The notes under the pieces are model-generated. The model saw only the letters and a program-made list of their open reading frames with translations, was not told the origin of the DNA and made no database searches. A stretch of 64,000 bases of DNA. It comes from Heterodontus francisci. Its lineage: Eukaryota. The stretch covers positions 77,171,402 to 77,235,401 of the forward strand of contig NC_090375.1 in the NCBI RefSeq assembly GCF_036365525.1. Direction: 5' to 3'. This document shows, piece by piece, positions 1-64,000 of the stretch. Numbering within the stretch: position 1 is the stretch's first letter; every line of letters begins with the position of its first letter. Position numbers and translations under genes: made by a program.

Positions 1-564
1 TGTATATTCAAACTATCTTACTATCGGTTAAGGACAGAAGGATATATTCCAAGCTAAGAGGTGTCAATTGCATCCAGCCTGAACCCATCGAGACATTTTT
101 GAATTGAATGGTTTCTTCTGAAACAAAAAAGGTGTTATGTAGCCACATCCTAGTCCATTGTTGGTCACCACAGGGAGTGGGCTCTGAATCTCCCAACAAA
201 GACAACATGCGAGAGATTTTTGACCTTGAAAAGAAGCTCTCCAGAGAGAGGGGGGGAGACCAGATCAAACTTCACAAAAGCCTCTGGCCGAGCGCTGTGA
301 GAGATCCGGTGAAAGCCAAAGGAGGAGCCCTGGTGTTAATTCTACATTTCATCTTGTTGTAGAAGAGAACTGAAAATGATCACTGTCTCCAGACTGAAGT
401 CTCAACCACCAGAAAAATCTACAAACAACTCAGGCCTGCAACTCCAGAAGAGAAATTAACCTCTGAGAAGATTTAACAGGTTTACCGTGAACCCTGAACA
501 TCTACCTCACTTAAAACCACTTACCCTTTTCCTTACTATCTATTCGGGTGTGTGGTATGTGTAC

Positions 565-617
<53 letters not shown>

Positions 618-900
618 AGTGAGAGAGTGAGAGAGTGAGAGAGTGAGAGAGTGAGAGAGTGAGAGTGTGAGAGAGTGAGAGAATGCATGTGTGGGTGCAG
701 TTGTGACCATTTTGGGAATGAATATTGGTCAATAAAGAGTTAATATTCTGTTTTAAACCTACAAGAAAACCTGTCACTGTCTGTTTGCTTGACAAATAAA
801 ACACAAGGGGTTAAAATCCTAGTAACAAAACCACTTGCTGCGGTCAGTTGGGAGGTGAACAGTGGGAAGCACCCACACCCCTCACCAGCCGACCGTAACA
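1..900 (+). mobile_element. LTR (5' end outside window) of a Gypsy/Gmr1-like LTR retrotransposon
   Basis: Ends GACCGTAACA at 900, identical to the LTR end at 45387-45396. AATAAA at 731. Followed by a gag-like start at 1052. Confidence 0.7.
567..681 (+). repeat. (GAGAGT)n / GA-rich microsatellite inside the LTR
   Basis: Direct reading of tandem GAGAGT and GAGAGAGT units. Confidence 0.95.
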
Positions 901-1051
901 CATTGGGCACTTGAAGCTGGCATCTGAACCATTAGATATGCAAGAGATTTGGAAACGGGAGGAAAATTGACCTCTAAAACTGTGGAAAAGTAAGCAAACA
1001 GGTCTTCTTGTATTCTTCTGTTTTTTCTCCACGATTCCAGAAGCAAAAGAG

Positions 1052-1195
1052 ATGGCCACATTTAATGCTGAAGAGTTTGTAGAGCAGGGTGACGTATCCC
1101 ATGATAAATTAAATAAATTAAACATTGAAGATTTAAAAAGGTTAGCTTGTCCAGCTGGGAATCACTTTTGAACAGAAAGTAAAGAAACCTGAAAT
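1052..1195 (+). pseudogene. Truncated gag N-terminus (Gmr1-like)
   Basis: MATFNAEEFVEQGDVSHDKLNKLNIEDLKRLA about 150 bp after the LTR end, positionally and loosely similar to gag at 45535. Cut off by Penelope sequence. Confidence 0.55.
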
Positions 1196-1224
1196 GGTTT
1201 CTCTCTCTGTGCAGAGAGAAACAG

Positions 1225-1261
1225 AGTTAACATTTCAGGTTTGTAACCTTTCATCAGAGCT
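1225..1261 (-). ncRNA. Minimal type I hammerhead ribozyme motif in Penelope terminus
   Basis: Reverse complement AGCT-CTGATGA-A-AGGTT-ACA-AACCT-GAAA-TGTT-AACT: intact core, stem II AGGTT/AACCT, loopless stem III. Confidence 0.7.
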
Positions 1262-1515
1262 GGCAAAAGTTAGAAATGTAACAGACTTTGAGCAGGTGAA
1301 AAGGGACATGGCGGGGGGGAGCGGCAGGGGGAAGAACAAGAAAGAAGGACTGTGATAGGACAGGGGGTGGGGAGGAGGGGGGGGGGGGAAGAGATTAAAT
1401 GACATACATGTCATGGAACAAAATGCAAATGTAGTGCTAAATAGTTGTAGTGAAAGACAAAGCTTGAGTCCAGAGAGAGTGCTAATGGCAGAATACTGAA
1501 CAGCTCTGTACGGAA

Positions 1516-2558
1516 TGTTACGTGAGCGCTTCTATTTTACTTTGTACAATATGTTTTAAGAAATTATTGTGGACACTGATTTATATGGAATCTATATTTT
1601 AAAACTGAAGAGGCTGAACTTTGGGTGTTTTTCTTAAAAGGAAGGTCAACAGAAGGTTGACCAGTAAACAAATCTTACTGGAATGCACATGTTTGCAAAG
1701 AACCCAGCAGAGGGTTGTGTTTTGACCTGAAGAGTTATTTGCTTTTTGACAAGTCAGAATTTATGGCAGTCATAGGATTTGCCTCTGGAAAGGTTTTAGT
1801 TTTCATTTTTGAACTGTTAAAAAGCCAGTTGATTTGGCTAAAAACAGGCAGTTAGTGTTTGCTTATTTACCTGCCAGGAGAACAGAAGCTCCAGCCAGCT
1901 GATATCTCTCTCTCTTTGAAGACTCCTGCATTTTTGAAGAATCCCTGCACTTGAAAAGCAAATCATGCATCAAGTTGTACTGTTGCCTCCTGTATTTGAA
2001 AAAGTTCTGCATCTTTGAAGGAACTTTGCATCGAATGTGAGCGAATTGAAACCTTTGTTGCTGCGCACCCGAAACCTATGTGAAGCCTTCTGTAGCTGAA
2101 TCGCTTTAAATGCCTACCCAAGCAGACCATCAACTTCACCTGGAAGTAGGCAGCTGCCTATTCGCCTTTGGGACTCCTCATCAAAAACCAAAGACATCTA
2201 CCATACATACTTGAAGTTATTGTTTTCCTTTGATTTCTTTGTAACAGCTGTAAACTTTTACTTCCCAGTTAACCAGTTGTGTATGTGAATGCATGTGAGG
2301 CCTAGGATAAAATAAGGGGCTTTAATATTTCCATTTGTGCATATGTTTTACTTCATTATTGTTTAGGATTTGGTTTATAATAAATGGATATTTTTTTTTG
2401 TTTATTAAAGAAACCCGGTTGGTGTGCTTTATTCTGGGAAAAAATAGAGTGAGCATCTGATTGATTGTTTTGGTAATGGAAAAATTTAAATATATGTTGT
2501 GACCTGTGGAGAAGTGGGACTGAATTAACAGTGTACTCCTCCCACCTTGGTCAGAACA
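1516..2558 (+). mobile_element. Solo LTR (Gypsy-like) inserted in Penelope element
   Basis: Starts TGTTACG, ends CAGAACA. About 1.04 kb with layout like LTR 44291-45396. Penelope sequence resumes on both sides. Flanks GGAA/GAAA (imperfect 4-bp TSD). Confidence 0.75.
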
Positions 2559-3569
2559 GAAAGCAAAAACATGAAAAATAAGTTTAAGACTAACACATGG
2601 TTCAAAAATAACTTTAAAAGAATATATATCTGTATGTAAAGAAATAAGATTAAAATATTTGTAATAAAGAAGAAATAATGGGGCTCATGGTCTGAAATTA
2701 TTGAACTCAATATTGAATCCAGAAGGTTGTAGAGTGCCTAATCGGAAGATGAGGTGCTGTTCCTCGAGCTTGTGTTGATGTTCACTGGAATACTGCAAAA
2801 TGTGGGCATGAGAACAAGGTGGTGAATTAAAATGGCAAGATACCGGAAGCTCGGGATCACGCTTGCAAAGCGAGCGGAAGTGTTCTGCAAAGTGATCACC
2901 CAATCTGCATTTGTCTCCCCAATGTAGAGAAGACTGCACTGTGAGCAGTTAATACAGTATACTAAACTGAAAGAAGTACAAGTAAATCCTTGCTTCACCT
3001 GGAAGAAGCACTTGGGGCCTTGGACGGTGAGAAGAGAGGAGGTAAAAGGGCAGGTATTACACCTCCGCACATGACGTCTGATTCAGAGTTCCAACAGTTA
3101 CCATGGGTACTCGCGGTACAGGAGAGGTCACCTGACCTCTTACTCTCTTGTCTTGCAGCAACAGTGTCCATCTTGGAGTTAAATTCCTCAGTTTATTTTT
3201 ATAGTTCATAATTGCTCCTTGTGTGAGCATGTAAAGTCACATGCTCAAATTCTATGTTTTTTTGCCAATCAGCAAGTTTTCATCAATAATCTCAGCATTT
3301 AAAAATTCTAGATTATTTTTCCTATTTTCAATGAAGTTTAGTCCTGACTCTCTCTTGATGATTTACAATCTAAGTCTCGGTAGCATGTTGGACACAGCTG
3401 AAAAACTTCTCCAATGCAACAATGGGCAGAATTTTTTTTTAAACTGATCTGACCTTCAGGGAGCAGATCAGTTGAAAGGTGTGGGAAAGCACAATTTGGG
3501 ATTCCCAAACACTGTGGAGCTTTAACGGACGTCATTCAACAGGTTCCTCACCCACAGACCCACCCCGAC

Positions 3570-4148
3570 TGACAGATTTGACAGGAGTTGCAGAATTGAT
3601 CAGCAATGGGGAATGGGGAGAATCTGTTGAACAGGTTGGGTGAGCAGGGTCCTGTTGAGAGTGGGGAGGGAGAAAATCAGGGTCTCATGGTGGAGGAGAA
3701 TTGGGGCTTGGTGGTGGGGAGATCAGAGATTGTTGCGGGGGGGGTGGGGGTGGGGGGAGGGTGGTGGTGGGAAGGTCATTGGGCAGGGTGCACCATCACA
3801 GCGGCTTCATAGACAGGCACCTAGATTCAGGAAGTAGGCGTAAAGACATTTACCTCCTGAATTCACGAAGTCCTCACCTCAAGGAAGCTGATGGGTTACC
3901 TGGTGCGAAAGAAACCCGGCCAACAGCAGTTAAAGTTTAAAATCTGCATGGCAATGAGGCTCACAACCTCATTATCATTTTTAAAGTTGTAACCTGCCTC
4001 CTTGGATCAGGTTGGTTGCCCACCCAACTTCCTCAGTTAAAACCAGAAATGGAGGGTTGGAGGTGGGTTTGGGTCATAAACATATTTTTGAGCCTTGGAA
4101 TTCCCCCTCACTCAACCTAAACATGCCCTTTAAGTTAAAATTTAGTCC
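3570..4148. mobile_element. Probable non-autonomous DNA transposon remnant (Harbinger-MITE-like)
   Basis: G-rich/C-rich arms and TTAAAATTTAGTCC-type end resembling other Harbinger ends in this window. No TSD found. Confidence 0.35.
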
Positions 4149-4211
4149 AATACCTTTTTGATAAGATGCCTCAAACTACACAAATACTCCAAACTGTGGT
4201 CTCATCAACGA

Positions 4212-7200
4212 ACATATCTGTAGAAGCTTGAGCTTCAGGATTCGGAGCTCGGGCGGCGGCTGGAGACACTGTGGCGCATCTGCGAGGTGGAGGACTACGT
4301 AGATAGCACATTTCAGGAGGGGGTCAACCCAGTGCCTAAGCGAGCACAGTCAGAGGGGGACTGGATAGCTGCCAGACGGACAAGAAGGTCAGGGCAGGTA
4401 GTGCAGGAGTCCCTGGAGGGCAGCCCACTTTCTAACTAGCATTCAGTTCTAAGTACTGATGGGAAGGAGGGTTAATCGGTAAAGTGCAGTGAGTGTCATG
4501 ACCGGAACATCATGGGTGACTCAGCTGTGCTGGGAGGGAGGGAAAAGGGCAAGAGAGCAATAGAGGTAGGGAATTTTATGGTCAGAGGAACAGATAGGCG
4601 TTTGTGGTCACAGAAGTGATTTCAGGATGGTATGTTGCCTCCCTGGTGCAAGGGTCATGGATATCGCCGAGCAGCGACAGAGCATTCTGGAGGGCGAAGG
4701 TGCATAGCGGGAGGTCGTGGTCCACATTGGTACCAACGATATAGCAAGAAAGAGGGATAGGGTCTTGAAGGCTGAGTTTAGGGAGTTGGGAAAGAGATTA
4801 GCTAGCAGGACAACAAGGGTAATAATCTCCAGATTACTCCCAAGGCCATGTGCTAGTGAGTTTAGTAATAGGAAAATACACCAGATAAATGCATGGCTGG
4901 AGAGATGGTGCAGGAGGGAGGCTTCAGATTTCCGGGGCATTGGGACCAGTTCTGGGGTAGGTGGGACCTGTACAAGCCAGATGATCTGCACCTGAACAGG
5001 ACTGGGACAAATATCCTGGCAGGAAGGTTTGCTAGTGCTGTTGGGGATGGTTTAAACTAGATTGTCAGGGGGGTGGGAACCTGAGCATAGTCTTAGATAG
5101 GACAATTTCAGGGCAGGAAACAGGATGCAGAAAATTAGCAAAATTGGTGAGTGACTCTAAAAGGCAGAAGAAGCAAAGGTTAAAAAGTGTGCAACACAGG
5201 AATTTGGCAGTGTTAAAGGGTATTTATTTAAATACAAGGAGTATAGTTAATAAAGCAGATGAGTTGAGATCACAGATAGACATATTGCAACACGATAGCG
5301 TTGCTATAATGGAAACTTGGCTTAAGGAGGGGCAAGAATGGCAGCTCAACATCCCTGAATTTAGAGTATTCAAGCATGCTAGAGAGGGAGATTAAAAAAA
5401 AGGGAGGGGGTAGCATTATTTGTCAAGGAATCAATAACAGCTTTGAGAAGGGATGATATGCTAAATGAATCAAACGAGGCCATATGGGTGGAGCTCAGAA
5501 ATAAAAAGGGGGCAACCACATTACTGGGAGTGTACTATAGAGTCCCAAATAGTGAGAGATAGAGGAACAAATATGTCGGCAAATTTCCGATTGCAATAAC
5601 TTTAGGGCCGTGATGGTTGGGAATTTCAACTGCCCCAATATCGACTGGGATACAAACAGTGAAAAGTGCACAGAGGGGACAAAATATTCAAACTGCATTC
5701 ATGAGAACTTTTTTAGCCAGCACGTAACATGCCTAACAAGACGGGGCGCAACTCTAGATTTAGTTTTCGGTAATGAAGCTGGGCAAGTGGATGAAGTAAC
5801 AGCGGGAGACCATTTTGGAGATAGTGACCATAATAGTTACTTTTAGCATAATCGTAGAAAAGGACAAAGATAAAACAGGAGCAAAGGTTTTAAATTGGGG
5901 GAACGCAAATGTTATGAAACTGATAGGTGACCTGGCGAAGATGTACTGGACACGGCTACTTGAAGGAAAATCAGGGGCAAACCAGTGGGAGTCTTCAAGA
6001 GCAAGATACGACAGGCACAGTATAGGCATGTCCCCACAAAGATAAAGGTTGGTACTGCCAAATCTAGAGCTCCCTGGTTATCTAGAAGCTTACAGGTTAA
6101 GTTGAAGCAAAAAAAGAAAGCTTAGGATGATCACAAATATCTTAATACTTTAAAAAGCCTAGAGGAGTATAGAAAGTGCAGGGGTGAACTAAAAAAGGAA
6201 ATTAGAAAAGCAAAGAGAGGATGAAAAATTATTGGCAGGTAAAATCAAGGAAAACCCAAAGATGTTTTATCAGTACATTAAGAGTAAAAGGATAACTAAG
6301 GAAAGGGTAGAGCCTCTCAGTGATGTACAAGGGAACTTATGCATGGATGCAGAAGATGTGGGCAGGGTTCTTAACTAGTTTTTTGTCTCTGTCTTCACAG
6401 AGGAGAGTTGATGCAGACATTGTAGTTAAAGAGGAGTGTGAAATATTAGAAAAGATAAGCATAATGAGAGGGGAAGTGCTTGAAAGTCTGACATCCCTGA
6501 AAGTGAATAAATCACTGGATGTTTTGCATCCCAGGCTGTTAAAGGAAGCCAGGGAGGAAATAACAGATGCGCTGAGGATCGTCTTCAAATCCTCACTAGA
6601 TACAGGCGAGGTACCAGAGGATTGGAGGTCTGCAAACGTTGTACCATTGTTTAAAAATGGTGTGAGGGATAAGCCAGGTAATTATAGGCCAGTCACTCTG
6701 ACCTCAGTGGTGGATAAATGATTAGAATCTATTCTGAGGGACAGGATAAACTGTCACTTAGAAAGGCATGGAGTAATCAGAAATAGCTAGCATTGATTTG
6801 TTAAGGGAAGGTCATGTCTTACTAACTTGGTTAAGTTTTTTGAGGAAGTAACAAGGAGGATTGATGAGGGTAGTGCGGTGGATGTGGTTTACATGGATTT
6901 TAGTAAGGCATTTGACAAGGTCCCACATGGCAGACTGGTCAGTAAAATGAAAGCCCATGGGATACAGGGGAAGGTGGCAGATTGGATCCAAAATTGGCTC
7001 AGTGACAGGAAACAAAGGGTAGTAGTCGACGGATGTTTTTGTCAATGAAAAGCGGTTTCCAGTGGCGTTCCACAGGGCACAGTGTTGGGTCCCTTGCTGT
7101 TTGTGGTATATATTAAATGATTTGGTCTTAAATGTGGGAGGCACGATTGGGAAATTTGCTGATGACAATAATTGGCCGTGTTGTTAATAGTGAGGAGGAG

Positions 7201-8056
7201 AGTCATGAACTCTAGAATTATATCAATGGTTTGGCTGAGTGGGTGAAAAAGTGGCAAATGGAATTCAATCCTGAGAAGTGTGAGGTGATGTATTTTGGGA
7301 GGGCAAATAAAGCGAGGGAATATACAATAAATGGGAGGGTATTGAGAGGTGTAGAAGAAGTAAGAGGCCTTGTCCACAGGTCCCTGAAGGCGACAGGACA
7401 AGTAGAGAGAGTGATGAAGAAGGTATATGGATTGCTTTCCTTTATTGGCCGAGATATAGAGTACAAAAGCAGGGAAATGATGTTGGAGCTCTATAGAGCG
7501 CTAATTAGGCTGCAGCTGGAGGAATGCGTACAGTTCTGGTCACCACATTACAGAAAGGATATAATTGCTCTGGAAAGAGTGCAGAGGAGATTTACAAGAA
7601 TGTTGCCAGGGCTGGAGGATTGCAGCAATGAGGAAAGATTGGATAGGTTGGGGTTGCTTTTCCTGGAATTGAGGAGACTGAGGGGTGACTTGATCGAGGT
7701 GTACAAAAGTATGAGGGGCCTGGATAGAGTAGAAAGGAAGGACCCGTTTCCCCTGGCGGGGAGGTCAATTACCAGGGGACACAAATTTAAGGTGATTGGT
7801 AGATGGATTAGAGGGGACATGAGGAGAAATATTTTCACCCAGAGGGTGGTGGGTGTCTGGAATTCACTGCCAGGAATGGTGGTGGAGGCAGAGACCCTCA
7901 ATTCTTTTAAAAGGTACCTGGACATGCACCTAACATGCTGTAACCTGCGGGGCTATGGACCAGGTGCTGGAAGGTGGGATTAGTTTAGGTAGATAGCTTA
8001 TTCGGCTGGCGCAGACACAATAGACTTCTTGTGTGCTTTTTTTTCCTATTTGTTCT
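4212..8056 (+). mobile_element. CR1 LINE, 5'-truncated in ORF1, degenerate ORF1 esterase and ORF2 APE-RT
   Basis: VVHIGTNDI esterase, YLNTRSI...ETWL APE, YMDFSKAFDKVPH, KWQMEFNPEKC, HKFKV...FTQRVV. TSD ATCAAcGA (4204-4211) / ATCAAtGA (8057-8064). Sits inside an older minus-strand CR1 fragment (about 4150-4211 and 8057-8165, NCILGFISRAFEY). Confidence 0.95.
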
Positions 8057-10392
8057 ATCAATGATTTAAACAAACATAGAACAACTTGATATGAGACATA
8101 CTCAAATGCCCTTGAGATAAATCCTAAAATGCAATTAGGCCCATTGAAACAGGCACATTTGTGCATCTGTCATATCAGTCCAAGGGTCTGTTTGGGGGGG
8201 GAAGGGGGGGGAAAGTAGGCTGCTGTTCCTTTGAGCTCAGCCATTACTCAAATCAAAAATGGCAGTCTGGCTGGAGCAGAAGCACCACATTTAATTATCA
8301 CATTTGTAATTCTGATTCGACTACACTAAATTTTAGCAGACAGCTCCATTTATATCCAAATACAGCACAAGAATAGCAAGAAAATTGAAACATAGTCGCC
8401 AAGAATTTAAAATCAGGCTAGCTGTAAATGGGGCAATCCATCTGATCATGCCAGTTTTCCATTGGGAGGGTAGGTTATATTACCCCCTCTAGAATCTCAG
8501 AATTTAAAATCTCAGAAACCAAACCAAGCAGGGGTGTCCCTGCTGTTACAGAAATTGTAATGATAATTGCGATGATCATGTATTGTTGGATATAACCAAA
8601 GAGAAAGGTTCCAGGCAAGTACTGCATTATTCAAATACAATCTGTGCATTTATAGGAACACAGCATTTAGCATCCAACATGCAAATCATATTCAATCTAA
8701 CGTTTTTAATTCTATTTTTCTGTAATAAAAGGTGAAGCAACACAAACTTTGATTAAGCTGAATTTTTGCTGCTTTATCAGAAATGCATTTGCAACACAGG
8801 GAGATTTGACTGGGAAACTGTTCGTGGATTGATCCATTTCCTATTCAGAAACAGATTACATTGCCATGAATATAGAACCAGAGGGAGTACGAGTGTAATT
8901 TGAGACAATGAACACATCATACCAATGATGATACATGCTCAATATTTCAATCTATTTTATTTATAACCTCCATTTTGTGCTGCTTCTTCTGCTTCTCAGA
9001 GCACTGTAATGAAAAGAACCGAATAGATAATGTTCCATCTCCATCAACGTAAAATGTTTAAACAGGCATGAATAATCTGATAATTTGACATTTAATTTGC
9101 TGGACTGATGGGACTTTAAGTATCGCATTTGCCCTGCTAGCTTTGTCGGACTGGATATTTCTTCCATTTTAATTAACCTTGTGAACAGAATGATGAGTAA
9201 TGAAGCATTTACTAGTGGATTCTGTTTTTTTTGTAAAAGTCATTATATTTTTCTGCTGATATGCTACGCAGTTTAAATGAACCTTTCTTCTTTTATTGCT
9301 GTTCACAGATGTGATGGCTGTCAGCTAAATCTGTAATATAATGGTATATCTCACCAACCTCTAGTTGAACTGATTTTGACAATTACTCGACAGTGAATGT
9401 CTTGGCTATAGACTTGACTGATGGCAAAATGTTCTGAAAGTTTGCTGTGACATCTCGTGAATGCAGGTTTATGGACTAAAATTACAGTCACGGCATTTGA
9501 TGTGGTAGGAGTTACACATTACAAAATTCCTCTTTGGACAGCTGGAGTATTATCAAGGGAAATAACTAAGTTCCAGGAAAGCTCTCTAAACAATCAAATA
9601 TAGTTAACTGGCATCATTTGCTTGGCGTTGTAGCCACATAATTTATGCTATTTTTCTATAAAATTAATAGTCAATAACAAATGAGTAGGCATTCTGAGAC
9701 TTTTGCTACAACAGGAACTGTTTTGGCACAAAGCAATGGTGAGAGCTATAACAAAAACTGGTTTGCTATTTAACAAAAGTCTGATATCCACATCGTCAAG
9801 TTCATTATTGCCAATGGATTAAGGAACTTCAAAATTATATTCAGCCAACAGGTACATAATACAAATATACATAAAATAAAATGTAAATTGATGCTTAATT
9901 TTTTTTTTTTTAGAGTCCTATCAATGAATTATCTCATTGCATTGTGATCATGTTTCCTGGACTGCCAATAGGAGTGCTTATTACTTTAATATTGAGAGAC
10001 ATGTCAAAAGGTTGACTTTATTGTGTTCATAACTGACCCATATCAGTCGATAACATCCTGTTCTATGAATGGCTGGACAATCAGTCTTTACTGCTTGTAT
10101 AGTGAGAGGCCAATTTTGAACAATGTGCGGACCCTTTTCAGAACTGAGTAGAGTATTTCTACATCATAAAATTAAAGCGAAACGGTATAAAAATAAATTA
10201 AAGCCAGTCAAATTTGATCAGAGTGAGTGGGGAAGAGGAGTAAGTGCGAAGGTTAGCATTGAGTAGAAATGTCTACTTCTGACATTTGAGTAGATTATTG
10301 CTGTAAAATGATGGTGTTTATCAGTGTCATATTGAAGGCTTAATAGACATTGGATCAGAGCGGAATTCTCTGGTACTGCTGAGCATCTAAGA

Positions 10393-10997
10393 TAGGTGCT
10401 CACATATCTCTGTTTACCAAGGACAGTCCCTGGATGAGGTACTGTGTCCCTGGGCAAACAAGGGCCCCAGAAGAGTCTCCGTGGTTCACAAACTCATCCC
10501 GAATACCTTAACTGGCCTAATTGCAACTTGCAAAAAGCTATGTCCACACTCAGGGACTCAGAGGCAGACCAATCAACAGAGCCCACTGCTGATTGACAGA
10601 TTAGTCTGTTGCTGCCAATAGACAGAGATAATGAAAGGGTGGATCACCATTTGTTGTCAGCTGAATTGCTTTAAACAGAATGGCTTTTGTCTGGATAGAC
10701 AGACTATCAGGTGAATGCTGGTTATTGGGTGGCTGTGTTTGTGGGGGAGTTGTCATGGTAGTGCTGTCTGTGTGAACCAGAGACTGGGGACTGGGAACAC
10801 TGAGGGTGCATCAATGCACGGAGTGCAAGGGCTTTAGTGTCTCCCTCTGTAACTCGGCAGAAAGGGCTCGGTAACTCCATCCTCTGAGAACAGTGTCAGT
10901 CTGAAGCTGAACATGGCTGTGTGTGCGCATGTGTATATAGATGCTGTGCTCCCACCCTGTGCATCCCCAGATTCGGTTTAGAAAATATGGTCATTCA
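10393..10997. mobile_element. Degenerate hAT-type MITE
   Basis: Ends TAGGTGCTCACATAT...ATATGGTCATTCA resemble TAGGGTGACCATA-type TIRs. No clean TSD. Confidence 0.4.
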
Positions 10998-11649
10998 GTC
11001 AAGTGACTGAAGTTGCAAAGTTTCAAACTACAGTGGCTGTTAGGTCCAAAAGCATCATGACGGATCCTTAAAAGTAGGATACCATAAGTGATTAAACCAA
11101 TTGCGCTTCCATTTGGTTTTAATTAATAATAACAGGATTGAAGATTAAACTACTTTGATTACTATAAAGACACACTCACCTTAGCCACTATGTGTGGAAA
11201 TGTCATCATAGACACTTGGAATAATGACAATAACAGCATTAGCATGCCATGGACATGCTCAAAATAGATTTTCAACAATCAATTTAATAAAGACAAAAGA
11301 AAAACAATTTCAAAGGTCAACTTATTTCATGGTATAATAATCAGATGTTAAAAGTCAAAGATTGTGCAAATTATCAGCCATGCAGAGTAAAATGAGTCGG
11401 CGTAAACACATTCGTCATAGCTGTAACATTGGTTTCGTGGATATTTTCATAAAACCAATTAAAAAGCACCCAGTGCAGAAGCAACAATTAAAAGAAAGTG
11501 CTCTTGTCTGCAAGCAGAAGTGCACTTGATATTCAGACAGTTCTACTGTGACAGAATTTCTGAAAACGTCTGCTAAAAGGTTACCATCTACACTTCAATC
11601 TCAGTGTTATATTTTCCAAAAAGAAGCTTCAGGGTTAATAACTATGTAC

Positions 11650-12594
11650 ATCATCGACAGGTTTGCGGCTGCCTGCAATGAATTTGGCCTAACCATCAGC
11701 CTCAAGAAAACGAACATCATGGGGCAGGACGTCAGAAATGCTCCATCCATCAATATTGGCAACCACGCTCTGGAAGTGGTTCAAGAGTTCACCTACCTAG
11801 GCTCAACTATCACCAGTAACCTGTTTCTAGATGCAGAAGTCAACAAGCACATGGGAAAGGCTTCCACTGCTATGTCCAGACTGGCCAAGAGAGTGTGGGA
11901 AAATGGCGCACTGACACGGAACACAAAAGTCCGAGTGTATCAAGCCTGTGTCCTCAGTACCTTGCTCTATGGCAGCGAGGCCTGGAAAATGTATGTCAGC
12001 CAAGAGTGACGTCTCAATTCATTCCATCTTCGCTGCCTCCGGAGAATACTTGGCATCAGGTGGCAGGACTGTATCTCCAACACAAAGGTCCTTGAGGCGG
12101 CCAACATCCCCAGCTTATACACACTACTGAGTCAGCAGCGCTTGAGATGGCTTGGCCATGTGAGCCGCATGGAAGATGGCAGGATCCCCAAAGACACATT
12201 GTACAGCGAGCTCGCCACTGGTATCAGACCCACCAGCCGTCCATGTCTCCGCTTTAAAGACGTCTGCAAACGTGACATGAAGTCCTATGACATTGATCAC
12301 AAGTCGTGGGAGTCAGTTGCCAGCGTTTGCCAGAGCTGGCGGGCAGCCATAAAGGCAGGGCTAAAGTGTGGCGAGTCGAAAAGACTTAGCAGTTGGCAGG
12401 AAAAAAGACAGAGGCGCAAGGGGAGAGCCAACTGTGTAACAGCCCCGACAAACAAATTTTTCTGCAGCACCTGTGGAAGAGCCTGTCACTCTAGAATTGG
12501 CCTTTATAGCCCCTCCAGGCACTGCTCCACACACCACTGACCACCTCCAGGCGCTTACCCATTGTCTCTCGAGATAAGGAGGCCAAAGAAAGAA
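11650..12594 (+). mobile_element. RTE-clade (BovB-like) LINE, 5'-truncated
   Basis: FGLTISLKKT, FTYLGS, TKVRVYQACVLSTLLYGSEAW, RWLGHVSRMEDGRIPK, C-terminal CSTCGRACHSRIGL. Short 3' UTR ending AAAGAAAGAA. Confidence 0.93.
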
Positions 12595-14035
12595 CGATGC
12601 AGGAATAATTATATTTCACATGAGTAGCCAACTTTTGGCTTAGACTACTTTTCCAGAACAGGACTAGATAATCACAAACATGACTGAAGCAAGAGGCATT
12701 GAGTTAAAATATTCAGGACAGTCAGTCCTGGAGTGAGAGCAATGTACAGTGGTACATCTGCCCAATATAAAGTGCACATCTGTTTCCAACGGATTTTCCA
12801 ATTTGACCCCAAGTTACGTATGGGAGATGAGCTTCTGCCCACATGGACACATGCATACAAGTAGGATCTCTGATCTCTGAAGTATGGTGTATTTTTCCTT
12901 TGCGATACAGGGATAATACATAGAACCTGAAGTAAAAATGAGATGACAACTGGGTGGCCATAGAGTTAGAAAAAAAGCAGAGCTTTGTCTAATGAGTGAA
13001 TTATATGTTGTAATGATGCTCAAGTTCAGCATCTTCCAATTACTTGAAATAAGTTTTTTGAAATTTGCAGTGGAAACTTTGAAAGAGAATGAGGATTCTT
13101 TGGAAAGTAGAAGGAAGTCAGAAGTAAGCTGCAGCAAAAATTTTATGCAAGATTTTCCCTCCTCCTGCAAATAAAGTACATCGATTGGAGAAATGAAAGA
13201 AATGTTTTGAAGTTCAAGTCAATAAATTCTCTCAATTAAACTTTCATTTAATGTGAAATAAAGGGAAGGGGTTTAAATAATCACACTACTTCTCACCAAT
13301 AGAGGATTGCTGAATATGAATGGCCATATCAGTGGTTTATGTCTTTGAGACCCTGGTACATGCAATGAGGCAAAGGAAGGTTGCTTTGGTTTGAATACAA
13401 GAGCACCCTCCCTAGAGATCTGTATAAAATGCCGGTCAGAGGATAGTTGGCAAGGAGATTATTGTTTGCAATGCTCAATAGATCTTGCGCAAATGTAGAA
13501 GATGGCAGACCTGAGGGAAGATGCCATAGTAATGCGACCCAGCAGATTCTAATGGCAAGTATCTGACCCAAATATGCTTGCAACAAAGTGGGTCTTCAGA
13601 ACCCATTACCCTCTACTGCACATACACTGGAACATAGGAGCTGGAGTAGGCCATTCAGCCTGTCGAGCCTGCTCCGCCATTTAAATAGATCATGGTTGAT
13701 CACCTACCTCAACGCCATTTTCCCGCACTATCTCCATATCCCTTGATATCATTGGTAAACAGAAATCTATCGATTTCAGTCTTGAACAGGCTAAATGATT
13801 GGAATTCTCTACCCGAGTGGGCTGTGAAAGCTCAATCATTGGCCACCATCTGAATGATGAAATTCCTCCTCATCTCAGTCTTAAATGGCCTACCCCTTAT
13901 TCTAGACTCACAAGCCAGGGGAAACATCCTATCTACATCCACCCTGTCACGCCCTGTAAGAATTTTGCAAGTTTCAATGTGATCACCTCTCATTCTTCGA
14001 AACTCTAGAGAATACAGGCCCAGTTTCCTCAATCT

Positions 14036-14135
14036 AGGGGAGGCGATGGCATTGTGGCATTGTCATTGGACTAGCAACCCAGAGACCCAGGGTATTGCTC
14101 TGGAGGCATGAGTGTGAATCCTACCACAGCAGAAG
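14036..14135 (+). promoter_or_regulatory. tRNA-derived Pol III-type head (degenerate A and B boxes)
   Basis: A-box-like TGGCATTGTGG near 14047 and B-box-like GAGTGTGAATCC near 14110, at the very 5' end of the insertion. Confidence 0.6.
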
Positions 14136-17015
14136 GTGGAATTCGAATTCAAATAATAAATCTGGAATTAAAAGCTAGTCGAATGATGGCCATGAAACCA
14201 TTGTCGACTGTCGTAAAAACCCATCTGGTTCACTAATGTCCTTTAGGGAAGGAAATCTGCTGTCCTTACCTGGTCTGGCCGACATGCGACTCCAGACCCA
14301 CAATGTGGTTGACTCTTAAATGCCCTCTGAAATGGCCTAGCAAGTCACTCAGTTGTATGAAACCACTACAAAGTCAAAGAAGAATGAAACCGGACAGACC
14401 ACCTGGCATCGATCCAGGCACCAGAAACGACAACACCAAACCCAGCCCTGTCGACCCTGCAAAGTCCTCCTTACCAACATCTGGGGGCTTCTGCCAAAGT
14501 TGGGAGAGCTGTCCCACAGACTAGTCAAACAGCAGCCTGACATGGTCATACTCACGGAATCTTACCTTACAATGTCCCAGACACTGCCATAAACATCGCC
14601 AGAGTTGGCGGCACAGTGGTATACAATCGGGAGGGAGTTACCTTGGGAGTCTTCAACATCAACTCTGGACCGGCAGGTGGTGAGGGAACCAACAAGAGGG
14701 AAAAACATACTTGACCTCGTCCTCACCAATCTGCTTGCCGCAGATGCATCCGTCCATGACAGTATCAGAAGGAGTGACCACCACACAGTCCTTGTGCAGA
14801 TGAAGTCCCGTCTTCACATTCAGGATACCCTCCATTGTGTTGTGTGGCACTACCACCATGCTAAATGGGATAGATTTCGAACAGATTTAGCAACTCAAAA
14901 CTGGGAATCCATGAGGTGCTGTGGATCCTCAGCAGCAGCAGAATTGTACTCAACCACAATCTCTAACCTCATGGCCCAGCATATCCCCCACTCTACCATC
15001 ATCATCGAGCGGGGGTGGGGGGGCAACCCTGGTTCAATGAAAAGTGCAGGAGGGCATGCCAGGAGCAGCACCAGCTATACCTCAAAATGAGGTGCCAACC
15101 TGGTGAAGCTACAACTCAGTACTACTTATGTGCCAAACAGCATAAGCAGTATGCGATACAGCTAAGCGACCCCACAACCAACGGATCAGATCTAAGCTCT
15201 GAAGTCCTGCCACATCCAGTCGTGAATGGTGGTGTATAATCAAACATCTGACAGGAGGAGGAGGCTTCACAAATATCCCCATCCACAATGATATGGGAGC
15301 ACAGCACATCAGTGCAAAGGATAAGGCAGAAGCCTTTGCAACAGGCTTCAGCCAGAAGTGCCGAGTGGATGATCCATCTCGGCCTCCTCCAGAGGTCCCC
15401 AGCATTACAGATGCCAGACATCAGACAATTAAATTCACTCCACGTGTATCAATAAACGACTGAAGGCACTGGATACTGCAAAGGCTAGGGGCTCTGACAA
15501 CATTCCGGCAATAGTACTGAAGACTTGTGCTCCAGAACTTGCCGCGCCCCTAGCCAAGCTGTTCCAGTACAGCTACAATGCTGACATTTACCCAGCAAAG
15601 TGGAAAATTGCCCAGGTATGTCCTCTACACAAAAAGCAGGACAAATCCAACCCGGCCAATTACCGCCCCATCAGTCTACTCTCAATCATCAATGATGTGA
15701 TGGAAAGTGTTGTCGTTAGTGCAATCAAGCGGCACTTGCTTAGCAATAACCTGCGCAGTGACGCTCAGTTTGGGTTCCGCCAGGGCCACTCAGCTCCTGA
15801 CCTCATTGCAGCCTTGGTTCAAACATGGAGCTGAACTCCAGAGGTGAGGTGAGAGTGGCTGCCCTTAATACAAAGGCAGCATTTGACCGAGAATGGTATC
15901 AAGGAGCCCAAGCTAAACTGGAGTCAATGGGAACCAAGGGGAAAACTCATCACCGGTTGGAGTCATACCTACAAAGGAAAATGGTTCTGGCTGTTGGAGA
16001 TCAAATCATCACAGCTCCAGGACATCACTGCAGGTGTCCCTCAGGGTAGTGTCCTCGGCCCAACCATCTTCAGCTGCTTCATCAATGATCTTCCTTCAAT
16101 CGTAAGGTCAAAGTGGGGATGTTCGCTGATGATTGCACAATGTTCAGCACCATTCGCGACTCCTCAAATACTGAAGCAATGTCGAAACGCAGCAAGACTT
16201 GGACAATATTCAGCCTTGGGCTGATAAGTGGCAAGTAACATTCACGCCACATAAGTGCCAGGCAATGACAGTCTCAAAGAAGAGAAAATCTAACCATCTC
16301 CCCTTGACATTCAATGGCATTACAATCACTGAATCCCCCACTATCAACATCCTGGGGGTTACCATTGACCAGAAACTGAACTGGAGTAACCAAATAAATA
16401 CCGTGGCTAAAAGAGGTCAAAGGCGAGAAATCCTGCAGCGGGTAACTCACCTCTTGACTCCCCAAAATCTGTCCACCATCTACATCCACTTCCATCACGA
16501 GTATGATGGAATGTTCTCCACTTGTCTGGATGGGTGCAGCTCCAACAACACTCGAGAAGCTCGACACAATCCAGGACAAAGCAGCCCGCTTGATTGGCAT
16601 CCCATCCAGCACTTTCAACATTCACTCCCTTCACCACCGAAGCACAGTGGCAGCAGTGTGTACCATCTACAAGATGCACTGCAGCAATGTACCAACGCTC
16701 CTTTGACAACACCTTCCAAACCCACGACCTCTAGCACCTAGAAGGACAAGGGCAGCAAAAGCATGGGAACACCACCACCTGCAAATTTCCCTCCAAGCCA
16801 CACACCATCCTGACTTGGAACTATATCGCTGTCCCTTCACTGTCACTGGGTCAAAATCCTGAACTCCCTAACAGCACTGTGGGTGCAGCTACCCCACACG
16901 GACTGCAGTGGTTAAGAAGGCGGCTCACCACCACCTTCTCAAGGACAATTAGGGATGGGCAATAAATGCTGTCCTAGCCAGCAATGCTCACATCCCATGA
17001 ATGAATAATAAAAAA
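14036..17015 (+). mobile_element. TSD-bounded L2/CR1-group LINE with tRNA-derived SINE-like 5' head and single degenerate APE-RT frame
   Basis: TSD AATCT (14031-14035 / 17016-17020). APE VLLTNIWGL...[54 protein letters not shown]. Tail ...CACATCCCATGAATGAATAATAAAAA. Confidence 0.88.
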
Positions 17016-17256
17016 AATCTCTCCTCATAAGATAATCCTGCCATTCCAGGGATTAGTCTGGTGAACGTCCGTTGCACTCCCTCTCTGGCAAGTATATCCT
17101 TCTTTAGATAAGGAGACTATTACTATACACAATCCTACAGGTGCAGTCTCACAATTGCAGCAAGATATCTTTACTTCTGTACTCAAATTCCCTTGCAATG
17201 AAGGCCAACATACCATTTGCCTTCCTAATTGCTTGCTGCATCTGTCTACCTCACCT

Positions 17257-17455
17257 GAGTGAGACCGGCAGAGTTTAAAAGTTCAGCGGCAGCAGGAAGG
17301 AGCGAGACTGAGTGAGACTGGCAGAGTTTAAAAGTGCAGCAGCAGTGGGAAGGAGCAAGACTGAACGAGATGGGCAGAGTTTAAAAGTACAGCGGCAGCT
17401 GGAAGGAGTGAGACTGAATGAGACTGGCAGAGTTTAAAATTGCAGCGGCAGCACG
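17257..17455 (+). repeat. 53-bp tandem monomers (about 3.7 copies) in CR1 5' UTR
   Basis: Units start at 17257, 17310, 17363, 17416, each containing GGCAGAGTTTAAAA..CAGC.GCAG. Confidence 0.9.
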
Positions 17456-17732
17456 CCTGAGTTTTGAAAAAAAAAGCCAACAGTGACGTCACAGGAGAGC
17501 TGCAAGGCAATTGGTTGGTGAGTCACTACTGTTAGGGAATAGCTCTAAATAGCTGGGCGAGTATCTCAGGTAAGAAAAGTTTAAAGTTTATTTCAAATAT
17601 AGTAAGTACTGTTTTGTTTTTTTAACAGAGTTCTGTAGTTACGAGGACCAGGGAAGAAGGGCCCTTCACTAACTAATATTATTGGACATTAAGATCTTCC
17701 AGAAGGTTTAATTTAATTTAAAGGGTTAAGTC

Positions 17733-18445
17733 ATGGCAGGAGAGCTCAAAGCCGTGGTGTGCTCCTCGTGCTATATGTCGGAAGCCGGGAACATTTCCAG
17801 TGCCCGGGATCAGCATGTGTGTAGGAAATGCATCCAGCTGCAGCTACCAGAAGCCCGGGTTTCGGAGCTGGAGCGGCAGCTGGGGACACTGTGGAACATC
17901 CACGAGGCGGAAAGTATAGTGCATAGCACGTATAGAGAGGTGGTCACACCGCAGGCTCAGACCCCACAGACAGGAGGGGAATGGGTGACCACCAGGCAGA
18001 GCAAGAGGACTAGGCAGGCAGTTCAGGAATCTCCTGTGGCTATTCCCCTGCAAAACAGGTATACTGCTTTGGATACTGTTGGGGGGAATGGCCTCTCAGC
18101 GGAAAGCAGCAACAGCCCAATTCGTTGCACCACAGTTGGCTCTGCTGCACAGGGGAGGAGTAAAAAGTGTGGGAATGCAATAGGTATAGGGGATTCTATT
18201 GTAAGGGGAATAGATACGCATTTCTGTGGCTGCAAAAGAGACTCCAGGATGGTATAGCAAGATATATCGGATAAATACGTGGCTGAAGAGATGGTGTGAG
18301 GCACAGGGTTTTAGATTTCTGGGGCATTGAGACCAGTTCTGGGGGAGGTGGGACCAGTACAAACAGGATGGCTTTCACCTGGGGAGGACTGGGACTGATG
18401 TCCTAGGGGGAGTATTTGATAGAGTGGTTGGGGAGGGTTTAAATT
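17733..18445 (+). pseudogene. CR1 ORF1p: zinc finger, coiled coil, SGNH esterase with internal deletion
   Basis: CSSCYM...HVCRKC, heptad LQLPEARVSELERQL, IPLQNRY, IGDSIVRG. The middle of the esterase (HIGTND) is missing after 18255. Confidence 0.85.
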
Positions 18446-20143
18446 AAAATGGCAGGGGGATGGGAACCTTTGCAAGGAATCAGGGGAGGGGGGATCAAAG
18501 ACAAGAACAAGAGACAGTAAGGGGAATAAGAAAAGTAATAGGCAGAGAAATCAAGGACCAGAATCAAACTGGGCCACAGTGAAAAATAATGGGAAGGGGA
18601 CAAGTCATGTTAAAAAGACAAGCCTTAAGGCTTTGTGTCTTAACGCACGGAGCATTCTCAATAAAGTGGATGAATTAATCGCGCAAATAGATGTAAACGG
18701 GTATGATATAGTCGGGATTACTGAGACATGGCTGCAGGGTAACCAGGGAAGGGAAATGAACATCCAGGGATATTCAGTATTTGGGAAGGACAGACAAAAA
18801 GCAAAAGCAGCGGAGTTGCATTGCTGGTTAAAGAGGAAATTAACGCAATAGTAAGAAAAGATATTAGCTCTGACGATGTGCAATCTGTATGGGTAGTGGG
18901 GGTTATATATAGACCCCCAAACTGTAGTGGTGATGTTGGGAATGGCATTAAACAGGAAATTAGAGATGCATGCAATAAAGGAACATCTGTAATTATGGGG
19001 GAATTTAATCTGCATATAGATTGGGCAAATCAAATTAGTCACCATACTGTAGAGGAGGAATTCTTGGAGTGTATACGGGATGGTTTTCTGCACCAATACG
19101 TTGAAGAAACAACTGGAGAACAGGCCATCCTAGACTGGGTATTGTGTAATGAGAGAGGAATAATTGACAATCTAGTGGTGCGAGACCCCTTGGGGACGAG
19201 CGACCATAATATGATAGAATTCATTATCAAGGTGGAGAGTGATGTAGTTGATTCTGAGACAAGGGTCCTGAATCTTACTAAAGGAAACTACGAAGGTAAG
19301 AGGTGCAAGTTGGCCACGATAGATTGGGAAACGTTACTTAAAGGGATGTCGGTGGATAGGCAATGGCAAACATTTAAAGAGCGCATGGATGAACTACAAC
19401 AATTGCTTATCCCTGTTTGGCGCAAAAGTAAAATGGGAAAGGTAGCCAAACCATGGTTTCTAAGGGAAATTAGAGATAACATTAGATCCAAGGAAGAGGC
19501 AAATAAATTCGCCAGGAAAAACAACAGTCACGAGGATTGGGAGCAGTTTACAATTCAGCAAAGGCAGACCATGGGATTGATTAAGTAGGGGAAAATAGAG
19601 TACTCTTGTAGCTTGCAGAGAACATAAAAACTGACAGTAAAAGGTTCTATAGGTTTGTGAAGAGAAAAAGATTGGTGAAGACAAATGTATGTCCCTCACA
19701 GTCAGAAACATGGGAATTGATTATGGGGAATAAAGAAATGGCTGACCAACGAAATGCATACTTTGCTTCTGTCTTCACAAAGGAAGACACAAATATCATA
19801 CCAGAAATGTTGGGGAACACAGGGCTTAGTGAGAGAGAGGAACTGAAGGAAATCAGTATTAGTAGAGAAATGGTGTTGGGGAAATTGATGGGATTGAAGG
19901 CTGATAAAACCCCAGGGCCTGATGGCATGCATCCCAGACTACTTAAGGAAGTGGCCCTAGAAATAGTGGATGCATTGGCGGTCATCTTCCAAGATCCTAT
20001 AGACTCCAGAACAGTTCCTACAGATTGGAGGGTAGCTAATGTAACCCCACTATTTAAAAAGGGAGGTAGAGAGAAAGCAGGGAATTAGAGACTAGTCAGC
20101 CTGACGTCGGTAGTGGGGAAAATAGTAGAGTCCATTTCAAAGA

Positions 20144-23100
20144 ACAAAGAAGAGTACAGCACAGGAACAGGCCATTCGGCCCTCCAAGCCTGCGCCAATC
20201 TTGATGCCTGCCTAAACTAACACCTTCTGCACTTCTGGGGCCCATATCACTCTATTCCCTTCCTATTCATGTATTTGTCAAGATGTCTCTTGAACGTCGC
20301 TATCATATCTGCTTCCACCACCTCCCCCGGCAGCAAGTTCCAGGCACTCACCACCCTCTGTGTAAAAAACTTGCCTCGCACATCCCCTCTAAACTTTGCC
20401 CCTCGCACCTTAAACCTATGTCCCCTAGTAACTGACTCTTCCACCCTGGGAAAAAGCTTCTGACTATCCACTCTATCCATGCCGCTCATAACTTTGTAAA
20501 CCTCTATCATGTCGCCCCTCCACCTCCGTCGTTCCAGTGAAAACAATGCGAGTTTTTCCAACCTCTCCTCATAGTTAATGCCCTCCAAACCAGGCAACAT
20601 CCTGGTAAACCTCCTCTGTACCCTGTCCAAAGCCTCCACGTCCTTCTGGTAGTGTGGCGACCAGAATTGCACGCAATATTCTAAGTGTGGCCTAACTAAG
20701 GTTCTGTACAGCAGCAACATGACTTGCCAATTTTGATACTCTATGCCTCGACCGATGAAGGCAAGTATGCCGTATGCCTTCTTGACTACCTTATCCACCT
20801 GCGTTGCCACTTTCAGTGACCTGTGGACCTGTACGCCCAGATCTCTCTGCCTGTCAATACTCCTAAGGGTTCTGCCATTTACTGTATACCTCCCACCTGC
20901 ATTAGACCTTCCAAAATGCATTACCTCACATTTGTCTGGATTAAACTCCATCTGCCATTTCTCCGCCCAAGTCTCCAACCGATCTATATCCTGCTGTATC
21001 CTCTGACAGTCATCATCATTATCCGCAACTCCACCAACCTTTGTGTCATCCGCAAACTTACTAATCAGACCAGTTACATTTTCCTCCAAATCATTTATAT
21101 ATACTACAAACAGCAAAGGTCCCATCACTGATCCCTGCGGAACACCATTAGTCACATCCCTCCATTCAGAAAAACACCCATCCACTGATACCCTCTGCCT
21201 TCTATGACCCAGCCAGTTCTGTATCCATCTTGCCAGATCACCTTTGATCCCGTGTGACTTCACCTTTTGTACCAGTCTGCCATGCGGGACCTTGTCAAAG
21301 GCTTTACTAAAGTCCATACAGATAACATCCACTACCCTTCCTTCATCAATCATCTTCGTCACTTCCTCAAAAAACTCAATCAAATGAGTAAGACACGACC
21401 TCCCCTTCACAAAACCATGCTGTCTCTCGCTAATAAGTTCGTTTGTTTCCAAATGCGAGTAAATCCTGTCCCGAATAATCCTCTCTAATAGTTTCCCTAC
21501 CACTGACGTAAGGCTCACCGGCCTATAATTTCCTGCATTATCCTTGCCACCCTTCTTAAACAAAGGAACAACATTGGCTATTCTCCAGTCCTCTGGGACC
21601 TCACCTGTAGCCAATGAGGATACAAAGATTTCTGTCAAGGCCCCAGCAATTTCTTCCCTTGCCTCCCTCAGTATTCTAGGGTAGATCCCATCAGGCCCTG
21701 GGGACTTATCTACCTTAATGCTTTGCAAGACGCCCAACACCACCTCCTTTTTGATAACGACATGACCCAGACTATCCATACTCTCTTCCCCATCATCCAC
21801 CAAGTCCTTCTCTTTGGTGAATACTGATGCAAAGTACTCATTTAGTACCTCGCCCATTTCCTCTGGCTCCACACATAGATTCCCATCTCTGTCCTCGAGT
21901 GGGCCAACCCTTTCCCTGGTTACCCTCTTGCTCTTTATATATGGATAAAAAGCCTTGGGATTTTCCTTAATCCTGTTTGCCAATGACTTTTCATGACCCC
22001 TTTTAGCCCTCCTAACTCCTTGCTTAAGTTCCTTCCTACTGTCTTTATATTCCTCAAGTGCTTCGTCTGTTCCTAGCCTTCCAGTCCTTACAAATGCTTC
22101 CTTTTTCTTTTTGACCAGGCTCACAATATCCCGCGTTATCCAAGCTTCCCGAAACTTGCCAAAGTTGTCTTACTTCCTCACAGGAACATGCTGGTCCTGG
22201 ATTCTAATCAGTTGACGTTTGAAAGACTCCCACATGTCAGATGTTGATTTACCCTCAAACAGCCGCCCCCAATCTAAATTCTTCAGTTCCTGCCTAATAT
22301 TGTTTTAATTAGCCTTCCCCCAATTTAGCACCTTTACCCGAGGACTACTCTTATCCTTATCCACAAGTACCTTAAAACTTATGGAATTATGGTCATTGCT
22401 CCCCCACTGAATCTTCGACCACCTGGCCGGGCTCATTCCCCAATACCAGGCCCAGAATGGCCCCATCCCTAATTGGACTTTCTGCATACTGTTTCAAGAA
22501 GCCCTCCTGGATGCTCCTCACAAATTCTGCCCTATCCAAGCCCCTAGCACTAAGGGAGTCCCAGTCAATATAGGGGAAGTTAAAATCACCCACCACCACA
22601 ACCCTGTTACCTTTACATCTTTCCAAAGTCTGTCGACATATCTGCTCCTCTACCTCCTGCTGGCTGTTGGGAGGCCTGTAGTAAACCCCCAACATCGTGA
22701 CTGCACCCTTCCTATTCCTGAGCTCCACCCATATTGCCTCGCTGCATGACCCCTCTGAGGTGTCCTCCCGCAGTACAGCTGTGATATTCTCCTTAACCAG
22801 TAATGCAACTCCCCCACCCCTTTTACATCCCCCTCTATCCCGCCTAAAGCTTATAAAGCCTGGAACGTTTAGCTGCCAATCCTGCCCTTCCCTCAACCAA
22901 GTCTCTGTAATAGCAACAACATCATAGTTCCAAGTCCTAATCCAAGCTCTCAGTTCATCTGCCTTACCTGTTATACTTCTCGCATTGAAATAAATGCACT
23001 TCAGACCACCAGTCCTGCTGTGCTCCGCAACATCTCCCTGCCTGCTCTTCCTCTTAGTCCTACTGGCCTTAGTTACTAATTCCTCCTCATTTATTTCACT

Positions 23101-23176
23101 AGCTGTCCTACTGCTCTGGTTCCCATCCCCCTGCCACACTAGTTTAAACCCTCCCGAGTGACGCTGGCAAACCTTG
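20144..23176 (-). mobile_element. Young CR1 LINE, 5'-truncated at end of ORF1
   Basis: APE ORF 22393-23199 and RT ORF 20247-22124. Flanking TCAAAGA at 20137-20143 and 23177-23183. Confidence 0.95.
20247..22124 (-). CDS. CR1 ORF2 reverse transcriptase portion (625 aa uninterrupted), separated from APE by a stop and indels
   Basis: KSPGPDG, NYRPVSLTS, QHGF, DFSKAFDKVPH, GVPQGS, KFADD, DLGV, RPHLEYCVQFW. Confidence 0.85.
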   Translation of the reverse strand: MSLVKKKKEAFVRTGRLGTDEALEEYKDSRKELKQGVRRAKRGHEKSLANRIKENPKAFYPYIKSKRVTRERVGPLEDRDGNLCVEPEEMGEVLNEYFASVFTKEKDLVDDGEESMDSLGHVVIKKEVVLGVLQSIKVDKSPGPDGIYPRILREAREEIAGALTEIFVSSLATGEVPEDWRIANVVPLFKKGGKDNAGNYRPVSLTSVVGKLLERIIRDRIYSHLETNELISERQHGFVKGRSCLTHLIEFFEEVTKMIDEGRVVDVICMDFSKAFDKVPHGRLVQKVKSHGIKGDLARWIQNWLGHRRQRVSVDGCFSEWRDVTNGVPQGSVMGPLLFVVYINDLEENVTGLISKFADDTKVGGVADNDDDCQRIQQDIDRLETWAEKWQMEFNPDKCEVMHFGRSNAGGRYTVNGRTLRSIDRQRDLGVQVHRSLKVATQVDKVVKKAYGILAFIGRGIEYQNWQVMLLLYRTLVRPHLEYCVQFWSPHYQKDVEALDRVQRRFTRMLPGLEGINYEERLEKLALFSLERRRWRGDMIEVYKVMSGMDRVDSQKLFPRVEESVTRGHRFKVRGAKFRGDVRGKFFTQRVVSAWNLLPGEVVEADMIATFKRHLDKYMNRKGIE

Positions 23177-23539
23177 TCAAAGATTTTATAGCAGAGCACT
23201 TAGAGAACAGTGGTAGAATCGGGCAGAGTCAGCATGGATTTATGAAAGGGAAATCATGCTTGACAAATCTACTCGAGTTCTTCGAGGATGTAACTAGTAG
23301 AGTTGATGAGGGGGAGCCAGAGGATGTGGTTTATTTGGACTTTCAGAAGGCTTGAGACAAAGTCCCGCATAAGAGATTGGCATGTAAAATTAAAGCGCAT
23401 GGTACTGGGGGTAATGTATTGCGATGGATAGAAAATTGGTTGGCGGACAGGAAACAAAGAGTAGGGATAAATGGGTCTTTTTACGAGTGGCAGGTAGTGA
23501 CTAGTGGGGTACTGCAGGGATCAGTGCTAGGGCCCGGTG

Positions 23540-23871
23540 CTAGGGTGGCACAGTGGTTAACACCGCAGCCTCACAGCTCCAGTGACCCGGGTTCAGTTCT
23601 GGGTACTGCCTGCGCGGAGTTTGCAAGTTCTCAATGTGACCGTGTGGGTTTCCGCCAGATGCTCCGGTTTCCTCCCACCGCCAAAGACTTGCAGGTTGAT
23701 AGGTAAATTGGCCATTGTAAATTGCCCCTAGTGTAGGTTGGTGGTTAGAGAATGGTGGGGATGTGGTAGGGAATATGGGATTAATGTAGGATTAGTATAA
23801 ATGGGTGGTTGTTGGTCGGCACAGACACTGTGGGCCGAAGGGCCTGTTTCAGTGCTGTATCACTCTATGAC
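23540..23871 (+). mobile_element. HE1-like V-SINE (tRNA head, V domain, CR1-type tail)
   Basis: GGTGGCACAGTGGTTA A-box, GGTTCAGTTC B-box, V-domain-like GGAGTTTGCA...GTGGGTTTCC...CTCCGGTTTCCTCCCAC, tail GGGCCGAAGGGCCTGTTTCAGTGCTGTA shared with CR1 3' ends. Interrupts RT at QGSVLGP/QLF. Confidence 0.85.
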
Positions 23872-25113
23872 CCCAGCTATTCACAATATACATTAATGAT
23901 TTAGATGAGGGAACTAAATGTAATATCTCCAAATTTGCAGATGACACAAAACTGGGTGGGAGGGTGAGTTGCGAGGAGGATGCAGAGAGGCTTCAGGGTG
24001 ATTTGGACAAGTTGAGTGGGCTAATGCATGGCAGATCAAGTATATGTGGATAAATGAGAGGTTATCCACTTTGGTAGCAAAAACAGAAGGGCAGATTATT
24101 ATCTGAATGGCTATAAACTGAGAGAGGGGAATATGCAATGAGACCTGCGTGTTCTTGTACACCAGTCGCTGAAGGTAAGCATGCAGGTGCAACAGGTGGT
24201 AAAAAAGGCAAATGGTATGTTGGCCTTCATAGCGAGAGGATTCGAGTACAGGAGCAGGGATGTCTTGCTGCAATTATACAGGGCCTTGGTGAGGCCACAT
24301 CTGGAATATTGTGTGCAGTTTTGGTCTCCTTATCTGAGGAAGGATGTTCTTGCTATTGAGGGAGTGCAGCGAAGGTTTACCAGACTGATTCCTCGGATGG
24401 TGGGACTGACGTATGAGGAGAGATTGAGTCGGTTAGGATTATATTCGCTGGAGTTCAGAAGAGTGAGGGGGGATCGCATAGAAACCTATAAAATTCTAAC
24501 AGGACTTGACAGGGTAGATGCAGGAAGGATATTCCCAATGGTGGGGGAGTCCAGAACCAGGGGTCATAGTCTAAGGATTCTGGATAAACCTTTCAGGACT
24601 GAGATGAGGAGAAATATCTTCATCCAGAGAGTGGTGAGCCTGTGGAATTCACTACCACAGAAAGCAGTTGAGGCCAAAACATTGTATGTTTTCAAGGAGT
24701 TCGATATAGCTCTTGGGTCTAAAGTGATCAAAGGATATGGGACAAAAACGGGAACAGGCTATTGAGTTGGATGATCAGCCATGATCATCATGAATGGCGG
24801 AGCAGGCTCGAAGGGTTGAATGGCCTCCGCCTACTCCTATTTTCTATGTTTCTATGCTAGCTTTTAATTACTCATGAACAAGGAAAGCCAGGACCCTCTG
24901 GACACCAACACTTCCCAAACTCTCACCATTTAAGAAATATTCTTTGTTTTTCCTACCAAAGTGGATCACTTCACACTTATTCCCATTATATTCCATCTGC
25001 CATATTCTTGCCCATTCATTTAGCCTGTCCAAATTCCCTTGAAGCCTCCTTGCATCTTCCTCAGAACTTACATTCCCACCTAGTTTTGTGTCATCAAATT
25101 TGGAAATATTACA

Positions 25114-26631
25114 TATAATAAAAACAAAATACTGCAGATGCTGTAAATACTAAGCAATTAATGCTTCAGGTCAGTGACCCCTCCTCAGAACTAACAAATA
25201 TTAGAAATGTAAAAGATTTTAAGCAAGTAAAGCGGGAGGTGGGGCAAGAGATAACAAAAGAGGTGATGATAGGACAAGTTCAAAGAGAATAACTGACCAG
25301 AAGGTCATGGAACAAAGGCAAGCGGTATGTTAATGGCGTGCTGAAAGACAAAGCACTAGTACAGAGAGGGTGTGAACTGACTGTAAAGCACAAAGCACTC
25401 CAAGCAAATACATAAAAAAAAATTTTTTTAAACAGAAACTGTGGGTAGGCACAGTAGAAACAAACTAACCAAACAAAAAAAACTAAAATAACCAAATAAA
25501 AAACAAAAAAAAAAAGAATAACTAACCATAAAAAGGGGGGCCCATCATGCTCTGAAATTATTGAATTCAACGTTCAGTCCGGCAGGCTGTAGTGTGCCTA
25601 ATCGGTAAATGAGATGCTGTTCCTCAAGCTGACGTTGATGTTCACTGGAAAACTGCAGCAATTCCAGGACAGGGATGTGAGCATGAGAGGGGATGGGGGG
25701 GTGGGGGGGCAGTGTGTTGAAATGGCAAGCAACCGGAAGCTTGGGGTCATGCTTACGGACTGAGAGGAGGTGTTCCGCAAAGCAGACACCCAACCTGCAT
25801 TTGGTCTCCCCAATGTAGAGGAGACCACATTGTGAGCAGTGAATACAGGATACTAAATTGAACGAAGTACAAGTAAATCGCTGCTTCACCTGAAACGAGT
25901 GTTTGAGCCTTGGATAGTGAGGAGAGAGGAGGTAAATGGGCAGGTATTACACCTCCCTCGATTGCAGGGGAAGGTGCCGTGGGAAGGGGATGAGGTGGTG
26001 GGGATAATGGAGAAGTGGACGAGGGTGTCATGGAGGGAATGATCTCTTCGGAATGCTGACAGGGGAAGGAAGGGGAAGATGCGTTTGGTAGTAGCATCAC
26101 GCTGGATGTGGCGTAAGTGGCGGAGGATGATCCTTTGGTTCTGGAGGCTGGTGGGGTGGAAAATGAGGACAAGGGGAACCCTGTCACGGTTCTGGGAGGG
26201 AGTGGAAGGGCTGAGGGTAGAAGTGCAGGAAAGGGGCCGAACACGGTTGAGGGCCCAGTCAGCCACAGTGGGGGAGACTCATCGGTTGAGGAAAAGGGAA
26301 AACATATCAGAAGCACTGTCGTGGAAGGTAGCATCATCAGAGCAGATGCGTCGGAGACGGAAGAAGTGGGAGAATGAGATGGAGTCCTTACAGGAGGCAG
26401 GGTGTGAAGAAGTGTAGTCGAGGTAGCTGTGGGAGTCGGTGGGCTTATAATGGATATTGGTAGACAGCCTATCCCCGGAGATGGAGACAGAGAAGTCGAG
26501 GAAGGGAAGTGTCAGAGATGGACCTTGTGAAGGTGAGAGAAGGGTGGAAATTAGAAGCAAAGTTGATAAAGTTTTCTAGTTCCAGGCGGGAGCAGGAAAC
26601 GGCACCGATAGTCATTACAATTACAATTACC
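25114..26631 (-). mobile_element. Penelope-like element, 5'-truncated (RT C-terminus, GIY-YIG, terminal repeat)
   Basis: LPFLDFSV...YKPTDSHSYLDYTSSHP...RLRRICSD, RVPLVL, CNTCPF, CSQCGLLYIGET. Flanked by AATATTACA (25105-25113 / 26632-26640). Confidence 0.93.
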
Positions 26632-27349
26632 AATATTACAATTGGACCCTACATCCAAATCATTTATATAGATTGTAAACAGCTGTGGCCCAAGCACTGA
26701 TCCTTGTGATATCCCACTAGTAACAGCCTGCCATCCTGAAAATGACCTGTTTATTCCTACTCTCTGCTTCCCGTCTGGTAACTAATTGTCAATCCATGCC
26801 AGTATATTCCCCCCAATCCCATGCGCTCTAATTTAGTTTACTAACCACCTGTGAGAGACATTATCAAAAGCCTTCTGAAAATTGAAATACACCACATCCA
26901 CTAGAAACTCCGACAGGTTTGTTAAACATGATTTCCCTTTCATAAATCGATATTGACCATTATTTTTTTACGTGTCCTGTTATCACATCCTTTATAATAG
27001 ATTCTAACATTTTTCTTACTACTGATGTCAAACAGGTCTGTAGTTCTCCATTCTCCCTCCCCTCTTAAATAGTATCCCTCAAAAAATATCATCGAACCTT
27101 TTGCATTTTTAGTATCGTCTAGTAGAATATGTAGCCACATCACACTCTTCCACTGTGCCCATTACAGTTAAAGTTGCTGTCAGGCTGAAAGTTTAATATT
27201 ACTTTCCACAGCAAATCTTATCAACACACCCTATCTGTATGATCTGTTTTCAGTTCTGGAAGAACTGTCTGTATGACAACACTGATTGCATCAGGACCTA
27301 CATTTGGGTAGCCATGTCATGATCCTTTTGCTACTCACTATTAAAGACA

Positions 27350-27660
27350 ATGGAATTGCTAGCTCTGTAAACAATGCACCAGTCACTTGTTTCATTGATC
27401 TGTGGGCACAAATTAGCTGATACCTTGATCGTCGCTATACTGGCCTGGAAAGAGGCAGAGGCATAACAGGGGGATGTAATGTTGACAGAGTGCTCATTAG
27501 GTTGGATGTTGGCTGCAATTATCCTTACATCAATGGTACAGCTCTGCAACAGTCTGTGTTTTCTAGATGGTGTACTAGGGCCTATAGTTGTGACCGATGA
27601 CATAATGGTGGGTAAGGACAGTCTTGACCTGGTGTCTGCTACTCTTCATTGGGCTGCCAC
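27350..27660 (+). pseudogene. Highly degraded retropepsin-like aspartic protease
   Basis: Manual translation VNNAPVTCFIDLWAQIS (compare VNGxPVxxFxDSGAQxS) and downstream, in another frame, DDIMVGKDSLDLV (compare DxIxGxDxL). Confidence 0.45.
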
Positions 27661-27724
27661 ATTGACTGTCTTGATCTGCAAGCATAAAACTCTGTGCTAG
27701 GAGCGTTTTGAAAGCTAACACCAT

Positions 27725-28140
27725 GGCCAGAATTTACGCCCCACACAGGAGCAGGCTGGAAGCAGTAGGGTGCCATTCACGTCGCCTTCCCGCATCAATT
27801 TTATGAGGGGTGGCGGTGACAAGAAAGGGCCTGCCGTCCCAGGCCAATTAAGGCCCTGAAGTGACCAATTAACTGCCACTTAAGGCCTCCTCTCGCTGCC
27901 ACTGGGCAGGTGGCTCAGGACCCCCAGGAGGCCGCCCAGTAAAATCTGGTGGCCTCCTTGCAGTCTGGGGTGGCCCTCCTGATCAGGCACCCATGCCCCA
28001 TGGAGGGCACCCCCCTCAACCACCCTCACTGAATTATATTTCCCCCCACCCTGCCCCCCGCCGATTGTCCCCGGCAAGGCCCCACAGACTTACCTGTTTT
28101 CCAGGACCGGTGTCCCTCTTGCTCTTCTCCCTGGTTGCAT
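27725..28140. mobile_element. Harbinger-type MITE fragment
   Basis: Starts GGCCAGAATTT like the Harbinger TIR at 38526-38543. Contains GGCCAATTAAGGCC...CAATTAACTGCCACTTAAGGCC subterminal motif similar to 38375-38410 and 53320-53340. Confidence 0.55.
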
Positions 28141-29044
28141 TTACTACAATGCTCTTGTTAATATGTATTCACAATTCATGTTGAATTGAGCAATGCAAAG
28201 TAGAAAAGACCACGATGTGTTATGTGCACGGGACTTAACAATGTCAGTGAAGTATCACTATTTTGTTCCATTCATCCACTTACTGATTGTTGGGCCATTT
28301 ATGGCCACTTGTAAATCTATCCTATAATCGTTATCTTACTGGAAATTAGCCATAATGATGAGGAGTGATATTTTCCATTTTGAAGTGCACCTTTTTTATT
28401 ATTGGGAAATCTATTTAAGGATTCATTTTGCAGGGCAGTACTAAACTGAAAAAAAAAGTCTGAAAAGAAAAAAGGATCACACTATAAGAAGTCACAGTTA
28501 GGTGATTCCAAACTTCAGTTTTCAAAGCGCTTGGATTTTAGGGGCCAGGGAAGATTGCAGGAGATAAGACGTTCTGCACTTTTGGTGCATCACTTCGCCC
28601 AACAGTATTCAAACCAAGTTAGAGAAGTCCAGAGATCCTATTTACCTGATTTGGAATGCTCACATGGGACCTATTCCACTTGTCTAAGCTGAGAGCCTGG
28701 TTCCAGGTTGGCAAGAGCCAAGGGTTAGGGACTCCCAAACATATGCTGAAGTTTGATCAGAAAACACAGTATAGCCTCCCACTTGTTTCTCCAACCAGAA
28801 CCCCCCATGCAGAGTTGAATGTGATTACATGGACCTGCTTGGAAAGAATATTGTGCTGGAGCAGAAGACAGTGCAATGTGTCTTTATTTCAGCACAGAAT
28901 GGATGCAGCTTTGAAGGAGCAATTTTTTTTTTGGTGGGGTGGGTGGGGGGGGGGGGGGGGGGTAGGGGAACAAGCAGAAACTTTGTGCATCATTTTCCTT
29001 GTGTCGATGTCATGTGCTTTATTGTTTTATGTTATTTCACTGTG

Positions 29045-30056
29045 ATTGTACGCAACAAAGGTTTGCTAATTATGACACTGCTGGAAATCAAGCAGATAAG
29101 TGCATTTCAGATCCACCTCTGGATGGAACACATAAAGCACCATTAGATCCTGCTTGCCTCTCCCGCGAATGCAAGGATAACCCACGGCTTCTCCTCCACT
29201 ACAAATCATCATCTTCAACGCCTCTCCCTTGCCTCCTCCACCCTCAAGTGTGAGGAGCTCATGCGTTTCTTTGTCACTAAGATTGAGACCATCCATTTAG
29301 CTGCCTCTGCCACAACACTCCCTTTCTTTAACCCACTGGGTCAAACTTCTCCTTTATTCCCACTTTTGTTTTTGAGTTTCTCTCCTATATTCCTTCATTC
29401 CCACTCCGAGCCTATCTTGTCCATGAGACTCAACTGCTCCCTCGACCATATTCTCACCAAATGACTGACCACTCAACTTCCTTTCCTGGCCCATGTTAGC
29501 TAATATAATTAATTGTTCCCACTCTTCAGGCACTATTTCCCATCACTTTGAATCTGCCATCATCACCTCACTCCACAAAAACCTCAGCCTTGGCCCCTCA
29601 CATCTTGCATACAGCCTCACATACTGCCCCATCTCCAATCTCCCTTTCCTTGCCAACATCCTTGAATGTGTTGCCACCTTCCAAATCCATGCCCATCTTT
29701 CCCGCAACTCCATATTTGAATCTCTTCAATCAGGCTTCTGCCCTGCCACATACTGAAACATCCCTGATCAAAGTTACAAATTTCATTCTATGTGAATGTC
29801 ATCATAGTAAACTATCCTTTCTCATCCTTCTGGATGACCACACCATCCTCCATCATCGCCCCTGCTCCGCTGTCCAGCTGGGTGCGACTACCCATGTTTG
29901 GTTCCATTCCTATCTATCAAGCATCACCTGCAATGGTGTCTCTTCCCACTCCTGCATTGTTACCTCTGGAGTCCCTAAGGATCTATGCTTGACCCCCTCC
30001 TATTTATCTGCATGCTGCCCTCCGGCGACATCATCCAAAAACACGAGAGGTTCCAC
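29045..30056 (+). mobile_element. L2 LINE RT fragment (left part, continues at 38544)
   Basis: CEELMRFFVTKIETI, LANIINCS, CPISNLPFLANILE, FESLQSGF, TETSLIKVTN, SGVP. Confidence 0.85.
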
Positions 30057-30254
30057 TGCCGGGATTTTACCAGCAGCAATTAAGTTCTGATGTCAGGACC
30101 GAAACTAGGTGGTGTGGCTGCACAGGTGGGGAGTGTAAGTGGAAGCACGATATTTGCAGGGATGTCCAATTCACGGACGGCAGGCATGGGAGCTGGCCTG
30201 TAAAGAGGTGCAGATGGGAGGAAGTACCAGCTCAGGTAGGGCTGGCTGCAAATG

Positions 30255-33200
30255 TAAAAAGGCAGTGAGCAGTATTTTTAAAGGCAGCAGCCCTGGAGGG
30301 AACAGCGAGGGAGCCCTGGAAACAGCAGAGATAGTGACAGTAGTGATAATGGATAGTGATTGGTGGACAGGCGCTTCTGTGGACGTGAAAAAGACTCCAG
30401 GATGGGATGTTGCCTCCCTGGTGCCAGGGTCAAGGATGTCTCTGAATGGACAGGGGGCATTCTGAAGGGGGAGGGTGAACAGCCAGAGGTTGTGGTACAC
30501 ATCGGTACCAACGACATAGGCAGGAAGAGTGACGAGGTCCTGCAGGGGGAGTTTAGGGAGTCAGGTAGAAAGTTAAAAGACAGGACCTCTAGGGTTGTAA
30601 TCTCGGGATAACTCCCTGTGCCACGTGCCAGTGAGGCTAGAAATAGGACGATAGTGCAGCTAAACACGTGGCTGGTGTAGGAGGGAGGGTTTCAGATATC
30701 TGGATCATTGGGATCTCTTCAGGGACAGGTGGGACCTGTACAGGAAGGACGAGTTGCATCTAAACTGGAGGGGCACAAATATCCTGGCTGCGAGGTTTGC
30801 AAGCGTCACTCGGGAGGGCTTAAACAAGTGTGGCAGGGGGGTGGGAACCAGAGCAGTAGGGCAGCAGGTGAAATAACTGAGAGGGAACTAGTAAATAAGG
30901 CCAGTAAGACTAAGAGGAAGAGCAGGCAGGGAGATGTTGCGGAGCAGAGCAGGACTGGTGGAATGAAGTGCATTTATTTCAATGCAAAAAGTATAACAGG
31001 TAAGGGAGATGAACTTAGAGCTTGGATTAGTACTTGGAACTATGATGTTGTTGCTATTACAGAGACTTGGTTGAGGGAAGGACAGGATTGGCAGCTAAAT
31101 GTTCCAGGATTTAGAAGCTTCAGGCGGGATAGAGGGGTATGTAAAAGGGGTGGGGGAGTTTCATTACTGGTCAAGGAGAATATCACAGCTGTACTGCGGA
31201 AGGACACCTCGGAGGGGTCATGCAGTGAGGCAATATGGGTGGAGCTCAGGAATAGGAAGGGTGCAGTCACGATGTTGGGGGTTTACTACAGGCCTCCCAA
31301 CAGCTAGAGGGAGGTAGAGGAGCAGATATGCAGACAGGTTTTGGAAAGATGTAAAAGGTAACAGGGTTGTGATGGTGGGTGATTTTAACTTCCCCTATAT
31401 TGACTGGGACTCACTTAGTGCTGGGGGCTTGGATGGGGAAGAATTTGTGAGGAGCATCCAGGAGGGCTTCTTGAAACAGTATGTAGATAGTCCAACTAGG
31501 GATGGGGCCGTACTGGACCTGGTATTGGGGAATGAGCCCGGCCAGGTGGCCGAAGTCTCAGTAGGGGAGCATTTCGGGAACAGTGACCATAATCCCGTAA
31601 GTTTTAAGGTACTTGTGGATAAAGAGAAGAGTAGTCCTAGGGTGAAGGTGCTAAATTGGGGGAAGGCTAATTATAACAATATTAGGCAGGAACTGAAGAA
31701 TTTAGATTGGGGGCGGCTGTTTGAGGGTAAATCAACATCTGACATGTGGGAGTCTTTCAAACGTCAGCTGATTAGAATCCAGGACCAGCATGTTCCTGTG
31801 AGGAAGTAAGACAACTTTGGCAAGTTTCGGGAAGCTTGGATAACGCGGGATATTGTGAGCCTAGTCAAAAAGAAAAAGGAAGCATTTGTAAGGACTGGAA
31901 GGCTAGGAACAGACGAATCCCTTGATGAATATAAAGAAAGTGGGAAGGAACTTAAGCAAGGAGTCAGGAGGACTAAAAGGGGTCATGAAAAGTCATTGGC
32001 AAACAGGATTAAGGAGAATCCCAAGGCTTTTTATCCATATATAAAGAGCAAGAGGATAACCAAGGAAAGGGTTGGCCCACTCAAGGACAGAGGAGGGAAT
32101 CTATGTGTGGAGCCAGAGGAAATGGGCGAGGTACTAAATGAGTACTTTGCATCAGTATTCACCAAAGAGAAGGACTTGGTGGATGATGGGGAAGAGAGTA
32201 TGGATAGTCTGGGTCATGTCGTTATCAAAAAGGAGGTGGTGTTGGGCGTCTTGCAAAGCATTAAGGTAGATAAGTCCCCAGGGCCTGATGGGATCTACTC
32301 CAGAATACTGAGGGAGGCAAGGGAAGAAATTGCTGGGGCCTTGACAGAAATCTTTGCATCCTCATTGGCTACAGGTGAGGTCCCAGAGGACTGGAGAACA
32401 GCCAATGTTGTTCCTTTGTTTAAGAAGGGTAGCAAGGATAATCCAGGAAATTATCGGCCAGTGAGCCTTACGTCAGTGGGAGGGAAATTATTACAGAGGA
32501 TTCTTCGGGACAGGATTTACTCCCATTTGGAAACAAATAGACTTATTAGCGAGAGAAGCAGCATGGTTTTGTGAAGGGGAGGTCGTGTCTCACTAACTTG
32601 ATTGAGTTTTTTGAGGAAGTGGCGAAGATGATTGATGAAGGAAGGGTAGTGGATGTTGTCTACATGGACTTCAATAAAGCCTTTGACAAGGTCCCGCATG
32701 GCAGACTGGTACAAAAGGTGAAGTCACATGGGATCAGAGGTGAGGTGGCAAGCTGGATACAGAACTGGCTCGGTCATAGAAGACAGTGGAAGCAGTGGCT
32801 TTTCTGAATGGAGGGCTGTGACTTGTGGTGTTCCGCAGGGATCAGTGCTGGGACCTTTGCTGTTCGTATTATATATAAATGGTTTGGAGGAAATGTAGCT
32901 GTCTGATTATTAAGTTTGCGGATAGTGATGAGGATTGTCAGAGGATACAGCAGGATATAGATCGGTTGGAGACTTGGGCGGAGAAATGGCAGATGGAGTT
33001 TAATCCGGACAAATGTGAGGTAATGCATTTTGGAAGATCTAATATAGGTGGGAAGTATACAGTAAGTGGCAGAACCCTTAGGAGTATTGACAGGCAGAGA
33101 GATCTGGGCATAAAAGGTCCTCAGGTCACTGAAAGTGGCAACGCAGGTGGATAAAGTAGTCAAGAAGGCATACGGCATGCTTGCCTTCATCGGTCGGGGC

Positions 33201-33756
33201 ATAGAGTATAAAAATTGGCAAGTCATGCTGCAGCTGTACAGAACCTTAGTGAGGCGACACTTAGAATATTGCGTGCAATTCTGGTCGCCACAGTATCAGA
33301 AGGACGAGGAGGCTTTGGAGAGGGTACAGAGGAGGTTTACCAGGATGTTGCCTGGTCTGGAGGGCATTAGCTACGAGGAGAGGTTGAATAAACTCAGATT
33401 GTTTTCACTGGAATGACGGAGGTGGAGGGGCGACATGATCGAGGTTTACAAAGTTATAAGTGGCATGGACAGGGGACATAGGTTTAAGGTTCGAGGGGCA
33501 AAGTTTAGAGGGGATGTGCGAGGCAAGTTCTTTACACAGAGGGTGGAGAGTGCCTGGAACTTGCTGCCGGGGGAGGTGGTGGAAGCAGGTACGATAGCGA
33601 CGTTTAAGAGGCATCTTGACAAATACATGAATAGGATGGAAATAGAGGGATATGGTCCCCGGAAGTGCAGAAGGTTTTAGTTTAGACAGGCATCAAGATC
33701 GGCGCAGGCCTGGAGGGCCGAATAGCCTGTTCTTGTGCTGTACTGTTCTTTGTTCT
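30255..33756 (+). mobile_element. CR1 LINE, 5'-truncated in ORF1, inserted at the Harbinger Myb-gene start
   Basis: CLPGARV...VVHIGTNDI, APE 30708-31809, RT 31855-33680, tail TGTTCTTTGTTCT. ATG duplicated at 30252-30254 / 33757-33759. Confidence 0.93.
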
Positions 33757-33978
33757 ATGACAGAACGCAGAGCAAATGTGGCATCCAGGTTCAGAGTGTT
33801 CTCCTTGGAGGTGCTCCTCCAGGTTGTACAGGCTCAGAGGGAAGTCCTGCTCCCTTGGGATACGAGGAGACTGGCTCATCAAACCAAACAGGCATGGATG
33901 GAGATAGCAGAGGAAGTGAACAGCATGGAGTGGTCCCACGTACTTGGCTGCAGTGTCAAAAGAGGATTCGTGACCTGA
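33757..33978 (+). pseudogene. Harbinger Myb/SANT-like DNA-binding protein, first exon (remainder about 35600-36600)
   Basis: MTERRANVASRF...LEVLLQVV...REVL...TKQAWMEIAEEVNS plus frameshifted RTWLQCQKR. Coiled coil QKMLELQREVQEHLVELSEAM at about 35990. Confidence 0.8.
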
Positions 33979-34469
33979 TGTGTTCTTGCAGCCTTAAATG
34001 TAACTAAAGATAAGTATATAATTAGAGAAGTGGGTGCCCACCCAGTTAGCGGCAATGCCCAGCATTCAGCACTGGCTGTCAGATGCACGCTAGCCTCTCT
34101 GAGGATACCACCAGTCAGGCAGAGTTGACCCCTGCACAGCCAGTACTGACTTGCCGCATGCAGGAGGCATCACTGTGGCGCCATGATGGACAGTCAGGCT
34201 GTCACCAACATCGGTGTCCTGTGTGTCTTTGATGGGCGAGTAACAATGGAAATTTGTGTGATTGCAAAACAGAGTTCACAATGCTCGGGAAAGATAAAGA
34301 ACTGGAGGCAATGTGCCATATGCAGCGATCCTCACACCTATGGAGCAAGAAGCGCTGGAGCTGGGAGGCATGGAGGCATGATGGGAAGGTGGGTATGGAG
34401 GCCCAAGAGCACTAGTGGCTTATGGATGGGTGCAAAAGACCCTATGGTGAGCACTCGGTATAGTGTTCA

Positions 34470-35603
34470 TTTTTTTAAATTGGATCATGGGATGTGGGTG
34501 TCACTGGCTAGGCCAACATTTATTGCCCACCCCTAATTGCCCTTGGGAAGGTGGTGGTGAGCTGCCTTCTTGAACTGCTGCAGTCCATGAGGGGCACGTA
34601 CACCCACAGTGCTGTTAGGAAAAGAGTTCCAGGATTTTGACCCAGTGACAGTGAAGGAAGGGTAATATAGTTCCAAGTCAGGATGGTGTGTGGCTTGGAG
34701 GGGAACTGGCAGGTGGTGGTGTTTCCATGCAGCTGCTGCTCTTGCTCTTCTAGGTGGTAGAGATCGTAGGTTTGGAAGGTGTTGTCTAAAGAGCCTTGGT
34801 GCATTGCATCTTGTGGATGGTACACACTGCTGCCACTGTGCGTCGGTGGTGGAGGGAGTGAATGTTTGTAGATGCCAATCAAGCGGGCTGCTTCGTCCTG
34901 GATGGCGTCAAGCTTCTTGAGTGGGAGCTGCACCCATCCAGGCAAGTGAAGCGTATTGCATTACATTCCTGACTTGTGCCTTGTAGATGGTGGACAGACA
35001 TTGGGGAGTCAAGAGGTGAGTTACTCGCCGCAGGATTCCTAGCCTCTGACCTGCTCTTGTAGCTACGGTATTTATATGACTACTCCAGTTCAGTTTCTGG
35101 TCAATGGTAGCCCCTAGGATGTTGATAGTGGGAGATTCAGTGATCATAATGCCACTGAATACCAAGGGGAGATTGTTAGATCCTCTTGCTGGAGATGGTC
35201 ATTGCCTGGCACTTGTGTGGCATGAATGCTACTTGCAACTTATCAGCCCAAGCCTGGATATTGTCCAGGTCTTGCTGCATTTCTACACGGACTGCTTCAG
35301 TATCTGAGGAGTCATGAATGGTGCTGAACATTGTGCAATCATCAGCAAACATCCCCACTTCTGACCTTATGATTGAAGAAATGTCATTGATGAAGCAGCT
35401 GAAGATGGTTGGGCCTAGGACACTACCCTAAGGAACTCCTGCAGCGACGTCCTGGAGCTCAGATGATTGACCTCCAACAACCACAGCCGTCTTCCTTGTG
35501 CTCGGTATGACTCCAACCAACGGAGAGTTTCCCCCCTGATTCCCATTGACTCCAGTTTTGCTTGGGCTCCTTGATGCCATACTTGGTCAAATGCTGCCTT
35601 GAT
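34470..35603 (-). mobile_element. 5'-truncated copy of the 14036-type LINE
   Basis: DIKAAFDQVWH, MFADDCTMF, ITESPTINILG, and the same GGCAATTAGGG...CACATCCCATGA tail. Confidence 0.9.
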
Positions 35604-36935
35604 ATCTGTGCACCACTGGGCACATAGAGCACCAGATGATGAGTTGTCAGAAGGACATGTTGGAACATGAATTGTCCTGTCATTCCTCTCTCTCCCGCAG
35701 GTCATTGGCAAGAGCGGCCAGCTGCTGAGCCTGTGGGACAGCCTTCCACCTCGGAGGGGGAGGAGGAAAAGGAGACCTCAAGGAGGTGCACCATCACATC
35801 ATTTACCCACACCCTCCATCGGCACAGTTACTCTCACATTGGTGGGTAGTCATGCACAACTAGCAACAGAGTTACACCTAAGCAGCTGAAGGAGGCAGTA
35901 ACAGTTGAGGCCACTCCCATTGTGAATTGTGGGTGGGCCTGGCAGTGCTCCGCCTCGGACTGATGACATGCCTCTGGACACAACAAGGCAGAAAATGCTG
36001 GAGCTGCAGCGTGAGGTGCAGGAACATCTGGTGGAGCTTTCAGAGGCTATGCACACCCATGCAAAAGCAATGGATGAGTCCATCCAGGCCATGAGTGCAA
36101 TGACTCTAGCATGTGTGTGCATATCATCCTCCATCGAGGGGCAACCCTCACTGAGAGCCACATCCAGCAAACCACCCAGTGGATGCCATGCCATCACCTC
36201 CTCCATGAGCTCTGTGGAGCAATGGCTGGGCAATTGGGTGACAAGACGCCTGGAGTCATCTCCAGGTCCTCGACCTCTTTAGGTGAGCAGGGAGGGACAA
36301 GCGCACCCAAAGGGAAGAGAAAGGCTGCCTGAAGCACCTGGGAGCTCCTTTCAGGACATTGCTGATGTGGATGATGGGTCCTCAGCCCCACTGATGGTGA
36401 TACGAATGCCTCAGGAAGCTGCGATGACAAGGTGGCTCCTGCACCTGTGCAGGAGGCCCGCGTTGTACCTGGGCCTTCAAGGCATCAGGCAACCAGAGGA
36501 CAACAGCCACAGCTATCGATTGCCATGGAGCAGAAAGGTCAGCAGCCTGCCTCCACCTTAGCTGACAATGCAGGGGGAACACCACTTAGGAACACCCACA
36601 AGTCTGAGAAAGTCCACTTAGCTACATTTCTGTTTCACTGGGTTAAATTATGTATTTAGATATCGCCTTGCTGTTTATTAGTCTATAATGAATTCTGATA
36701 TGCTGCACCACTGCGAGATTCCTTCAGTTATTTATACACTACTGGCCCATTAACAGATAGATGGCTCTCACAGGGGTATGATGGGAAGGAGCACACCAAA
36801 TGTGGTCAATGCATTTCACATGCTGTGGCCTCATGTGATGTCGGGTCAGGGATATGGCAAGGACATTCAAGGAAAGGGCAACAGAACTATAGAAGGAGGA
36901 GGATTTTTTTGAATGGTGATAAGGAAGGCTCTGTA

Positions 36936-38081
36936 TTAGTGAGTCATGAGCCTCCCTTGCATGTATCTCATTGTGCCTTTCCTGCAGTTTCTCAGGATCT
37001 TCATCATATTGCACCTGTTCACCATCCCCTCCATATCCTCAACCTCGGAGGAGGCATCGCATTCTAGGATGCATTCATTGTGTAAAGCTTCACCCTTCTG
37101 TAGCACCAGGTTGTGCAGAGCACAGCACACCACAACAATATGCGAGACCCTTGCTGTGGCATATTGAAGGGCTCCAGCAGATCTATTCAGGCATCTGAAC
37201 CACATCTTCACAAGCTCTATGACCTGCTCGATGATCATTCGAGTTGTGACGTGGCAGCTGTTGTACTTCTCCTCTGCACCTATGCTTGGGTTCCGCAGAG
37301 GCTTAAGCAGCCATCTCTTCAGTAGGTAGCTCTCATCACCTGTATCCATCTTTGAAGGGGCATGGGGGCCTGGAAAGGTTGGGCACCTGGGACTACCTTT
37401 GTATGTAGGTGCCTGGACAGCTTCCCTAGAACCTTGGACACACCTGAAGGATCCGTTTATGGTGGTCGCAGATCAGTTGTACATTGAGCGAGTGGAAGCC
37501 CCTCTTGTTGATGAAGGCTGCTGCCCGGTCTGTGGGAGACTTGATGGCCACATGCTTCTAGTTGATGACACCCTGCGCCTGGGGGAATCCAGCAATGGCC
37601 TTGAATTATATGGCCCTCTCAGCTTGACCGTCCAGATCAGTCCGACCTGGACCGGCCTTCTTGAGCATGACATCTTGATGCAGTGATGAGCCACATACTG
37701 GGAGATCCCACAGATAGCCCCAGAAGATTCCTGGAATGACCTGAGGCATAGAAATTCAGCACCATAGTGACCTTCAATGCCACAGGCAAACACACAGCTC
37801 GGTGACCACCACTCTGGAGAGGCAGTCTTTGGCGACACTGCTGCTCAGACATTTGCAGGAAGCAGAGCCTCTGATGGTTAACCCTCTCTGGCGGGTGCTG
37901 CCTTCTGCACGCAAGAGGCTGGTTGCATATCCCTCTGCACCCTTCTAGCCTCATGATCCTGGTGCCCCTCTGGGTGCTGCTGCCCCGCTCCCAATAGCTG
38001 CAGCTGTCTTCTTCTCTGATGCTCCTCCTCACTGGAGGTCTGAAGGCTTGATTGAATGAGGCCAATCACAAATTGCTGCAC
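36936..38081 (-). pseudogene. Harbinger (HARBI1-like) DDE transposase, frameshifted
   Basis: PVALKVTMVLNFYASG, GAICGISQ, GDESYLLKRWLLKPLRNP...YNSCHVTTRMIIEQ...FRCL...LQY...VVCCALHN. Confidence 0.9.
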
Positions 38082-38543
38082 TCACTTCTCCCACCCACAT
38101 TACCCTTACAGGAAAGTGCCAGGTCAGAGAGGACGGACACTCAACCAGAATGCCCCCGTTGTGCTAGCCAAATTTGGCTTACCTTCTGATTGTTACTGCT
38201 GCGGTCTACTCAGTTTCACCCTCCCTGCCAAGCCACACTACCTCTCGCAATGGCTGCGAACTGCAGCCAAGACTGACTGTCCACTGAGCTTCTGCCTCCT
38301 TTTAGTTGCCGAGGCTTCGAAGCTCAGTTGTTCTCATGCGCCCCTCGCAAAATTGGAAAAACGCTGGTAAAACTGCAATTAATTGCCTGTTTAACAGGCT
38401 TAATTACCTTCCCGCCGCCTTCAAGTATGGCCTCAACCCGCCAGCGTGGCCACCTCCGGGAATATCCCCGACAACCCCCTGATCCCATTAGCCGCCATTT
38501 TCCTGCCTCCCAGCCTGTTTCCAAGAGCTGGCAAAATTCTGAC

Positions 38544-38855
38544 CACATTTATGATGACACCCAGCTCTATCTACCCTCCACTGGCCTCTTGCACATCCCA
38601 ATTTTAATCGTTCCACCACTGGCAGCTGTCCTTTCAGCTATCTAGGCCCTAAGTTCTACAATTCCCTCCCTAAACCTCTTTTGTTTCTCTACTCTCTCTC
38701 CTTCAAGATGCTCCTTAAGATCGATATCTTTGACCGAGTCATCTGTCTCAATACATCATGTGGGCTGGTGTCAAATTTTGTTTGATAATGCTCCAGTGAA
38801 GCACCTTGGGGCATGTTATTACGTTACAGGCCCTACCTAAATGCAAGTGGTTATG
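38544..38855 (+). mobile_element. L2 right part (DDTQLY, then internally deleted to 3' tail)
   Basis: ATGATGACACCCAGCTCTAT and L2-type tail GTGAAGCACCTTGGG...TAAATGCAAGT. Confidence 0.75.
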
Positions 38856-39220
38856 TTTCACCAATGAGCATACACACTATAAAAAGCTGTATTTCACTTG
38901 CATACAGAGCAAAGCCACATGTACCCGAGGGGTCATATGGTCTACTCCCACTCCTATTTCTAATGCTATGTTCTTATTGGATTTGGCCTATTGAAAGTAA
39001 TTATAGATATATCTTCACTGACAGCAAGTGTCAGTGTTCCCAATAGATCTTTTTGATGTATTTTGCTCTGACAGAAATATTGTATTGTTATTTATTTTTC
39101 CTTTTCTGTTTATAAATGTGATTTACTCTCGAGGATATGCTGCTGCACGGCTTCAAATTTTTATAGTTCAGTCATATATTTTTGTAAAGTCCTTAAATTT
39201 TTTAAACGGGTATTAGACAG

Positions 39221-39551
39221 TAAAGGCCTGCTCGGGTATAAAATTGAAACCTTTCCCGGGCCCAACCTAACCATAGCCAGCCCGAACCCAATCTGGGCCC
39301 GAGTTCTTGAATTTTTTTTTAATCGCACCCAAACCAACCCAAATATCGTTCATCCGTTCTGGCAGCAGGCTATTCCTGCAGATGGAGTTGTGGGGAATTA
39401 CAGGTAAGCCTGATCCCATGACTTCCCGGAAGCAGCACTGTCCAGCCCGACCCGACCAGAGTCCAAGTGCTGCACTCGGAATATAGACCCAACTCGAACC
39501 CGACACATGTAGTCAGGTCTAGTCGGGTGCGGGTCGGGTAGCCAGACTTTA
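39221..39551. mobile_element. 331-bp hAT-type MITE with perfect 8-bp TSD
   Basis: TSD TTAGACAG at 39213-39220 and 39552-39559. Ends TAAAGGCCTGCT / AGCCAGACTTTA. Multiple (A)CCCGA subterminal motifs. Confidence 0.85.
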
Positions 39552-39904
39552 TTAGACAGTTGCTTTAAAAAGAATATCTAAGGGAATGGGGAGGAAGGAG
39601 AGTGGGATTAGGATAGGTGGCTCATATGAAGACTTCACAAGTTGCATGGCCTGTTTCTGTGCTGTGATTTAACGAGGAAAGTTTTCAGCCATGTGCTCAG
39701 TGTTTTGTGGGCAGCAGGGAGCTGGAGGGAAGGTGACTCGCCTGCCTTTTCTCCTCACGTAGAATCTATGAACTGCATAAAACTACCACAAGACAGTACG
39801 GTTAGGAACAACAACTGATCATGTGGGGAACTATGGACAGGAATCCTCAGCTCACTATTCTTTGGGGCACTAACGTGCAACACGGCCCATGGAAAGATGT
39901 CTTT

Positions 39905-40690
39905 TAAGACAACAACTCCTCACATTGATAAAGCCTCTTTAACACAGTAAAACATCTTTGGTACTTTACAGGATCATTATCAAAAAAAATCTGACACCAA
40001 GCCACGTATGGAGATATTAGGACAGATGACCAAAAGCTTGGTCAGAGGTAGTTTCTAAGCAGTGCTGGAAAAGAGAAGAGTGGTTTAAGGAGAGATTTTC
40101 AGAACTTAGAGCCTAAGCAGTTGAAAGGATTGCTGCCAACAGGTAGAGAAATAAAAATTGGGGATGTGCATGAGGCCAGAATTGGAGGAGCACAAAGATC
40201 TCGTAAGGTTTTGGTGCTGGAGGAGGTTGTGTAGATAGGGAGGGATGAGGCCATGGAAGGATTTGAAAACAAGGTTCAGAATTTTAAAATTGAGGCAATG
40301 CCAGACCAGGAGCCAATGTTGGTCCAGTGAGCCCATGGGTGATAGGTGAACACGTTAGGATATGGGCAGCAGAGTTATAAATGAACTCAAGTTAACGAAG
40401 AGTGTAATGTAGGAGGCCAGCCAGGAGAGCTTTGGAATAGGCACATCTAGAGGTAACAAAGGCATGGATGAGGGTTTCAGCAACCCTCAATGATGTGGTT
40501 TCAGCAACCCTGAGCTGAGGCACAGGTGGAGTTGGGCAATGTCAGAGGTAGAAGTCGGCTGTATTTGTCTTGGAGCGGACGTGGTCAAATACAACACCAA
40601 GGTTGTGAGTGGTCTGGTTCAGCCTCAGACAGTAGCCAGGAAGAATGGAGTCGGTGGTTAGAGAACAGAGTTTGTAGCGGGGTCTGAAGG
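39905..40690 (-). mobile_element. L2 LINE 3' fragment
   Basis: HNLGVVFD, HWLLVWHCLNFKILNLVFKSFHGLIPPYL, and an L2 tail in reverse near 39910-39990. Confidence 0.8.
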
Positions 40691-42304
40691 CAGGAAAACC
40701 ATACCTCTGGGGGAATCTCTGCCCACTTTCCGGCTGCCAAAATGGTAACTGTGAGCTTTGCGTATATTTGCATGGATTAAAAGTAGTGTACCTGCAAAAT
40801 TGGGTACTGAAACTGATCAAATGATTATCCAAGGAAACAAATGGAATTTAATAATGCCACAAATACTAAAAGAGCTGAATTAAATAGGGATAAGAATCCC
40901 CCAAGAGTGGATTTTGGCATGCTGGGATATTGCTTAAGAGGGGAATGCTCATCATCCATGTTTAATTCATGCAACTAAACTGAAACCCATTCGTAAGTGC
41001 ATTGTGTGGCAGACTTAACATTATTGGTTTTCTACGCACTCTTGAATGAAATGACAGCTATGGCCACATAATAGAGTGCCTTGCAAAAGGGAAGCTTTTG
41101 CTGGTTCTAGTTATTAATTAAGTCAAACATGGACACTACACTGAGCTACCCAGAAACAAATCAATGTTGATACGTGAAAAATAAATGTTATTTTTCAAGA
41201 CAAAAACTGTAGAACTGGACAGTTTGGGGACTTCACGGCCACTGAAATGATGCATTGTAAACATCAAAGTCCTTCCAAATACAGGATGGTGTGGTCTGTG
41301 CTCTAAAAGCAGGTCAGCCCTCAGGCTGTACTTTAAGCATTAAACAAATTGCCATAAACATGCTTATCACCACTTGGGGCTGGCACCAAGTATCAAATAT
41401 ATGTTGGAAAAATTGAAAATAGTAATCAATCTTTAGCTTTTCACAGAGAAAGGCATATGCCAGTTATATCATTGTGTGGGTTTTTGATCATCAATCACCA
41501 TAAATGAATTTTTCCCTCATTACCGATTAAATTATCAATGTCATTAAACATGGTCACTATTTTTAGCACATGCTATTTGAAGAAAATATGCAAATTTTAG
41601 AAACTGCTGTAAAATTGAATATATTAAAAACATTTGAAATAAATTACAAACTGAAAAACTCCATTCAAAAAATGATGAGACACAGATTTAGGAAGAACAT
41701 CCTTTTTAAACTAGTAGGGAGTGCTTGATAAATGAAAAACTTGTGGCAGATGTGACTTGTGTTTTTTTAAGTCTCCATCATAGAAGATAATGCTATCATA
41801 CACAGAGAGGAAACTATTTAGAGCTGCTGTATTTCATTTGTTTAGCACTAATTAAAGTAGTGCCATGAGGGTGATTCACAGATATAGCCATTTAAAGGAC
41901 TAAAATTGTATTGAAAGGACTCTGCCATGAAGTAGATGCATGTCTGCTCAATTTTTAATGTTATGTAGTGAACAATTTTCATGTACAATGAATTGATAGG
42001 ATCTGTGAGAATGGGTTATATTTACCTTTTAAAAGATTTTATCTTCAAAGTAACTGAATGATGTCATTTTGTGGTGAACTGTGGCAGAGAAACCCCATCT
42101 ATACAAAAAAACAAGTATAGCCCCTATAGTGGGATACAATTTTAATTTAATTTAATAATAATAAATGAAAAGAAAATTAACTGTGCTCACCTGCTACCCT
42201 TTTCCCTCCCCAATGGAAATGAGGGGGAAAAGAGATGTATAAGGGGTGGCAGAATCGATAGCACCCATTTTACATAATCACTCAAAGTCAAAATTACATC
42301 CATT

Positions 42305-42425
42305 GTCTTTTAGCTGAGACATTAAACTGAGATCCTGTCCGGTGGATGCAAAAGATCCATGACACTATTTGAAGAAGAGAAAGGAAGCTCTGCTGGTGTC
42401 CTGGCCAATGTTTATACCTCAACAA
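42305..42425 (+). mobile_element. DeuSINE (Deu-domain) fragment
   Basis: TGAGACATTAAACTGAG...AAAGATCCATGACACTATTTGAAGAAGAG...GGTGTCCTGGCCAA matches the Deu/AmnSINE-type core as recalled. Abuts a 14036-type LINE RT fragment (about 42423-42548). Confidence 0.65.
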
Positions 42426-42589
42426 GCTGTTCCAGTACAGCTACAATATGAATAACTGCCTGACAAAGTTAAAAATTGCCCAGGTATGTTCTGTCCATGA
42501 AAATCAGTATGAATCCAATCCAGCCAATTAACAAGCATCAGCAAAGTAAAATTGTTAATCAACATCAACTTAAGTCATAAAAGTTTAAT

Positions 42590-43222
42590 AGTCTAATAAA
42601 TAAAGGCATGGCAGGGCAGCTTGGTCCCTTGGAGTGTGCATCCTGTTCCATGTGGAAACTCCAGGACCCTTCTCGTGTCCTGGAAAACCACATGTGCAGG
42701 ATGTGTTGTCAGCTGCGGCAGCTTGAGCATGGGGTTTTGGAGCTTCAGCAGCAGCTGGTGTCACTACAGTACATCTGAGAGACCGAATGTTTCATGGATA
42801 GCATGCTTATAGATGTGGTCACCCTGCCGCTTAAGGGTATGCAAGCAGAGAGGGAATGAGTGACAGCAAGGCAATCAAGAAGGTTGTGCAGGAGTCCCCT
42901 AAGTGGACTTCACTCTCAAACCAGTATCCCATTCTGCATACTGGTGAGAGAGATGGTTCCTCAAGGGTGTGCAGGTAAAGCCTATTCCACACCACCACAG
43001 CCGCCTCAGCTATAAAAGGAGGGCAGGGGAAAGATTGGAAAAGCAATAGTGATCGGAGATTCTATAGTTAGGGGCACAGACGGATGTTTCTGTGGCCGCA
43101 ACTGTGAATTCAGGAAGGTACATTGCTTCGCTGGTTCCAGGATGTCACTGAGCAGCTACAGAGCACTCTGAAGGGGGAGGGTGAATAACCAGTGGTCGTG
43201 GTCCATATCAGTACCAACATAG
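42590..43222 (+). mobile_element. CR1 5' fragment (ORF1 zinc finger to esterase)
   Basis: ATG at 42608 with CxxC...HxCxxC pattern, IGDSIVRG, VVVHISTN. Homologous to 17733 ORF1. Confidence 0.8.
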
Positions 43223-44290
43223 GACATAGTGTCATTTAGAGAGTCATTTATGGCATAGAAGGAAGCCATTTGGCCCATTGAGTCCATGCCGGCTCTCCAA
43301 GGAGCAATCCAGTCAGATCCACTCTTCAACTCGGCCCCTGTAGCTCTGCAAGTTTATTTCCTTCAAGTACCCATCCAATTTCCTATTGAAATCATTGATG
43401 GTTTCCAATTCCACCACTCGTGAGCAGCGGGTTCCAAATCATTACCACCCACAGCGTAACAAAGTTCTTCCTCACATTCCCCTGCATCCTTTGCCCAAAA
43501 CCTTAAATCCCCTAGTCCTTGTACCATCAGTTAATGGGAACAGTTTTTCCTTGTCTAACTTATTTAAGCCTGTCAAAATCTTGTACCTCTCTATCAAATT
43601 TCCCCTCAACCTCCTTTGCTCCATGGAGAACAAGCCCAGCCTTTCCAACCTAGCCTTGTTACTAAAATCTCTCATCCCTGGAACCATTCTGGTACATCCC
43701 CTCTGCACCCTCTCAAAGGACTCTCACATCCTTCCTAATGTGTGGTGACCAGAACTGGATGCAATACTCTAGTTAGGGCCTAACCAGAGTTTTATAAAGG
43801 TTCAGCATAACTTCTCTGCTTTTGTATTCAATGCCTACATTTAGGAAGCCCAAGATCCCATATGCTTTGCTAACCACTCTCTCAATATGTCCTGCCACCT
43901 TCAAAGAGCGATGCACATGAACTCCCAGGTCCCTCCGCTCCTGTACTCTTTAGAATTGTGTCATTAAGTCGATGTTGCCTCACGCTTTCCCTTCTGCCAA
44001 AATGCATCACCTCACCTTTGTCAGTATTAAATTCCATTCGCCACTTGTCTGCCCATTCTGCTAGCCTACCTACATCCTGTTGCAGGCAGTTTGTACCATG
44101 CACACCGTTTGCCACTCCTCCAAATTTGGTATCACGGCACTTTTTGAAATTCTGCTCCATATTCCAAGATCCAAGTCACATAAATGTAGCAAAAAAAGCC
44201 ATGGTGCTAGCTGTGACTCTTGGGGAACAACACTGTCTACCATCTTTCTGACTGAAAAATAACCATTTACTGCAGCTCATTGTTTTCTGT
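43223..44290 (-). mobile_element. CR1 3' fragment
   Basis: DTKFGG...WADKWRMEFN, RLERLGLFSMEQRRLRG, CR1 3' stem-loop and tail. Confidence 0.88.
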
Positions 44291-45396
44291 TGTTACGGCA
44301 ATGTATTTTGTTGAATGATAATTTTCTTTGGTCCAGTGACTGGAGATCTGATTATTTTTTTGAAGAAATTTAAAAAGAACATTTTTAAAAAGGCAAGCTG
44401 CCAGCAAAGACATCCTTTCAGCATAAGATGATCACCTAGTTTGCAACACTGTATCTAACATTGCAAAGGACTGAGAGGAGAGAGACTTAATATCTGCTAA
44501 TAGCCCAGCAAGAACCAAGACGCAGTAAGTTTAAAGGAACTACCTGTTCTCTCAGCAAGCAGAGAAATACTGCTCCAGTTCCGAAGAAGGGTCACTGACC
44601 TGAAACGTTAACTCGGCTTCTCTCTCCACAGATGCTGCCAGACCTGCTGAGCATTTCCAGCATTTCTTGTTTATATTTCAGATTTCCAGCATCCGCAGTA
44701 TTTTTCTTTTATTTTAGAGAAATACTGCTAACTGCTATGTTTGAATCACTGAGTGACTGTCATGTGACATGTCTTCCCCATCTGTGGTTTTCTCTGCAGC
44801 AGAAGAGAAGCAACGAGACTCTGACATAAGCAGACCCGAAGTAGGGGACACCCCCCACTCTCTCTCTCTCTTCCAGCTTAAAAGCTTTCAAATCCTGCTG
44901 TTGACTGACCACCTTTGCATACTCCGGCTACAATCAGAAATCCTATTGGAGGAAATTATCCACATTGCTATTTCCAAGAGACTCACCGAACCTCTTCAAA
45001 CTAAAAACCTCAGGACCACTGAATTCAGCTTGAAGTCAGGCGAATCACCAAAATCCACAGACTGTATACGTTTTTTTATTGACTCTAATTCAACCAATAT
45101 CCCTTTCCCCACTCTGTAACCTATTTGTGTATGTGTAAACCTCTAGCATGGTGCATGTGTGAAAGTTGGCATGTTTATTATTTTATTAGTCCGGTTTAGG
45201 TACAATAAAGTTAACCTCTTTCTTTATTAAACTCAAGAAAACTTGTTTGACTGGCTCTTGTTATGATCATGACAAGAACCAATCAATCAAACACTGACTG
45301 AATTGGCCAGTACATCCACTTCAAGAAAGAATTAAACCTGTTGTGGTCAAACAAGGAAAGGGAAAAGAGGGAAGCCCTCCTCAGTTGACCGTAACA
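44291..45396 (+). mobile_element. 5' LTR of Gmr1-like Gypsy element
   Basis: TGTTACGG...CCGTAACA perfect 8-bp terminal inverted ends, AATAAA at about 45204, followed by PBS and gag. Confidence 0.88.
44575..44715 (+). mobile_element. 141-bp solo Penelope terminus with hammerhead-like motif
   Basis: Perfect 14-bp TSD AGAGAAATACTGCT (44561-44574 / 44716-44729). AGTT-CCGAAGA-AGGGTC-ACT-GACCT-GAAA-CGTT-AACT at 44577-44613. Confidence 0.85.
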
Positions 45397-45402
45397 GAAA
45401 TT

Positions 45403-45422
45403 TGGAGGCTTACGTCTGGGAT
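45403..45422 (+). other. Primer-binding site, tRNA-Pro-like
   Basis: TGGAGGCTTACGTCTGGGAT versus tRNA-Pro PBS TGGGGGCTCGTCCGGGAT, 6 nt after the LTR end. Confidence 0.6.
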
Positions 45423-45534
45423 CAAATCCAAAGACAAATAGGAAATTGGAAGTGGGAAACCAAATTGATCCCTAACAATAATTTTAGAACTTCAATACAG
45501 GTTTCCTTGTGTTTTTCAGTACTAGAGTACTAAA

Positions 45535-46380
45535 ATGTCCACATTCGAGGCCAGTACCTCTCCAGAACAGAGTGAAATAACTTGGTCCAGGTTAAAAGCC
45601 ACATCTGTTGAAGAGTTGAGGAACATATCTGGGCAGTTAGAGATTACTATCTGTCCAAATTCTAGGAAGCCTGAAATCCTAAAACTTGTGGCCAACCATT
45701 TTAAAATTGACACTGAAGAACCGGAGGCAGGCACAGAATTTGAAACAGACAACGTAACATTGGCTAAGATAAAGCTGGAACAGAGGAAATTAGAATTTGA
45801 ATTCCAAGAAAAAGGGCGAGCTTTTCAGGAAAGAGAGAAAGAAAAAGCTTTTGAGAGAGAGAAAAATGGGAAAGAGAATTCCAGGAAAGGGAAAGAGATC
45901 TTTCCAAAAGGAGGAGGAGGAAAGGTAATTAAGGCGGCTCAAATGAAGTAGGGGGAAGACCCAAACAACCAATGAAGGCACCACTAGTGAGGGAGTTACC
46001 CCTAGCTCAGGACTGGGTGCTGAGCTCTTAAAGTTCTCCCAGTTGATACCAAAGTTCAATGAGGGGGATGTGGAAGCATTTTTTTATCCGTTTTGAAAAG
46101 CTTGCAAAACAATTGAAGTGGCCAGTGGACAGCTGGATACTGTTATTGCAAAGCAAACCAACAAGAAAAGCCCATGAGGTTTAATCACTGTTGCCTGATG
46201 AGAGTTAATCAGATTATGAGATGACTAAAAATGCAATTCTGAGTGCATATGAGCTAGTACCGGAAGTGTATTGCCAAAAGTTCTGAACTCTCCAAAAGCA
46301 GCCGGAACAAACTTACATCGAGTTCGAAAGGGTTAAGCAACTTGCTTTCAACCGATGGAAATGTGCACTTAAGATAGAGT
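45535..46380 (+). pseudogene. Gmr1-like gag (coiled coil, capsid, start of SCAN-like domain), truncated
   Basis: ORF 45535-45951 then LIPKFNEGDVEAF..FEKLAKQLKWP...KNAILSAYELVPEVYCQKF*TLQKQPEQTYIEF...FNRW. Confidence 0.85.
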
Positions 46381-46384
46381 CCAT

Positions 46385-47297
46385 CGATGAATACCTGAGA
46401 GAGTCATAACCCTCAGAGGGAAAACATTTCTCTGCATCTCTGTCTTAAAATAAGGGGTCGTCCATTTAAAACAGTGACCCCTCGTTCTAGATTCTCCCAC
46501 AACAGGAAACATCCTTTCCACATCCACCCTGTCAAGACCCCTCAGAATCATATATGTTTCAATTAAGTCGCCTCTTACTCTTCTAAACTCCAGCGGATAC
46601 AAGCCTAGCTTGTCTAACCTTTCCTCATAAGACAACCCATCCATTCCAGGTATTACTCTAGGAAGCCTTCTCTGAACTGCTTCCAATGCATTTACATCCT
46701 TCCTGAAATGAGACCAATACTATACACAGTATTCCAGATGTAGTCTCACCAATGCCCCGTATAACTGTAGCATAACCTCCCTATTTTTGTATTCAATTCA
46801 CCTCGCAATAAATGATAACATTCTACTAGCTTTCCTAATTACTTGATGTACCTGCATACTAACCTTTGGCGATTCATGCACTAGGACCCCCAGATCCCTC
46901 TGCATTTCAGAGCTCTACAATATCTCACCATTTATATAATATGCTTCTTTTTTACTCGTCCTGCCAAACTGGACAATATCACATTTTCCCACATTATACT
47001 CCATTTGCCAGATCTTTGCCCATTCACTTAACCTATAAGGAGGCTATAAGGAGGACATAAGCTAGTAGCCTCCTTATGTCCCCTTCACAACTTACTTTCC
47101 TAACTATCTTTGTGTTATCAGCAAATTTAGCAACCATGTCTTCGGTCCCTTCATCCAAGTCATTTATATAAATTGTAAAAAAGTTGAATGCCCCAGCACT
47201 GATCCCTGTGGCACACCACTCGTTACACCTCACCAACCAGAAAATTACCCATTTATGCCTACTCTCTGGTTCCTGTTAGCTAGCCAATCTTCTATAT
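46385..47297 (-). mobile_element. CR1 RT 3' fragment
   Basis: IYINDLDEG...AKFADNTK, YEERLDKLGLYPLEFRRVRGDLIETY. Confidence 0.88.
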
Positions 47298-48759
47298 AAC
47301 TGCACTATCGTTGGAGAAAATGGTGTGTGTTAAATTTAGGGCAAGTCTCCCCACCTTCCAACCTCCTCCTGCAGCCTTCCAACCTGAACCCAATCACCCT
47401 CGACCCACCCAATGTTGCCGTTACTCTTCCCTCTGTTACCATTGAACCTCCCCCCCATTACCGTGCATAGTGTAATAATCAATTTGTTCATGCCATCCCT
47501 CCCCCTTGCTCCTACTCCCATCACCATCGACATGCTGACTCTGACCCTTGATCCTCTTGAAATTCACTTTATAATTGAAGAGTCCTGTTCCCCTCCCTAT
47601 GATGTTGTAGAATACCCGACCACAAGTCTTGACCGTTCCCCCGCACCCACCCCCCCACCTACAGAATCCATTTGCCCCATTGACTGTGACCATTCCCTCT
47701 TCCAGTCAATACCCTGAATTCGCTCCCCAGATACCCAGTATTGGCAGCACTCATCCCTCCCTTTAGGCCCTTCCTGATCATCTTCTGACTGTCAACCCAC
47801 CACCCCCACAGCCGCCCGCTATACACCATGGACGCTCCACTCCTCCCTCCCCTGCTCCTCCACGCACCCCACCCTGTCCTTTCCTCCTCGCCTTTGCCAC
47901 CATCCCAAAAACAATCACCCTTGCTAGTGCAGAGTCTGGAGCCAAACATCCATTCCAATGCTGGTGTTTGTTTTGCCGATGAGTTAAAGAGAGAACAACA
48001 CAGACCTAAGACTCAACTGCAAAAAGCCGACTGTTGCATGCCACGTTGCAACAAACATGAACCGGGTGGCACAGAAATAGTGCTCGCTGTTCATTTTATC
48101 AAACAGATAGGACTTCATTGTAACTAAGTGTAGGCTAATGAATATTCATAGCATGTAAATGAATGTAAAGCTGCAATCTGCCACCATGTGGGGAGAACCC
48201 TGGAACGCCACAAACACGCCGTCAACTTAATTTAAAATATCCCGCCGTCGGGAATCTGAAAAAATACCTCCCTCCTAATTAAAACAACCCGCACAACATC
48301 AAATCCGCTCTTGCAGAGCCCATAAAATTTCACCCAGAATCTTTGAACTGGAAAATATTATTCATATTTAATCCAGTTGAATCCAACTGGATTGACTTAA
48401 TCAAACCAGCAAGACTGTCTGCAACTTATTAAAAAAAAATTGTTGTGGGGGAATCATTTTATGATTTCCGTCACCATAGGGTGCGGTCACGGATTTTTTT
48501 CACGTCTAACTGGCACTGGTGTTGAATATCAATTCATTTACAACATTCCAAGGGCTTTGCTTGTGAAAATGAAAGTCCATTTGAGGTGCACATGTTTGTT
48601 GTCACATTTTATTTTTTTGCCAAAATAAATAAAGTTACAGGAATGAAGCGACAATTTCAATATTTACAAGGAGTTATGTAATTATAGCTTAGTTTCAAAC
48701 AGTTCAAATGAACAGAGGTTTATTTCAGACCCACATATTTTGGAAAGTATGCAGCATTA

Positions 48760-49665
48760 CATCTGCCACTGATGTCCATTTTTACACAGGTCACTGTTTC
48801 TCCAGGAGGCACTTCTTTGATACTTGTAGAAATGCCTGCGTAGATCTTCAGTTATGAAATACAGCCTGTCTGCGGATCCTGGAATGGGGCAGTGTCTTGG
48901 ATCAACAGCTCTTAAATAATCATTACACAATATCAGGATGCTTTGTTGATGACCAATTTGCTGATCGTCTAATAAAACAAGAGCCTCTCTTCAGAGTTTC
49001 AGATGTGTGTTGTGGTGTACACAAAACCAGCCCATTCATGCACGTTCTGTGGTATACGTGTGCCATATCATCCCTGTCAATGTTATAACCCCTTCTACAA
49101 AAAGCTTCAACTTCCTGGGGATTGAACATTCGTAACTCACCTCTGACTAAAAAGTGTTTCTCTCCAAAGGCTTCATGGGCATTTTCTTCTCCCTTCCTTG
49201 GGCTTAACATTGCACTGCAAAATCTTCTAACTAACGCTGATCTTGTAAACTCATCCAGAGTGGCAAATTTTTCATGAGAAGAAACTTATGCACTACCTGC
49301 GCGATAATTCCCCTATACCCTTTAAGTTGTTGTTTCATTTGCCAATGCCTCAAAAGGGAAAGCATGAATGGGTCCACAAGTGCCCCCACGTGGCTACACC
49401 TTTCGGATGATGTGTCAGTAAGTGCACATTAAATGTCATGGCTCCTGAACTGTATAAGATTTGTACCCTGACGACAAATGAATAGATCAATACATCTCAC
49501 TTTTATACCTCATCAACAGGGATTGATTTTTGTAATAACAGGGAAGAAATCTGCACAAGTAGAACACAGTGACTGAAATAAATCTCATCCCACTTAAACA
49601 TGGCAGTCTGTAGAACAATAGCCACATGTACCATTGAGGCCTTCCAGTATTTCCTCTCATTAGCT
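48760..49665 (-). pseudogene. Ancient EnSpm/CACTA (CMC) transposase C-terminal relic
   Basis: Manual translation with frameshifts: ERKYWKAS-WYMWLLFYRLPCLSG...LLLQKSI...FVVRVQILYSSGAMTFNVHLLTHHPKGVATWGHLWTHS-AFPFE. Confidence 0.8.
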
Positions 49666-49928
49666 TATCTTAAATTTGTGCACTTTTGCTACCATTTTAC
49701 CTTCCAGTGGAAATTCCATTAACTTTATTGTAAATCCTCAATCTTGAAAGCCTTTGTGGGATCAACCCTTAACCTTCTCAGCTCTGAAGCGAAAAACCCT
49801 AGCTTCACAAGTTTCTTTTTGTAATTTTATCTACTCACTTCTGACAGTAGTGAATTGGTAAAAATATGAACTAGTGAATAAAAAAAAAGGTAAAATTTGG
49901 TTTGCTTGAAAGTGCAAACAAACCACAG

Positions 49929-50418
49929 TAGGTTTGCCAATCCTCCTGGAGTCTCCAAGGATTGAAGATTAATCTCCAGCACACTGCTGCAAGCAACCAA
50001 GAGGAAATTTAAAATGGCATTAAAAAAAAAGAGTGGGCTAAAAATTCAATTACGTTGCACCACTTCAAAGTAGTGCTATGTAGACTACGTTGATTGTTTG
50101 GGGGCAGACAGTGCCATATGCTGCTACCTGTGTGGATTTTCCCATTTCAATCAATAAAGAAACCCACGTGGGCTGTGCACGTAGTGGTCAGCAGTGCTGT
50201 CTGCCCGAGGAGTTGATGTAGTCTATGTAACACCAATTCAAAACGGCGCTGTGTGAACAAATTTTTAGCCCTGTATGTTTTTAAATAATTTTATTTGAAC
50301 ACTTTTGTTTATTAGTCTATACTACATATTAAAGCTGGGAATAAAGGGTATTCTGCTGGACGGGGTGGGAGCTCAGGTGACAAAACCTCCAGTAAGAGGT
50401 CTAGAGTTGGCACCCCTA
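49929..50418. mobile_element. hAT-type MITE (TAGGGTTGCCA-type ends) containing a nested MITE
   Basis: TAGGTTTGCCAA...TTGGCACCCCTA. Flanks ACCACAG / ATCATAG only partly match. Confidence 0.6.
50035..50271. mobile_element. 237-bp palindromic MITE (Harbinger/Tourist-like)
   Basis: Perfect 12-bp TIR GGGCTAAAAATT / AATTTTTAGCCC, internal inverted blocks TAGACTAC/GTAGTCTA and GGGCAGACAG/CTGTCTGCCC. Flanks AGT/TGT. Confidence 0.75.
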
Positions 50419-51039
50419 ATCATAGAACAAACCTTTAACATTCAGTGCAAGTTTAACAAACCAAAAATTCATGCATTGAAGCATCTTCTTTATGTATTCT
50501 CATGAGCACAATGCCGCCAAAGTGTTTCTATGAAGGAATGCACTTATCCTTTCCATTAGAATAATTGCCTAGACATCGAGTAAATGATAGTCAGTATTCA
50601 ACATATCACAATGTGTGTTGTGAAAGGTAATGGTGGGGGAGGGGAAGCTTGTTTCATTTCTCTGAGGTTTTGCAGCACTCTGCCTCTCCACTTTTTCAAA
50701 TTGGTTACTGTCAGTGCTACTGAGCCAAGCCATTACATTCCTCTATTTGACCAAATTGCTTTCCATCAATGTCATTCACTTTTGCCATTATTCTCATTGC
50801 TGCCTCCAGAAATAGTTTAATATAACTGAACCTTTTATAATGCAGTTTTTGGGTGATGTAGACAAAGTGCAGAGGAGGGGAGTTCTGTGGGTCATCTATT
50901 AGTCAGAGAGCTGTGAACTATGCATGTTTCCTCAAAGATTAGAGAGCATTAGAGAGTATCACACGAGGCTACTTTCCCTCTTCTGATCATTTACAAATGC
51001 TCTGCTCCAAACTGAAAAAATTAATTTAACCATTAAGAG

Positions 51040-53470
51040 TGTGGTTGAATGTACTTGTTTCCAGCACTGTTGGATTGCAGGGACTGCTAGTGGATGCCGG
51101 CTGCGCACCAGCTGGTGGTTCCCTCTGGTGATCAAGAGTGCCATGAAATAGCTGAGGTCGCAACAGATGGTGATGAAGCGGCAACCCCTCACGGGGTTCT
51201 GTCATCATTATCCTCCTCAATGGCCCCTCCGATGATAGAAGCATCTGTAGAGTTACACTCTGTGGCAGAGACTGCTCCTGTATTGATGCTGGTGCAGCAG
51301 CCTTCAGAGGTGCCTCCCTCACCCCTGGCACCTCCACTTCGAGACCAAGTGCCACAGGCATCTCAAGCCCGGCCAGGCAATAGTGAGCAGATTGCCTCCA
51401 ACTCATCCTCAGCCATAGGGGGAGCACCTCGTAAGAGTGGCCGTGAGCCAGTCATAAGTGTTGGTAATGTCACTTTGTGGGTCACTTGGGTGTTTATGTT
51501 GTACATGACATTAAACTGTTATTGGATAAAGCACAGGACATGTTGCTGCACTAAGGCAGACTTGTTTGTTTCCATTTCATCATGGCAAAAGGCATTGGCA
51601 GGGGAAATAAGAGCTGGCAAAGTAAGGGAGTGTGTTGGGGATGAGTGTCCCAGATGGAGACTTTGGAGCCTTGCAGTGTTTGTGCCATTGGAAGGTTGCT
51701 GATTTATGTTCTTAACAGATGTTTGTTCCCACTCAGATGAAAGAGAATATCCTCTCCAAATGTCCTGCAGACTAAGGTTGGCTCAGGTTAAATATGCCTC
51801 GATCAGAGTGGCCCTCTAGTCCCTGCCATCCTGATAAGCGCTTCACCTCCTGAGCCTGCCATGCTGCATGGGGACTGCTGTCCTGTTCTCCTTCAGCTTC
51901 CTCCTAATCTTCCTCCTCTTATTCCCCCTCCAAAGAGCTGTGCAGTTCCAATGCTTCTCCCGCTTCAAGGCTCACACCTCTCTGGAGCGCCATGTTATGA
52001 AGTGTGCAGCCGACCATAACAATGCATGAGATGCTTGAGGAGTGCACTGGAGGGTGCCACCCGACTGGTCAAGGGACCTGAACCTCAGGATGCCAATGCC
52101 TCCTCAATAATCACCCTTTTCCTCAGGTGGCATCAGTTGTAGTTTCTCAGTCTCCGTGGCAGGGTTGTGACCGGAGTCATCAGCTATCTCCTCACTGGAT
52201 AAGCCTTTTTTGCTAACAGCCATCCATGGATTTCCGATGACTCTGTGCAGAGCTGTAGCATCTGCGATTGCTGGAGGATGAAGGCATCATGGCAGCTTAC
52301 AGGATAGTATGCATACACTTGCATAAAGCGCTTACTGTGGTCACAGACCAGCTGGACATTTAAGGAGTGGAATCCCTTCCTGTTGAGGAATCTCGCTGGC
52401 TGGTCAGTCAATGCCTTGATGGCCACAATGGTGCAATGGATGCATCTGAGGGAATTCGGCGACAGAGGCAAATCCCACTGCCTTTAGAGCTCAAGTGCCG
52501 CTATTCACCTGGAATTCAATGTAATCCCCGTGCTCCCGAGCAGAGCATCCGTCACCTCTGTGATGCAATGATGTGCTTCTGCCTGCAAGATGCCACCAAT
52601 GACTACTGCCACTGCTTGGAAAGACCTGATTGCAAAAACAAGTGCAATGACTTTTACAGCCACAGGACGGTCATGGTGACGGTTCCTGCGAATCCTCAGA
52701 TGACTCTCAACAAGGGCACACAAGTCAGCAATCATCTGCCTGGAAAGGGGCAGCCTTCTGCAACACTGACGTTTCAACATGTCCAGGTAGCTTCTCCTCT
52801 GGCAGTCGACCCTCTGCTGAAGGTATTGCCTTTGTTGCCTTCATGCCCTTCGTTCCTCACCCCTGCATCCCTGTTGCCCAGAGGTCTCTCTCTGCTCCTG
52901 CAGATGCTGCTCCTCAGCGCTAGTTGATCCTATCTTGGAGTAGCTTAATGACATTTCTTGTTATGTCATTCCTTCCTTTCAATCAAAATGTGCAGTCTTC
53001 CTGAACCCCCCCCTTTCATGAGCCCATGAGGCCGATAAGCTGAGGGACCTGCCCCCCACCACCCCCACCCCCCCAAAACAATGCCCTTAAGAGTGAGGAG
53101 ATATGACCAATAATTCTTCTAACTGTACAACTGGCTGCCTGTGGATGAGGGCCTTTTCTGAGTTTTCCCTCTTTTAATGGTGCTTCTTGCTGCTGTCCCA
53201 TCATACTGACTGGCTCCCCACTATGTTTGGGCCACCTCCACCTGGTTGTGGTCTGGACCCTGTGTTGATCCTGTGCTTTACAAAGAAAATTCAAAACTGG
53301 CCTCCCCCCTTGTTTAGAGGGCTAACTGGCCATTAATTGATCTCAGATGGGTTACCTCTTATGACTTTCAACTTTGAGTTTTTGCACAGGGAAATCAGCT
53401 TGTTGATACGAGGGGCGGGTTTAAGCAACCGCCCACCCCCGTACCCGCCTTCTAAACTAAAGTCCCAACC
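51040..53470. mobile_element. Second Harbinger (left end missing): Myb-gene 3' part on +, transposase on - (about 51880-52800)
   Basis: QCCRRL..SRQMIADLC, PVAVKVI, IHCTIVAIKA...FLNRKGFHSLNVQLVCDH...SCHDAFIL...GWLLAKKAYP. Same convergent layout as 30057-38543. Confidence 0.85.
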
Positions 53471-53511
53471 AATACATTAAATATTGATAAAAAGTTGTTT
53501 CTGGAACTCTG

Positions 53512-54240
53512 AGTAACATTCAAGGCACATAAGTGCCAGGTAATGACCTTTTCCAACAAGAGAGAATCTAACCATGTCCCCTTGACATTCAACTGCACTG
53601 CCATCGCTGAATCCCGCACTAACAACATCCTAAATATTGTGGCTACAAGAGCAATTCAGAGGCTGGGAATTCTGTGGTGGGGAACCCACTTCCTGACTCC
53701 CCAAAGCCTGTCCACCATCTACAAGGCACAACTCAGGAGTGTCAAGGAATACTCTCCACTTGCCAGATTGAGTGCAGCCTCAACAACACTCAGGAAGCTC
53801 AATACCATCCAGGACAAAGCAGCCCACTTGATCAGCACCCCATCAACCACCTTAAGCATTCAATCCCTTTACCACCGATGCACAGTGACAGCAGTGTGTA
53901 CCATCTACAAGATGTACTGCAGCAACTCATCAAGATTCCTTTGACAGCACCTCCCAAACCCACAACCTCTACCACCTAGAAGGACAAGGGCAGCAGATGC
54001 ACTGGAACGCCATCTGCAAGTTCCCATCCAAGCCACACACCATCCTGACTCGTAAATATATTGTTGTTCCTTCGCTATTGCTGGATCAAAATCCTGGAGT
54101 TCCCTCCCTAACTACCCTGTGGGTCTTCCCACACCAGATGGATGCCAACGGTTCAAGAAGGCAGCTCACTACCATCTTCAAGGGCAATTAGGGATGGGCA
54201 ACAAATTGTCCACATTCCATGAAATGAAAAATTAAAAAAT
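53512..54240 (+). mobile_element. 3' fragment of the 14036-type LINE
   Basis: KRESNHVPLTFN...LSTIYKAQLRSVKEYSPL...IQDKAAHLI and tail GGCAATTAGGGATGGGCAA. Confidence 0.88.
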
Positions 54241-54809
54241 CACAGAATACACAACATCATTCGAAAATCTTTACATGAAAAATATGTTCAAACCTTTGCT
54301 GAACCACTGACTTACTAATTAATGATCTAATGACTGCAGTGTCGTTGTGAGTGAGGTCAAAGTCAGATGCCTCCATCACTTCAGAGTGACAAAACACAAT
54401 AAAGATTATTGAAATTCCTAAATGTAACATTGATAGACAGCTGGAAGTTAGAAAACTTTTTCCAGTACAAGACAGCACATAAACTGTGTAAGTAACATTC
54501 CCATATTTTCATTTCAAACAATGTGTGATATAAAGTTTGCTTTTAAGTAAGGATCGTGTGTGGGAGGCTTACGAATAAGATTGTCAGACATGAGCTTGTG
54601 AATGTGGGCAGCGCTTTCTTATTCTTAACTATTTATTTATTTTCAAATAAATACTTGCATTTCTAGGATAACATACACCTTTCACTACACAAATTCCAAA
54701 AAAAATGTTAAATCACCAGATTTTATGTTAATATCTGCATTCTCCTCAATCCTACCTTATTTATCATTAAAGATTTACCCACCATTCTGACCTTATTTAT
54801 TCCCCAACA

Positions 54810-55040
54810 CTACTTAAAGTGAATAAAGCACCAGGGCCGAATGAGGTGTATCCAAGGGTACTGAGGGAAGTGAGGGCGGAAATTGCAGAGGCACTGGCCA
54901 TCATTTTTCAGTCTTCCTTCGACTCGGCAGTGGTGCCAGATGACTAGAGAATTGCAAACGTTACACCCTTGTTCAAAAAAGGGTGTAAAGATAAGCACAG
55001 CAACTACAGGCCAGTCAGTTTAACTTGGGTGCTGGGAAAA
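54810..55040 (+). mobile_element. Short internal CR1 RT fragment
   Basis: LKVNKAPG..YPRVLREV...D*RIANVTPLFKKG...NYRPVSL. Confidence 0.75.
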
Positions 55041-55200
55041 CAGGAAGGGATTCCACTCTTTAAATGTCCAGAGGTGAGGTGAGAGTGACTGCCCCTGACC
55101 AAGGCAGCATTTGACCAAGTTTGACATTAAGGAACTCTAGGAAAACTGGAGTAAATGGGAATCAGGGGGAAAGCTCTCTGCTGGTTGGAGTCATACCTAG

Positions 55201-57487
55201 AACAGAGGAGCAGGAGTAGGCCACTCAGCCCATCGAGCCTACTCCGCCATTCAATACGATCATGGCTGATCATCCACTTCAATGTCTTTTTCTCCACACT
55301 ATCCCAATATCCCTTTATGTCATTGGTATTTAGAAATCTGTCAATCTCTGCTTTAAACATACTCGATGACTGAGCTTCCACAGCCCTCTGGGGTAGAGAA
55401 TTCCAAAGATTCACCACCCTCTGAGTAAAGACATTGCGTCCCCTGATTCTGGACTCCCCAACCAGGGGAAACATCTTACCTGCATCTACCCTGTCTATCC
55501 CTTTAAGTATTTTGTAGGTTTCAATGAGATCACCTCTCATTCTTCCAAACTCTAGAGAATACAGGGCCAGTTTCCCCAATCTCTCTTCATAGGACTGTCC
55601 TGCCATCCTGGGAACAAGTCTGGTGAACCTTTGTTGCACTCCCTCTATGGCAATAATATCCTTCCTAAGGTATGGGGAGCAAACTGCACATCCAGGTGCA
55701 GGCTAACCAAAGTTCTATACAATTGAAGCAAGACTTCACTACTCCTGTACTCAAATCCTCTTGCGATAAAGGCTAACATACCATTAGCCTTCCTAATTGC
55801 TTGATGCACCTGCATGTTAGCTTTCAGTAACTTACTGACGAGGACAACCAGGTCCCTTTTTACATCTACACTTTCTAATCTCTTACCATTTAAGGAATAC
55901 TCTACACATCTATTCCTTCTACCAAAATGGATAACCACATTTTTCCACATCATATTTCATCTGCCATGTTCTTGCCCACTCACGAGGTCTGTCCAAATCC
56001 CCTTGAAGCCGCTTTGCATCTTCCTCACAACACACATTCCCACCTAGTTTTGTGTCATCCACGAACTTGGAAATATTACATTTGATCCCCACATTCAGAT
56101 CATTGATATATATTGTCAACAGCTGGGGCCCAAGTGCTGATCCTTGCAATACCCCGCTAGTCACAGCCTGCCAAAGCGAGAATGACCCATTTATTCCTAC
56201 TCTCCGCTTTCTGCCTGTTAACCAATCCTTAATTCATGCCAGTAGATTACCTCCTATCCCATGTGCTTTAGTTTTGCTGACCAACCTCCTGTGGGGAACT
56301 TTATCAAAAGCCTTCTGAAAATCCAAGTATACTACATCCACTGACTCCCCTTTATCAATTCTGTTAGTAACATCCTCAAAAAAACTCCAACAGTTCATCA
56401 AACATGATTTCCCATTCACAAATCCATGTTCACTCTGCCCATTCAGATCATTATTATCCAAGTGTACATTTATCACATCCTTTAGAAGATTCTAGCATTT
56501 CCCCAATGACTGATGTAAGGCTAACAGGTCTGTAATTCCCTGTTTCTCTCTCCCTCCCTTCTTAAATGGTGGGGTGACATTTGCTATCTTCCAATCTGCA
56601 GGAACCATTCCAGAATCTATAGAATTTTGGAAGATGATCAACAAGGTATCCATTATCTCCATAGCTACCTCTTTCAACACTCTGGGATGTAGAATATCAG
56701 GTCCTGGGGACTTATCAACAACCTTCAGTCCCATTAATTTCTCCAGTACTAATACTAATTTCCTTCAATTCCTCATTCTCCCTAGTCCCTTGGATCTCTA
56801 AATCTGGGAGATTTCATGTATCTTCCTCAGTGAAGACAGACACAAAAAGCTGCATTTTAAAAGCCCGCTGACGAAATAGGCGGCGGGCAGAAAATTTGTG
56901 GTCCACATGCACAGGGCCAACGTCACGGAGCCGCTGTGATTCCAAACATGGCAGTTCACTACCACGGCAGCCGCATCACCCCCGCCCAATGACGTGAAGG
57001 GAGTGGGAAAGCTGTCTAGGGGACTCCCTTACTAACGTACTGATCCCATTCCTCATTATCAGGAACAGGTATTAGTGTCGCACTTTTTGCCTGTCCTTCC
57101 TAAATGTCGAAATCCTTGAATATTCAATTCCCAGTCTTGGTCACCCTGTAGCCACGTTTCCATAATGGCAATTAGCTCATACCCATTTAACTCTATTTGT
57201 GCCTTTGAATTATCTACCTGGTTGCGAATGCTGCGTGCATTCAGGTAGAGTGCCCTTAATCTTGTCTTTTTAACATTATTCTGCATTCTAAGCCTAGTTA
57301 ATACTTGCCTTTGTTTTGCCTGCCTTCTAATTACAGTTGCTACTTTTCAACTTCCTTTTACCAGCTTTACTTCCTTCCAACTTCAGCTACCCCTCAGGTT
57401 CCCATCCCCCTGAAAAACTAGTTTAAATCCTCCCCAACAGCACTTGCAAATCTCCCTGTGAGGATATTAGTCCTGGTCCTGTTAAGG
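55201..57487 (-). mobile_element. CR1 with large internal deletion and a MITE-like fragment (about 56850-57010) at the deletion junction
   Basis: APE start LYLNARSIRN (57059-57286) jumps to KSPGPD/RT core (55127-56734). Confidence 0.85.
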
Positions 57488-57669
57488 TTAGGTTGTTGGA
57501 AGTCAATCATCTCAGTCCCAGGACATCACTGCAGGAGTTCTTCAGGGTAGTGACCTAGGCCCAACCATCTTCAGCTGTTTTATCAATGACCTTTCCTCCA
57601 TCATAAGGGCAGAAGTGGGGATGTTCGCTGATGATTGCACATTGTTTAGTACCACTCGTAACTCCTTCA

Positions 57670-60185
57670 TGAAGATGGAGCGTGAAGTAGTTGAATACGA
57701 AACTTGGGTCCTGAATCTAAATAAACAAAGGTATGAGGCGCGAGTTGGCTATGGTAGATTGGGGAACTTTACTAAAAGGGTTGACGATGGATAGACAATG
57801 GATAATATTTAAAGAATGTGTGCATGAATTACAACAATTATTCAGTCCTGTCTGGCGCAAAAATAAAACCGGAAAGGTGGCTCAACTGTGGCTTACAAAA
57901 GAAATTAGAGATAATATTAGATCCAAAGAGGAGACATAAAATTGCCAGAAAAAGCAGCAAGTCTGAGGATTGGGAGCAGTTTAGAATTCAGCAAAGGAGG
58001 ACAAAGAGGCTGCTTAAGCGGGGCAAAGTAGAGTGAGAGTAAACTTCGGGGCAACATAATAACTGACTGTAAAAGCTTCTATAAATATGTAAAGAGAAAA
58101 AGATTAGTGAAAACAAATGTAGGTCCCTTACAGTCAGAAACAGGGGAAATTATAATGGAGAACAAAGAAATGGCAGAACAATTAAACACATACTTTGGTT
58201 CAGTCTTCACAAAGGAGGACACAAATAACCTCCCAGAAACTTTAGGGAACCAAGGGTTTAATGAGAGGGAGGGACTAAAGGAAATCAGTATTAGTAAAAA
58301 AAAAGTGCGAGGGAAATTAATGGGGTTAAAGGCTGACAAATCCCCTGGGCCTGATAATCTATATCCCAGAGTACTAAATGAAGTGGCCCTGGAAATAGTG
58401 GATGCATTGGTGGTCATCTTCCAAAATTCTATACAGTCTGAAGCAGTTCCTCCAGATTGGAGGGTGGCAAATGTAACCCCACTATTTAAAAAAGGAGGGA
58501 GAGAAAAAACAGGAAATTACAGACCAGTTAAGCCTTACATCAGTAGTGGGGAAAATGCTAGTGTCGATTATAAAGGATGAGATAGCAGAACACCTGGAAA
58601 GCATAAACAGGACTGGACAAGGTCAGTATGGGTTTACAAAGGGGAAATCATGCTCAAGAAATCTACTGGAGTTTTTTGAGGATGTAACTAGCAGAATAGA
58701 TATGGGCGAACCGGTGGGTGTGGTGTATTTGGATTTTCAGAAGGCTTTTGATAAGGTCCCACATAAGAGGTTAGTGTGCAAAATTAAAGCACATGGGATT
58801 GGGGGTAATAAACTGGCATGGATTGAGAACATAAGAAATAGGAGCAGTAAGCCATTCAGCCCCTCAAGCCTGCCCCACCATTCAATACGATCATGGCTGA
58901 TCTGTCCCAGGCCTCAACTCCTTTTTCAGGCCTGCTCCGCATAACCCTCGACTCCCTGAGATTTCAAAAATCTATCTACCTCCTCCTTAAATACATTTAG
59001 TGATCTAGCCTCCACAACTCTGAGGTAGAGAATTCCAGAGATTCACCACCCTCAGAGAAGAAATTCCTTCGCATCTCAGTTTTAAATGTGTGACCCCTTA
59101 TTCTGTAACTATGTCCCCTAGAGAATTGGTTGACAGACAGGAAATAGAGAGTAGGAATAAACGGGTCTTTTTCCGGGTGGCAGGCAGTGACAGGGTACAG
59201 CAGGGATCAGTGCTTGGGCCCCAGCTATTCACAATATATATGAATGACTTGGGTGAGGGAACTAAATGTAACATTTTCAAATTTGCAGATGACACAAAGC
59301 TGGGGGGGGGGGGGATTGTGAGCAGTGAGGAGGATGCAAAGAGGCTCCAATGTGATTTGGACAAGTTGGGCGAGTGGGCAAATGCATGGCAGATGCAGTA
59401 TAGTGTGGATAAATGTGAGGTTACCCACTTTGATTGTAAAAACAGAAAGGCAGATTATCTGAATGGTAATAGATTGGGAAAGGGGGAGGTGCAACGAGAC
59501 CTGGGTGTCTTTGTACCCCAGTCGCTGAAAGCAAGCATTCAGGAAGGTGAATGGTATGTTGGCTTTCATTGCAAGAGGATTTGAGTACAGGAGCGAGGAT
59601 GTCTTACTGTAGTTATACAGGGCCTTGGTGAGACCACTTCTGGAGTATTGTGTGCAGTTTTGGTCTCCTTATCTGAGGAAGGATGTTCTTGCCATGGAGG
59701 GAGTGCAAAGAAGATTGACTAGGCTGATTCTTGCGTTGGCAGGATTGATGTACGAGGAGAGATTGGGTCGCCTAGGCCTATATTCACTAGAGTTTAGAAG
59801 ACTGAGTGGGGAACTCATAGAAACCTATAAAAATCTAACAGGACTAGACAGGCTAGATGCAGGGAGGATGTTCGCGATGGCTGGGGAGCACAGAACCAGT
59901 GGTCACAGTCTCAGGATACGGGGTATGCCATTTAGAACAGAGATGAGGAGAAATTTCTTCACTCAGAGGGTGGTGAACCTGTGGAATTCTCTACCGCAGA
60001 AGGCAGTGGAGGCCAAGTCATTAACTATATTCAAGAAGGAGATAGATATATTTCTTAATGCCAAAGGGATCAAAGGATATGGGGAGAAAGTGGGAACAGG
60101 GTACTGAATTAGATGATCAGCCATAATCTTTTTTGAATGGCGGAACAGGCCCGAAGGGCCAAATGGCCTACTCCTGCTCCTTTTT
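57670..60185 (+). mobile_element. CR1, 5'-truncated, same family as 17247-24856
   Basis: KTNVGPLQSETGE, KSPGPD, DFQKAFDKVPH, FKFADD, RPLLEYCVQFW, 3' stem-loop. Confidence 0.92.
58830..59120 (-). mobile_element. Short CR1 3' end inserted antisense in the CR1 above
   Basis: GAGAA duplicated at 58825-58829 and 59121-59125. Host frame WIE/NWL rejoins across it. Confidence 0.85.
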
Positions 60186-62384
60186 TCAGATACTGAAGCA
60201 GGCCATGTCCATATGCAGCAAGATCTGAACAACTTCCCCCCTTGGGCTGATAAGTGGCAAGTAACATTCGTGCCAGACAAGTGCTGGGCAATGGCTATCT
60301 CCAACATGAGAGAATCTAACCATCTCCCCTTGATATTCAATGGCATGACCTCCACTATCAACATCCTGGGAGTTACCATTGACCAGAAACTGAACTGGAC
60401 CTGCCATATAAATACCGTGGCTACAAGAGCAGGCCAGAGGCTGGGAATTCTGCAGCGAGTAACTAACCTCCTGACTCCCTAAAGCCTGTCCACCATCTAC
60501 AAGGCACAAGTCAGGAGTGTGATGGAATACTCTACACTTGCCTGGATAGGTGCAGCTCCAACAACACTCAAGAAGCTCGACACCATCCAGGACAAAGCAG
60601 CCTGCTTGATTGGTACTCCAACTACCACCTTAAAATATTCACTCCCTTTACCACCGACACACAGTGGCAGCAGTGTGTACCATCTACAAGATGCACTGCA
60701 TCAACTCATCATGCCTCCTTCAACAGCACCTGTCAAAACCATGACCTCTATCACCTTGAAGGACAAGAGCAGCAGATGCAAGTTCCCCTGCAAACCACAC
60801 ACCATTCCTGATTTGGAACTATATCACCGTTCCTTCACTGTCACTGGGTCAAAATCCTGGAACTCCCTTCCTAACAGCAATGTTGGCACACCTGCACACC
60901 AAGGACTGCAGCGGTTCAAGAAGGCAGCTCACCACCACTTTCTCAAGGGCAATTAGGGATGGGCAATAAATGCTGGCCTAGCCAGTGACATCCACATCCC
61001 ATGAATGAATAAAAAAAAAAGCCAGTGAGGGGTAGGGCTGGCTTCCCAAAAATCTTGACTCCAGGTCTCTTATTGCCACTTACCAGGGCCCCCAAGTAAA
61101 GGGTGGCATTAGACCTAGGGTAGTAGCAGTTTAGCTCTGCACTTTACAAATGGAGAAAGCAGGCCCCCACATTAACTTTTGTTGGCCTCAATTGCTATCA
61201 AGACCTACAATGCCAGAAGCCGTCTTTAGCTTTGGGTTTTCCTAACCTCTTTAAAGTCCTTAGCAGACTCTTCTGTGATGTAGCAATGGTCCAGCTGTGG
61301 CACCACCTCATTACCCTCTTTGGCACTGGCAGACTGCCTATTATTAGCTGAAATCCCACCAGGGCCGAAAACCCTTTCGTCCAGAATATTGCTACAGATC
61401 AGAATGGAGGAGGATGGGCAGGTGGAGATTTTGCCACTCTGCTCTGAAGAGGTGAATCCAGTCCTTACTCTCTTTGGTGTTTTTTCCCCCCCTAAATCTA
61501 CTTTCATGCAGCATCATTGGCATGGATGTTCAGAAGATTGCTAAACTTGACACAATGGTCTGTTCTGACATGAGGATGACAGGATAAAAATTTGATGCAA
61601 TAATTGGGGATTTTTGTTTAAAGAGAACTTCTACTAAATTGTCCAGAATATACATTAATTATCCGATCATGCTACAAGATCAGTGCCATTGGCCTCTCAA
61701 TTCCACTCTCTCCTAGATAGATTTTCAGAGCAAGTGCCACTCTAGAGATTCACTAACAGATTGGCTGGACCACCATTTTTTTTTTGCTTGTCTGTTGATC
61801 ATAAAGTGCATGGTGATTCACTCTAGATTACCAAAGATTATAAAATGTGAATTATATTCATAAATAATCACACCCTATAAGACAGCTTTGTACTATGTAA
61901 TTAATTTCTTCTTGTTTTTCAATTATTTTTGATTTTTCTTCTATTCTGCCTTGTAAAATAAATGCTTTCCAAATTAAAATTGGCAAAAACATAGGAAACA
62001 ATCATCTGTACTGAATACATTTTTAAAACAGCACAATGTGCTGTTCAGTTACCATGGGCAACACTAACATCTGTCAACACTGTAACACTGCTATAGCAGC
62101 AGTAAATATGTTCACATGAAGATTATATTGTAGTAATAAATTTCACTGAGCATTAGAATGTTAGGGGAATGAGGCAACTGAGAGGAGTCAAAGAGGCAGG
62201 TAATACTCTCACAGGCTATTGTACACCTTCCCCTTTGAGAAAGTGCTGTGTCTCTGTTTGCCACCTCCTCTTGACAGCCTGTCTGAATATATTAACATTT
62301 GATAGTAGGAAATCTGGTGCATGAGAACTAAACAATGACGGAATCAAATAAGTACCTTAAATGTAAGCAGTTCTTGACAATGCA

Positions 62385-62815
62385 ATCATCACAGAATCGA
62401 TACAGTGCAGAAGGAGGCCATTCAGCCCATCGTGTCTACACTGGCTCTCCAAAAGAGCAATTCCCTCAGTTCCATTCCCGTGCCTTCTCCCCATAACCCT
62501 GCAAATTCTTCCTTTTCATATAACTGTTTAATTACTTTTTTTTTCAAAACCATGTTCCTATAACAAATTCAATCATTCAAAAAGGTACACTAAAGATTTG
62601 CTAGAATGATAATTACGAAGAAAGACTCGAAAAATTGGGGCTTTTCCACTGGAATAACAGAGTAGGTGAAGAGGAAATGGAATAGAGGTTTGAAATTTCC
62701 GAAAGGTTTTGAGAGAGGGAAGTAATTGAAGGCAAAAATGCAGAATTATCACAAGAAGAATGAAAGGGGATGTTAGACAAAATCTTTTTTATTAGAACAT
62801 GGAATGCTTCACCAC
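62385..62815. mobile_element. Two small degraded CR1 3' fragments (62385-62540 minus, about 62580-62815 plus)
   Basis: GGAGGCCATTCAGCCCATCG reverse tail, and YEERLEKLGLFPLE-like sequence on plus. Confidence 0.65.
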
Positions 62816-63699
62816 AAGTGTGAAATAAGACAACGGGTTCGATTTTAACTTGGGATTCTCAATGTAATAGGGAGATAATGGCTCAAAAATGATTACTGCT
62901 TCATTTATGCCAGTGAACTCTTCAATATTTGATAATTTGACTTGAATTCTGCATTGCCAAAACAGCAGGAGGTCACAGCAATTTTAACTGCAGGGTCTCA
63001 TTTAATTGTTGCCAGTTTATTTCTCACTGGGAACTGAAGAAATGGCAGGATGAGCACACAGAGTGGCTGTTGGCAGGTGAAAATCAGATGGCCCAGAGGA
63101 TTCCAGGTACATGGCAGAGGGGTGTCACAAGGGATTCATGGGTGGGAGGGGAGGGAGTATAGGGCAAGGAAGCCTGCAACTTTATGGGACCTGAAGGAGT
63201 AGAAGGATTTTTGGACCAACTACAGGCCTGTTTCTGCCTCGTGGGAAGGCTGCAGTTGCTTCCAAGCTCAGGCCCCAGTTAAAACTGCATCAGGGTTCTA
63301 TTGACTTAATAGGTCTCTGATTCACATAAATTCTCGAGGCTCCTGCCTGCTTTAGGTCAGCACCCCATTTGCTTGCAGAACCTTGCAGGTTATTGCTAGA
63401 AATGTCAATATCGGAGTGGATAAGTCACCTACTCTTTATTAACAGTCCACTCTCCTGGTTTTCACCATATAGATAGGATTGAAATCAATCTTAGCAACTT
63501 TTACAAGATTGACAAAACAAACCATGCCAGAAAGCTTAAATCTAGTTGAGAAGCTGGGCCAAAAAGGAAAATACCTCATTTAAGATAGAAAAATGCAAGA
63601 ATGTGGCACTGGGTAAGGAAAGCAAATATTGAGGGTATCAAATAGATGTAACAGTCTATAGGAAACAACGCAGGAGAATGATTGAGCGTTTTAGTGAGA

Positions 63700-63975
63700 A
63701 CATCTTTAAACCACCAGCATTTCACAATCTATTCACTCTGGTGTAAAGATTTGTTTTCTAAATTCCCTGCCTGTTGAATTCCTTGTGATTATTTTACATC
63801 TTTGAGTTCTTGTTATTATCCTGCCAGCCAGAGAAAACAATTATCAACTTTGCCAGAAATCCTTATGAGCATGTAGACCTTTATCAGGTCTCCCCATAAG
63901 CTTCTCAGTTCCGGTAAAAGAAAACTCAAACTTCTCTCATAACTGTAACTTCTCATTCTGGTCAGAATTAATCAG
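63700..63975 (-). mobile_element. Degraded CR1 3' fragment
   Basis: Reverse strand reads SYERSLSF...LMGRPDKGL-like and FTPE*IV-like remnants of YEERL...RGDLI...FTQRVV. Confidence 0.5.
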
Positions 63976-64000
63976 AAAATAGTGTGCAGCATGAGCCCAA

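What the first reader, a model, noticed from the sequence alone, without database searches (positions are those of the whole stretch)
14036..17015. LINE with a SINE for a head: tRNA-derived promoter plus SINE-body segment fused to APE-RT, inserted as one unit
Seen: one insertion bounded by AATCT duplications. It begins exactly with a tRNA-like A/B-box head, continues through about 220 bp (CTGGTTCACTAATGTCCTTTAGGGAAGGAAATCTGC...CACTCAGTTG), and runs into an APE-RT frame with no ORF1. It ends in GGACAATTAGGGATGGGCAATAAATGCTG...CATGAATGAAT. Knowledge, recalled and not verified: the middle segment resembles the Meta domain of MetaSINEs such as salmonid SlmI, whose head, body and tail look like this element minus the coding region. 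Inference: an autonomous retroposon that uses a tRNA-derived internal promoter, with the SINE as its internal-deletion derivative, or a SINE-captured LINE lineage. The coding strand looks poor in long T runs, which would suit Pol III read-through. At least four other fragments of the family occur here (34470, 42423, 53512, 55065), so it was successful. This copy is disabled by an APE deletion and frameshifts.
Basis: partly seen in the sequence, partly recalled or inferred. Interest (0 to 1): 0.8.

Follow-up and report, generated by a model that had tools for sequence, protein, structure and literature searches.

The report
Shark LINE with tRNA promoter head
This is a dead copy of an abundant shark-and-ray jumping gene that encodes its own copying enzymes, yet starts with the tRNA-type promoter of short non-coding elements and is stripped of the T-runs that stop RNA polymerase III, which suggests a protein-coding retrotransposon made by the polymerase thought to be reserved for short RNAs.

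Summary
The insertion (14036-17015, true AATCT duplication) is a decayed copy of a 3.3-kb single-ORF APE-RT family. It is the elasmobranch Zenon (CR1 group) of Stuart et al. 2026 (PMC13343379), whose six published shark and ray consensuses start with the same head; that paper never mentions tRNA or a promoter. The head is tRNA-Thr-like with A and B boxes, lies on thousands of copies, and occurs in young and old subfamilies. A head-plus-tail short form of about 390 bp (5,233 exact junctions) tracks the LINE at both ends. The Meta/SlmI label is not supported. The strongest new evidence: the family consensus has no T4 run in 3,290 nt and avoids T|T codon junctions (5 seen, 26 expected), whereas a CR1 from the same genome and 43 of 43 related ORFs do not lack T4 runs. 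Best reading: a LINE whose template RNA is made by Pol III (about 0.62). This is inferred, not shown, and how an uncapped RNA without an in-frame AUG is translated is open. The scan noted the same anatomy in two other genomes.

The parts
14031..14035 (+). left target-site duplication AATCT
   Evidence: single AATCT in three empty-site paralogues of the host repeat
14036..17015 (+). full-length, decayed elasmobranch Zenon LINE copy
   Evidence: about 90-91% identical to the in-script family consensus; 5' end matches CarCar/RhiTyp/ScyCan/SquAca/HypSab_Zenon by eye
14036..14130 (+). tRNA-Thr-like head with a 20-nt insert at the variable-arm position
   Evidence: the consensus head scores 59.5 against the genome's own tRNA-Thr, shuffle maximum 48.5 of 500; the window copy alone is not above shuffles
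14047..14057 (+). A box (TGGCATTGTGG; family TGGCGTAGTGG)
14066..14082 (+). anticodon-arm remnant (family loop CT-AGT-AA; here AGC)
   Evidence: sequence
14110..14121 (+). B box, decayed in this copy (family GGGTTCGAATCC)
14131..14354 (+). body / 5' UTR shared with the short form; not Meta, and by eye not Deu or UCON3; its 3' 140 nt are nearly invariant between subfamilies
   Evidence: folding not above shuffles, z -0.74
14341..16952 (+). single APE-RT frame (975 codons stop-to-stop in the family), broken here; no in-frame ATG before the endonuclease
14384..14524 (+). short ATG-led frame overlapping the start of the main frame in +1
   Evidence: ATG present in six published consensuses but mostly ATA in old-layer copies here
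14467..14790 (+). APE endonuclease region (approximate) with 36-nt and 257-nt deletions
15640..16366 (+). reverse transcriptase core, in three frames
   Evidence: Pfam RVT_1 pieces
16939..17015 (+). 3' tail shared with the short form: stem-loop, AATAAA, ATGAATGAAT, A-rich end
17016..17020 (+). right target-site duplication AATCT
13621..14035 (-). host CR1-type fragment, left part
17016..17244 (-). host CR1-type fragment, right part
34471..35600 (-). 5'-truncated fragment of the same family (84%)
53512..54211 (+). older 3' fragment of the family (75%)
60186..61019 (+). 3' fragment of the family (80%)

Best explanation
An elasmobranch Zenon LINE (CR1 group, single ORF, A-tail) that acquired a tRNA-Thr-derived head in the shark and ray lineage and uses it as its internal promoter. 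Steps: (1) TFIIIC binds the A and B boxes and Pol III starts about 11 nt upstream of the A box, which fixes the 5' end [anatomy shown, polymerase inferred]. (2) Pol III can read all 3.3 kb because selection has removed oligo-T from the coding strand, down to codon junctions and probably phenylalanine use [depletion shown, cause inferred]. (3) The RNA runs past the A-rich end to a T-run in the flank, as for SINEs [inferred]. (4) The APE-RT protein is made without an in-frame AUG: from a near-cognate codon, or from the overlapping +1 AUG frame by a shift, perhaps cap-independently [unresolved]. (5) The protein recognises the 3' stem-loop and inserts the RNA by target-primed reverse transcription with short or no duplications [established for the CR1 group; duplication shown here]. 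(6) Internal deletions that keep promoter and tail give Pol III-competent short elements at once, and did so more than once [supported by trees and junctions].
For: Head-ORF join in 39 of 39 other top-scored hits, 29 of them starting within 9 nt of the same 5' end. Of 30 copies taken by position from 8,349 endonuclease-start matches, 16 keep the head start and none shows another common 5' UTR or ORF1. The join is also in an older layer, 9 of 40, and in six published consensuses from five shark and ray species, but by eye not in the first 400 nt of hagfish or coelacanth Zenons. No T4 in 3,290 nt of the sense strand against 14 on the antisense. ORF T3 runs 4 against 13 in codon shuffles, p=0.001; control CR1 from the same genome 45 against 44.8, with 10 T4; 43 of 43 related ORFs have at least 7 T4; copies 0.18 against 3.9 T4 per kb. 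T|T codon junctions 5 against 26.4 expected (control 41 against 41.1); 0 of 27 codons before TTN end in T; 0 of 44 after NTT start with T; A, C and G runs, mixed pyrimidine tracts, AATAAA and splice donors are not depleted. Old-layer partial consensus also has no T4.
Against: No transcript start, cap status or polymerase was measured; the runs laid were contigs. Given the element's own codon usage, zero T4 alone is not significant (2.1 expected, p about 0.08). The related ORFs are much T-richer (22-39%) than the element (20%), so they are a lenient control; only one control family came from the same genome. Pol III RNAs are uncapped and there is no in-frame AUG; the body does not fold better than shuffles. 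Kojima 2024 ties SINE length to weak Pol III processivity. The stingray consensus has a shortened head and an imperfect B box. No copy with both a whole head and an unbroken ORF was seen.
Confidence: 0.62

Rival explanations
1. The head is a captured SINE used as a 5' UTR, and the LINE is transcribed by Pol II from an element in the conserved body or from host promoters. A and B boxes persist because the short form needs them and heads are exchanged by template switching.
For: LINEs are held to be Pol II units (PMC10886601, PMC5786205). The most conserved part is the body, not the tRNA part. Capping would solve translation. Young short forms nest among young LINE heads, which exchange could also give.
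Against: It does not explain T-homopolymer avoidance across 2.9 kb of ORF, which the short form lacks, while Pol II hazards (AATAAA, splice signals, pyrimidine tracts) are not depleted. Two AATAAA sites lie near the 5' end.
Confidence: 0.2
2. Division of labour: Pol III makes the full-length RNA that is reverse-transcribed, but the protein comes from capped Pol II read-through RNAs of intronic or other copies. The element is then a protein-carrying SINE that works mostly in trans.
For: It explains T-run avoidance and removes the translation problem. 39% of whale-shark Zenon-like sequence is intronic (10.1101/443036). The short form is mobilised in trans in thousands of copies.
Against: The ORF has been kept over several subfamilies and species, which is easier with cis-preference. 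There is no in-frame AUG for a capped RNA either.
Confidence: 0.13
3. The tRNA-like head is an RNA-level processing or stability signal (RNase P-type cut or protein binding) that trims read-through transcripts to a defined 5' end, as self-cleaving ribozymes do for R2 and RTE (recalled).
For: Fixed 5' end; retained anticodon arm and T arm; by eye the insert hairpin shows flipped pairs between subfamilies and species.
Against: The element starts 3-4 nt before the position of a mature tRNA 5' end and the acceptor stem is not kept in register. It does not explain T-run avoidance.
Confidence: 0.04
4. One-off chimera (template switch or recombination) at this locus.
For: One-off tRNA/LINE-1 chimeras exist in humans (PMC13174262).
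Against: Thousands of copies, several subfamilies and five other species share the join.
Confidence: 0.01

Closest known systems
Elasmobranch Zenon elements (CarCar, RhiTyp, ScyCan, SquAca, HypSab_Zenon; Stuart et al. 2026, PMC13343379)
   Same: Same family: about 3.3 kb, no ORF1, APE+RT, A-tail; first 400 nt near-identical by eye, head included.
   Different: The paper's main text has 'tRNA' and 'promoter' zero times and the held supplement 'tRNA' zero times. In the passages read, no head, Pol III signal, T-run avoidance or short partner is described.
Lepidopteran Zenon and its SIDE Persaeus (PMC6740152)
   Same: Single-ORF 3.3-kb CR1-group LINE that repeatedly gives 260-390-bp internally deleted partners.
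   Different: Persaeus has no tRNA, 5S or 7SL homology and no Pol III promoter. Here the deletion product is a tRNA-headed SINE in form.
RTE-1_DAn and relatives (one sentence in Kojima 2018, PMC5786205)
   Same: Single-ORF-clade LINEs said to hold a tRNA-like sequence that matches many SINE2 elements.
   Different: RTE clade; position, boxes and function are not given in the passage, and no other held paper names it.
Bipartite SINEs (tRNA head + LINE 5' part + LINE 3' part; Kojima 2018)
   Same: The short form has this build.
   Different: There the head is added to a non-autonomous derivative, and only RTE and Vingi contribute 5' parts. Here the head is on the coding LINE itself, in the CR1 group.
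MetaSINEs (PMC4824008) and SlmI
   Same: MetaSINE heads are also most like tRNA-Thr.
   Different: The Meta domain is absent. SlmI is listed as tRNA-Leu with partner RSg-1; the salmon MetaSINE is SalSINE1.
Cassandra, Helenus, Ajax (TRIMp3; PMC10886601) and R2
   Same: Retroelements not made by Pol II: Pol III promoters in TRIMs; R2 is co-transcribed with rRNA (recalled).
   Different: TRIMp3 are short, non-coding LTR elements; R2 has no promoter of its own (recalled).

Membership tests
Zenon (CR1 group) | RT groups with Zenon, apart from canonical CR1 | tested here: met
   99/99 clade of 26 rows with lepidopteran-type and Branchiostoma proteins, away from the ORF1-bearing CR1 control. No row carried the label Zenon; the label rests on near-identity by eye to published Zenon consensuses.
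Zenon (CR1 group) | no ORF1; single APE+RT ORF | tested here: met
Zenon (CR1 group) | poly-A 3' end | tested here: met
   A-rich ends after ATGAAT in most of the 24 rows listed
MetaSINE | 66-bp Meta domain directly after the tRNA part | tested here: not met
   Printed Meta consensus unlike the body by eye. An 11-mer from it has no match with up to 2 mismatches in head or body of L035. A full alignment was not run.
MetaSINE | tRNA-Thr-like head | tested here: met
   only Thr and Lys tRNAs of this genome were compared
SlmI | tRNA-Leu head, RSg-1-derived tail | tested here: inconclusive
DeuSINE / UCON3-SINE | Deu or UCON3 central domain | tested here: not met
   By eye against the printed alignments; six motifs of the element are absent from both supplementary files.
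SINE2 (short form) | tRNA-derived head with A and B boxes, no ORF, LINE-shared tail, many copies | tested here: met
SINE2 (short form) | transcribed by Pol III | not testable with these tools
   only contigs were laid
SIDE (short internally deleted element) | both ends derive from the partner LINE; repeated origin | tested here: met
   Head 1-322 and tail 3223-3290 of the LINE; young short forms nest among young LINE heads; body and tail types co-vary; many 5' breakpoints in other runs. One origin with later exchange is not excluded.
Pol III-transcribed autonomous LINE (proposed) | no oligo-T terminator on the sense strand | tested here: met
Pol III-transcribed autonomous LINE (proposed) | 5'-triphosphate RNA, Pol III/TFIIIC occupancy, translation of that RNA | not testable with these tools
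   needs bench work or raw small-5'-end data

The most novel reading that the evidence does not exclude
A fully autonomous, protein-coding retrotransposon transcribed by RNA polymerase III, whose uncapped 3.3-kb RNA serves both as mRNA (non-AUG or cap-independent start) and as template. It has persisted across sharks and rays by purging Pol III terminators from its ORF, and it gives SINEs by simple deletion, which is a direct LINE-to-SINE route.
Probability: 0.5. Interest if true: 0.88.

Novelty: new variant of a known kind. Interest (0 to 1): 0.72.

Why it matters
Reviews separate LINEs (Pol II, coding) from SINEs (Pol III, short, non-coding) and explain SINE shortness by Pol III processivity (PMC10886601). 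A 3.3-kb coding element with a tRNA promoter and an ORF cleaned of T-runs would break that split. It would give a natural case of translation from a Pol III RNA and show how a tRNA-headed SINE with a conserved body can arise in one step from its LINE. It is directly testable: a B-box mutation or one silent T5 run should abolish it. Compact single-ORF Pol III retroelements could also interest gene-insertion work.

Tried and rejected
ARAGORN and Rfam on the window copy: nothing. Rfam on a young head: only tRNA-Sec at 17.6 bits, E 0.82, below threshold. Body motif in JGI metagenomes: 0. 80 metagenome loci with related RTs: no head, body or tail match beyond chance and no A/B-box pair; relaxed ARAGORN calls were scattered and taken as noise. 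Full-text search for five element motifs: 0 papers. Searches with the older window fragments returned mostly the same young family, not sister families. Automatic duplication search gave mostly chance matches; a junction-adjacent 5-8-nt duplication is visible by eye in only about 3-4 of 24 rows. The body has no unusual folding energy and, by eye, no HDV-like ribozyme core. RNA runs: contigs cover all 30 bins in four runs, but cannot show start, strand or level, and RNA status was a guess for X2; not used as evidence of transcription. No copy with whole head and unbroken ORF: longest frame 705 codons in 40 copies; two candidates were 5'-truncated. Rejected: Meta/SlmI identity, one-off chimera, Pol II-type causes of the T depletion. 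Repbase, Dfam, SINEBase and the Zenodo files of PMC13343379 could not be consulted.

Full report
Observation. The stretch 14036-17015 is one insertion into a CR1-type fragment that is contiguous in paralogues elsewhere in the window. AATCT occurs once at three aligned empty sites and twice around the element, so the duplication is real. Body and tail strings are as quoted. The A box is visible, the B box is decayed in this copy, and ARAGORN and Rfam do not call it. Against the family consensus the copy is 91% identical over aligned columns and has 21 indels, the largest 257 and 36 nt in the endonuclease. Six further fragments lie in the window.

It is a family. The head-ORF junction (14200-14600) gave 8,191 candidates in G000; of 40 scored, the 39 other than the window itself match at 90-91% over at least 391 of 401 nt. 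All 39 run from head into ORF and 29 start within 9 nt of the same 5' end, in different flanks. A majority consensus of 28 of these (11 interrupted or short ones left out) plus the window copy is 3,290 nt with one 975-codon stop-to-stop frame; the 28 copies are 93.5-97% identical to it. Pfam finds APE and RT in a real copy, and real copies have 970-990-codon frames when stops are read through. To avoid choosing by the head I counted an endonuclease-start 29-mer: 8,349 exact matches, control 0. Of the first 30 by position, 13 run unbroken to within 28 nt of the 5' end, 3 keep the head start across a gap and 14 stop at scattered places. Their upstream DNA shares only host repeats at differing offsets, so no other 5' UTR or ORF1 appeared. 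Of 58 copies chosen by their 3' part, 9 are full length. An older body type has 1,167 exact matches; 9 of the first 40 run into the ORF and their consensus has the same head.

What family. Named protein hits are from sharks (Heptranchias 89%, Pristiophorus) and, more distantly, lepidopterans and Branchiostoma. An RT tree of 51 rows puts the element in a 99/99 clade with these invertebrate proteins, apart from an ORF1-bearing CR1 rebuilt from the same genome. Stuart et al. 2026 (PMC13343379; abstract, passages, two sections and supplement rows seen) report Zenon elements from five elasmobranchs, over 84% identical, without ORF1 and with a poly-A tail, not yet in repeat repositories. All six elasmobranch consensuses in their Supplementary Table 2 begin with this head and body; the hagfish and coelacanth Zenons do not, by eye on the 400 characters shown. 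So the family, its single ORF and its tail are known, and the head is in print as raw sequence. 'tRNA' and 'promoter' occur zero times in the main text and 'tRNA' zero times in the held supplement.

The head. The consensus has an A box at 12-22 and a B box at 76-86, a CT-AGT-AA loop, and aligns to the genome's tRNA-Thr with a 20-nt insert (score 59.5; 500 shuffles, maximum 48.5). tRNA-Lys scores within the shuffles. Only these two isotypes were compared, and Rfam gives only a sub-threshold tRNA-Sec match. The body is not the Meta domain: the consensus printed in Kojima 2020 (PMC7245038, supplement 1 read whole) and the bivalve members in Nishihara 2016 (PMC4824008, parts 1-3 of 6 and supplement part 1) differ by eye, and an 11-mer from it is absent from head and body. 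SlmI is tabulated as tRNA-Leu/RSg-1 (PMC3747384, passages); I could not align its sequence.

The short form. A junction joining the body end to the tail has 5,233 exact matches, control 0. Of the first 30, 23 keep the head start; the form is consensus 1-322 plus 3223-3290, about 390 bp. In a tree of 75 heads, 8 short forms lie inside a 98-supported young clade with 50 LINE heads, and older short forms and 3 older LINEs lie outside; most other forks are weak. Young bodies go with young tails in 9 of 9 classified short forms, old bodies with old tails in 3 of 4. Contigs of other runs show many 5' breakpoints joined to nearly one 3' point. This fits repeated internal deletion, as for Zenon and Persaeus in butterflies, but Persaeus has no Pol III promoter (PMC6740152, parts 1-3 of 5). 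One origin with later exchange is not excluded, and whether the body was first a LINE UTR or a SINE body is unknown.

T-runs. Vertebrate Pol III stops at four or more T, and also at degenerate T5 signals (PMC3141230, abstract). The consensus sense strand has no T4 in 3,290 nt; the antisense has 14. The window copy has none. In the ORF, T3 runs are 4 against 13 in codon shuffles (p=0.001). T4 is 0 against 2.1 (p about 0.08, not significant, because codon usage itself is shifted), against 5.1 with uniform synonymous codons (p=0.004), and over the whole element against 4.5 in base shuffles (p=0.01). The control CR1 ORF2 has 45 T3 and 10 T4, as expected. 43 of 80 metagenome loci had frames of 600 codons or more and all 43 have at least 7 T4, though they are T-richer. 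Real copies carry 0.18 T4 per kb against 3.9 in control copies of similar age. T|T codon junctions are 5 against 26.4 expected (control 41 against 41.1); 0 of 27 codons before TTN end in T and 0 of 44 after NTT start with T. Runs of A, C or G, mixed pyrimidine tracts, AATAAA and splice donors are not depleted. Phenylalanine is 1.85% against a median 4.34% in 109 relatives, one of which is lower. An old-layer consensus over 1,537 positions, with 70 differences, also has no T4. Old-layer copies have 1.13 T4 per kb, above the 0.6-0.8 simulated for neutral decay from the young consensus, so decay does put runs back. A T-specific, strand-specific purge across a coding frame is what selection against Pol III terminators predicts; I found no Pol II explanation that fits.

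Mechanism and gaps. Shown: anatomy, family status, spread across sharks and a ray, T avoidance, short partner. Inferred: Pol III makes the full-length RNA. Open: translation. No in-frame ATG precedes the endonuclease. An ATG in the +1 frame overlaps the ORF start and is present in the six published consensuses but is mostly ATA in old copies here; by eye the upstream frame is broken in two of the published consensuses. The body does not fold better than shuffles. The runs laid were contigs and cannot show a start or a polymerase. No copy with whole head and unbroken ORF was found.

Prior art. Ten full-text searches (listings of at most 30 rows) showed no paper describing a tRNA-headed or Pol III-type Zenon. 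[quoted passage not shown] Kojima 2024 states that non-LTR retrotransposons are Pol II units and that Pol III limits SINE length (PMC10886601, passages). Human tRNA/L1 chimeras are rare one-offs, mostly antisense halves (PMC13174262, passages). Other papers seen: PMC5499810 (abstract, first part of Results), PMC10294476, PMC11481361, PMC5009743 and 10.1101/443036 (passages). Subscription journals, Repbase, Dfam, SINEBase, the Zenodo files and the consensus sequences beyond 400 characters were not visible and may hold a prior description. R2 and ribozyme comparisons are recalled. Two earlier notes of this scan report the same anatomy in other genomes; they are unchecked and are not independent support.

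Verdict. Real feature; known family; undescribed variant with a strong, testable sign of Pol III transcription. Interest 0.72.

Noticed in passing
window 20137-23174 (-) and 30793-33760 (+): Two copies, 91% identical and inverted, of a canonical CR1 family with ORF1 remnants (esterase-like by eye) and a 987-codon ORF2 in its consensus; used as the control.
   Followed up: yes
L377 (G000:C3:89131650-89135200, minus strand): A 5'-truncated copy of the element lies in frame behind a CR1 endonuclease fragment, giving a chimeric 964-codon open frame; probably a chance insertion.
   Followed up: partly
proteins P0001, P0008, P0015, P0017: Annotated shark gene models (aldo-keto reductase, SVEP1-like, GPR139, LRRC32-like) contain pieces of this ORF at 67-89% identity; likely repeat-contaminated models or exonisation.
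   Followed up: no
L035:510-658: Depth peaks over the 3' half of the body and many contigs have other sequence before about 510-515, so further short families may share this body behind diverged or different 5' parts.
   Followed up: no
window 17255-17451: A 91-bp direct duplication (89%) just right of the host fragment.
   Followed up: no
window 54771-61019: Dense nest of CR1-type fragments in both orientations, interrupted by fragments of this family at 55067, 57491 and 60186.
   Followed up: no
L333, L351, L357: Short forms with other deletion junctions that keep a longer piece of the ORF end.
   Followed up: partly
window 14083-14108 and published consensuses: The 20-nt insert in the head forms a hairpin whose pairs appear flipped between subfamilies and species, by eye; not tested formally.
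   Followed up: partly
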